Shown here one piece after another: positions 1-64,000 of a DNA stretch of 64,000 nucleotides. The DNA comes from Nemertoderma westbladi. Lineage: Eukaryota > Animalia > Xenacoelomorpha. The stretch lies in NCBI GenBank assembly GCA_032718475.1, contig JAUCBJ010008602.1, forward strand, positions 35,976 to 99,975. The letters run 5' to 3'. The notes under the pieces were generated by a model, which did no database searches, was not told where the DNA came from, and worked only from the letters and a program-made list of their open reading frames with translations. The position numbers and the translations under genes are program-made. Positions within the stretch are counted from its first letter, which is position 1. Every line of letters begins with the position of its first letter.

Positions 1-1624
1 TGCATATGCACCGCAGGCTGTGATAAAAAGTGCAACCTAATAGAAAATGGTACTCGTCCTCTACTAAATTACAATCGCACATATTGCAAATTCGCTGGTC
101 CCTAGCTATACCGTACCATCGTCCCGTTTCAATACTCAGCCCGTATGATGAGCATCTAAATTGCGCAAAAAGCCGGCGCAACGCTAAATGATTACTCAAT
201 ACGTAAATGTAAGCAGGTAAGTAGAGGGTTTGAATATTTCCTTTATATAAAATCTTCCTTTTGGGGACGATGCTACTTCTGATCTCCAAAATTGCACAAA
301 CTGATCAGTGATACGTTGCTTTACATTGAATAGAAAAGTATTACCGGTAACACTATTACCTACATCCTGATTTTGCCAAGCCCAACTAAATCCTAAATCA
401 TTTAGTATTCCTCTTAATTGCACAACCCAACATTTTGGCGTTAAATGACTACTACTACTATCTAGTACGTTATTCAAATCATTGCACAACATTAAATAAG
501 CCTGTTTCACCAACCTAGTATTTGGTAGATTAATAATTCTGGTCCAATACTTAACTATTCTGAATCGACGTTCGAAAATAAGTGGTAATTGACCTGTCTC
601 TCCATATACTGCAAAATTTGGAGTAGTTTTTTTTTAACACCCAGAAAATTTTTCAGAAACCGTAAGTGTACCCTTTCTACATCATCAGCTGTATCAAAAC
701 CCCAAATTTCAGCACCGTACATTAAAATAGGTTTCACTAAAGTGTTGAATAAATTTATAGCACAATCGAAAGTAGCATGGGGAAATCGTACAAAGTACAA
801 TGTTACTTTGAGCAATATAAAATTTTCCAGATACCGTGAAGATAATACCTAAATATGTGTAGTGATTAATTTTTGGCATCACTTTGTTATTGTAGTAAAA
901 TTGCACCGCCGATGGACGACCTTTGTGACCAAAAACAACAACATTAGATTTATCTAAGTTTACTTCCAAGCACCAATATTTACAATAAAATTCTAGAATT
1001 ATTAGGGATTGCTGTAAAGCTGACTCAGTCTCTACCAATATAACGATGTCGTCAGCAAATAGCAATAAGAATAATTTCATCGTACCAAATTCATCTATAC
1101 CTTCAATGCCACCTTGTCTTAATTCGTTTTCCAAATCATTAATAAAAATACTGAACAAAAAGGGTGATAAGCTCTCACCTTGTCTTACTCCTATAGATAC
1201 GAAAAATGTTTCTGACAATTTACCATCTACTTTTACACATGACTTTACACTACTATACATATTCTTAATAACATTTAGCATTTTGCCACCCGCACCTAAA
1301 TTGATTAATTTCAACCATAAAGCTGCACGACTAACTGAATCGAATGCCTTTTTCAGGTCAATAAAAGCACAATATAATTTTTTCTTACGAGTTAACAAAA
1401 AGTGATCAATAAGCGCACGTAAAACAAACATTTGGTCAACTGTAGAAAACCCTGCTCGAAAACCACCCTGGGCTTCAACTACAATACCATAACAATCTGC
1501 CCACCATTGTAAACGACTATTAATAACGGATGTGAATAATTTACCCAAAATTGACAACAGAGTTATTCCCCTATAGTTACCGGGATCCGACTTTTCCCCT
1601 TTTTAAACAATGGACATATAATAC
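1..1624 (-). mobile_element. Non-LTR retrotransposon (LINE, RTE-X-like) ORF2, RT domain and C-terminal region, frameshifted
   Basis: ORF 709-1557 has NYRGITLLS, QGGFR, FIDLKKAFDSV, GVRQGESLSPFLF, LLFADD and YLGI RT motifs. It continues through frameshifts into VKPILMYGAEIWG and QRITDQFVQFW. The clade assignment is from remembered motif style only. Confidence 0.9.
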
Positions 1625-2809
1625 TGTTCGCGCTTTTAAGACCTTTGGCAGTTTAACCTGCCAAATCTATATGTCTTCTAGGTTATAAATCGACTTTAGC
1701 CTATGACAAGTATTTGACACAAATAAATCCAACATTAGCCGAAGCCAGTCTATGCGCGACCATTCACCCGCTGGATATACCCGGGAGACTGGATTCGGAT
1801 GCTTTAATTTGATTGCGGTGCAGGCCTACCGTACTATTCGATTGATCGTTAATATAATTCCTGACAAATATCATTCACTTTCGGGAAATATTAGCAGTTC
1901 CTTTAGGACGTGGCGCTCTATCTATATAAACAGAGCTATGGCTTACACTAAACACAACGGAATGGATTATAAGTTACACATAAGGCGCATTCTTTAGGAG
2001 ATGCTTTGTTACGCGGACAAGCACATACAGACTATTGCACACCGCTGCACACTGAATTGCCGATAGTCACTGATTTTAATCATATATAAAGAGAATAGCA
2101 ACCGACATTTGTAGGGCCTATAAAATAGCATTCAATTCACTACAAACCACGATAATATAAGTCGCAATTGCTATATGTAACCGGTCTCTCTAACCTTAGT
2201 GTATCAAGAAGATCGGGGTTTCTGATCGTTTATCGTTATTCTCCAAATAACAATATGTAAACAACTGATACAATTAATAACAAACAGTAAATAGCAGTAA
2301 ATAATGTGCAATACAGCAGTAGGTACCGTACCGTACCGTACCGTACCGGTCCACTGCGTGCCACTGCGGTAACAGTTATGTGTTCTTATAATTAAAGTCG
2401 TTCTAATGTTGGAATAAAACATAATAATTCCATAGCCGATGTTCATGGCATCAGGAAAACCAACACACTGAACCCTGTGAGCTGTTGCAGGTAGCTTTCA
2501 ACACAAAGAGGAAAAGCTCTCATTGGCAGAGCTCCATATTCCACAGATTCCACGAATGTCTAAATGCCGAACTATTCGGGTTTTTGCAGCCCTTAGCCAA
2601 CACACAGGATGAATCACTCTGCTTGGTTGACCTTGCTCTGGTTGGTTGATCGAACAGAACAAAGAGGCCATACGTACAGCAAATCAGCCAATCAGCCGGT
2701 AGCTTGCATCATTTGAGTTAGGGAGTTTTTCTTTAGAGTATTTGAGCGCATTGAGGGAAACTGGATTGCGAAGCAAAAGGGCCAGTTATATCCCACAAAA
2801 GCTTTTACA
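1625..2809 (-). repeat. 3' LTR of copy 1
   Basis: Nearly identical to 6495-7408. It shares termini (TGTAAAAGCTTTTG...GCGCGAACA) with the other LTRs, and the purine-rich GGGAGCGG lies immediately upstream on the minus strand. Confidence 0.92.
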
Positions 2810-2887
2810 CCGCTCCCAGAAAATGGGATTTAATTCTATAAAATATAAAAAATCACAGTTTCTAAAATATAAAAATACTCTAAACAG

Positions 2888-3289
2888 TTAGTCTGTCTTG
2901 CGTGGACGGCGTTTACGCAGTTTTTTAAAGCTAGCAAGAGTCCTTTTCTCTTTGGGGGGAGCCACTTTACTAGGAGGGCCATAACTCCTGGGTGAAGGGT
3001 GCAATATGATTGCATCAGAAGGTGTAGGATTATGGTTGGGGTATCCACCGTTTCGATGGTAAGGGTTAAACGGCGATATTAAATGTCCGCGTCCCAATCC
3101 GGCTAGGTAGGATGGGCTAATATCTAGGAAGCCCACAACCGGGGTGCCACCGACTAATTGTTCAGGTAACACTAGATCTTTGAACAGTGAGTACAGCTTG
3201 GGAGGATCTGTCATACTAATAGGATCAAGAGTCTGAGGTCTCACTAGGGAATGAGGAGGTCTGATTGAGTATTCCGAAACTCTGATCAT
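2888..3289 (-). CDS. Accessory ORF-B of the BEL family (133 aa, internally deleted version, basic C-terminal tail)
   Basis: ATG lies 8 nt after the ORF-A stop. It reads MIRVSEYSIRPPH...KKLRKRRPRKTD*, with many synonymous differences versus copy 3. Confidence 0.65.
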   Translation of the reverse strand: MIRVSEYSIRPPHSLVRPQTLDPISMTDPPKLYSLFKDLVLPEQLVGGTPVVGFLDISPSYLAGLGRGHLISPFNPYHRNGGYPNHNPTPSDAIILHPSPRSYGPPSKVAPPKEKRTLASFKKLRKRRPRKTD

Positions 3290-3297
3290 AGGTTTAT

Positions 3298-4120
3298 TTA
3301 AGGATCGTCTGAGTCGAACGAGCGTAGGTGATACATCGAACAAGTTTCGCTCGAAACTCCCGTAAATATAGCGAGTAAAACCGTGTTTAGTGCAACGTCT
3401 CCGCGGATGTTTAGGTCTTTCCGTTTGTTGGTTGGGTCTAGGGCATTCATCGCAATAATACCAAAGACGCACGTCTTGTAGGGGAAACGCGAGTGATCTT
3501 TCTCCAGCTTACAATATTCCTCCATCTGTTCGAAGCTATCCGGTACAACAGGTAGCGGTCGATCGGCGGTAAGATACATCATAGTGGAATAGAGCCGTTT
3601 GAGTTCTACCATGCGGTCATGATATATACCTTGAGGATATCGAGTTTCTAGATTCTGTTGACTGGTAATATCGAGATATGTTTCTCTCAAGAATTCCAGA
3701 TATTTTGGTGAAGTCGCTGCGTTTATCTGGCTCTTCAACATCTTCACTTTCGAGTCGGTTTCGAATAGAATTTTCGTGTTCGAATCTCAGTTTATCGTTC
3801 CGCTTCCGCTGGGTATGATATTTAAATAAAACCATTTCCCTTTCGGTGTCTATATCGTTCGTATCGTGTAGGTCGATAGGATGACCAGTAGTTAAGAAGT
3901 CCATATACGTACCATTACGATGCGTATAGCGAGCGGTGAATTTTCTATAGTCCAATTCACGCGTAAGTTGTTCCTGGGACATTGGCGGTTCGATATAACG
4001 ACCATCGTCCTCCATAGTAGTTGGACCAGCGTCGCCGCGTATCAAGCTATCAACAAATGCTTGTAAAGGTAGAGTATATCGCTCCCTGATACCAAGATCA
4101 TCTTCTATCAACTCAATCAT
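3298..4120 (-). pseudogene. Accessory ORF-A of the BEL family (about 273 aa, unknown function), one +1 frameshift near 3710
   Basis: Track ORFs 3617-4120 and 3298-3747 join if 1 nt is removed. Copy 3 reads through this point (EPDKRGNSNVYLEFLRET). Differences between copies near the C-terminus favour the ...FDSDDP* frame. Confidence 0.7.
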
Positions 4121-5769
4121 ATCTGCTATATAAGTTTATCCATATTATAATGAGTTTATATTTAGGCGAGCGGGCGTCGCTGCCTACCCCTCTCTGCCCC
4201 CGGACAGTGCGAGATCCTCAGCGCTGGTGTACTTTCGCCGATGTGCCTATCGCCAACGTTGTAGCTGCACAACGACTACAACAACCAGCACGAGTCACTC
4301 CATCGTCCGTCCCAAAGGCTGAGATATACTTCAGGTTCTTACTGTAGAGTTAGGGCTACTTTCACAATTGCAACTCGCTACTGTAAACACACCTTAGTAG
4401 TAACATTCATCTACAAACGCACAAATTCCACGTAACTGTCACAAATGGTACACATTCTATCACACATTCGGGTCATTTGTCCGTTAGTCAAGTGCTTTCC
4501 AGAATGTCACGTTGTTATTATGTATCCTTGGATACTAGCAGTGCGCTATTTATTCCCTATGCTATTCAATGGGGCAAGCTTTCTATTGTTCTTTTAACTC
4601 ACTTCTAATTCTAGCGTGGTTGTTGCCATGGTGACATTATGGAAAGCTAGCGGTAGAATTAGGGTAATTCCCATGCATACAGATCTGGGATGCTATTTAA
4701 TAGTAATTCTTTAATGGTCAATATCCCCTTTATACATGATTTTATGAATTTTATCGGCTATTGACTATATATTGGAGATTCTCGCACACTAATACACTTA
4801 ATAGAGTGAATCTCCGCTCCCATGATCTATTAATTAAAGGAATTTTGGGAATGTTATAAATTGTATAAAAATGACAATTTATTAAATTCATTAAAATATA
4901 TGAATTTAAATTTATTCCCGTAAATTTTATTATTTAATGTTAAATAGACACAATTTTATTCCAGAACGTGTCTGGGGACTGGGATCCTTGATTCTAGGAA
5001 TTTTGTCTTTTTAAGAGTATCGGTAAGTGCTACGATATCTTAATCGACTAGAATTTTAAAGGATTCAAAATTCGATAGATTTTGTAAATATTAATAATTA
5101 ATATTTAGGATGGGCACCAGTTTATTCCAGAACTTGTCTGGGGACGTTAACCACTGATTCTAGAATTTTGTCTTTCAAGTATATCGGTGGGTGCCGCGAT
5201 ATCTTAATCGACTAGAATTACAGATGGTCAAAGGGTTTAACAGATTTATTTGCGTTGTACGCTACTGTTAAAGGGACATCACGCTACTATATGTATTATT
5301 TAATATACGGTATGAGAGCAATATCGCACGAAGCAATGTCAGTGAGAAGAGGCAAGTCGTTTCCAAGGTCTACCCAGAGCTTGGTTTAGCCGAGACACGA
5401 GGATCTGAATTTTGCATTCCTAATACTGTGCTTACCAATAATACTTAAATATAGTAGGAGCTTTATTGTACTTTAATAAGTACGGACATTTCATCTTACT
5501 GTAGTTACGTATTTGTAATGTAATACGGACAGTAAGGAAGGAGAAAAAGAATTATTTCTCGCCATCGCACTAAATATATAATATATAAGTAATTAAGTAA
5601 TAAACGCTAATATACATTGCACTAATCTACTAAATAATCGCTAAAATAACATTCTACTAAATAAAATTAAAGAAAACGATTATAATAAAATTACATAATA
5701 ATACATACATAATATAAAATAATAAAATAAATATAAAATAATATAGTCACACACCCACTCCGTATGTTG

Positions 5770-6490
5770 TTACGTTATGGAGTCCCTAGATATTTGTTGG
5801 ATTAGGGAGGTGGTCGTGGGAAGAGTATCTTGCCTTCCATAGTTTCCGGACAGTTTTCGGTCTCTTTCCAGTAAACATAATCGACCAGCTGGGCGATTGA
5901 GTGGTTGTATTACTTTCTCCGCTCCCTTGGCCTGTCTAATCTTCGCCGGGGTAAGGTGAGGAGGCCATTCATCTTCTTTACTTAGGAAGTCGGGTCCACC
6001 TAACCAGTCTGGAGTATCTGTCAGTTCTTGAGGAGTTGCTCCTCTGGAGGCGATGTCGGCTAGATTAATCGTCTCGGGGCAATGTCTCCATTGATCTACA
6101 TTGGAGTTGATGTCGTCATTATCTGAGGAGTATGGTCTTCCGTCAGTTGGATCGTTTAACTCACTGCTCTCATCTTCCCATTCTCTTACTTGATATACCT
6201 GATCTTTCGGTAATCTTTCCATGAGAGTTCTACGGGAAGGGCCAGTAAAGTACCAACCCACTCTAGTTCTTCCCGCATAAGCTTGTAGTGGTTGCGGTTG
6301 AGCAGGCCGTTTCTCCAATGTCTCGAGCGCTTCATGCGCATTTTGACCGATGAGTATTTGGACTCCAGGGTAATCGGTGTTGAATCTAGGTATTTCAAGC
6401 TGCTGGGTGAAATCGTCCTCATCCCAGTTATAAGGTTCCACTTGGCTGGTAGCGAAGTTCTTTATCGCTACCATTTTTACTGACCTTATG
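5770..6490 (-). pseudogene. pol remnant of copy 1 (post-protease region fused to RNase H tail and integrase tail)
   Basis: Matches copy 3 pol, with in-frame junctions DNDDI|NSNV|DQWRHC and AEKV|IQPLNRPAGRLCLLERD. Confidence 0.88.
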
Positions 6491-6494
6491 CTGT

Positions 6495-7408
6495 AGTTCC
6501 TTTAGGATGTGGCGCTCTATCTATATAAACAGAGCTATGGCTTACACTAAACACAACGGAATGGATTATAAGTTACACATAAGGCGCATTCTTTAGGAGA
6601 TGCTTTGTTACGCGGACAAGCACATACAGACTATTGCACACCGCTGCACACTGAATTGCCGATAGTCACTGATTTTAATCATATATAAAGAGAATAGCAA
6701 CCGACATTTGTAGGGCCTATAAAATAGCATTCAATTCACTACAAACCACGATAATATAAGTCGCAATTGCTATATGTAACCGGTCTCTCTAACCTTAGTG
6801 TATCAAGAAGATCGGGGTTTCTGATCGTTTATCGTTATTCTCCAAATAACAATATGTAAACAACTGATACAATTAATAACAAACAGTAAATAGCAGTAAA
6901 TAATGTGCAATACAGCAGTAGGTACCGTACCGTACCGTACCGTACCGGTCCACTGCGTGCCGCTGCGGTAACAGTTATGTGTTCTTATAATTAAAGTCGT
7001 TCTAATGTTGGAATAAAACAGAATAATTCCATAGCCGATGTTCATGGCATCAGGAAAACCAACACACTGAACCCTGTGAGCTGTTGCAGGTAGCTTTCAA
7101 CACAAAGAGGAAAAGCTCTCATTGGCAGAGCTCCATATTCCACAGATTCCACGAATGTCTAAATGCCGAACTATTCGAGTTTTTGCAGCCCTTAGCCAAC
7201 ACACAGGATGAATCACTCTGCTTGGTTGACCTTGCTCTGGTTGGTTGATCGAACAGAACAAAGAGGCCATACGTACAGCAAATCAGCCAATCAGCCGGTA
7301 GCTTGCATCATTTGAGTTAGGGAGTTTTTCTTTAGAGTATTTGAGCGCATTGAGGGAAACTGGATTGCGAAGCAAAAGGGCCAGTTATATCCCACAAAAG
7401 CTTTTACA
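6495..7408 (-). repeat. 5' LTR of copy 1, 3'-truncated by an internal deletion that joins it to the protease region
   Basis: Matches about 1895-2809 with about 4 visible substitutions. At about 6495 it is joined directly to pol sequence (SIRSVKMVAIK). Confidence 0.88.
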
Positions 7409-8250
7409 AATACCAATTGTCCAATCTCGTGGAAAATTGCCCGAATCCAAAATAGCACTAAATAATAATGTTAACACCGGTACTAACTGATCCCGACCTT
7501 CAATAATAAATTCACTTATAATATTGTCTACACCTGGAGATTTACCGTGCTTTAACTTATTAATAGCGTTATTTACTTCTACTTCATCAAATGGCATACT
7601 CAAATCATTCTCAAAACAATTTCTACTTTCAATTATAATATTAACATTTCTATCAACGTAACTACTACAATTCCTTCCCATATCCTGAAAATTTGAATTG
7701 TTTGAACTAAGTCGCTCGAAATATTGTTTAAACTGGTTAATAGATGGTTCATTTGCCCTTCTCGGAATAGCAACCCGGCAAATAGATTTCAATTTTTTCC
7801 AAAACTTTTTCGGGTCTGACACACGTGCCAGGTTCAGGCGCTGCGCTTCATTTCTCGAATATTCAAATCGGGTTTTACGCAGGGTTGCTTTATATTGAGC
7901 ACGCCTCCTTTGAAGTAAGGAATACGCTTCAGGTGCTCCAGAACTTTTCCAATTAGACAACGCACTATTAAAAGCCAACTTTGCATCCCTACATTCTAAA
8001 TTAAACCAAATTGCACCATTACAAAAGGATTAACATTACCTTGTTCGTTATCAGTTCGATGTAATGATAAAATTTCTGCCTGACGATCGAATATATCCGA
8101 AAGGTTCCCCACCGCAGCGTCTAAATTTTGCAGTGGAAAATTAACATCGGAGATAATTAGGTCACCAATATTCTGCAGCTCGTTTATCATATTTGCAATT
8201 TTCATATTCGCATTAAATTGCTGTTTAACTCTATCATTCCAAAAATAACG
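7409..8250 (-). mobile_element. Upstream part of the same LINE ORF2 (pre-RT region), separated by the LTR element insertion
   Basis: ORF 7385-7978 ends KLKHGKSPGVDNI...FPRDWTIGI, which rejoins ICPLFKK-KSDPGNYRG at about 1620 once the insertion is removed. Confidence 0.88.
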
Positions 8251-8305
8251 GATTCAATTCCGCCTCACCAACCCCCATAAAGTGGGAAAGAGCGCCTTTA
8301 AGCAA

Positions 8306-8356
8306 TATTGGGGAGTACGAGGTTGATTGCCAATCAACCTCGTATCACCCCCAATA
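8306..8356. repeat. Near-perfect palindrome/hairpin
   Basis: TACGAGGTTGATTG-C-CAATCAACCTCGTA (8316-8344), extended by TATTGGGG...CCCCAATA. Confidence 0.85.
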
Positions 8357-8832
8357 AACGGGGACGACAAACCCCAAAGGGCCTCACACAATAGAGGTTA
8401 GAGGTCAAGCTACCTCAAGGAGAGAGAGTAACAGCAGCGGGGGGGGGGGGGGGGGGAACACCCCCGCAGAGCTGAAGGCGTGAAGTAGGTTATCAACCAA
8501 TGGAGCGGGGGCAGGAGAGGCATCAGCTAGGTAATAGGGCCAACGTAGCGTATATTTCCGGGTGGTGTTTATCATATTATCCAGTTATCTCAGTACAGTT
8601 AGGGCAGAACGGTGACTTTTATTACCGTCCGCTGCCGCCACCATCATCAACTGTTCTACCGGTATATTCATTCACTTAACATTCAATTAACTGTGTCTAC
8701 ACTTTATTCCATTATTATATCATTATATTTATACAACAACATCAGAACTCTCAATCCAACAAACTCTTTTCACACACGGCGGGGACGCGTAAATAAAACA
8801 ACCTGTCGGGATTCTCGGATCCCGTCACAAGA

Positions 8833-9483
8833 TTACTAGTTCGAGTTATTCTAAAATATACTACAGACTTGCACATTAGATTACTAGTTCGAGTTATACT
8901 AAAATATGCTACAGACTTGCACATTAGGCATTACTAGTTCGAGTTATACTAAAATATACGACAGACTTGCACATTAGATTACTAGTTCGAGTTATACTAA
9001 AATATACTACAGACTTGCACATTAGGCATTACTAGTTTGAGTTATACTAAAATATACGACAGACTTGCACAATATACATTACTAGTTCGAGTTATACTAA
9101 AATAGACTACAGACTTGCACAGTAGACATTACTAGTTCGAGTTATACTAAAATATACTACAAACTTGCACATGAGATTAATAGTTCGAGTTTTTCTAAAA
9201 TACACTATAGACTTGCAAAGTAGACATTACTAGTTCGAGTTATACTAAAATATACTACAAACTTGCACATGAGATTAATAGTTCGAGTTTTTCTAAAATA
9301 CACTATAGACTTGCAAAGTAGACATTAGTAGTTCGAGTTATACTAAAATATACGACAGACTTGCACAATAGACATTACTAGTTCGAGTTATACTAAAATA
9401 TACAACAGACTGCACATTAGACATTACGAGTTCGAGTTATACTAAAACATACTACAGACTTGCAAATTAGATTGCTAGTTCAA
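8833..9483 (+). repeat. 48-50-bp tandem repeat, about 13 copies
   Basis: Unit TTACTAGTTCGAGTTATACTAAAATATACTACAGACTTGCACATTAGA(CA). About 1.5 inverted units occur at 10916-10989. Confidence 0.95.
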
Positions 9484-9494
9484 GCTCATGATAT

Positions 9495-10779
9495 TACAAG
9501 TTAGGAGCCCGCTCGACAGCGGGATACTTACTGTAAAAATCTGCAGGATACTTACTGTAAAAATCTCAGGATATATAACACTGACTGACTGACTGACTGA
9601 TAATTATCTAGGTTCAGGCACTTCCTGCCTGGCGATTTTGATGAAATTTTGCAAGTGCATTGCTTTGGTGGTTCATAATCGCGTTACAAAATATCAGATC
9701 AATTCTATGTGTGGTATTCGATATATTTATTTTTTTGACATTATTTTGTCGCAAAATTAAAAGCAATGGTAAAATAATAACTCCTGCCTGAGCTGCAGCA
9801 GCTAGCTGTGGAGTAGGAACGGTGGAGTGCAGGGCTGTCTGAGATAGAATTCCAACCAGGCGGAATTTCTTGACTTTGACTACACACCTCCTGCCTGCCT
9901 TTGCCTTGTAGGAGCAGCGCTGCTGGATGAGTCTACACTTCCTTATCAGCTCTCAGGTATAGACAGAAAATAGTTGAGTTGTCAATAAACATAATAAAAT
10001 ATACAACTGCAGTAGGATTATATTATTATTCCACGAATCCTTGGGCTGATTATTTTGTATAGGATATATGTAGAAAGTTCTTAGAAATAATATTCTTATT
10101 TTTATTATTACATAGAATTAGCATCATTTTTTAGCTGAAGCATTAATAGTGCAAATTAATTTAATTATATTTTAATACCATTACTACATTGGCATAAGAT
10201 AAGTTTTAACATTTCTTACAAATATTATAAAACTCAATAGTGGTGCGAGCATAAAAATCAAATCACGAAAATTTAAAAGAACCGGGTGTGTTGTCATAAT
10301 ATCTATCTCCATAGGTTATTCTGCTTGACCGGGTCTTGGTGCGGCTTTGCTTTTGGGACGGGTTGCTGATTGAAAGGGGGGTTGAAGGGGGGAACTGTCC
10401 CCCCTTTTCACTTTGACTGATTTGCGGTGTTGTTAAATTTCTTGGATATAGTTGTTGTGATGGTAAAATTTAATTTCTTTCTATTGTTAGTTTTGTTCTG
10501 TAATGCAGCATTGGTTGATTGCCTTAGCAGCCGGTGTTGAAATATTCGTATGGAAATGGAGTCTGCATTTATAATATAGGGTGGTTCTAGGGTGGGTTAA
10601 GGGTCATCACTCGCTCGGTGTCCTGGTTGTGCATCATAGGCATTTTTTCATAAATATTCGGTAATCGTATATCTTGTAAACGTGCTTGATAATGAAATTA
10701 TTTGCTTCATATTATATTTTTGTTAGTGGTAGCAAAGTTAAAGTTTTTAATATGTGGGACGATCCACAAAGTCAGCTAG
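9495..10779 (+). mobile_element. Possible non-autonomous rolling-circle-type (Helitron/Helentron-like) element
   Basis: A 5' hairpin (CCCGCTCGACAGCGGG) is followed by an (ACTG)n microsatellite. The 3' end TGTGGGACGATCCACA hairpin is followed by GTCAGCTAG. Confidence 0.35.
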
Positions 10780-11380
10780 CCTCACGCCTTACAGTTTAGA
10801 CAATTGTTTAGTTTAGGCCTACTTACTAGGCCTACAGCTGACTGACATAGTTTATTTGTAATAGTCTTGGCTAGGATTCTTCCCCCGGGCTCCGTCCAGC
10901 CAGCTTGCTGGCTTTCTAGTAATCTCATGTGCAAGTCTGTTGTATATTTTAGTATAAATCGAACTAGTAATCTAATGTGCAAGTTTGTCTTAAATTATAT
11001 TTAAATTTGTTTCGTCTGTCGGTACCGGTAATGTTTGTATATACTTTATATGAGATTTACTTTCGTTGTTCCTATTTTGTCTGAGTATTGTATTATAATC
11101 AATACGATTTCTCATCTTATTGGATAAATTAACTTGAATTTCCCCCTGTTAACAATAGCCAACACAGTAATTTTACAGTATTTAATGTAAATTTATTGTA
11201 ATCAAATATATAATTAACATCTGTGTTTATAATAGGTTAGTTGGTCATTATGAAAAAAAAATATATGTTTACGGTGGCTGAAGGCGGCCAAAATATAATT
11301 CAATAATTTGATAATAATATTTACTGACAGTGTTGTCACCGGTTATTAACTGTTATCCGATGTTAACCGGTTATTGTCAC

Positions 11381-13678
11381 CAGTTATCTAATTTTTGCAC
11401 AGGCTATCCAACAGTTACTCAATTTTGCACAGGCTATCCAACAGTTATCCAATTTTTGCACAGGCTATCCATCATTTACCCAATTTTTGCACAGGCTATC
11501 CAACATTTATTCAATTTTTGCACAGGATATCCAACAGTTATTCAATTTTTGAACAGGCTATCCAACAGTTATTCAATTTTTGCACAGGCTATCCAACATT
11601 TATTCAATTTTTGCACAGGCTATTCAACAGTTATTCAATTTTTGCACAAGGTATTCAACAGTTATTCAATTTTTGCACAGGCTATCCAACAGTTATCCAA
11701 TTTTTGCACAGGCTATCAAACATTTATTCAATTTTTGAACAGGCTATCCAACAATTATTCAATTTTTGCACAGGCTATCCAACATTTATTCAATTTTTGG
11801 ACAGGCTATCCAACAGTTATTCAATTTTTGCACAGGCTATCCAACAGTTATTCAATTTTAGCACAGGCTATCCAACAGTTATTCAATTTTTGCACAGGCA
11901 ATCCAACAGGTATTCAATTTTTGCACAGGCTATCCAACATTTATTCAATTTTTGCACATGCTATCCAACAGTCATTCAATTTTAGCAGAGGGTATCCAAC
12001 AGTTATTCAATTTTTGCACAGGCTATCCAACAGTTATTCAATTTTTGAACAGGTTATCCAACATTTATTCAATTTTTGCACAGGCTATCCAACATTAATT
12101 CAATTTTTGCACAGGCTATCCAACAGTTATTCAATTTTTGCACAGGCTATCCAACAGTTATTCAATTTTTGCACAGGCTATCAAACATTTATTAAATTTT
12201 TGGACAGGCTATCCAACAGTTATTCAATTTTTGCACAGGCTATCCAACAGTTATTCAATTTTAGCACAGGCTATCCAACAGTTATTCAATTTTTGCACAG
12301 GCAATCCAACAGGTATTCAATTTTTGCACAGGCTATCCAACATTTATTCAATTTTTGCACATGCTATCCAACAGTCATTCAATTTTAGCAGAGGGTATCC
12401 AACAGTTATTCAATTTTTGCACAGGCTATCCAACAGTTATTCAATTTTTGAACAGGTTATCCAACATTTATTCAATTTTTGCACAGGCTATCCAACATTA
12501 ATTCAATTTTTGCACAGGCTATCCAACAGTTATTCAATTTTTGCACAGGCTATCCAACAGTTATTCAATTTTTGCACAGGCTATCAAACAGTTATTCAAT
12601 TTTTGAACAGGTTATCCAACAGTTATCCAATTTGTGCACAGGCTATCCAACAGTTACTCAATTTTGCACAGGCTATCCAACAGTTATCCAATTTGTGCAC
12701 AGGCTATCCAACAGTTACTCAATTTTGCACAGGCTATCCAACAGTTATCCAATTTTTGCACAGGCTATCCATCATTTACCCAATTTTTGCACAGGCTATC
12801 CAACATTTATTCAATTTTTGCACAGGATATCCAACAGTTATTCAATTTTTGAACAGGCTATCCAACAGTTATTCAATTTTTGCATAGGCTATCCAACATT
12901 TATTCAATTTTTGCACAGGCTATTCAACAGTTATTCAATTTTTGCACAAGGTATTCAACAGTTATTCAATTTTTGCACAGGCTATCCAACAGTTATCCAA
13001 TTTTTGCACAGGCTATCAAACATTTATTCAATTTTTGAACAGGCTATCCAACAATTATTCAATTTTTGCACAGGCTATCCAACATTTATTCAATTTTTGG
13101 ACAGGCTATCCAACAGTTATTCAATTTTTGCACAGGCTATCCAACAGTTATTCAATTTTAGCACAGGCTATCCAACAGTTATTCAATTTTTGCACAGGCA
13201 ATCCAACAGGTATTCAATTTTTGCACAGGCTATCCAACATTTATTCAATTTTTGCACATGCTATCCAACAGTCATTCAATTTTAGCAGAGGGTATCCAAC
13301 AGTTATTCAATTTTTGCACAGGCTATCCAACAGTTATTCAATTTTTGAACAGGTTATCCAACATTTATTCAATTTTTGCACAGGCTATCCAACATTAATT
13401 CAATTTTTGCACAGGCTATCCAACAGTTATTCAATTTTTGCACAGGCTATCCAACAGTTATTCAATTTTTGCACAGGCTATCAAACAGTTATTCAATTTT
13501 TGAACAGGTTATCCAACATTTATTCAATTTTTGCACAGGCTATCCAACATTAATTCAATTTTTGCACAGGCTATCCAACAGTTATTCAATTTTTGCACAG
13601 GCTATCCAACAGTTATTCAATTTTTCCACAGGCTATCAAACAGTTATTCAATTTTTGCACAGGCTATCTAACAGTTAT
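11381..13678 (+). repeat. 31-bp minisatellite, about 74 units, with higher-order duplications
   Basis: Unit TTTTTGCACAGGCTATCCAACAGTTATTCAA. Variant landmarks recur at 1300-bp and 403-bp offsets. Confidence 0.97.
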
Positions 13679-14484
13679 CGGAAATGTACAGTATTTATTA
13701 AAAAGGCCAAAGATTGTTTCCCGGATGTCTGGGATACATTTTACATTATTATGGCAGGAAGTCTCAAATAAATTTACAGTTATACCGGTACCACGTAGGG
13801 GCCTACTGATATCAGGATATGCAGCCTTTGTTATACTGTAGAAAGGTTTTTCTGCGCTTTCAGCTACCGTAAATTTAAAATTATTATTACGTACCATGCG
13901 ATATTTCATTATACGACACTTCAAAACGTATTCCAGTAAATATCCAACTTCTTAATATAATTTTACTGTATAATCTTAATTAAGATAAGCACATTCAATA
14001 AGCACATACAGTAGGCCATATATTCAATACGATATTGTATTGTATTACACGGACACGGTGATACAGTATAATAAGTACCGTATTAGTACTACTTGTTCTT
14101 GCAAAATGATAAATTTCGCAACTACAGTATGCCTACTGTAAAATATAATTATAATACAATATTAACATTTAACAAGCCAATTATTTGCGTTTTTAACACT
14201 CAGGGAAGTGTGATTATGTTATGATTCGCCTACAGCATTCTGCAATAATGTGGTTTATATATAAAAATAACTCAAACATACGAGAGAGAGAAATTTATAC
14301 CTTTTAATATTTATTCGTAATGTTATCACACACATTACATTATAATCTATTTGACAAGGGCAGTTTGTTATTTAACATTAAATTAAAATTAAATATACAG
14401 TAGGAGCATTCAGCGTTCACGATATTGTAAATAATGTCAAAAAATATCGACATCTTCCGAAGCATTGCTCTCATTAAGGGCGAC

Positions 14485-14829
14485 TTATTTTACATACATC
14501 GGTGCTGGTCGAGCTTTATAAACGGGTATAGTAATTGTACCTTCGTTAGAAACGAAAAACGATATGTGTGAATCTTCCGAATATATGCAGGACGCATCTG
14601 AAGGCAAAGGTGAAACAGCTGGTGTATTGTAACCTCGAAACTTGTTTGGCGGCTCAATGGATGAAGGAACTCGAAATGTGACAATCGGTGATTTGGGCAC
14701 TTTGAAGCCTTTGCGTTTCATTAGGAACAACACAAATAATGAAACCACAACGACGACGAGACTTCCATAAAAGACACTGCTCACTATGATCAAGGCTATC
14801 CTAGATGCTGATGACCAACCAGATGCCAT
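14485..14829 (-). CDS. Putative small single-pass membrane protein (114 aa) or terminal exon of a receptor-like gene
   Basis: MASGWSSASR is followed by a long hydrophobic run (IALIIVSSVFYGSLVVVVVSLFVLFLM), a KRKGFK stop-transfer, and a Ser/Pro/Tyr-rich tail. The ORF is uninterrupted in non-repetitive DNA. Confidence 0.5.
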   Translation of the reverse strand: MASGWSSASRIALIIVSSVFYGSLVVVVVSLFVLFLMKRKGFKVPKSPIVTFRVPSSIEPPNKFRGYNTPAVSPLPSDASCIYSEDSHISFFVSNEGTITIPVYKARPAPMYVK

Positions 14830-16812
14830 TAATAATGAAATGTTGTCCAAACACGGCCGAGCACCTATCCAAAAACAGCCGAGCACGTAAATATTTTCTG
14901 AATTTGCAACTGAGTTTGCATAGGGTACAGTTCCTCTTGTATTGTATTTAATTGTAATTATAACAAAGTTTTAAGAACTTGGACACTACAGTATTATTGA
15001 AACACCATGTGTATTATGCTCTGTATAATTATTATTTGCGGATCTTTGTAATATATTTATCTTATTACATGTCAGACAATGTCAGTTTATTTGAGTCGGT
15101 TTTCCTATTGGTACATTACTGAATGCTCTCCAATGCTCTCCAGTTATGCGTAAAAGTAAGAAAAATGCCACACCTAAACTAATACAATGGCATCACTTAT
15201 TATTTAGTCAGTATTCACCGCACAAAGAGGTTTCTTTGTCGAATATAAGTGTAATGTAGCATGCAGGTAATGCCTTGGGTGTGTTTTTCAACTCATTTCT
15301 TGTAGGCCTATGTTCTCTATGTGAGGAAAGTCACTTTGAGATCCTCTACTGTACGGTAGGGGCTATCCTACGGCCTACAAATCTACTAATATGAAGCTAT
15401 AGAATATCTCTAACCGTAAAGTCCAGTAGTATACCGCTTACCAGATCCTAGTAACGATATATCTTACCGTAAGATCTAGTAATGAAACGGGCTCGTACAG
15501 TATCTGACAACAAATCCCAGTCCAGGGTATCTAAACAAACAGATACAATACACAAACGACTACTGGCGAGGAGCAGAGCCTGGTGTCTATTCTATGTAGG
15601 TGAGCGGGTCTAATGCCTACGAACTAGACAAAAGGAAACCTGTCCTCTAACCGGTATGGCAGATGTACAGTTACAGTAACAGACCAAACTCACGGGAAAA
15701 CAATCCCCGCGCAGCGAATCCTAACTAGCGCTGACAGTCCTAAATACCGTAACTTGCCGCGGTGTGATTTATATGGTTTATATACGAGCTAGTGGGTTAA
15801 CAGACCTAGCGTAACAATACTGATCCCCGTGCTAAATCAGTCTAAAAAGGGTCGTGCCTAATGTAACTATACCGCTGCTCTGACAAACAACAGTTTAATA
15901 ACGAAATAAATACTCCTTCTTGCCGTAACTAAATATCAGATCCTAAATTTACAAATACCAAAAGTAAGATATATATATATTGCCTAAAGTAATCTAAAGT
16001 GCGCTATCTAGTAGAACTCTAAGGGTAAATATGTTTTAGGGCGTGTGTGTGTGGGTGTGTTACAATAAAACAATTTTGGCGTATATCATTTTACTAGGTT
16101 TTAGTGATTTTCTGACCAAAACAATACCGTGCGCTAGCTACGAAAATAAGCTAGTCGCGTTTTGTAGAACTTTATACTTACAAATGACGTCAAAGCTCTC
16201 TCCTTCCTATCCACAACTCAACCGGGCAACCACGGTGTTAGTAACTACACCCGTGATCGGCACAAATACCAGATTCTGGTTGTAAGATAAGAAATAGGGG
16301 TTAATTGCTACCGTACGTTAGCTGATCTGGTATACAAATTTGATTCTAGAACTTTGTTGCCGCGGTAGTTAGCAGCAATACTTATCAGTACGTGGCAAGG
16401 CGCGGTAGGATATTAGTAAAACCTCCCTAGGCCAAGCGGTGTGCCGGTAGCAGAAATACTCCTTGCCTGATCAAATAACTAAGTTCAAACAAAGGGGGGG
16501 GGGGGGGGGGTACTAATGTATAGTCTACAAAGCGAACCGGTACCAAACGTTCAGTGGTGCGAATCGGACCTTAAGTTTCCGATTAATTCTCGGTGATTTC
16601 CAAATCCTGGAAAGCCTATTCAAGGCTGCCCATGCCTATCCTATCCAACCATATCCACAAAAACAATCAAACAATAAAACAATACGAAGTGAAGGTGTAA
16701 ATATGAAATAAATCAATCAAGTAATATGAAGGTGTAATTATGAAGTAGAATCAAATAAAGTATGTATGAAGTATGAAGGTGTAGTACTTCGATGCAAAAA
16801 TAAGTGATAGTG

Positions 16813-17062
16813 GGTATATCACATACCAAACTGAAGGGTACATTACATACCAAACTGATGGTGGGTACATCACGTACCAAACCGATGGTAGGTATATCAC
16901 ATACCAAATAGAAGGGTTCATCACGTACCAAAAAACCGATGATGAGTACATCAGTACCAAACTGATGGGTACATCATGTACCAAAACTGATGGTGGGTAC
17001 ACAATGTACCAAACTCGAAGGATATACTATGTATCAGCTACACGAAGGGTACATTACGTACC
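16813..17062. repeat. Array of 10 short hairpin repeats (GGTAC-N5-GTACC type)
   Basis: Units of 23-30 bp, each with a 5-bp stem and about a 5-nt loop. Confidence 0.85.
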
Positions 17063-17491
17063 AGACAATGAGATTAGGAAGGCGTTTAGGTCTGTACTAT
17101 TGCAGACCTGAAATCAATAGCAGATAGTCTGAGGGAAAGCCAGTAAGACATAAGCCATACACTACCTGTAATTAAATAATACAAGTAGGGCTGAATTATA
17201 ACAGAAGTTGAAGTAGAAAGGGGTATTAATACGATGGTGACGCAGGATAATTAATAATAATTAATTCATGACTAACAAATGGCAACTACAAAATAAAATT
17301 CTAGAACCATAATAAAAGTAATGGACAAAATTCAGAATTTACACAAAATTGCAATGTAGCGCAAATAATTCACTTAAAATTAATTAAAGGTAGGCTAAAT
17401 ACCAATTAATTAAAGTAATTAAACCACAGTGAAGGTGAACTGGCTATTCTGAAAATCTGATTGAAGTGAAATTAGTTGTCTCCTCATCTAA

Positions 17492-19570
17492 TTGAGCCTT
17501 AGTAATGCAGAGGCGGGACCGCTAATCGATTGGATTGCTAGGAAACCGGAGGAAGTTACGAGGAATATTTTTGAGCGACTACCTAAGATGGTTGAGGCGT
17601 GTGTGCTTCAGGACCATTATCGGGACATGCATGAACAGTGGATGGTGGGCACGTATGCGACTCCATCATTGGACAAGGCCATCAAAGTGCACTTCCATTA
17701 TGTCGTGAAAGGGAAGGAGAATGTCTTTGGGATTCTGTCTCAAGGAAAGGACCACCAGAAGAAGGAAAGGAAGAGGTTTGTGGACTCCATTGAAAGGGAG
17801 GGATACATGGTCCTGGATGACGATGGCACCAGTGAGGACAGGGAGGACTGGAAGAAGGGGCTACAAGGACACAGAAAGACCATTCTACTGTACATGGTGG
17901 CGCCGAATGGGGATATCTTCCTGTTCTATCTTGGCATGTACGAGAGGCTCGAGGGACCTAAACTAAAGCATTTGCTGAACTCCATGCAGTGACTAGTGAA
18001 GGATAAATCGACGATAAAGGTAGGATCAGCAATCCACAAGGATTATAGGAGAGGGGGCATCAAATCTCCTGGAAATGCAAATACTCTTTTAGGCTATGAT
18101 GAAACCTCAGGGATTGGGGTTGATAGATGCGTCTGGGTGGTGTGGTGCGGTGGTGCAGTAGCCATGGGGTAGATGTTGGGTCTAACACAAACCCATGGAA
18201 TGGAAGAAGTTTTGGGAGGAGTATGGAAGGGAGTTGCAGGAGACCTTGAAATGGAAGCAAGGCCAAGTTTCGAGGAGTTATACGATTTCCAAATGGCGAG
18301 CCTGAAGTTGTTCCAGAGGAGATACATTCTCTAGGACTGGATAATGATTGGGTTGCTCAACCTATTCATGACTGTAGTGATTGGAAGACAACCGAAGGCA
18401 TTCTTACTGAAGGGAACGGCGTTGAACCATAGGAGAGCCCTTAAGACCGTGGTGGAGGGTCTAGTAGACCACCAAGGGAGGAAGGGCAAGTTGGTGTTTT
18501 ACAACATCCGTCATCTTGTGAATCGAAGTATAGATACCCCGAAACAGAGATGGGTGAAAGAAGGGGCGCAGCGCCAGGAGGAGCTTGAGGAGGAAGGAGC
18601 AGTCAGGAGAGGGGACTGGAGAGGGGACTGGATGGCTAGGATGAACTCGGGAGACAATGGGTGGGGTGAGGACTATTAATTTAGTGAACATGATTAGGAT
18701 GAGCTCCAGTTGAACACAGACACCCCATGAGCTGGGTAGCTGGAGGCCGATGGAAGAGGTACCGAGACAGACGACGTCAGGAGGCTGGACTGGCATGCCA
18801 ATACTGGGGGGGGACGAGGGGGAGTATGGAGGAAAGTTCAGGAAGGTGGCAGCTGATGGGGGGGGGGGGGGGGTTCCAGGGACGAGTACGATGGTGTCGG
18901 AGGTGGAACCAACCTCGGAGGAGAGTATGGAAGTCAAGCAGCCAGAAGCTGTCCCACCGATGGAGAGAATAGGACGGGCGGACACAGACTGGAGGGGTGG
19001 AAGGGCTGTGGCAGCCCAAGGATTCCGGGAGGGGCCAAGCCGTCGAGTCTGGATGCAGGAGGTCGAGCCGGAGTACGACTTCTCGGCGAGCGCTCTCACA
19101 CAGGGGAAAGAGACGGGAACGACACTGCGGGTGATATCCAGAGAAGCAATCCTGCAACTATCCTCCAAACTCGACCTGGGACGAGACAAAATGGTAGAGA
19201 TGTTCACCTACCATTAGTTGCACGGCCGAAGCAACGACCTGCTGGACCATTTCGGCAGACAAACTAAGATTGATGGTTGCGATTATTGTGAGCAGCACAC
19301 CCACCAGTGAAAGATGTGCCTGTACAAGTTTATGGTGGAGATCAAGTGCACCTATTGCGGTGATGACAACCAATTGCACCATAAATGTGTCAAGGGCACT
19401 ACGAGTCCCGATGCGACAGGATGGAAGACCAAGAGAAGTTGCTGTGTTTCGAAAACACGGCAAACGGAGGGGCGATGACGTCCATGACGGTGAAAGCCCA
19501 AGAATTCAGGTGGGGCTTTTTTAACCTCAACATGGAGGTCCATCAAGAGATTAAGGAGGAGGAGCAGGCC
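17492..19570 (+). pseudogene. Decayed ORF: DEDDy (WRN/RNase D-like) 3'-5' exonuclease followed by CCHC zinc knuckles, probably TE-borne
   Basis: Reading through stops gives GYMVLDDDG, LLYMVAPNGDIFLFYL, LVKDKSTIKVGSAIHKD and LKLFQRRYIL*D (Y-x3-D). Later come CDYCEQHTHQ*KMC, KCTYCGDD and GHYESRC. Confidence 0.6.
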
Positions 19571-19639
19571 ATAAGGAGTTTGCTCCAGGAACAATGTATT
19601 TGTGTCGGGTTACAAGTGCGCACTGCGCAGATACAATAC

Positions 19640-19980
19640 AGAGATAATACAGGATCTATCTCAGTAAGCAACTGATGCACCTTATTCATTGGAACCTTAA
19701 TTCCTCTAGATTTCAAGATACTGTAAACTAGTTTACAACCAGCATGGCAGAATTGACGGTGTATATCTTGTATAATTGTTTTCAACTCTGAGTCTGTAAT
19801 ATCGGAATTTTCAGTATACACTTGTATTTGAAATTACGTTACTCTTCTAGTTAGAGTGGATCTCCTAATACCCAAAATATCAGAAATAGCAACCCAAGAA
19901 AATCAATCCCATTTCACGTAGATTTTCCAATATTTCTTTGTGTATAATGTGATTTGGCCGGCCAACAGTTTCAACTCCGT
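19640..19980 (-). mobile_element. IS3EU-like DDE transposase N-terminal (HTH) fragment
   Basis: GRPNHIIHKEILENLREMG-FSWVAISDILGIRRSTLTRR...ITDSELKTIIQDIHRQFCHAGCKLVYSILKSRGIKV...EIDP, with a frameshift and a stop, truncated before the catalytic core. Confidence 0.7.
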
Positions 19981-22439
19981 TATTACAGTAGTAGATACCA
20001 GTCCATTATGTGTATGCGTAAACCTTCGCGATATTTTGTGTTATATAACCTTTTTTAAAAAGTAATAAAATCGATAACTAACAAGTATTGTTTATAACGT
20101 TCTAGAACAAAATATATTTGTTCTAGAGAAAAAAAATTATTTTTAAATAAAATAGCTATCCATAGTAATATGTTCTAGAATATTCTCAAAAGGATAACAA
20201 AACCTATACAAAAACAATTAATTTTTGTTATGTTCTGTAACTGAATGTATTAGTTCTAGAACAAAATGTATTTGTAAAAATAATAAGCAGTAGTAAGGAA
20301 AGTTTGAAAAGTAGATAATTATATTATATTTATATTTAACGTCAAGCTACTAATACAGTAGTAAATAGGTTTTTATTTACTTGTTGTACATATCTACCGG
20401 TACGGTTTTTTACTATTAGTACAGTCAGTACTAAAACTTATCAGTACTACTTTACTATCTTTTACTTTACTATCTTTACTAACTTTACTATCAGTACTAA
20501 AAAAACTTAATTTAGTAATTATTTTATTATGAATTTAATTATTCATTAATGTATTATTACAATTTAATCCATTAAATGGTAGCTAAACATTTTTAAAAAG
20601 TAAGAACATCTATAATTAAATACCTATTTCTTTTACAAAAAAGAAAGTACTATTTTTTTGTAAAAGAAAGACGTATATACGTAATTGTCAATTTTTCGCT
20701 CGAATATACCCCAAATTAGGGAGAAATAGATTCCCTTTTTTTCCCTAGGGAAAAAAAGAAATCAATTGGAATGCATTGATTTTACTTTTTTTCCCGGCGA
20801 AAAAGTGAAATAAAATATTTTTGGCGGAATTTTTTAAATTTTATTACGTGTGGTGAAAGAGCATCGACGTAGAAAAGGTTCGCACGTAATTTGAGTAAAA
20901 TCCATTGAAACACTAAAAAGTTATTGCAACTTTAGTGCCTGCGTACACCAAAACGGAACTCAATATCCAATATTGGTTTATGTAGTTTAAGCTGCTCTCT
21001 ATAGTAGATACTTAATAAATATTCGAGAACACAGAAATTATTTTAACATCGAGAGTTTAAATAACTTAATTAAAATAAAATAATATGAATCGCAGTAACT
21101 ATGGAAGCAATATAGTAAAATACTACAGTTAAATTTATTTTATAACACAACTGTACTGTAATAAAACATATCGATATACTTCGCTATGTTTTTTTAGAGA
21201 ATTTAGCAACAAAAAAGTACCAATTTAAGAAAAAAATCACGTATTACATGGGGAAAAAAACGTAGAACATTTTTTTCCAATATTCTCTCGACCCTTTATT
21301 AACCTAGCTGTCGCTCGGTAACTAAAATGCCTCGAGAATAATGAAGAAAAAGTTCTACTTTTTTCCCATGTATTAAATAATTATTCTTACTTTTTAAAAA
21401 TGATCCAGAACATTCGCGAAGATCGCAACATTTACGAAGCTCCACCCTATACTATTGGTAAACACAAAATTTCGCGAAAATCGCAACGTTTGTGAAGCTC
21501 CACTTATAGTTTTGGTAAACAGAAAATTTAACTTCACAAACATCGCGATCTTCGCGAAATACGTTTACGAATACTATAGGTGGACAATCTTAGAAAAGTT
21601 CACGACGTTTGCGAAATTTCGCGATCTTCGCCGAAGAAATGTTAAAAATCGTTTCCCTAATGCAGATTTCGTTATAGAATCACTTAATTTTAACTTCTGT
21701 CTCATAAATGAGCCTCGTGCTGCGCGAAGGCCCGACAAACGTGTACAGTCGTTTATAGTAATATATAATTTATCACATGCTGTTGAGCAGATCAGTTGAT
21801 GAGCGCCCGATAACAAATCTGAGGATGGAGGACCTGCTTGTAAATTTGAGTTCCCAGTTAAGAATCTGAGCATCCGGTTACGAAATCAAGTTCATTGACA
21901 GTTGGAAGTTTGACAGTTTGAATGTCTCCATCTTGCTAAAATTTGTTCTATTCATAGCTATTATTAGTTGAATGTGGGGCGAGACACGTATGGCGAGCCA
22001 TCAGCGAACTGATATAATTATACTATGGCCGTTTTTCAAAAGTCTGTGTGTGTGTGTGTGTGTCAGAAGCCATAAATGTCGGAAGCCATAATCGAAGTTT
22101 ATATCTTCAGCTAAATTGTATGGTTGAGTCATTTTGAACGGTCTCTCCATGGAAATTAATTGTTTAGCACCATACGATTAAAGTTATTTTGCACAGAAAT
22201 TAGATATCTGGAATCCATGTACCCCATTCCATTATAGTTTTTTATTTTTTCAAGTGATTTGCGTTAATAAATGTATTTTTAATTGATTTAAACATAATTA
22301 ACATTGTAAATTCATACGCTGATTCCATTCTCCCCCATAGAGCCTAAGGTATGGCAAGGGCAGCTGTGCCCAATAATATTTCTTGAAGTTTTACATTAGT
22401 AACATTGCAAGCTAAAGTCTTTGACCGAGAGAAACCCAC

Positions 22440-23610
22440 CCCAATATTAGATTATTACAACAACATATCCATTGAGTAAGAAAGTGGAGGAGAGCCAGAG
22501 CCCGTCTCTTAATTTTTTACTTTATATTACGCGATCAATTTTCACTCATCTCGTCATGAACCCAACATGTATGTAACCTTTTGTTAAATTTGGTGGCTAT
22601 GCGTGTTGTTTGGGCGGGGTGTGGTAGGCCTACACTTTTCACACTTAAATATTTTGGTTGTGAAATGTTACAGGGCACAGCGATCAGAGATATTTCATTA
22701 TATTTTATTATGAGAGGAAGAAGAACATACAACGTTATTTACTATGTAACAAAATAATTGTTTTCGGGTTTAACTTGGAAGCCTCCCCAATATATTTGAT
22801 ATACAATTATATTTAAAATTATTTCCATGGTCATGGTCATTCACCCGTTTGGAGTTTGGATTCACTGCATAAATGCAGTTCACCAAACTTCCCCCGAATG
22901 CACACTGTAACTTCCCCCTTCCCCCAAATATCCACTGTTGAATTAATTTGAAGCGATATAATAAGTACAAAATTGTGCGAGTTTTTAATTGTGTGGTCCA
23001 ATTGTTATTTGATTTCTATTTATTATTTAAAGTGCATTTAATATCACACTGGTTTTTAGAATATTATACTATACAACCTTATGTTTTATTTATTAACCCA
23101 ATCGAAGCCTCATAAGGGCCGCTTATTTGTACGCATATCCCCTAATGCGCTCAGTATGGTCCAAACAATATATTGATATGAAAATAAAGTATCTGCAAAG
23201 AAAAGAACCCAATACTATATAATTTGACCTTATTAAAAAATTTGCACTTTTGCACACTTATTTGTACAAGTGCACTTTATCAGATCGTAAGGGTGGTTCT
23301 TATTTAACAAACTTATGTTTATCCTCTACCGATCTACGATGGTGTATGATTAAGTGTCAGTCGCTAAAAGTGTCAAAAATCCAATTTAATAAATCTCGAC
23401 ATTTGCGATTTCGGACCATATTCAAGGACATTTTAAGTCACTTTATAGACATAAAAGGTTAAACAAATGTTACGATTATAGTTAGAAATCACTCCAAACT
23501 ACATTTTAATCCAAACAATTACATTCTACGATGAATAGAACTGGAAATAATAGTGTTTGAAATATATAAAAAATGCGCACTTTTTAAGTGCGCTTTGCAC
23601 TAAGTGCACA
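22440..23610 (+). repeat. Interspersed non-coding repeat, copy A (probable non-autonomous DNA element)
   Basis: Highly similar to about 56708-59312, which carries extra insertions. Confidence 0.85.
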
Positions 23611-24564
23611 ATACCTTCCGAAGGTAATTAGTGTGTAGGCAGTATATTTGTGTTGTAAAGTGGTTAATAGGCACGTTAGCTCTGGTTGGCTGCGGTAATT
23701 AACTTCTAGGTAGGAACACTCCGGGTACATAACGTAGTACTTATGTTATAGAGCTGTACAGCTAAAGACTATAAGTCGTCAGACGGTGGTATTTTCTTAT
23801 CTGGACAACGCAATTTATTTACTACAGCTTAATTATTTTCAAATACCGTAGTTTCCTGTCCGTTTGTAATAACCAGAAATTCTAACCCCTTGTTAGGCTG
23901 GTTTGTAGATTTCCTGTAAAATTACCCTAAAATTTGTACGTGTAATTTTTGTGTTTATTTAGAGATTGTAATCTCACCCAGTAATTGTACGTAATTTGTA
24001 GCAATAAGTAACTTAGTCAAGTAGAATTATTTGTTTTAGTGTCCAACAAGTAGCACTTCACTGAGAGCGTAAAGCTTCTGTGTAGTGACTCCTTACCAGA
24101 AATAATAACATTTATTTCACATATTGTCAAAAAACCCATTATAAGGGTATATATATATTATAAATCAACTCAAACCGATTTATAAAATAGTAGGCCTGTT
24201 ATCCATCAATTAAGTCTTAATATCATTTGGACTACTGCTTAATATCTGTAATAAAGTAAAGAAAAGTAACCCTAAAATTCAGAAATTCAGTTATTATAAA
24301 ATAATTGACATACCGGTATTTACGATAGGCTTATTATATTTATTTCTATAAATTTAGGCTGAAATTATATACCGGTATTCTGTAATTAATTCTAGTCTGT
24401 AATAATTCTTATATATACTATAAGTGTATACTGGTATTCTAACATATTATATATATCACGTTACATTGAGTAACAGTTAATTACTAGGCTTTCAGTGGAT
24501 ACTGAATTACTAGACTTGCTTTAACTGTCGTTATAGTAGTAGGCATTCAACTGTACAATCAAAC

Positions 24565-27163
24565 ATGTCTGACACAAAACGGGCACTGTCAGATAGTCTT
24601 TTGGAAGGTGTTAGAATGAGTCTTAGACTTGGACAGTGTCTTGAAAGGATCTGTGACCAAGATCAAAGTATAGAACATCCCAGACCAAAGTCCAAGTCCC
24701 CTCCTACTGTAAGAAAGGTCATCCCTTCAGTAGTAGTGTCAGACCCTAGGCTAGTTAAGGCTAGACAATTAAAGAAACGGCAAACAGAAGACCGAAGGTC
24801 AGCGGCCGCGGCAGAATCTGAAAGGAAAGCGGCAGAGGCTGAAAGAATAGCAGCAGCTGCAGCGGCAGAAGCAGAAAGAAAAGCGGCAGCGGCAACGGCA
24901 ACGGCAGCGGCAGAGGCAGAAGCAGAAAGAAAGGTGGCAGCAGCAGAACGGAGGGCATCTGAAGAGACAGTCCAACTAGAGCTGGAAAACCTTCAGGCGA
25001 AACAAGAATATTTGAAGAAACAAAGGACAGCTATGGTTACAGCTCAGATACAATTACTGAGTCGATATACTCCCAGAAGACAGGGATTTGCCTCCTCCGA
25101 TGAAGGTGATATAAGAGATCCCGAAGGTAGAGGTAATAAATCTCGTCCAAGCGGACGTAGACGGACGTTCAAGCGGACGTTACCTCCTGCGTTGAGAGGG
25201 CAACTGGCTAGTTAGTGTAGACTTAGGTAATCCTGAATCCACAGACCATATTATTGGAGTAGACAGACTCCCTACTATAGTGGATAGTCCTGAAATAATT
25301 AGGCCTGTTTTCGAAGTCACCCCCTCTGTAATAGAGACACCTGTACTTCCAGATCCTAACTCTAAATCCCCTTTGCACAGTACTAAACTAACTATGCCCA
25401 GTAAAACAGCCCCTGAGTCAATCCCCGTCCTGGACGCCGATCGAGACATCAACGATTTATCGCCCGTTGTCCCTCGTCTGCCCGCTACTATGTTGGCGGC
25501 TCCCGCTTCGGCGGTAGAGTGGGTGGATGAGGTACAGCGGGAGATGGGTCTCCTGCTCGGGCAGCTGAGGGATCATTGTAAATGTTCCTCCCAGCAGGTC
25601 CGGGAGTTGGAAGGGACTGTTCAGCAGTTAAAGGGAGCAGTAAGAGAGGGTAGGTTAGCGTTGCAAGAAGTGCAGCAGAGTATCGCGTTAGAACGCGATA
25701 AATTAGTAAATATACAATTGGGTGTACCACCACCCCCTGTAACAATGTGTCAACCAGTTAGGTCTGAAGTATTTCATGCGCAAGGTGTGGAGCCTACACG
25801 CATCTATACTGCTAGTGAAGTAGAAACTCCTATAGTGAACCCTATTAAGTGTAATTATAAACCTGTTGATAATGATATTCCATATAGACCTGATCCTAAT
25901 CCGAGAAATTTATATACCGATAACTCGATATTAAATAATATGATGGCCCAAGAAAGTTTTACGCGTCAAATGCCTAGAACCGAAGCCCGTCAAGCGGTAA
26001 AGGTGGGAGAGATCATCAAGTTCAATGGAGATGAGATGAAATGGTTACCTTTTAATGAATATTATAAAGATAACATACAGAACTCTGTACTATCTAACGG
26101 AGAGAAACTTAGATTCCTCATCGAGTGCTTGGAAGGACCTCCCAAGTTAATGGCGTTAAGGTTTATTGGACATCCAGATGGATTAAGACAAGCTTGGGAT
26201 ACACTAAACATCAGGTATGGTAATAGGACTAACATAGCTAGGTATTTGTATGCGAAATTAATGGCGCCCCGAAAGTTCCTTAGCAGCGGGATTATAGAGT
26301 TTTCCGACGAGATTCAGGAGATCTGTAGACAACTAGATTGGTTAGGTAAGTCTCATGAATACCAGAATTCTATGGTTGTAGGAGCCTTAGCATCAACTTT
26401 GCCAAAGGGTGGAGTAGGTACTCGCTGGGACCAAAGAGTTCTATATTTGATGGACCAACAACATAGAGATCCAACCATGACGGACCTTCTGTCATTCTTA
26501 AACAGAGAGGTAAGATTACAACTCCTAAAACAGTCTCGAGAGAAGACTCCAGAAAATGAGGTAAGTGAAAAACCCGTTTCTAGGAGAAAGTGTTATACAG
26601 ACGACGGCGAAAGCCATACCTCCCACGAGGAGAACAGCGGGAAAGACACCGAAAGATCTTATTATGTCAACAAAACACCAAAGGACGTAAGTAAATTTAA
26701 GTCTCGAACCAGTGACAGGAGAGAACAGACAACAAAAACTCCTCCCACGTCTCCTAAGAGAATTCATGGAAGAAAGCCCGAGGAAAGAACAAGTGTGCAC
26801 AACACCACACAGGGTAAAGTAAGTAACATCAAGCCCAAATGTGTATTGTGCGACGGGCCACATTGCTTGAGTGGGTGTGATGAATTCCTGAAGAAATCCC
26901 TTAAGGATAGACATGATGTCATGTGGGATAAGCGGTTGTGTCATAATTGTTTCAGACGAGGACACCAACGGCGAACCTGTTACTCCGACGCGAGGTGTGC
27001 TAAGTGCGGCGCGAAACATCATATCTTGCTGCACACCGAATTCGAAAGAAACAGCCCGAGTCAGGTAAGTGAGCCCGAACTACATGTCCAATTCAGTGAT
27101 GTGAACGACACTGACCAAAGTTCTGAGATGGAAGGTTTCTACACGGATGAATTCTCCGACTGA
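24565..27163 (+). pseudogene. gag of copy 2 (N-terminal deletion, frameshifted)
   Basis: ORFs 24565-25215 and 25280-27163. Contains KFNGDEMKWLPF and three BEL-type knuckles (CVLCDGPHCLSGC, CHNCFRRGHQRRTC, CAKCGAKHHILLH). Confidence 0.9.
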
Positions 27164-28499
27164 AAACGAATCCTGTTATCTAATAAACACCGCAGTGTAT
27201 CGAGCACTTACGTATGAGACTGAAACCGATAGCGAGCTCCCCCTAACTATTCCGGACCGACAACCATCTCGGAAAGCGCCAACTTCCAACGTAGGAATCC
27301 GGGAATTTCCCGTAGTGCAGTTGAGAGTCCACGGGTTAAAAAAGAGCTATATAGTGAACGCCCTCCTTGACTCCGGCAGCACAGGAACATTCATCGACAA
27401 AGAACTAGCCGAAGACATCTTTGCTGGACAACCCAAGTTCCGAACTAAGTTGAACCTTTCAGGAATTATGCAGGTTTGGAAATCTACAGTAGCTACAGAC
27501 TACTATGTAGGCGCGTTGTCCATCCCCCAGGATGAACTAGGAGAACACAGTATAAGGTCAGTAAAAATGGTGGCGATAAAGAACTTTGCTACCAGCCAAG
27601 TGGAACCTTATAACTGGGATGAAGACGATTTCACCCAGCAGCATGAGATACCTAGATTCAACACCGACTACCCAGGGGTACAGATACTCATCGGCCAAAA
27701 TGCGCATGAGGCGCTTGAGACATTAGAGAAATGGCCTGCTCGACCGCAACCATTGCAAACCTATGCGGGAAGAACAAGAGTAGGTTGGTACTTCACTGGA
27801 CCTTCCTGTAGGACACTCATGGAAAGGCTACCCAAAGATCAGGTCCATCAGATGAGTGAATGGGAAGAAGACATCAGTGAGGGAGAGACAACCACAACTG
27901 AGGGAACACCATACTCCTCAGATAATGACGATATTAACTCTAATGTAGATCAATGGAGACATTGCCTTGGGACGATTAATCCAGCCGACATCGCTTCCAG
28001 AGGAGCAACTCCTCAAGAACTGATAGATACTCCAGACTGGTTAGGTGGACCCGACTTCCTAAGTAAAGAAGATGATGAATGGCCTCCTCATCTCACCACG
28101 GCTGAGATTAGACAAGCCAAGGGAGCGGAGAAAGTCAAACCTAAAACCCGGACGAGTAAATCAAAGTTATTTAAACCCGCGATTGATCTGTCTGTACTAC
28201 ACATTTCAGGGGACAACGCTGTGGGTCTAAACTCCCCCGCCGCAAATAACTCTGTTGTGGAAATCAGAGAAAGAGACTGGAAATCTGGAACACCAGACGT
28301 CTCGCAGGGACTCTCACCTCTCCTGCAGGGAGCGATAAACCACTATAGCTCCTGGAATCGGCTTTGTAAGGCCGTCGTGTATTTGAAGCGATGTTTCTAT
28401 CGTCACTATTCCAGGACGAAGAGGAAACCTGGAATTGTATTCGAAACACAACAACTCAATCGCCCAGTTGGTCGTTTATGTTTACTGGAAAGAGACTGA
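27147..28499 (+). pseudogene. Aspartic protease plus in-frame deleted pol of copy 2
   Basis: ALLDSGSTGTF motif. Junctions DNDDI|NSNV|DQWRHC and YSRTK|RKPGIVFETQQ. Separated from gag by a 1-nt insertion at about 27160. Confidence 0.9.
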
Positions 28500-30309
28500 G
28501 AACTGTCCAGAAACTATGGAAGGCAAGATACTTTTCCCACGACCACCTCCCTAATCCAACAAACATCTAGGGACTCCCCAACATAACAGCGTCTGGAGTG
28601 GGTGTGTGTCTATATTATTTTATATTTGTTTTTATTATTTTATATTTATGTATGTATTATTATGTAATTTTATTATAATCGTTTTCTTTAATTTTATTTA
28701 GTAGAATGTTATTTTAGCGATTATTTAGTAGATTAGTGCAATATATATTAGTGTTTATTACTTACTTACTTATATTATATTATATATTTAGTGGAACGGC
28801 GAGAAATAATTATTTTTCTCTTTCCTTACTGTCCGTATCATATTATAAATGCGTGACTACAGTAAGATGAAATATCCGTACTTATTAAAGTACAATAAAG
28901 CTCCTACTATACTCAAGTATTATTGGTAATTAGAGTATTATTAGGAATGCAAAGTTCAGATCCTCGTGTCTCAGCTAAACCAAGCTCTGGGTAGACCTTG
29001 GAAACGACTTGCCTCTTCTCACTGACATTGCTTCTTGCAATATTGCTCTCATACCGTATATTAAATAATACATATAGTAGCGTGATGTCCCTTTAACAGT
29101 CGCGTACAACGCAAATAAATCTGTTAAACCCTTTGACCATCTGTAATTCTAGTCGATTAAGATATCGTGGCACCCACCAATATACTTGAAAGACAAAATT
29201 CTAGAATCAGTGGTTAACGTCCCCAGACAAGGTCTGGAATAAATCGGTGCCCATCTTAAATATTAACTATTTAATATTTATAAAAATCTATTAAAACAAA
29301 TATAATAGAGTAAATGCCGACAAATAAACTCTGAGGAGTTTGTAAACCAAGAAAATCTAAAATCTATTAAAATTCAGATCCTTTAAAATTCTAGTCGATT
29401 AAGATATCGTAGCACTTACCGATACTCTTAAAAAGACAAATTTCCCAGAACTTAGGATCCTAGTTTCCAGACATGCTCTGGAATAAAATTGTGTCTATTT
29501 AATATTAAATAATAAAATTTACGGGAATAAATTTAAATTCATATCCTCTCATGAATTTGATAAATTGTCATTTTATGCAATTTATAACATTCCCAAAATT
29601 CCCTTAATTAATAGATCATGGGAGCGGAGATTCACCCTATTAAGTGTATTAGTGTGCAAGAATCTCCAATATATAGTCAATAGCCGATAAAATTCATAAA
29701 ATCATGTATAAAGGGAAATATTGACAATTAAAGAATTACTATTAAATAGCATCCCAGATCTGTATGCATGAGAATTACGCTAATTCTACCGCTAGCTTTC
29801 CATAATGTCACCATAGCAGCAACCACTCTAGAATTAGAAGCGAGTTTAAAGAGCAATAGAAAGCTTGCCCCATTGAATAGCATACGGAATAAATAGCACA
29901 CTGATGGTATCCAGGGATACATAATAATAACGTGGCATTCTGGAAGGCATTTGACTAACGGACAAATGGCCCGAATGTGTACAATTTGTGACAGTTGTGT
30001 GGAATTTGTGCGTTTATAGGTGAATGTTACTACTAAAGTGTGTTTACAGTAGCGAGTCGCAGTTGTGAAAGTAGCCCTACCTCCGCAGTAAGAACCTGAA
30101 GTAAATCTAAGCCCTTGGGACGGACAGTGGAGTGGCTCGCACTGGTTGTTGTTGTCGTGGTGTAGCTACTATGTTGGCGATAGACACAGCTGCGACAGTA
30201 CATCAGCGCTGAGGAGCTTGCGCTGTCCGGGGGCATTGAGGGGGAGGCAGCAACGACCGCTAGCCTAAATTATAATTAATTATAATATCGATAAACTCAT
30301 ATAGCAGCT

Positions 30310-31840
30310 ATGACTGAGTTGATAGAAGATGATCTTGGTATCAGGGAGCGATATACCATACCATTGCAAGCATTTGTTGATAGTTTAATACGCGGCGATG
30401 CTAGTCCACCCACTACGGAGGACGATGGCCGTTATATCGAACCGCCAATGTCAAAGGAACAACTCACGCGTGAATTGGACTATAGAAAATTCACCGCTCG
30501 CTATACGCATCGTAATGGTACGTATATGAACTTCTTAACTACTGGCCATCCTATCGATTTACACGATATGGACGATGTGGACACCGAAATGGAAATGATC
30601 CTATTTAAATATCATACCCAGTGGAGTCGGAACAATAAACTGAGAATCGAACACGAAAATTCTATTCGAAACCTACTCGAAAGAGTAGACGTTAAAGAAC
30701 CGGATAAACGCAGTGACTTAACGTATATTTGGAATTCTTGAGAGAGACGTTGTAAAACTGGAGAAAGATCACCAGCGTTTCCCCTACAGGACGTGCGTCT
30801 TTGGTATTATTACGATGAATGCCCTAGACCCAACCAACAAACGGAAAGACAAACATTCGCGGAGAAGTTGCGCTAAACACAGTTTTACTCGCTATATTTA
30901 CGGGAGTTTCGAGCGAAACTTGTTCGATGTATCACCTACGCTCGCTCGACTCAAACGATCCTTAAATAAACCCATGATCAGAGTTCCGGAATACTCAGTC
31001 AGACCTCCTCATTCCCTGGTGAGACCTCAGATTCTTGATCCTAATAGTATCACGGATCCTCCCAAGCTTACTCACTGTTCAAAGATCTAGTGTTACCCGA
31101 ACAATTAGTCGGTGGCACTCCGGTTGCGGGCTCCCTAGATATTCGCCCATCTTACCTAGCCGGATTGGGATGCGGGCGGACACCTAATATCGCCATTCAA
31201 CCGTATAATCGTCCCTGTTTAACCCGATATAATCTGTCACCGAGGTGGAGGAGAGAGTTATACGAAACGCGTTGGATACTATTTGTCAAAAGATCGGAAA
31301 AGGAACCTACGATTGTTCAGAGAAACGTAAATTGCAGCAGCAAGTCCAAGCGGTAAACGAATTAGCTTTATCTCAGTTCGATCGGGAAACCCAGAATCTC
31401 TAAGAAGATATCAAACTCGGACGACTCTACTTTCTGCAAGAGTTTTGGACGAATGCTTTCAACGACAAGCGGAGGAAAATCAGCTCGAGGAGAAGCATAA
31501 ACGCGAGTTGGAATGAATCATCAAACCGAGGAAATTTCTCACTACACACGGTCCACCTACCGCTTTCGTGCAAACGACCCGTCAGGGACCAGTAAGAGCT
31601 GCTGTCTTAAAACGCGCTCTCAAGGTTGTTCGACCTCGTTCTACTGAGGTTGATACCGATCAACTGGGTACCTCGACCGGCGGATACACCGACTGTAACC
31701 CTAAACCTTCTGATGCAATTGTATTGCACCCTTCACCCAGGAGTTATAGCCCTCCTAGTAAAGTGGCTCGCCCCAAATAGAAAAGGACTCTTGCTAGCCT
31801 CAAAAAACTGCGTAAACGCCGTTCGCGTAAGAAGGACTAA
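30310..31840 (+). pseudogene. Accessory ORF-A (30310-30965) and ORF-B (30974-31840) of copy 2, degenerate
   Basis: Homologous to the copy 1 and copy 3 cassettes. This copy keeps the longest ORF-B, including a Q/E-rich coiled-coil-like segment. Confidence 0.7.
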
Positions 31841-31918
31841 CTGTTTAGAGTATTTTTATATTTTAGAAACTGTGATTTTTTATATTTTATAGAATTAAAT
31901 CCCATTTTCTGGGAGCGG

Positions 31919-33114
31919 TGTAAAAGCTTTTGCGGATATAACAAGCCATTTTTCTCTGCAATATACTGTGTAGGTGTTTTAGCGGACATAACAAGCCATT
32001 TTTACCCGCTATGTCTGCATGTGTGCTTTAGCGGACATAACAAGCCATTTTCTCCGCAATTCGCTTAATACTCTAAAAGATGACTCAGATGACGCAATCT
32101 GTCAGCTGATTTACTGCCAATGCGGAACCTGAATCTCTCTTTGTTCTTTGTTCGGCTCAGCCAATCAGAGCGATTTTCGCTTTGTGTTGGACAGTGCCTA
32201 CAGAAACCCACGCAATTCAGTCAGTGTGTATCTTTTCTAAGCCCAGAACACCGGCTTAGGATTCTTCTGTACTTCTGTGGAAGTTTCAGACTTTGACCTA
32301 AACATCAGAAACATCAGATGGCTTTGATTAAAAGAACGTAAAACTATTAACAATTCAACTACTGAATCATTGCTGAATCATACTTCATATCTGAATCACC
32401 AAATCGTGGCACTATGCAACGCGATTCAACTACACATACTGACTGTTCACCGCATTATTTGATTCTGTTATTAATTGGTGTTATGTTGGTATATATTGCT
32501 GATATATTTGGAGAATACCGATGAATAATCATAAAACCCTCAATCTCTTTGATTACTAAAGGGTAGAGGAACAGGTTTACCAGTAGCAACTGCGACTTAC
32601 ATTATAGTGGTTTTGTGTGAATTGAATGCTATTTCATAATCCCTACATGTGTCAGTTGCGATCCTCCTTATATATGATCAAATTCAGTGACGGTCGGCAG
32701 ATCAATGCGCAGTAGTGTGAAGTAGTGTGAAGTCGTGTGAAGTAGTGTGAAGGTTAATAAAGCATCTCCTAAAGAATGCGCTTTTTACGAAACTCAGTAG
32801 CCACCCAGTTGTGATTAGTATAAGTCATAACTCTGTTTTATACTTAAAGCGCCACGTCCTAAAGGAACTGTTAATATTTCCCCGAAAGTAAATATATTGT
32901 CAGAGATTATATATTAACGATCAATCGAATAATACAGTAGGTCTACACTGCAATCACTATCAAAGCATCCGAATCCAGTCTCCCTTAACTCTGGGTGAAT
33001 GGTCGCGCACAGGCTGGCTTCGGCTGATGTAACTTCAGTACATTAAATAATTGATATACAAAAAGACAATTAAAATTGGCAGGTTAAACTGCTAAAGGTC
33101 TAAAAGCGCGAACA
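31919..33114 (+). repeat. 3' LTR of copy 2 (diverged variant)
   Basis: TGTAAAAGC...GCGCGAACA, preceded by GGGAGCGG. Confidence 0.9.
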
Positions 33115-33389
33115 CTAGTACACAAGGACATAGTAGTCCAGTAGAAGGAATAGTGCTCCTTCAATACATCTCAACAGACATCAATTCATTTGCCTGTGCC
33201 TACCAACCGGTGCTCCATAACATAACATATATTCTTGATTTCCATCACCTCTCACCACAATTATTATTAGTAATTAAAAGTTTCAATTCGGTTTGTCGTT
33301 CCGTTATCTGGTTATTCAGTTATTGCATTATTAATAAATAAATGTTTTAAAATATATCTTACGAAATATGGTTAATCATTAAAACTTGT

Positions 33390-33932
33390 CACTAACATTC
33401 TCGCTTTGGGGGTTTTAAAGAGTGTTGATTACATTTCTGATGTCAGTTTTCACGTTTACATAAATCTAGTCTGTCTGTCTGTCGGTCTCTCTGTCAGTCA
33501 GTCTGTCAAAACATAAAAGAGAATTTAAATTAACTAACATTCTCGCTATGGGGGTTTTAAGGGGTGCTGATTTCACTTCTGATGTCAGTTTTCAGGTTTA
33601 CATAAATCTAGTCTGTCTGTTTGTCGGTCTTTCTGTCAGTCAGTCAGTCTGTCAAAACTTAAAAAAGAATACAAACTAACTAACATTCTCGTTATGGGGG
33701 TTTTAATGGGTGCTAATTTTATTTCAGATGTCAGTTTTCACGTTTAAAAAAATCTATAGTCTGTCTGGCTGTCGGTCTTTCTGTCAGTCTGTCTGTGAAA
33801 ACTTAAGAAAGTATACTAACTAACCAACATTCTCGCTATGGGGGTTTTAAGGGTTGCTGATTTCATTTTTGATGTCAGTTTACACGTTTACATAAATCTA
33901 GTCTGTCTGTCTGTCGGTATCTCTGTCAGTCT
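33390..33932 (+). repeat. About 145-bp tandem repeat x4 with (CTGT)n microsatellite
   Basis: Unit starts CTAACATTCTCGCTATGGGGGTTTTAAG. It resembles the internal repeats of Helentron-associated elements (inference). Confidence 0.85.
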
Positions 33933-35382
33933 GAACTACTGTACTGTGGTTGGCATTATGCCATATACATAACACACCGCATAATACAGTCTACAATACA
34001 GCCTATCTACAGTACAGAATGGATTTTTTGCCACGAATATCAATAAATGTCATTAATACTATACTATCCACCAGTATACCTTCTCCAAGAGCCTTCCAAT
34101 AAAACATGTATTCCAGCATGAAAGCTGTCCATTGTGACGTGCAGTGGACGTCATAGGCTCTAAGGGGTTAAGCAACACGGTCCCTATTTCGCCTTGTCGA
34201 CACCCCAGCTATTTTTCACCAATCCTTTTTTTAGATTTTTTTAATTTTTTTGGTATTGGTGAAAGTTCTACAACATTAGTAGATATGTTTTTTATGATAA
34301 CTAGTGTTTTTTTGCAGCTAGTATTTTTTGAAATTATAAAAAATGTGAAAGTCCATGATATTTCAGGTTAAACTGTTGAAGAATATATTAATGACCAAAA
34401 TAATTTCCAAAAATTACTAGCTAGTAAAAAATACTATAGCTATATACCATAAAAAATCTACTAAGGTTCTAGAACATTCACTAATATAAAAAAGCACTCA
34501 AAATCACAAAAAAATAAAGGTTAAAAAACTCATTCGGGACTCTTTAGCTTAAGGAGTCAAAATTGTAGAAAAAATTCCCGAAGTTTGCCACGTTTGCGAA
34601 ATTCGCGAAGAATCCGTCAGTTTCTGTGCCCTAATGGTTTCGTGACGAAACAATAAAATCTTACACACTTAACACACACGAACTAATTTTATGTGTGTAT
34701 TAGTATGCCTGAATAATTAAATAGAAATTGAATTAATGAACGCTATTTCAACATGAAATCTACGGAATCAATACACAACACACGCACACTACTGAATTTA
34801 AAAATTTATATAGATTGCAACTTATATTTGGCTACCTTTTAATGGGTGACTGATTTAATTATTCACCCCTATATATTTGTAGCTTTTTTAATTTGTGCCT
34901 CTAATTGAATCAAACATTAAACTAAAATATATGTCACAATATTGGTCTGTCGGTAGCTAATCAATGAATCTCTCATAAATTTGTTAATTAATTTGCTCAG
35001 TCATTGAACATTTGAACACGTGCTGCTCGAAGACCCCACAACGTGTTAAAGCTTACGTGTGCCCAGGGCCTAAACGGTTTGTTACCTTTAAATGTTATTA
35101 AAAGGGTATCATAACTTCCTGGTGCTCAATTGTTATTTGCGTCATCGAAACTCATAGATATTTCTTCCATTTTCAGTGAATACCAAACAAAGCATTGTAC
35201 TATTCCTCCTGCTCTCAGAGGGAATGCTACCAGTGTTCTAAGTGGAACAGTTACAGTATTGGTAGATCGAACCAAATCAACACTTTTAACTATCAATTAA
35301 AAGGTAATCAAGAACAGTTTACATTGAGTTATAATAGCCCAAATAACAATTACCCAGTATCGTTTATTTATGAATTTATCAA

Positions 35383-37590
35383 TCAGATATACATAATAAT
35401 CTCAACAGTTTTCTCTAATTTCGCCTTTTCGTTCTTCAAGTCATTGATTCTGTTTAATATGGCATCATCAGGTTTGAATAGAAGTGCGATATCTTCACTT
35501 TTCATGCTATCCCGTACATCAGATAGCAATTCGTTCTTATCACAAATATATTCCTTCGTCTTTTGGATGAGGCAGTACATAATATACTTGCGTCCAAGAT
35601 CATTAAAAGTAGTCGCCGATATCTTCATGTAAGCCATAACGAAATCCTCAACAAATGTAACTTGGTCATCTATCTCGACAGGAATTGCTAAAGCTTTGCC
35701 AGGTCTATCATTAGTACATAAGGACATTTGAAATTTCCTCATGAAGCCATGGGCTAGCCCAACTTCTTCCGTGGCTACACTACTAGGACCAGTAATGCAA
35801 GCTGCAACTGCTTCATAATTATCCATTTTTAAGCTCCTGACATCCTCAGAATTCATATAATCTGGTGTCTCTGAATTTACATCAATTTCTTTCTTCTTTT
35901 TCTCTCCAGCAACATAACACTGGCCAGTACTACCATCTGCAATGCTTTCATTTTCTTGCACAGTTAAGCCACTGGTATTCTCAGCATTGATGTCACCGTG
36001 TGTTTCTAGACCTCTTACACTGCATTCTTCAGGATTAGCCAAATCAGCTCTGTATATCGTTTTACCATCGTTACAATCTACATAGGCATCATCACTCAAA
36101 TAACCATATTCATGGCTATCGGCTATTTCCTTGTCATATTTATTTGCTTCAGAAAAAATTCTTTGTGTATCAGAACCTTCATTCTGTATTGAGGATACCC
36201 CTTCAATGTAATTTAAATATTCTTTGAAATGTGGGTGTTTTGTGTTGATAAAATGTTTCTGAGCTTCTATCATTTGCACAATAGCATTTTCAGTAACATT
36301 TTTGTTCTCTAAGACATGCGAAATAAGAAGAGGTTGAAGTTTTTTCATTAATCTTGGATATTTTCCAAGGTATATCTCAGCTGTGTTATCTAATTCCATT
36401 TGTAAGATACTTGATATCCTGCCAATGAGATCCTTGAATGGTCTCTTAAACCTCTCTGTCAGTTGCTTCACTGCTTTTCTAATTGGAATATTATCAAGTA
36501 ACACGCTGTAGTTTACACCTGTGGAATTGATGATGGTTAATTTTATCTCATTGCGAAATGCATTGCGATCAGTGGGACGGGACTCATGCATCACTTGTGC
36601 AACTCCAATGTCCAGCTTCTCCTTGATTTTATGACCCCCCAGTATTCCCTTATGACATGACTCTGCTTCATTTCCATATAACATCATTTTTACCTCATCT
36701 TCAAATTTTTTTATTAGTTGATTCAGGAGTCTTTCACTTAGCCTTTCATTCATGTTGGTCTCATACCCCAAATCCTTAAGTTGGGTTTGAATTTTTTCAA
36801 TACCATCATTTAAGGATGTCATAATTCCTGGTAGCTTGTCTTTAAGTATCTTTCCTAGTTCTTTGCACAATATTTTGATAAGGTATGTGCTACCACAAAT
36901 GCTGCGAATGCAACGAAATTGAGTGTTCTCCTCGAACCATTTACATTCTTCTTCCAGACCTTCTCTTGGAGTCAGACCGGCATCAAGCTGTTCCTGTGTC
37001 CTATTTTTGACCGCAATGTATCCTTTTTTCAGTTTCAAAATGTCATTATTGTTCTGAAGAATATCAATAAGATTTTTAAGCTCTGTTTCCCCATTTCTCG
37101 TATCTGGCTTTGTTATAACTCCAATTGTCCTTTTTCCTTCTTTGTCCACCTGACGGGCTATCCTAATGGCTTTGGATGTCTGAATGTCCATTGATGCTGA
37201 AGCCGCAGCTAGTATTAATGTGTTGGGTTTACATATGTGTTGCATTACCAACTCTTCAATGGCGATGGAGATATCACGGGGTACCTCAAGAAATCCAGGA
37301 AGATCAACCAGCTCTAAGTCAGGTACATCGGCTGAGAAAACTTTTAAAACAATTGGAACATTACTGACCATGTTGTTGTTGGCAGTTCTTTGTTTTGTTC
37401 TTATGGAAATCTCATTCATTACTTCACGCCAATCCGGATTTTCAAATCGTTTATCAGATGTTTCCCATCTGTCTGCACGAAACTCTGCTACATCATTACC
37501 CCCAGTGGGCTTATGAACTAGTGACAGCACAAGTGGACACCTGGTTACCATGCCATGTCCTCGAGGCAAAAAGTCCCTCCTTACAATTGC
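35383..37590 (-). CDS. Dynamin-superfamily GTPase (Mx/Drp-like), large terminal exon; the G1 P-loop exon is upstream and not found
   Basis: Acceptor TTTTAG|GCA at 37591/37590 gives AIVRRDFLPRGHGMVTRCPL (G2). Then DLPG (G3), TKPD (G4), LKKGYIAVKNR, stalk FINTKHPHF and a C-terminal GED-like helix. The exon is 735 codons plus stop, with no internal stop. Confidence 0.92.
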   Translation of the reverse strand, partial: AIVRRDFLPRGHGMVTRCPLVLSLVHKPTGGNDVAEFRADRWETSDKRFENPDWREVMNEISIRTKQRTANNNMVSNVPIVLKVFSADVPDLELVDLPGFLEVPRDISIAIEELVMQHICKPNTLILAAASASMDIQTSKAIRIARQVDKEGKRTIGVITKPDTRNGETELKNLIDILQNNNDILKLKKGYIAVKNRTQEQLDAGLTPREGLEEECKWFEENTQFRCIRSICGSTYLIKILCKELGKILKDKLPGIMTSLNDGIEKIQTQLKDLGYETNMNERLSERLLNQLIKKFEDEVKMMLYGNEAESCHKGILGGHKIKEKLDIGVAQVMHESRPTDRNAFRNEIKLTIINSTGVNYSVLLDNIPIRKAVKQLTERFKRPFKDLIGRISSILQMELDNTAEIYLGKYPRLMKKLQPLLISHVLENKNVTENAIVQMIEAQKHFINTKHPHFKEYLNYIEGVSSIQNEGSDTQRIFSEANKYDKEIADSHEYGYLSDDAYVDCNDGKTIYRADLANPEECSVRGLETHGDINAENTSGLTVQENESIADGSTGQCYVAGEKKKKEIDVNSETPDYMNSEDVRSLKMDNYEAVAACITGPSSVATEEVGLAHGFMRKFQMSLCTNDRPGKALAIPVEIDDQVTFVEDFVMAYMKISATTFNDLGRKYIMYCLIQKTKEYICDKNELLSDVRDSMKSEDIALLFKPDDAILNRINDLKNEKAKLEKTVEIIMYI

Positions 37591-37919
37591 CTAAAACATA
37601 GAATGTAAACAAACATTAAGAGTTGATATATTTTACAGGGAACATTAAGAGTTTCTTAACTAATTATTTTAAAGTGAACAGAAAGAGTGAATTGACTGTT
37701 TTACAGTGAACATTAAGAGTCGTGATAACTATTTCACTGGGCCCAAGTGAAGTATACTATACATTCTGCTGTTATGCTGTTATATTTTACTTTGTTGTTT
37801 AACCCCATGTGAAGAATACCAGGTTTTCACTAAAACTCTGGTTACATAAAAGGACTAAATCTATCCAAAATAATGTAATAAACGAATAAGTACAGTACGA
37901 GTAGTACAGTAGACCCCCT

Positions 37920-39066
37920 TGTAAAAGCTTTTGCGGATGTAACAAGCTATTTTTCTCCGCAATATACCGAGTAGGTATTTTAGCGGACATAACAAGCGAT
38001 TTTGCCCGCTATGTCTGCATGTGTGCTTTAGCGGACATAAAAAGCCATTTTTCTCCACAATAAGCTCAAATACTCTAAACATCGGAACTCAGATGACGAC
38101 ATCTATCAGCTGTGTCCACGTGTAACTTTTTCTTTGTTCTTTGTTCGTTCTTTGTTCGGTCGACCAATCAGAGCGGTTTTCACTCTGTGTTGGACATTGT
38201 ATACAGAAACTCACGCAATTCAGTCAGTGTGTATTTTCCCTAAGCCTAGAACACCGGCTTTGGAATTATTCTGTTTTTCAGACTTTAGCCAAACATTAGT
38301 AGGCTTTGATCATAGAAACGTATAACTGTTATCAATGCAATCAACGCAATTCATATTGTTACTAATCATATTGTCACCTACAAACACCGCATTATTTTAC
38401 TGCTATTTACTGTCGGTTATTAATTATATCAGTTGATGGAATATTATTATATTTGGATAATATCGATAAATAATCATAAAACCCCAATCTTCTTGATATA
38501 CTGAAAGTAAGAGACAGGTTACATATAGCAATTGCGACTTACATTATATTGGTTTTGGAGTGAATCTAATGCTATTTCATAGGCACTACATGTGTCGGTT
38601 GCTGTTCTCTTTATATGTGACTAAAATTAGTGAAGGTCGGCAGATCGGTGTGCAGCATTGTGCGGTAGTGTGCATGATTTTGACAGATAACAAAGCATCT
38701 CCTAAAAATGCGCTTTATACGTGAATCAATAGCCATCCCGTTGTGTTTAGTGTGAGTCATAACTCTGTTTACATACTTAGAGCGCCACATCCTAAAGGAA
38801 CTGTTAATATTTCCCGAAAGTGAATAATATTGGTCAGAGATTATATATTAACGATCAATCGCATAATACAGTAGGCCTACATCACAATAAGGTCAGAGCT
38901 TCCGAATCCAGTCTCCCGGGTATATCCAGCGGGTGAATGGTCGCGCATAGGCTGGCTTCGGCTAATGTAGTGTATCAAATACTCGTCATAGGCTAAAGTC
39001 GATTTATAACCTAGAAGACACCTAAATTTGGCAGGTTAAACTGCTAAAGGTCTGAAAGCGCGAACA
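37920..39066 (+). repeat. 5' LTR of copy 3
   Basis: About 9 visible substitutions versus 53052-54198. It begins with three about 49-bp GCGGACATAACAAGC repeats, and has CCAAT at about 38164. Confidence 0.97.
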
Positions 39067-39078
39067 ATAACAGTTATA
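39067..39078 (+). promoter_or_regulatory. Putative self-priming primer-binding site
   Basis: ATAACAGTTATA directly abuts the 5' LTR, lacks TGG, and is the exact reverse complement of LTR 38321-38332 (TATAACTGTTAT). Confidence 0.6.
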
Positions 39079-39971
39079 ACTTCTGTATTGCAACGTAGGC
39101 AATAAAGCTGAAGTACCAGTCGACCGGTAACCAATAGGCCTAACTACCTAACCACCCGAACCGGTACTTACAGCAGTACAGGTACAGCAGTATTATTCGA
39201 TTTTGATAATTATATACCGGTAGGTCTTTATATTTAATCAGGGAGGGCCCGCCCTGGTTTTTTATTGGGATTTTACTTATTTCTGTCAGTTTTATTTATC
39301 TGTAAGTTGATATTGAGCAGAAGGTGTGTAAGCCTGCTCAGATTGTACAGATAATTTGTAGGCTAGACTGTTGTCTGACTGTTGTTAAGTCTGAAGAGAT
39401 TGCAGTGTGTGTAGAGTGTATGTCCAATAAAGTACTAGTTAGGAAAGTGGGTGGCATCCAGTGCTGTAAGGTAAATCCCCCCGTAAGAATAAGTCGTACT
39501 ACTCGGTTAGAACGCATACTAACTAACCATTTCGGAGTCTACGTATACTGTAGTTTATTTAGGCTTGATAGTAGTCTGCCAGCATTTGGTTTGTATTTTG
39601 TTTGTGTAGTCTGTACGGGTAGCGTAATATTTATTATTCAGAGTTTATGCGATTATTCGCAACATTCACAAACCACAAGTTTATTCCTACATTAATTGTG
39701 CTTGTTATACATACCGTTATAGTTAAATTAACCTCGGTACTACATCAGGGCTGTTTGGCGTAGGTAAAGACTGGAGATTATATGCTTTGGTCACTCCTGC
39801 AGATACTGTGGTTCTTTTAGCTGTACAAGTATTTTAACTGCTGATTATTTGTTGTATAAGTACTTGTACCTAATTTAGGGTTTAGTGTACAGTGCTTTCC
39901 GAAGGTAATTAGTGTGTAGGCAGTATATTTGTGTTGTAAAGTGGTTAATAGGCACGTTAGCTATAGTAGGC

Positions 39972-41640
39972 TGCGGTAATTAACTTCTAGGTAGGAACAC
40001 TCTGTGTACATAACGTAGTACTTATAGCGCTACGGCTATAAGTCGTCAGACGGTGGTATTTTTCCTATCTAGACAACGCAATATATTTACTACTGCTTTA
40101 TTATTTTCAAATACCGTAGTATCCTGTCAATTTGTAATAACCAGATATTCTAACCCCTTGTTAGGCTGGTTTGTAGATTCCCTGTAAAATTAACCCTAAA
40201 AATTCGTACGTGTAATTTTTGTGTTTATTTAGAGATTGTAATCTCACCCCAAATTGTACGTAATTTGTAGTATTAAGTAACTTAGGCAAATTAGAATTAT
40301 TTGTTTTAGTGTCCAACAAGTAGCACTTCACTGAGAGCGTACAGCTTCTGGGCAGTGACTCCTTCCCAGAAATAATAACATTTATTTCAAATATTGAAAA
40401 AAACCCATTATACGGGTATATATATTATAAATCAACTCAAACCGATTTATAAAATAGTAGGCCTGTCTTACAACAATTAGGTCTTAATGTCAGTTGGACT
40501 ACTGCTTAAATAACGGTAATCAAGTAAAGTAAAGTAACCAAGTAACCCCTAATATTCAGAAATTCAATTATTCTAAAATAATTGACATACCGGTATTTAC
40601 AATAGGCTTATTATATTTATTCTATAAATTTAGGCTGAAATTATACCAGTATTCTGTAATTAATTCTAGTCCATAATTATACTTATATATACTATAAGTG
40701 TCAGCTGTATACCGGTATTCACGATAGGCCTATTATATATTTATATATATTTGTGCTGAAATTATATACCGGTATTCTGTGACAAACCTAGTCTGTAATA
40801 ATTATGCGGTAATTAACTTCTAGGTAAGGACACTCCGGGTACATAACGTAGTACTTATAGAGCTGTAGAGCTAAAGACTATAAGTCGTCAGACGGTGGTA
40901 TTTTCTTATCTAGACAATGCAATTTATTTACTACTGCTTAATTATTTTCAAATACCGTAGTATCATGTCCGTTTGTAATAACCAGAAATTCTAACTCCTT
41001 GTTAGGCTGGTTTGTAGATTTCCTATAAAATTACCCTAAAATTTGTACGTGTAACTTTTGGTGTTTATTTAGAAATTGTAATCCTATACAGTAATTGTAT
41101 GTAATTTGTAGTAATAAGTAACTTAGTAAAGTAGAATTATTTGTTTTAGTGTCTAACAGGTAGCACTCCACTGAGAGCATTCAGCTTCTGTGTAGTGACT
41201 CCTTACCATAAATAATAACATTTATTTCAAATATTGTCAAAAACCCATTATATAGGTATATATATATTATAAATCAACTCAAACTGATTTATAAAATAGT
41301 AGGACCGTTATACATTAATTAGGTCCTAATATCAGTTGGACTACTGCTTAATAACAGTAATAAAGTAAAGGAAAGTAATCCTAAATTTCAGAAATTTAGA
41401 CATCGTAAAATAATTGACATTACCGGTATTTCCAATAGGCTTATTATACTTATTTCTATAAATTTAAGCTGAAATTATATACCGGTATTCTGTAATTAAT
41501 CCTAGTCCGTAATAATACTTATATATACTATAAGTGTAAGCTGTATACCGGTATTCACGATAGGCTTATTATATATTGCTATATATTTGCGCTGAAATTA
41601 CATACCGGTATTCTGTGACAAACCTAGTCTGTAATAATAC
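39972..41640 (+). repeat. About 830-bp tandem duplication in the 2.7-kb 5' leader
   Basis: TGCGGTAATTAACTTCTAGG starts both units (about 39972 and 40805). Copy 2 has a single unit. Confidence 0.85.
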
Positions 41641-41810
41641 TTATATATATACTATAAGTGTATACCGGTATTCTAATATATTATATATATATATCATGTT
41701 ACACTGAGTAACAGTATCGGTAATTAATTACGAGGCTAACAGTTGATACTGAATTACTAGACTTGCTTTAACTGTAATATAGCAGTAGGCATTCAACTGT
41801 ACAAACAAAC

Positions 41811-44800
41811 ATGTCTGACACAAAGCAAAACCTGTCAGACAGTCTCCTAGATACAACCATCTGTGACCCAGACAGGAGTGTGGAACGTGTGAGACCGAAG
41901 TTCAACTCACCTCCTACTGTAAGAAAGATCATCCCTCCAGTAGTAGTATCAGACCCTAGGCTAGTCCAACACCGTAGGTCTATCATAGGCACTCGAGCTC
42001 AGGTCAAGCGGGACCAAGAAGCAGCGGAACAGCAGCAACACTCGAGCCGAGAACTTATTTCTCAGCGGCCCGACAGCTCCAGTAGTGCGGATACTGTAGA
42101 GCTGACACCCGAGCGCGGAGCAAAGATGGCAGATGCGGTTTATCCGGATCCCCTTCTCATCCTTCCTGCAGCCGTACTCACTAGGGTATTGATTGCGGTG
42201 GAGGAACACCAGATTGATTGGGCAAGAAGTAAGCGATCGACCAAGGATAGTTATGAGGGATACACAAGGGAAGAACTGAAGTCTATTGTCGAGTCGCAAT
42301 GGAACTTCCCTGGACACGGACTCCCGTTTGACTTATCGGAAGCTGCCTGGGAAGACATACACAGGATGGGAGTGACAAAAGACACCAGTGATCCAGCTGT
42401 ATGGAAGAGGTCGGCAGCAGGATATGTACAGGGATTCTTCAGCTCTTTGGAGCGATTAGAAGAACAACTGTTTCGACAACCCCAAGGACCTCAAGAGCAG
42501 GGAGAGCTGCTTTATCAAGTTAGAGAAAGAATTCTAAGAATCAGACTAATCTTATCGGCCTTTGAGGAGGCTTCGAAAAGAAGACAAGACACGTCGTTAC
42601 AAGTTGCTGTAAAGACTTGGTTCCAGCGGGTGAGTCTCCTGGTTCAAGGAACGGCCCAGTGGAAAGCTCAGCTGGCTGAGCGCTCAACCCATGGAGAATC
42701 AACAGACGCTACCTTTTCCCAAGTGGAAAGTGAAGCGACAGCTGAGAAACCGCATAAGAGGGATGCTATTGACATCTATCTGTCAGACTATCAACGATTT
42801 CTAGGTGACGAAGAGTTGAGGAGACGGCTGTCTGGACTTCGCCCTAATAGTGAAGGAGCCAAGCTTGTGTTGGACGCAATCGATGCGGAAATGTTAGCTG
42901 CGAACCAAGCTAAATTTGATGAAAGACTCCGCATCGCTAAGGTCCAAGAAGAACAAGTCAAGAAAAAACGTATAGAAGACAGAAAGACAACAGCAGCAGC
43001 AGCGGCAGTGGCAGCGGCAGAAACGGAAAGAAAAGCGGCAGTGGCAGTGGCCGAAGCGGAAAGAAAATCGGCAGTGGCAGCGGCAGTGGCAGCGGCCGAA
43101 GCGGAAAGAAAAGCGGCAGTGGCAGCGGCCGAAGCGGAAAGAAAAGCGGCAGTGGCAGCGGCAGAGGCAGTGGCAGAAGCAGAACGAAGAGCATCTGAAG
43201 AGACCACCCAACTAGAGTTGGAAAATATTCAAGAGAATCAAGACTACATAAATAAACAGTTAACAGCTAGTCAAATGCAGATGATGAATCGATCTACTCC
43301 CAAAAGACAGGGATATACATCATCTGATGAAGGCGATACCACCGATCCTGAAGGCGGAGGAAATAGATCTCGTCTAAGCAGACGTAGAAGAATGTCCCAC
43401 CGTCAGAAATTGCCTGATTTGCCCCCAGCTGTTAGAAGGCAACTAACTAACACAGACTTAGGTAGTACAGAACCCACAGACCAAATAATTAAAATAGAAA
43501 GACTCCCTACTATAGTAGATGAGCCTGAAATAATTAGGCCTGTTCTCGAAGCCACCCCTTCGGTGATAGAGACACCTGAACTCCCAGAACCTACCTCTAA
43601 ATTCCCTTTGCACAGTACTAAACTACCTGTGCCCAGTAGGACTGTTCACGAGTCCGAACCCGTCCTGGACGCCGAGCAAGATATCAAGAATTTATCGCCC
43701 GTCGTCTCTTGCTCGCCCGCTACTACGTTGGCGACTCCTGCTTCGGCAGTTGAGTGGGTAGCAGATGGACGACGGGAGATGGGTCTCCTGCTCGGGCAGT
43801 TGAGGGAACACCGCAAGTGCTCCTCTCAGCACGTCCAGGAGATGGAAGGAACTGTTCAGCAGTTCAAGGGCACAGTAAGGGAAAGTAGGTTAGAGTTGCA
43901 AGAGGTGCAGCAGAGTATCGCATTAGAACGCGACAAATTAGTAAATACCCAAAGAGGTATACCATCAACCCCGGTAACAATGTGTCAACCTGTTAGGTCT
44001 GAAGTATTTCATGCGCAAGGTGTGGAGCCTACACGCATCTATACTGCTAGTGAAGTAGAAACTCCTATAGTAAACCCTATTAAGGGTAATTATAAACCTG
44101 TTGACAATGATATTCCATATAGACCTGATAATAATCCGAGAAATTTATATACCGATAACTCGATATTAAATAATACGATGGCCCAAGAAAGTTTTACGCT
44201 TCAAATGGCTAGAACCGAAGCCCGTCAAGCGGTAAAGGTGGGAGAGATCGTCAAGTTCAATGGAGATGAGATGAAATGGTTACCTTTTAATGAATATTAC
44301 AAAGATAACATACAGAACTCTGTGCTATCTAACGGAGAGAAACTTAGATTCCTCATCGAGTGCTTGGAAGGATCTCCCAAGTTAATGGCGTTAAAGTTTA
44401 TTGGACATCCAGATGGATTAAGACAAGTTTGGGATACCCTAAACATCAGGTATGGTAATAGGAATAACATAGCTAGGTATTTGTATGCAAAATTGGTAGC
44501 ACCCCGAAAGTTCATTAGCAGCGGGATTATAGAGTTTTCCGATGAGATTCAGGAGATCTGTAGACAATTAGATTGGCTAGGTAAGTCTCATGAATATCAG
44601 AGTTATATGGTTATTGGAGCCGTGGCCTCTACTTTACCGAAGGGTGGAGTAGGTACACGCTGGGATAAGAAAGTGTTATATATGATGGAACAACAACGAC
44701 GAGACCCTACCATGGCTGATCTCATGTCATTCTTAGACGGAGAAGTAAAATTACAGCTCCTCAAGCAGTCCAGAGAGAAGACACCGGAAAATAAGGTAAG

Positions 44801-47800
44801 TGAGAAACCTGTTTCTAGGAGAAAGGTAACACCAGTGTGTTATACCGACGACGGCGAAAGCCAGGCTTCTCAAGAAGAGGACAGTGGGAAAGACACTGAA
44901 AGATCTTATTATGTCAACAAAACGCCTAAAGACGTAAGTAAATTCAAGTCTCGAACCAATGATAGGAGAGAACAGGTAAGAAAAACTCCTCCTACGTCTC
45001 CTAAAAGAATTCATGTAAGAAAGCCCGAAGAAAGAACGAGTGTGCACAACGTTACTCAAAATAAGGTAAGTAACATCAAACCGAAATGTGCGCTGTGTGA
45101 CGGGCTCCACCGTTTGAATGTGTGTGATGAATTCCTAAAGAAATCATTAAAGGATAGACGGGAAGTCATGTGGGATAAGCGGTTGTGTTATAATTGCCTC
45201 AGACAAGGACACCAACGGCGAACCTGTTACTCCGACGCAAGGTGTGCGAAGTGCGGTGCAAAACATCATCTCTTGTTGCACACTGAATTCGAACGAAACA
45301 GCCCGAGTCAGGTAAGTGATTCCGAACTACATGTCCAATTCAGTGATGTGAACGACACTGACCAAAGTTCTGAGATGGAAGGATTCTATACGGACGAATT
45401 CTCCGATGAAAACGAATCCTGTTACCTGATAAATACCGCAGTGTATCGAGCACTTATGTATGAAAAGGACACCGATAGCAAGCTCCCCCTAACTACTTCT
45501 GACCGACAACCATCTTGGAAAGCACCAACTTCCAATGTAGGAATCCGAGAATTTCCCGTAGTGCAGTTGAGGGTCCACGGACCTGAAAGGAGTTATATAG
45601 TGAACGCCCTCCTTGACTCCGGTAGCACAGGAACATTCATCGACAAAGAACTAGCCGAAGACATCTTTGCTGGACAACCCAAGTTCCGAACTAAGTTAAA
45701 CATGTCAGGAATTATGCAGGTTTGGAAATCTACAGTAATAGCAGATTATTATGTAGGTGCGTTGTCCACCCCCCAGGATGAACTAGGAGAACACAGTATA
45801 AGGTCAGTAAAAATGGTGGCGATAAAGAACTTCGCTACCAGCCAAGTAGAACCTTATAACTGGGATGAGGACGATTTCACCCAGCAGCTTAAGATACCTA
45901 GATTCAACACAGACTACCCTGGAGTGCAAATACTCATCGGCCAAAATGCGCATGAGGCGCTTGAGACATTGGAGAAACGGCCTGCTCAACCGCAACCACT
46001 ACAAGCCTATGCGGGAAGAACTAGAGTAGGTTGGTACTTTACTGGCCCTTCCCGTAGAACTCTCATGGAAAGGTTACCAAAAGAACGGGTATACCAAGTA
46101 AGTGAATGGGAAGCGGAGAGCAGTGAGGTAGACGACCCAACTGAGGGAACACCATACTCCTCAGATAATGACGATATCCACCAACTCTTCGACGAGGAGA
46201 ATACCATCGACCTCCTTACGGAAAACGAGACTTGGCAAAACCAAGTGAACCTATGTCAACTCATTCGTCCATCAGGACAAGTCGACTATAACGACGAACT
46301 GAATGACGTAATAGAGCGCTATAACGCGAAGACTCGGGATGAACACGCCGTACGATTCTTTACTCAAGAGGCTGTAGAGCCCAATTCCTACGATAAGGCC
46401 CTATCGGTAGAAGAAGAAAGAGCCAAGCAGATCCAGGAGACAACTACACGTTTTCTTAAAGATCAAGGTAGATATGAAATCGGTCTACCATTCAGAAAGC
46501 GAGAACCAAAATTCATAAACAACCGACCCTTGGCGGAGAAAAGAATTGCACAACTACATCGACGCCTTACGGCAAATGCTTCAGCTAAAGAAATGTACCA
46601 GACTCAGTTGAATAAATTTATTAATAAGGGATATGCGGAGCGAGTACCGGAAGAAACACCCATAACTGAGAGAACGTACTATCTAACACATCATTACGTT
46701 CCCAAACCCGGTAAACCCAATGAAGTTCGGGTAGTATTTGATGGCTCCGCCCTCTACATGGGCCAATCCCTTAATTCCGAGTTGTTACCAGGACCCAACT
46801 TACTCCAATCCTTGTTGGGAATACTCTTAAGATTACGACAATATTCAATCGCTTTCGCCTCCGATATAGAAGGCATGTTCTTACAAGTCAAGGCGCTGGA
46901 TAGGGATCGAGACAGCCTACGATTTCTGTGGTGGCCTGAAGGAGACCTCAACCAGAAACCGGTGGAGTATTGGATGACCATCCAGGCTTTTGGGATCATC
47001 TCAAGCCCTTCAAACGCCTGCTCAGTGGTGCGCACCACTGCTGATGACAACCGGGACGCCTTCTCTAAAGAGGTGATCGACAACATCAAACGGGATATAT
47101 ACATGGACGACAATTTAAAGTCCCTTCCATCGGTGGAAGAAGCCATTGATGTCGCCAAAGGAACGGTAGAGTGCTTAAAAAGAGGTGGATTTCGATTAAC
47201 TAAATTCACCAGCAACTCCCGTGAGTTTCTGGAATCGATCCCGGTAGAAGATCGAGGAGCGAAAGATCTAGACCTAATCAAAGACGATCTTCCAGAAACC
47301 AAAACACTTGGTTTGAAATGGGACACAGAGAGAGATATCCTGTTTTTCCAGCTCAAACAGCGAGATAATCCAGTTCGGACTAAACGGATTTGTTTAAGTA
47401 TCCTGAGCACTTATTTCGATCCATTGGGATTTATTAGCCCAGTTATATTGATTGCTCGGAGTTTAGTACAACAAATCTGGCTTGAAAACCACTCATGGGA
47501 CGATCCACTTAAGGGAGAACTATTAAAGAAGTGGATGAAATGGGAGGATTCTCTACCAGCCATCGAGAACTGTATAATTTCCCGTTCATATTTTGGTCAT
47601 GTTCTCCCTACGTATTCCTATCAACTCCATGTGTTTGGAGACGCCAGCGATATGGGAATAGGTATAGTAGCCTACCTGAGAGTTGAAACTCCGGATGGAA
47701 TCAAAGTCGCCTTGGTAACCTCTAAGGCATTGATAAACAACAAGTTGAAAGTTCCTCGAGCGGAGTTAAAAGCGGCTCTATACGCTACAGCCATTGGCCG

Positions 47801-48278
47801 GAATGTAACAGAACAGATCGAATATCCACTGGAGAAAACTGTCTATTGGACCGATGCTTTACTCGTGTTGGAGTATATAACCAATGAAGTCTGTCAGTTC
47901 AGCGTCTTCGTTACCAACCGAGTAGCCATTATACTTAGTCGCACGAAGATGGATCAATGGAGACATTGCCCCGGAACGATTAATCCAGCAGACATCGCCT
48001 CCAGGGGAGCAACTCCACAAGAACTGATAGATACTCCAGACTGGTTAGGTGGACCCGACTTCCTAAGCAAAGAAGAAGATGAATGGCCTCCTCATCTTAC
48101 TACGGCGGAGATTAGACAGGCCAAGGGAGCGGAGAAAGTCAAACCTAAAACTCGGGCGAGTAAATCGAAGTTATTTAAACCCGTGGTAGATCTGTCTGTA
48201 CTACACACTTCCGGAGACGACTCTTTGGATCCGAAACCCACAGCCACAAATAAGTATGTTGTGGAAGTCAGAGAGTAA
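41811..48278 (+). CDS. Gag-Pol polyprotein (Gag, 3 zinc knuckles, protease, RT, RNase H)
   Basis: 2155-aa ORF containing ALLDSGS, VRVVFDGS, LLPGPNLL, ASDIEGMF, YMDD, LHVFGDAS, PRAELKAA, YWTDA and NPADIASRG. Confidence 0.96.
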   Translation: MSDTKQNLSDSLLDTTICDPDRSVERVRPKFNSPPTVRKIIPPVVVSDPRLVQHRRSIIGTRAQVKRDQEAAEQQQHSSRELISQRPDSSSSADTVELTPERGAKMADAVYPDPLLILPAAVLTRVLIAVEEHQIDWARSKRSTKDSYEGYTREELKSIVESQWNFPGHGLPFDLSEAAWEDIHRMGVTKDTSDPAVWKRSAAGYVQGFFSSLERLEEQLFRQPQGPQEQGELLYQVRERILRIRLILSAFEEASKRRQDTSLQVAVKTWFQRVSLLVQGTAQWKAQLAERSTHGESTDATFSQVESEATAEKPHKRDAIDIYLSDYQRFLGDEELRRRLSGLRPNSEGAKLVLDAIDAEMLAANQAKFDERLRIAKVQEEQVKKKRIEDRKTTAAAAAVAAAETERKAAVAVAEAERKSAVAAAVAAAEAERKAAVAAAEAERKAAVAAAEAVAEAERRASEETTQLELENIQENQDYINKQLTASQMQMMNRSTPKRQGYTSSDEGDTTDPEGGGNRSRLSRRRRMSHRQKLPDLPPAVRRQLTNTDLGSTEPTDQIIKIERLPTIVDEPEIIRPVLEATPSVIETPELPEPTSKFPLHSTKLPVPSRTVHESEPVLDAEQDIKNLSPVVSCSPATTLATPASAVEWVADGRREMGLLLGQLREHRKCSSQHVQEMEGTVQQFKGTVRESRLELQEVQQSIALERDKLVNTQRGIPSTPVTMCQPVRSEVFHAQGVEPTRIYTASEVETPIVNPIKGNYKPVDNDIPYRPDNNPRNLYTDNSILNNTMAQESFTLQMARTEARQAVKVGEIVKFNGDEMKWLPFNEYYKDNIQNSVLSNGEKLRFLIECLEGSPKLMALKFIGHPDGLRQVWDTLNIRYGNRNNIARYLYAKLVAPRKFISSGIIEFSDEIQEICRQLDWLGKSHEYQSYMVIGAVASTLPKGGVGTRWDKKVLYMMEQQRRDPTMADLMSFLDGEVKLQLLKQSREKTPENKVSEKPVSRRKVTPVCYTDDGESQASQEEDSGKDTERSYYVNKTPKDVSKFKSRTNDRREQVRKTPPTSPKRIHVRKPEERTSVHNVTQNKVSNIKPKCALCDGLHRLNVCDEFLKKSLKDRREVMWDKRLCYNCLRQGHQRRTCYSDARCAKCGAKHHLLLHTEFERNSPSQVSDSELHVQFSDVNDTDQSSEMEGFYTDEFSDENESCYLINTAVYRALMYEKDTDSKLPLTTSDRQPSWKAPTSNVGIREFPVVQLRVHGPERSYIVNALLDSGSTGTFIDKELAEDIFAGQPKFRTKLNMSGIMQVWKSTVIADYYVGALSTPQDELGEHSIRSVKMVAIKNFATSQVEPYNWDEDDFTQQLKIPRFNTDYPGVQILIGQNAHEALETLEKRPAQPQPLQAYAGRTRVGWYFTGPSRRTLMERLPKERVYQVSEWEAESSEVDDPTEGTPYSSDNDDIHQLFDEENTIDLLTENETWQNQVNLCQLIRPSGQVDYNDELNDVIERYNAKTRDEHAVRFFTQEAVEPNSYDKALSVEEERAKQIQETTTRFLKDQGRYEIGLPFRKREPKFINNRPLAEKRIAQLHRRLTANASAKEMYQTQLNKFINKGYAERVPEETPITERTYYLTHHYVPKPGKPNEVRVVFDGSALYMGQSLNSELLPGPNLLQSLLGILLRLRQYSIAFASDIEGMFLQVKALDRDRDSLRFLWWPEGDLNQKPVEYWMTIQAFGIISSPSNACSVVRTTADDNRDAFSKEVIDNIKRDIYMDDNLKSLPSVEEAIDVAKGTVECLKRGGFRLTKFTSNSREFLESIPVEDRGAKDLDLIKDDLPETKTLGLKWDTERDILFFQLKQRDNPVRTKRICLSILSTYFDPLGFISPVILIARSLVQQIWLENHSWDDPLKGELLKKWMKWEDSLPAIENCIISRSYFGHVLPTYSYQLHVFGDASDMGIGIVAYLRVETPDGIKVALVTSKALINNKLKVPRAELKAALYATAIGRNVTEQIEYPLEKTVYWTDALLVLEYITNEVCQFSVFVTNRVAIILSRTKMDQWRHCPGTINPADIASRGATPQELIDTPDWLGGPDFLSKEEDEWPPHLTTAEIRQAKGAEKVKPKTRASKSKLFKPVVDLSVLHTSGDDSLDPKPTATNKYVVEVRE

Positions 48279-48280
48279 GT

Positions 48281-49975
48281 GGAATACCAGACGTCTCGCA
48301 AGGACTCTCACCTCTCCTGCAGAGAGCGATATATCACTACAGTTCCTGGAATCGGCTCTGTAAGGCTGTTACATATTTAAAGCGATGTTTTCATCATCAC
48401 TACTCCAGGACGAAGACCAATGGTGATACCGCTCCACTGACATCGGTGCAGGTCCATGTTGTTAAAGATCTTCCCAAATATAAGATATCCGACAGGTTTC
48501 TGAAGGAGAAGATCAGTTATCAGGAGCATGAAGAAACCAATAAGCAGATGCTGAGACTCCTGCAATGCTATGAGGATTCCGATAAGTATTTCCTGTTGTT
48601 GAGAAATCCACAGATGCGCTTAAGGGATCGTTTCTCTAGCACAATGATAGATGGGTTGATACGTGTTGGAGGAAGATTAACTAATGCTCCATTATCCTTT
48701 GACACTAAGTTTCCCATACTCATTAGAAATCTTGAAATACAAATCAAGATGATTGTAGATGTTCACAGCAAACTTTATCATGCTGGTAGAGAACGAGTTC
48801 TTAGCGAAATTCGAACTCGCTATTATTTTTATAAACCCCGTAGAGCTCTGAACCAAGTTCTTAGGAACTGCATACCCTGTAGGAAAGCATTCAGTAGGCC
48901 TTTAACACAGCGAGAGGCACAATTACCTAGGGAACGAGTAAGCTTCTATGAACCACCCTTTACTAATACCGGTGTAGATTTATTTGGCCCTATTGAAGTA
49001 TATCGTGCTAGGACTATAGTCAAGAGATGGTGTGTCATCTTTGTTTGTATGACTTGTAGAGCTATCCATCTCGATATGGTGAACAATTTATCTACCAACA
49101 GCTTCCTATTGAGCTTACGTCGACAGATCGCTCGCTTTGGAACTAGTAACACGATGAGATCTGATAAGGGAACGAACTTCATTGGTGCCAACAATGAAAT
49201 CAAGGCTTACGTCAAAGATTGGAACCAAAGACAGGTGGACGATCAGCTAAGGGTAACAGCGTCTAGCTGGACCTTCAACGCCGCCGACGCCCCTTGGTGG
49301 GGAGGAAGTTGGGAGAGATTAATCAGGAGCGTGAAGACCGCATTTCACTTTATAGTGCCGTGCCGCGCGTATCTCACCGACGAACTTTTGCGGACGTTAA
49401 TGGAGGAAATCGCTGCCTATCTCAACGAGAGACCGCTTATGCCAGTCTCATCGAGTCCCAATTCCCTGGAAGCGCTAACACCCGCGCACTTCCTACTGAA
49501 GAAACCTGTAGCCATGCTCCCACGATCGGAAATCACAGACAGAGACGAATACTGCCGGCAAACTTGGCAACTTATGCAGTTGTCATCCCGTCGTTTCGCT
49601 GACCATTTCGAAAAACATTATCTGCATACGCTACAACTTCGAACTAAGTGGTTTGCGCAGCAAGAAAACGTCAGTGCTGGAGACATGGTCCTTATTGTGG
49701 ATTCAGATCTTCCACGTAAGCGGTGGCAGACAGGTCGTATCATCGAGACTCACATCTCGGATGATGGTTTGGTGCGATCGGTAGAACTCGTCATCTTGCG
49801 ACGTAACTTTAAGAAACCGGGAATTGTCTTCGAGACGCAGCAGCTCAATCGCCCAGTTGGTCGTTTATGTTTACTGGAAAGAGACAGAGAACTCTCCGGA
49901 AACTATGGAAGGCAAGATACTCTTCCCACGACCACCTCCCTAATCCAACAAACATCTAGGGACTCCCCAACGTAA
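48281..49975 (+). CDS. Integrase, out of frame with pol after a 10-nt deletion near 48275
   Basis: HSKLYHAG...CIPC zinc finger, GVDLFGP, SDKGTNF and GGSWERL motifs. Copy 2 reads through this junction in frame. Confidence 0.92.
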   Translation, partial: GIPDVSQGLSPLLQRAIYHYSSWNRLCKAVTYLKRCFHHHYSRTKTNGDTAPLTSVQVHVVKDLPKYKISDRFLKEKISYQEHEETNKQMLRLLQCYEDSDKYFLLLRNPQMRLRDRFSSTMIDGLIRVGGRLTNAPLSFDTKFPILIRNLEIQIKMIVDVHSKLYHAGRERVLSEIRTRYYFYKPRRALNQVLRNCIPCRKAFSRPLTQREAQLPRERVSFYEPPFTNTGVDLFGPIEVYRARTIVKRWCVIFVCMTCRAIHLDMVNNLSTNSFLLSLRRQIARFGTSNTMRSDKGTNFIGANNEIKAYVKDWNQRQVDDQLRVTASSWTFNAADAPWWGGSWERLIRSVKTAFHFIVPCRAYLTDELLRTLMEEIAAYLNERPLMPVSSSPNSLEALTPAHFLLKKPVAMLPRSEITDRDEYCRQTWQLMQLSSRRFADHFEKHYLHTLQLRTKWFAQQENVSAGDMVLIVDSDLPRKRWQTGRIIETHISDDGLVRSVELVILRRNFKKPGIVFETQQLNRPVGRLCLLERDRELSGNYGRQDTLPTTTSLIQQTSRDSPT

Positions 49976-50530
49976 CAGCGTCTGGAGTGGGTGTATGACT
50001 ATACTATTTTATATTTGTTTCATTATTTTATATTTATGTATGTATTATTATGTAATTTTATTATAATCGTTTTCTTTAATTTTATTTAGTAGAATGTTAT
50101 TTTAGCGATTATTTAGTAGATTAGTGCCATATATATATTCGCGTTTATTACTTAATTACTTATATATTATATATTTAGTGCGACGGCGAGAAATAATTCT
50201 TTTTCTCTTTCCTTACTGTTCGTATTACATTATAAATACGTGACTACAGTAAGATGAAATATCCGTACTTATTAAAGTACAATAAAGCTCCTACTATATT
50301 CAAGTATTATTGGTAAGTAGAGTATTAGGAATGCAAAATTCAGATCCTCGTGTCTCGGCTAAACCAAGCTCTGGGTAGACCTTGGAAACGACTTGCCTCT
50401 TCTCACTGACATTGCTTCTTGCGATATTGCTCTCATACCGTATATTAAATAATACATATAGTAGCGTGATGTCCCTTTAATAGTAGCGTAAAACGCAAAA
50501 TAAATCTGTTAAACCTTTTGACCATCTGTA

Positions 50531-50804
50531 ATTCTAGTCGATTAAGATATCGCGGCACCCACCGATATACTTGAAAGACAAAATTCTAGAATCAGTGGTT
50601 AACGTCCCCAGACAAGTTCTGGAATAAACTGGTGCCCATCCTAAATATTAACTATTAATATTTATAAAATCTGTCAAATTTTAGATCCTTTAAAATTCTA
50701 GTCTATTAAGATATCGTAGCACTTACCGATATTCTTAAAAAGACCAATTTCCTAGAATCAAGGATCCCAGTCCCCAGACATGTTCTGGAATAAAATTGTG
50801 TCTA
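50531..50804. other. Duplicated about 105-nt structured module in the pol-to-accessory-ORF spacer
   Basis: Two units (50531-50637 and 50695-50804), each with nested stems TCTAG/CTAGA, GTC/GAC and ATATCG/CGATAT, then a CCAGA/TCTGG hairpin and AATAAA. Present in all three copies. Confidence 0.6.
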
Positions 50805-51613
50805 TTTAATATTAAATAATAAAATTTACGGGAATAAATTTAAATTCATCTTTTAATGAATTTGATAAATTGTCATTTTTATACAATTTATAACATTCCC
50901 AAAATTCCATAAATTAATAGATCATGGGAGCGGAGATTCACCCTATTAAGTATATTAGTGTGCGAGAATCTCCAATATATAGTCAATAGCCGATAAAATT
51001 CATAAAATCATGTATAAAGAGGAATATTGACAATTAAAGAATTACTATTAAATAGCATCCCAGATCTGTATGCATGAGAATTACCCTAATTCTACTGCTA
51101 GCTTTCCATAATGTCACCATGGCAACAACCACGCTAGAATTAGAAGTGAGTTAAAAGAACAATAAAGGCTTGCCCCATTGAATAGCATAAGGAATAAATA
51201 GCATACTGCTAGTATCCCAGGATACCCAATAATAACGTGGCATTCTGGAAGGCACTTGACTAACGGACAAATGGCCCGAATGTGTGCGGTTTGTGACAGT
51301 TGTGTGGAATTTGTGTGTTTATAGGTGAATGTTACTACTAAAGTGTGTTTACAGTAGCGAGTCGCAATTGTGAAAGTAGCCCTAACTCTCCAGTAAGAAC
51401 CTGAAGTAAATCTAAGCCTTTGGGACGGACGGTGGAGTGACTCGCGCTGGTTGTTGTGGTCGTTGTGCAGCTACTACGTTGGCGATAGGCACATCGGCGA
51501 AAGTACACCAGCGCTGAGGATCTTGCGCTGTCCGGGGGCCGAGAGGGGTAGGCAGCGACGCCCGCTAGCCTAATTATAACTAATTATAATATTGATAAAC
51601 TCATATAGCAGCT

Positions 51614-52973
51614 ATGACTGAGTTGATAGAAGATGATCTTGGTATCAGGGAGAAATATACTCTACCGTTGCAAGCGTTTGTTGATAGCTTGATACGCAGC
51701 GACGCTAGTCCAACTACTACGGAGGACGATGGTCGTTATATCGAACCGCCGATGTCCCAGGAGCAACTTACGCGTGAATTGGACTATCGAAAATTCACTG
51801 CTCGCTATACGCATCGTAATGGTACGCATATGGACTTCTTAACTACTGGTCATCCTATCGATTTACACGATACGGACGATGTCGACACCGAAAGGGAAAT
51901 GGTACTATTTAAATATCCTACCCAGCGGAGTCGGAACGATAAACTGAAAATCGAATGCGAAAATTCTATTCGAAATCGAATCGAAAGAGAAGACGTTAAA
52001 GAACCGGATAAACGCGGTAACTCCAACGTATATTTGGAATTCTTGAGAGAAACATTGTAAAACCGAATAAATATCACCCGCGTTTCCCCTACAAGACGTG
52101 CGTCTTTGGTATTATTGCGATGAATGCCCAAGACCCAACCAACAAACGGAAAGACATAAACATCCGTGGAGACGTTGCTTTAAACACGGTTTTACTCGCT
52201 ATATTTACGGGAGTTTCGAGCGAAACTTGTTCGATGTATCACCTACGCTCGTTCGATTCAAACGATCCTTAAATAAACCTATGATCAGAGTTCCGGAATA
52301 CTCGGTCAGACCTCCTCATTCCCTAGTTAGACTTCAGACTCTTGATCCTAATAGTATCACGGATCCTCCCGAACTGTACTCACTGTTCAAAGATCTAGTG
52401 TTACCCGAACAGTTAGTCGGTGGCACTCCGGTTGTGGGCTCCCTAAATATTCGCCCATCTTACCTAGCCGGATTGGGACGCGGACATCTAATATCGTCAT
52501 TCAACCGTATCATCGTCCCGGTTTAACCCGATACAACCTGTCACCAAGGCGGAGGAGAGAGTTGTACGAAACGTGTTGGACACTATTCGTCAAAAGATCG
52601 GAAAAGGAACCTATAATTGTTTAGAGAAATGTAAATTGCAGCAGCAAGTCAAAGCGGTAAACGAATTAGCTTTATCTCAGTTCGATCAGGAAATCCAGAA
52701 TCTCTAAGAAGATATCGAACTTGGACGACCCTATTCTCTGCAAGAGTTTTTGGACGAACGCATCCAACGATAAGCGGAGGAAAATCAGCTTGAGGAGAAG
52801 CATATCGAAATGGACGAGACATCGACCATAACCCTAAACCTTCCGATGCAATTGTATTGCACCCTTTACCCAGGAGTTATAGCCCTCCTAGTAAAGTGGC
52901 TCGCCCCAAAGAGAAAAGGACTCTTGCTAGCCTCAAAAAACTGCGTAAAAGCCGTCCGCGCAAGAAAGACTAA
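51614..52973 (+). pseudogene. Accessory ORF-A (51614-52272) and ORF-B (52281-52973) of copy 3, degenerate
   Basis: Homologous to copies 1 and 2. It shares an about 160-nt ORF-A deletion with copy 2. Confidence 0.7.
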
Positions 52974-53051
52974 CTGTTTAGAGTATTTTTATATTTTAGA
53001 AACTGTGATTTTGTATATTTTATAGACTCAAATCCCATTTTCTGGGAGCGG

Positions 53052-54198
53052 TGTAAAAGCTTTTGCGGATGTAACAAGCTATTTTTCTCCGCAATATACT
53101 GAGTAGGTATTTTAGCGGACATAACAAGCGATTTTGCCCGCTATGTCTGCATGTGTGCTTTAGCGGACATAAAAAGCCATTTTTCTCCGCAATAAGCTCA
53201 AATACTCTAAACATCGGAACTCAGATGACGACATCTATCAGCTGTGTCCACGTGTAACTTTTTCTTTGTTCTTTGTTCGTTCTTTGTTCGGTCGACCAAT
53301 CAGAGCGGTTTTCACTCTGTGTTTGACATTGTATACAGAAACTCACGCAATTCAGTCAGTGTGTATTTTCCCTAAGCCTAGAACACCGGCTTTGGAATTA
53401 TTCTGTTTTTCAGACTTTAGCCAAACATTAGTAGGCTTTGATCATAGAAACGTATAACTGTTATCAATGCAATCAACGCAATTCATATTGTTACCAATCA
53501 TATTGTCACCTACAAACACCGCATTATTTTACTGCTATTTACTGTCGGTTATTAATTATATCAGTTGATGGAATATTATTATATTTGGATAATATCGATA
53601 AATAATCATAAAACCCCAATCTTCTTGATATACTGAAGGTAAGAGACAGGTTACATATAGCAATTGCGACTTACATTATATTGGTTTTGGAGTGAATCTA
53701 ATGCTATTTCATAGGCACTACATGTGTCGGTTGCTGTTCTCTTTATATGTGACTAAAATTAGTGAAGGTCGGCAGATCGGTGTGCAGCATTGTGCGGTAG
53801 TGTGCATGATTGTGACAGATAACAAAGCATCTCCTAAAAATGCGCTTTATACGTGAATCAATAGCCATCCCGTTGTGTTTAGTGTGAGTCATAACTCTGT
53901 TTACATACTTAGAGCGCCACATCCTAAAGGAACTGTTAATATTTCCCGAAAGTGAATAATATTGGTCAGAGATTATATATTAACGATCAATCGAATAATA
54001 CAGTAGGCCTACATCGCAATAAGGTCAGAGCTTCCGAATCCAGTCTCCCGGGTATATCCAGCGGGTGAATGGTCGCGCATAGGCTGGCTTCGGCTAATGT
54101 AGTGTATCAAATACTCGTCATAGGCTAAAGTCGATTTATAACCTAGAAGACACCTAAATTTGGCAGGTTAAACTGCTAAAGGTCTGAAAGTGCGAACA
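53052..54198 (+). repeat. 3' LTR of copy 3, preceded by a short polypurine-like tract GGGAGCGG
   Basis: Matches 37920-39066. Confidence 0.97.
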
Positions 54199-54503
54199 CC
54201 CCTAGTATATTCATTCAGAGCATGGGTAGTACTGTTTGAAAAGATCAACTAGGTTCGAGAAAGCTCGGTTGTAATTTAAAACACTCGACTGAAACTCTGA
54301 CAGGTGGCCATAGTCCATGGGCCAGTCAGCATAGGGGATACTTTTTGGTAACCATCTGGAACTTATATTTTTGGGAAGACCTAGCTTCTGGCCATTCATT
54401 TTGATATGATACCAAATCTGAATCGGCAGCTGACTTGGTGTTATCACCGGTTGTCATGGAAATAGCAAAATAACAAACATGCTGTAGTAGTCGGTAGTAG
54501 ACT

Positions 54504-56459
54504 GATGCACACTATCAAACATATGACTTGACACCTACCACAAAAGAAGATTAGTATTAACTTTAGCACATATATTTATCATCATTGTTCCTAAATGATT
54601 TCTGTAAAGATGATTCCCTCGATAATGACATTTTTGAATACTAAATCCACTCTTTATTTTATCCATTATTTAGGTAAAAGGTGAACAAAGGACAGCTTCT
54701 GTCACCATCCCCTTGAAAAACTCCCGTACATCGGAAGTGATTGCAGTGTCTCCAATAAGAGCAGATGTTTCACTCAAACAATCAGCTGTCGCACGGAACC
54801 TCATTAGCCTGACCAGTCTGCATTCGGTGCTCTTGGAACACCCACTGCACATGCACAAGGCTAATTACTGTATATCTGCCAGGGCAATCAGCTCGCCTTG
54901 TCGCAATGGGGACCCGTGTTCTAGGGTATTAACTGAGGCTAGTCTAGTGACTTGCCTCAGGTTCACCAATAATGGCTTGGTTGGTCGGGGTGGAACATGA
55001 GACTAGCCTCCAATTCCAGAATCCCTCCCCCCTCGCAATCTGGCCTCCCAGGTGACCCTGTTCTGGATTCACTCAGTTTATTGTGGTTCCAGTAAATTGT
55101 TATCATTGGAAAATCTCATCACAACATTAGAGACTTATATTAAAGGCATACTGTATAAAAGAACAATAAATGCAGATATGATATTCTCGATACTCATTCT
55201 GACCTATTAATCTAATTCCGGTACTACTGCACTACTGGTCTAACATTACCGGTAACACAATCAGACTACATAGTTGGGACTTACAGTAGGTCATACTAAT
55301 CTAATTACTAAAATCTCGTCAGACAAAAAGACGAATAAATTCCCCCAATTATCTTTCAATTTAAAATCATGTAATAATTTATATCGTATCTTATAAATGT
55401 CTTGAGAGACCCAGGGTTTTTTGGGCCAGAACGGTCATCATGAAAGAGACTCACATAATTTTTTGGCCACTCTCTCTCTCTCGTGTGGGGAGGGGGGGGG
55501 GGGGGGGGGGGGCTCTGACAGGCAGCCAGTCAGAAGCAAACTGACGCCTGTGAGGCAAAATGTGTCAGGTAATTCCACTGGCCTATAGTGGCCGGACCTC
55601 CGAATTACTAATGTGATTCATACATGTAGTAGTGGGTTAGGGGTGTTTTTGCCATTCCACGGGGCGGGTGTCGCAGTTGAATCAGATATGGGGCCCATCA
55701 CCCATCCGATATCCACTCTGAAGCACATGACCCACCATTGGATATGTAGCCAGCTCATCTGCTGGGCCATGCCCGGTACCCCTGCTGCCAAGTGCAGGTC
55801 GCAGTGGAGTGCTCTCAAATTGGACATGAGAGCACTGTACTCCTGACCAGCCATTAGTAGATTACCATCTGCATGGTCAGGCCATATACCCCTGCAGCCA
55901 AGTACATGGGTCCTTAATCCAGGACCAAGGGCGTAACTATCGCAGAACGATCTTACAGAACACCTGCTCTTCATGCAGCATAAAATGGATCAACGGTTGT
56001 AGTTGTTGCTGCAGAAAATAAAGACATAACAGTGTTGTTACTTGTTGCGTTGTGTGATGCCCTGAAATGCCAGGTTTATCAAAAGTGTGGATCTCATCTC
56101 CAAGTAGAATAACGTATTGTAACATAAACCCTACCCTTAGTGCCCTATTGCAATATATGGAGAACTGTTGTAGCCAATGAGATGGAACCAACGCTATTTT
56201 CACCAAATATATATCACAGAGTACACCCCTGGACTAAGAATACTCCATTTCCTCTTATGACATCATACGAACTAAGAAAACTTACCTAATTAAGTATTTA
56301 TTAAATAAAGTGGATTTAGTATTCAAAAATGTCATTATCGAGGGAATCATCTTTACAGAAATCATTTAGGAACAATGATGATAAATATATAATATGCTAA
56401 AGTTAATACTAACCTTCTTTTGTGGTAGGTGTCAAGTAATATGTTTGATAGTGTGCATC
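54504..56459. mobile_element. Non-autonomous TIR DNA element with about 150-bp terminal inverted repeats (possibly PIF/Harbinger-like)
   Basis: 54504-54655 (GATGCACACTATCAAAC...AAATCCACT) is the reverse complement of about 56308-56459. Confidence 0.7.
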
Positions 56460-56707
56460 TGGACCATCTTTAATTGCATCTGTTGTCATGGTAACCTGTG
56501 AAGGAGTGGTGTCTGAAATGCTATTTAGATGTCACTTGTTATTTTAAAGTATTGTACTGTAGTCACATTATGATTGAAACAAATTTGAAACAATAATTTT
56601 GAAACAGAGTGGAATGAGATTAAATTGTTGATAAAGAAAAATATTCCAGACATGGGTATAACTTTGGTACCATATATAACCGTTATAACAAAACGAGAGA
56701 AAGCCGC

Positions 56708-59312
56708 CCCAATATTAGATTATTACAACAACATATCCATTGGGTAAGAAAGTGGAGGAGAGCCAGCCCGTCTCTTAATTTTTTACTTTATATTACGCGA
56801 TCAATTTTCACTCATCTCGTCATGAACCCAACATGTATGTAACCTTTTGTTAAATTTGTTGGCTATGCGTTTGCGGTTGTTTGGGCGGAGTGTGGTAGGC
56901 CTACACTTTTCACACTTAAATATTTTGGTTGTGAAATGTTACAGGGCATAGCGTTCTGAGATATTTCATTTATATTTTAATATGTGAGGAAGAAGAACAT
57001 AAAACGTTATTTACTATATATGTAACAAAATAATTGTTTTCGTGTGTAACTTGGAAGCCTCCCCAAATAGTTGATATACAATTATATTTAAAATTATTTC
57101 CATGGTCATGGTCATTCACCCGTCTTTAGTTAGAAATTTGTTTGCATGAAAGACAGTTTAGTTTAGTTTTTGCTGATTTATTATCTCTTATCTGACTGGG
57201 GTAATAATAAAGGATAGGATAAATGGAAGCAAAGTGTGACAGTAACAAATATTTCCCCGTCACCCTAGCATGTCTTAAGTATATGATATATCAAAGGGGG
57301 AAGTTTGGATTCACTGCATAAATGCAGTTCACCAATCTTCCCCCGAATGCACACTGTAACTTCCCCCTTCCCACAAATATCCACTGTTGAATTAATTTGA
57401 AGCGATATAATAAGTACACGAAGTGGGGCCTTCGCGCAGCACGTGAAATGAGTTAATGCTAAGTATCAACTCGAAAGGATTATAAAAACATAGGAGAAGA
57501 TTTTCCCGGAAAACGTTAACCCTCTAGCGGGAGACTGGGTAACTGAAGAAGGAAGGATTAGTTTCCCTACAAAGCCACAGCCTATGGTCTATTACATATC
57601 TACCAAGTTTCCGATTGACGGATCATAAATAACGAAATGTTGGAAGGTTTTCACTTTCATACATTTAGCCCTCTAGCGGCATATTAAAGAACTACGGATC
57701 GATCACCTTCCTCACAAAGACGAGGCATGTGGTCTAGTACATACCGGTACTGTATATTCCAAAATTCAGCTTAAATAGATTAAGATCAAGGAATTCGCGA
57801 AGGTTATCACTTTCCTACATTTCGCCCTCTAGCGGCAGACTCGAAAACTCCGGACCGATTACTGTCCACACAAAGACTTAGGATGTCTTCTAGTACATAT
57901 ATGACAAGTTTCAGCGTAATCAGATCATAAACAACTAAATGGAAGAATAATTTCACATTCGGGACATTTCGCCCTCTAGCGGCAGACTGGAGAACTGCAG
58001 ACAGATTAGCCTCCTTTGAAATTTACAGCTAATGGTCTAGTACATACTTCCCAAGTTTCAGCTTAAACGGATTAAAACCAAAGAAATGGGTGGCCATTTA
58101 ATGTTTAGACTTGTGGCCCTCTACCGGCAGACTGGAAAACTTCGGACCGATTACAATCCACACAAAGACTCAGGATGTCATCTAGTACATATATGACAAG
58201 TTTCAGCGTAATCAGATCATAAACAACTAAATGGAAGAATAATTTCACATTCGGGACATTTCGCCCTCTAGCGGCAGACTGGAGAACTGCAGACAGATTA
58301 GCCTCCTTTGAAATTTACAGCTAATGGTCTAGTACATACTTCCCAAGTTTCAGCTTAAACGGATTAAAAGCAAAGAAATGGGTGGCCATTTAATGTTTAG
58401 ACATGTGGCCCTCTAGCGGGAGACCATTGCACTGATGGTGTCTGAAAGTCTCTCAAAAATCTCAACTTTTGCTCATATTGATACCTACAAATTTTCAACT
58501 TGGCAGCTTTAAATCCGACAAAGTTATTAGCATGTCAAAATCGTAACGACGACGACAACGACGACGACGACGACGACAACGACGACGACGACGACAACTA
58601 TTTGCATAAATTGACCCACCCCCTAACAGTGTCAATTCGCTAAGGCTCCGCCAACTTCGTGGCTCGCCCCACAAAATTGTGCGAGTTTTTAATTGTGTGG
58701 TCCAATTGTTATTTGATTTCTATTTATTATTTAAAGTGCATTTAATATCACACTGGTTTTTAGAATATTATACTATACAACCTTATGTTTTATTAATTTA
58801 CCCAATCGAAGCCTCATAAGGGCCGGTTATTAGTACGCATATCCCCTAATGCGCTCAGTAAGGTTCAAACAACATATTAATATGAAAATAAAGTATCTGC
58901 AAAGAAAAGAACCCAATACTATATAATTTGACCTTATTAAAAAATTTGCACTTTTGCACACTTATTTGTACAAATGCACTTTAGCAGATCGTAATGGTGG
59001 CTCTTATTTAACAAACTTATGTTTATCCTCTACCGATCTACGATGGTGTATGATCAAGTGTCAGTCGCTAAAAGTGTCAAAAATACAATTTAATAAATCT
59101 GGATTTGCGATTTTGGACCATATTCATGGACATTTTTAAGTCACTTTATAGACATAAAAAGTTAAACAAATGTTACGATTACAGTTAGAAATCATTCCAA
59201 ACTACATTTTAATCCAAAAAATAACATTCTACGATGAATAGAACTGGAAATAACAGTGTTTGAAATATCGAAAAAATGTTCACTATTTAAGTGCATTTTG
59301 CACTAAGTGCAC
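56708..59312 (+). repeat. Interspersed repeat copy B, containing nested insertions
   Basis: Collinear with 22440-23610 apart from insertions at about 57121-57300 and 57419-58673. Confidence 0.85.
57419..58673 (-). mobile_element. Non-autonomous insertion with about 146-bp internal tandem repeats and a (GTC)n microsatellite
   Basis: Absent from the empty site at about 22965 (AAGTACAAAATTG). ACA is duplicated at 57416-57418 and 58671-58673. Related termini occur at about 21715-21745 and 21974-21998. Confidence 0.8.
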
Positions 59313-61569
59313 AGAAGTCTTTTCCCAAGTTTTATCCTATTTCACACACTACAATCTATCCTCTATCCAATGAAAAAAGTTTCAGATTAAACGGCCCTGT
59401 AGAACCGAAGTTATTTATGTTTAAAAATAGTCACTCGAAAATTTCAAATTCTCTTGGTCACATAGTCTGTAGTGGTTATCAATCACGTTAATGAAACCTA
59501 AGTTCGCGGGTTCGAAATCCAATATTGACCTGACCATTCTTAATTTTTTTGCAAAAAAAAATTATTTTTATTTTTTCACTAAAATCGCTCTAACTTCGGT
59601 TCTGGTGGTCCAAATTCAATAAAATTGGTATATTCTTTGCCGTAATTTTTTTCTTAATCTTTTGAGAAGGGGTTATTTTTGGCCCCAAAAAAATTAAAAA
59701 AAGGGCCAAAATAACGCGATATTTTTCGACCCTTAAAATTCGTAATTTTAATTATATATGTTAAGATAAAAGATAGCGGAGTTAATTTGATACTTTTTAC
59801 AGGTACTTTTGGCGCAATACGCTAAATTATAATGGAATAGCGATTTGTTAAAAAAAAAAATTTTTCGTCCCTTTTTCTAAATATTATATTTCACACGATC
59901 GCCTGCCGCTCCAGTTTTATAATACCTCCGGCGCTGTGATTAACGCTGTTAGATAGATAATTTAACGCACTATAAGTCTGTGTAAACAAATCTCCCGTAA
60001 GTTAAGTAGTTTTCGAGCTAGACGATTTCCCGCGAAGCAAGTTTGAAGCGCGAAATTATAGTTTTGGCCCTCATTTTTATAATATCATCCTTGGAGCAAA
60101 ACCGATCGCATATTTGAATTCCCCGTATGGATATTGACTGTATAGAATGTACCTTAACCAACTAAAGTTAAACATAAAAAATTATTCGATAAAAACTACT
60201 TTACAAATTCTGGCCCTTTTTGGCCCCTATTGCCGACATATTTTTTGTACCCCCATTCGATAGGAACGTAGCCCCAATGGTCTTCTACGAGTTTCATAAA
60301 AGAATTAGTGGATTCCTACCCGCGTTGTCGAATTAAACATTTCGGAAATAAGTTTTCCAAAAAAGACGGACAAAAACGTACAAATTTACAGCCCCTTTTT
60401 CCACCCGAAATTTTAATAAATATCTTACCCCCATTCGATACGAAGGTAGTACCACTCTTCCCCTTTCCAACCGCGTTACTTTCGTCCCCGTACGATTAAT
60501 ATTAGCCGAGTTATAGCGGATCCCGCAAAGTCATTTTGTCCGTTTTTTCAACTTTGACGGACATTTTCGGAAAAAAGGCGTGGTAATCTTTTTTGAAAAA
60601 AAAAACGAATTCACTAATTAATCCCTTCTATCGTATCCCGGCGTCGGCTAAGCAATAACCTAGGGTTTTTTCGAGCCACTGTAGAGCGCCTTTCAAACAA
60701 AAATTTTAAAATTGTCGAAAAAATGACGGATTTTTGTCCGCCGTGTCCGTCGAAGGGTTAGATTTAATAATGTTAGAGTTGCTAATATCTTAGAATTCCG
60801 AGCCGCTCCCCTGGTGAGAAAATAAAAAAATTTGGTCTGTTCCTTCATCGAAAAGTCCCCCAGAATCCCAAGTTAACCTATATAGTTAGCGATGGCCTGC
60901 GGCTTTAGGAGCGGCCGCGGTATTCACCTCCCTACATAGCGGCCGCGGCGGTGTTGCGTCAAATGGAGAAATATTTATCCCACCAAGTTTCGCTCTCAGT
61001 ATACCAAAATTTTCCAAAACTAATATTCAACAACATGTGGCAATTTGGTTTTAAAATAATGATATTGTTCTAGAATGATAGCTATTTTTCTAAAACATGT
61101 CAGTTTTAATTTAGCAGCGCTCCTATGGCAACAATTACTATATTCCAGAATTTTATGACACATGTAGAATTGTAAGACCAGTAGCTATCTTTTTCAGGAG
61201 ACCCGAAGAATTTATATTGAGTTCTTAGACTACTACATCATGTTTGTTATTTTGCCATCTCCATGACAACCAGTGATAACACCAAGTCAGCTACCGATTC
61301 AGATTTGTTATCATATCAAAATGAATGGCCAGAGGCTAGGTCTTCCCAAAAATACAAGTTCCAGATGGTTTCCAAAAATTATCCCCTATGCTGGCTGGCC
61401 CATGGACTACCAGAGGTAAGTTGAAGAGTGCGGCATTTTTAAGAGACACCACATCGACTCTATATAGTATAGGATGCCCGTTGCACTCACCCACTCGACT
61501 GTTGTATGGTTGACACTGTTGATGTATGTCCCAGTTCCGTTGGTAGCAGCCATGGGCTGGTGGCATTTC

Positions 61570-64000
61570 TTATGCCGAAACAAACTATGTTAGCATTCTG
61601 ACAGACAGCACCCTGTTCATCTCATGCTAATACCGCCCCAATACTCCCACAGAAGATCTTATTGATGTGATTCTGTCTGCACTCAACAGCACACCAGGAA
61701 AATATAATAGCCCTGTTATTATAGGTGGAGACTTCAATGCACGGTTCGACCAACCGGACAACCTCAAGGAATTCACCCATCTCTCAACGTTTAGGCGAGG
61801 AAGGAATATTCAATCAAAACGACCTATCCAAGCCGACTTATATGTGCCACAATGGTACAAGTATCATTGACATAATGTTTGCCAATATTCAACTAGTCTC
61901 ATCAACATACCCATCTCCTGGAATTCGGAAACATATCCCTGTTGTAATGAAATAGGAAGGCTCTTCAGAGTTGACAGACCCACCCCAACAGAACAACCGG
62001 AAACGGGGCTCTAACCTGGAGTCCTTGCGGCATGAACCCAGGCTGTCTGAAGTGGCAGCAATCCTTGACGATAAGGATGTCGATAATGCGTACCAGATTC
62101 TCACTGAAGCGATAAAGGACTCGGCTCCGCTAAAGTGCTCAAATAATTGTCAATCACAACCATGGTTTGATAAACAGTGCTACGATATGCGGCAAGAAAT
62201 CCTTTCACTCCACCATGATGCTAAAACGAATGCAGACCTACGGGGAACCCTCTGTCTTTGCAAAAGGAAATACATGGAACTTCAGCTAGAGAAACAAAAA
62301 ATGTATAATGAAAAAGTTGAGCTCAAACTCATAATGGAATCCGAGCAACATCCATTTAAATGGTGCAGTGACTTCCATCATCAACTCAGCTGTCCAGTTT
62401 ACCTTGAAAAATAGGATGGAGGAACATTTTGGTACTTGTTCTCATCCCTAGAACCAACAATGGAGCTAAACAGCTCTAGTGAGTTTATCTCTTCGGTGCC
62501 AGATGAGATTAACGATGAGTTCACCAAAGAAGAGGTAGCCTCTCAATTCAATAGCAGACCTAATGGAAAATCGAGTGGGCCAGACAACATCTCGTACGAG
62601 ACCTTGAAAGCTGCACTCCCTCTGACGATTCTCTTGTGGACCATGCTACTGAATGTCTGTTTCAAGGCCAGCAGGGGAGTAGAGTCCTGGATAGAGAGTA
62701 TTATGAAGGTCCTTTACAAGGGCAAGGGCCCTCGAGACTTACCTGACAAGTACAGAGGTATTGCACTCCTTCGAAACCCGTATAAGATTTTCTCTGGAAT
62801 AATAGAAAAGCGCATGCGTAAATGGCTCAATGAACACATCCCGCCCAATCAATATGGCTTTATGTGAGGAAAGTCAACAATAGAACTGCTAACCAATTTA
62901 ATAAACAGAGCTTCGGAGAACCTATCAACCCCACGGCTACCCCTCTATGTAGCATTTGTTAACTTTAGAAAGACCTTCTATAGCGTCCCCCGCCAATGGT
63001 TCCTAGACAAACTTTCAGCGATGTTCTCAATACGAGGTCGAATCTTCAAACTCCTTCGATGGATCATATATTCTAATCAGTCAAGATATCCGATGGTCTT
63101 TGCACAACAAACCCAATACCACAGTCTAGAGGTTTTCAACAGGGTGATGGCCTTAGTCCTTACCTATTCATCCTCTACATACTTGATCTGGGGTCATGGA
63201 TTAAAGAAGCTGCACTCAGCATCATAACCCATTTCTTCGCTGATGATGTCGTGTTCTACACTGATTCCTGCAAAACACTCCACAGGGGACTTGATGCACT
63301 TTCTCAGTTGGTCCGCCCTAAATAGACTCGAAGTCAACCTCACAAAAACAGAGGTGAAAACACAGAACATTCCGACGAGGCTTGCTCGTCTTGCTCATGC
63401 CTTGCTCGTCCCGACTCCTTCAATAATCGCGGAATTCGACTCAATATCACTAATACATATCTCGGAGTGACCATAACACCGACTCTATCATTCTCGAAGC
63501 ACATCTCAATCAAAACCTGCAAAGCGTTAAAGGGAATCCATTCAATTCAAAATCCTCGCTCGCCTCTCACTTAAAACAGCAGCCAAACTGTTTGTATCAA
63601 AATAAGACCAATAATTAGTTACGCCATTCAAATATACTGGATACACCTCACTCCAACAAACTTTGAAAAATTATACAAAATTAAAGCGGTTTACATTAAA
63701 CGCTGCATGGGTCTCCATAAATCGACACAAAACCGACTTGCTCTCGCCCTTCATCTACAGGAACACTTATGTGTCGAATCTCAGGTTACATTAAATCTGC
63801 CCAGAACATTTGGCCTATGAACAATACGTCGAACTCCAAGAGATTAAAATAGCCGAAATTCCTCCTGAATTCTGGCAATCACCGGGTTTTACAAACAGAA
63901 GCTGGACAGAGTCCAACCAACCGCTGGACAAAGTCCAACGTGACATGTTGCCATGGGTTCCACAACTTAATTTGTTGTACGACGGGATATCACGGTGTTC
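61570..64000 (+). mobile_element. Degenerate LINE ORF2 (APE endonuclease + RT)
   Basis: PVIIGGDFNAR, PTYMCHNGTSIIDIMF, GKSSGPDNI, YRGIALL, NQYGF, QGDGLSPYLF and FFADD, broken by many stops and frameshifts. Confidence 0.88.

Follow-up and report, generated by a model that had tools for sequence, protein, structure and literature searches.

A BEL/Pao-type LTR retrotransposon in the genome of Nemertoderma westbladi carries, directly after its 5' LTR, a 12-nt sequence that is the exact reverse complement of a segment of that LTR, and the best reading of this arrangement is that the element probably self-primes in the manner of Tf1, taking its primer from its own RNA and not from a host tRNA. The mechanism would be a known one, likely at work here in a superfamily described as tRNA-primed. 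To our knowledge, self-priming has been shown only for fission-yeast Ty3/gypsy elements; for some Gypsy and Copia lineages it is a prediction. The element lies in a window of 64,000 nucleotides of contig JAUCBJ010008602.1, in whose numbering all coordinates are given.

Self-comparison of the window and boundary checks delimit the element at 37920-54198 (16,279 nt, forward strand throughout), between two copies of the target-site duplication CCCCT (37915-37919 and 54199-54203). The 5' LTR (37920-39066, forward strand, 1147 nt, TG...CA) is 99.2% identical to the 3' LTR (53052-54198), with 9 differences over 1147 nt; these near-identical LTRs, together with the target duplication, indicate a young, recent insertion. 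Two further family members are present in the window: copy 1 (1619-7408, reverse strand), internally deleted, with a 3' LTR at about 1619-2808 and a truncated 5' LTR at 6495-7408, and copy 2 (23603-33113, forward strand), which has lost its 5' LTR and reverse transcriptase (RT) and whose 3' LTR begins at 31919. Both lack the 5' LTR end and the post-LTR primer site, so that covariation cannot be judged from the window alone.

Within the element, a 2.7-kb leader (39079-41810), which contains a roughly 830-nt internal duplication, precedes a gag-pol frame (41811-48278) encoding DUF1759, three Cys-His boxes, a protease (LDSGS), an RT (YMDD) and the Pao RNase H region (PF05380) behind a long N-terminal extension, followed by a second frame (48254-49975) for the integrase part, with an H2C2 zinc finger, a catalytic core and DUF5641. 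Pfam matches comprise DUF1759, Peptidase_A17, the integrase zinc finger and DUF5641, and motifs give the domain order gag zinc knuckles, protease, RT, RNase H, integrase. The pol of this copy is interrupted in the RNase H-integrase linker near 48275; a programmed frame break was considered and rejected, the break being specific to this copy while copy 2 is open there. The stretch of about 810 residues upstream of the recognisable gag domain (41811-44240, forward strand) contains Ala/Glu-rich repeats, is unusually long for a BEL/Pao gag, is conserved in copy 2 and has no convincing Pfam match. The 3.1-kb 3' region (49976-53051), which holds only two short frames with no Pfam match and has a short purine-rich tract just ahead of the 3' LTR, is conserved at about 91-94% across all three window copies and may harbour an RNA element or the remains of an accessory gene.

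Elsewhere in the window, a 735-codon uninterrupted frame of the dynamin family (35383-37590, reverse strand; Dynamin_N, Dynamin_M, GED) is about 30% identical to its best matches. It begins past the usual position of the P-loop, and none is seen in the 330 nt that separate the frame from the element, which means that a 5' exon lies elsewhere or that the gene is truncated. A satellite in which a 31-nt unit is repeated 74 times occupies 11381-13678, further arrays lie at 8832-9481, 33391-33931 and 57817-58424, and RVT_1 fragments of other retroelements are found at 709-1602 (reverse strand) and 62415-62867 (forward strand).

The best homologues of the RT-RNase H region are BEL/Pao proteins with 39-44% identity, from sea urchins, corals, bivalves and a tunicate, the named ones being mostly from marine invertebrates. 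Besides these nearest homologues, the BEL/Pao domains PF05380, PF03564 and PF18701 are present, as are TG...CA LTRs within 0.2-1.2 kb, a target-site duplication and the order protease-RT-RNase H-integrase. According to the ICTV profile (PMC8742986), the Belpaoviridae have genomes of 4.2-10 kb and are primed by host tRNA-Arg or tRNA-Gly at an 18-nt site (the first-pass annotation, too, notes that BEL/Pao elements are generally described as tRNA-primed); the present element has no such site and is 16,279 nt long. The tract before its 3' LTR is short and G-rich with one pyrimidine, compared with the polypurine tract of about 10 nt of the family description. Membership of the Tf1/sushi group, with its Ty3/gypsy chromovirus RT and integrase, does not fit, as the domains are those of BEL/Pao and Pfam gave no chromodomain match. 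Judged by its predicted proteins, the element is filed as BEL/Pao-type and not as a typical semotivirus.

The same annotation had drawn attention to the bases that follow the 5' LTR, and its description holds throughout: no TGG, and hence no tRNA-type site, occurs within the first 20 nt; positions 39067-39078 are the exact 12-nt reverse complement of 38321-38332 (LTR nt 402-413) and of the second copy at 53453-53464 in the 3' LTR; and, with the LTR ending at 39066, the match begins at offset 0, so that the duplex ends at the LTR boundary. We therefore treat 39067-39078 as a candidate non-tRNA primer-binding site and 38321-38332, on the same strand, as the predicted self-primer. The arrangement falls within the published definition of a self-priming site, which PMC6317226 gives as 10 nt or more of complementarity to the LTR, beginning 0-5 nt beyond the LTR end. 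A match of at least 12 nt within 0-3 nt of the LTR end arose in 15 of 20,000 dinucleotide-shuffled versions of the LTR (p 0.00075), and a 12-nt-or-better match was found at 10 of 13,900 internal positions of the element. Ten of the 12 bases are A or T, and the core 11-mer is an odd-length palindrome (shuffle p 0.03), whereby the two sites also form a direct repeat with one mismatch. The LTR segment equivalent to 38321-38332 keeps 10/12 bases in copy 1 and 9/12 in copy 2.

Several other candidates were set aside. A one-mismatch look-alike of the 12-mer at 56676 lies in an unrelated repeat, a duplex of -16.9 kcal/mol near 52860 depends on G-U pairing and lacks any exact complement, and the best splice-junction complement of this element's primer site is only 5 nt. 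No tRNA gene was found in the 64-kb window, and an Rfam search over 37800-42000 gave no match.

The additional AGAA/TTCT pairing suggested earlier is also predicted: 38312-38317 pairs over 6 bp with 39081-39086 in both the duplex fold and the whole-leader fold (duplex energy -16.0 versus -11.4 kcal/mol). This extension and the transcription start proposed alongside it, at or just before 38321, are mutually exclusive, because the extension can form only in RNA that begins upstream of 38312. In RNA beginning at 38322, the site duplex is present in both the minimum-free-energy and the centroid folds, while over eight choices of RNA ends the pairing probability of the two sites varies from about 0.1 to 1.0; the stability of the leader is like that of shuffles (z 0.29). 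A candidate upstream start is suggested by a CCAAT box (38164) and an initiator-like TCAGTC (38220) within 38164-38225 on the forward strand, and TTCAGT is retained in all three LTR lineages of the window. The pyrimidine-purine (T-A) step at 38321/38322 is a candidate Tf1-like start, and copy 1 has CA there; neither a CA step nor a TATA box occurs at the expected place in the element itself. A hairpin predicted in U5 beside the primer site (39027-39048, forward strand) is kept in all three LTR lineages, with a G-U pair replaced by G-C in copy 1. Downstream of the primer, the LTR also contains a splice-donor-like GTAAGA (38507-38512), preceded by G in the 3' LTR and absent from copies 1 and 2.

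Variation across the family was read from contigs of public sequencing runs. Of seven such runs, none is on record as RNA and five contain part of the element; the best of these may derive from the sample behind this assembly. The family is highly abundant, with 11,262 contigs aligned to the element in run X1. In contigs of three studies, the LTR is alignable up to about 38333 and then becomes highly variable, so that a hypervariable tract (38333-38400, forward strand) begins at the predicted cut site. Within the region 38268-38362, summed contig depth in X1 falls from 77,287 at 38328-38331 to 445 at 38336-38339, and across the same edge it falls from 64,039 to 467 in X3 and from 290 to 0 in X5; beyond the edge, the contig ends are loose and unlike one another. 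The conserved block starts near 38276 and is thus wider than the 12-mer. In the window, identity past the edge drops from 10/12 to 3/12 in copy 1, which has a pentamer repeat at the position of the tract, and only from 9/12 to 8/12 in copy 2. Template ends are error-prone at strand transfer, and we infer that the edge at about 38333 marks such an end; it fits a cut site, and a start site too.

The primer site itself varies within the family. Among the matches listed, position 39074 differs from the present copy in 68,436 of 96,840 in X1, 91,539 of 141,633 in X2 and 89,888 of 112,082 in X3, reading A in 65-80% of summed contig depth, and X1 also differs at 39079 (43,081/45,521) and 39085 (20,879/28,084), again among the matches listed. 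Variation at these three positions counts for self-priming, given that a fixed tRNA primer would tend to correct it. The partner of 39074 inside the duplex, 38325, is A in all three window LTR lineages, and most copies would be mismatched at 39074 if the LTR majority at 38325 does not change too. In the predicted extension, the change at 39085 would form a Watson-Crick pair with the base of copies 1 and 2, at a position where the 37920-54198 copy has U-G, these being unphased comparisons. The covariation of site and LTR that had been proposed as a check is seen across distant BEL/Pao families; within the N. westbladi family, A at 39074 is common and may count against a perfect duplex. In run X4, guessed to be RNA, two joints inside the LTR were considered as splicing and rejected, not being GT-AG.

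Distant relatives were collected by alignment of 47 proteins, giving 105 loci (78 metagenome loci and 27 contigs). The 27 contigs (L079-L105) encode BEL/Pao pol, several with full LTR pairs, in prokaryote genome assemblies, and are animal host DNA filed under those assemblies. A DNA pattern of the LTR end had no match in metagenome or viral contigs, and protein scans of viral contigs found nothing. We inspected 22 of the 105 loci for LTR ends and scored 18, dropping L012, L024, L032 and L056 as unclear; the LTR starts of L003, L016 and L017 are approximate, and the further TGG loci L097, L098 and L100 were seen and left out of scoring. TGG sites of tRNA type occur in 2 of the 18 loci, L017 and L072, both with a self-complement of only 4 nt, and the L072 site matches the tRNA-Met site given in PMC5445492.

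Among the 16 non-TGG loci, 14, representing about 11 families with different letters, have a 10-15-nt site complementary to their own LTR. In 12 of the 16 (L003, L004, L016, L020, L027, L034, L049, L060, L067, L085, L088 and L090), the complement of 10-15 nt runs across a junction of the form GT(A/G)AG...(C/T)AG inside the LTR: removal of a predicted intron of about 67-450 nt would join exons whose junction complements the primer site. L018 and L026 have a contiguous complement of 10-11 nt, and in L082 and L093 (2/16) the own-LTR complement is shorter than 10 nt. The offset window was widened from 0-3 nt, which gives 12/16, to the published 0-5 nt, which gives 14/16, after L020 and L026 had been inspected. 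When each site was compared with every other LTR as a control, 6 of 342 cross-pairs reached at least 10 nt, 4 of these 6 within the same family, leaving 2 of about 330 unrelated pairs. A scan of 8 loci with unset LTR ends, run without this control and uncounted, gave junction-type matches in L008, L052 and L053/L055, none in L010 and unclear matches in the rest. The self-complementary signature is thus widespread, as read from predicted sites, in marine BEL/Pao relatives, mostly in splice-junction form, and these relatives point to primers that may be built by splicing.

Post hoc comparison of the paired sites revealed further regularities. In 12 of 12 families, including the N. westbladi element, the site starts with purine-T within its first 3 nt, which would give the primers a common 3' end. 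In 9 of 12 families, versus 1.5 expected, the 5' edge of the duplex carries a CA step, and TATA-like boxes lie 26-31 nt upstream in 2 of 14 loci (L003 and L088); both post hoc observations are as expected were the primer the 5' end of the RNA. Palindromic arms are in excess over the 12 families (p 0.0018, likewise post hoc). Primer and LTR end are separated by 44-216 nt in the relatives versus 734 nt in the N. westbladi element.

Phylogenies of these loci disagree. FastTree, with 119 rows, grouped the element with all self-complementary loci and with no TGG locus, in a set of 101 rows (support 99), whereas IQ-TREE, with 25 rows, placed it on a long branch outside and left TGG and self-complementary loci unseparated (16% of bootstrap trees); both trees hold unnamed loci and no named BEL/Pao reference. 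Because of this disagreement, carry-over from the relatives rests on about 40% protein identity and on geometry, not on a firm clade. The first-pass annotation had read the element as possibly a self-priming lineage, of which the BEL/Pao identity, the missing tRNA site and the Tf1-like geometry stand, while the signature is not limited to one lineage.

In the self-priming model, transcription would start at or upstream of 38322, either at 38322 itself, yielding an 11-nt primer, or further upstream (TCAGTC at 38220, CCAAT at 38164), yielding a longer capped primer in which the extension could form. The 5' part of the RNA would fold back to pair with 39067-39078, and RNase H of the element would cleave it after about 38332. 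Extension from the released 3' OH would run directly into U5 and yield a minus-strand strong-stop DNA about 734 nt long, terminating at the cut. Template-end errors in strand transfer would generate the hypervariable tract starting at the cut, and site and primer would stay matched because the primer is copied during plus-strand synthesis. Most relatives would assemble the same primer by splicing an intron from the 5' LTR transcript, the N. westbladi element being the contiguous, intron-less form. Self-priming is favoured because of the exact offset-0 match, the conservation edge at the 3' end of the duplex and the own-LTR complements in 14/16 relatives; the 39074 variant, the 734-nt distance, the variable pairing probability, the shuffle-like stability of the leader, the lack of a CA step or TATA box at the expected place, the short complements of L082 and L093 and the IQ-TREE result count against it. 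We lean, with less assurance, towards a broader proposal in which a large marine BEL/Pao lineage dropped tRNA priming for a primer cut at a conserved A-pyrimidine end and mostly spliced, with the present element as an intron-less member whose R-U5 spans 734 nt and whose hypervariable tract is the footprint of the cut.

These data also bear on other explanations. The complementarity may be structural, circularising or dimerising the genome through pairing with the 3' LTR copy (53453-53464) or with a second RNA, with a start near 38333, the conserved block as core promoter, variation from +1 onwards and another primer altogether. The edge at about 38333 suits a start site no less than a cut site, palindromic arms like those of this odd-palindromic motif are in excess over the 12 families (the post hoc test above), and fungal GalEa Copia elements have a palindromic non-tRNA hairpin site at the same position (PMC5445492). 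We nevertheless consider this explanation unlikely, as the duplex sits exactly at the primer-binding position with no other primer site in view, and in 12 relatives the complement exists solely across the predicted splice junction. For such an intron to be inherited it must persist in the 3' LTR part of the RNA, from which it would follow that the junction forms in the 5' leader.

The primer could instead be a small RNA of the host, such as a tRNA fragment or a tRNA half, with the LTR match secondary, as a regulatory decoy or a captured primer copy. This would agree with the tRNA priming ascribed to the Belpaoviridae (PMC8742986) and with the half-tRNA priming without TGG known in Copia lineages (PMC6317226); yet the site differs in nearly every family, tracking each element's own LTR, and is variable inside the N. 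westbladi family too, which makes a host primer quite improbable. Lower still, we put the chance that the match is fortuitous or an AT-rich palindromic motif that was duplicated and picked from many windows. The A/T content of 10/12, the palindromic core, the look-alike at 56676 in an unrelated repeat and the difference of most family contigs at 39074, among the matches listed, speak for such an origin; against them stand the shuffle p of 0.00075, the zero offset, the conservation edge at the duplex end and the same geometry repeated in 14/16 relatives.

If self-priming is confirmed, all three LTR superfamilies would contain self-priming lineages, the family description of the Belpaoviridae would need revision, and silencing by tRNA fragments that target the primer site would no longer reach such elements, a trade-off described for mammalian elements in PMC7472051. 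If the broader proposal is true, replication of the spliced-primer families would come under the control of the host spliceosome. For the young, high-copy N. westbladi family the predictions are exact: a capped start should lie at 38322 or upstream of it, and an uncapped end at about 38333. Self-priming of BEL/Pao elements was not found in the literature searched, whose scope was that outside subscription journals, Repbase Reports and GyDB. The main texts of the BEL/Pao surveys PMC554778 and PMC3118150 never mention primer binding, PBS, tRNA or priming, PBS or primer does not occur in PMC8556966 and PMC12440569, and the passages covered of PMC3601003, PMC8220671, PMC7472051, PMC3286476, PMC2864245, PMC5445492 and PMC5443660 do not mention a self-priming BEL/Pao element.

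Compared with the Belpaoviridae as defined by the ICTV (PMC8742986), the N. westbladi element shares TG...CA LTRs of 0.2-1.2 kb, the order of pol and BEL/Pao-specific Pfam domains, and differs in having no tRNA site and in its 16.3 kb. The closest mechanistic parallel is with Tf1 and Tf2 of Schizosaccharomyces pombe, which self-prime (PMC7175516 and PMC5341516), RNase H cutting the Tf1 RNA between bases 11 and 12 (PMC7175516). With these elements and the Tf1/sushi group, it shares a site beside the 5' LTR complementary to 11-12 nt of its own LTR, the lack of a tRNA site and a predicted U5 hairpin adjoining the primer site. Unlike Tf1/Tf2, it has BEL/Pao enzymes, no chromodomain match, 734 nt from primer to site and a possible upstream extension of the duplex, its relatives appear to splice the primer, and it is known from sequence alone. 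Self-priming has also been predicted for the Gypsy Tcn1 and Copia TAR (Houba, Osr-1) lineages by the same computational criterion (PMC6317226); the N. westbladi element differs in belonging to a third LTR superfamily and in having an animal host. Finally, the GalEa Copia hairpin likewise places a palindromic non-tRNA sequence at the primer-site position, but the portion of PMC5445492 that describes it reports no LTR complement, whereas the N. westbladi element has an exact one.
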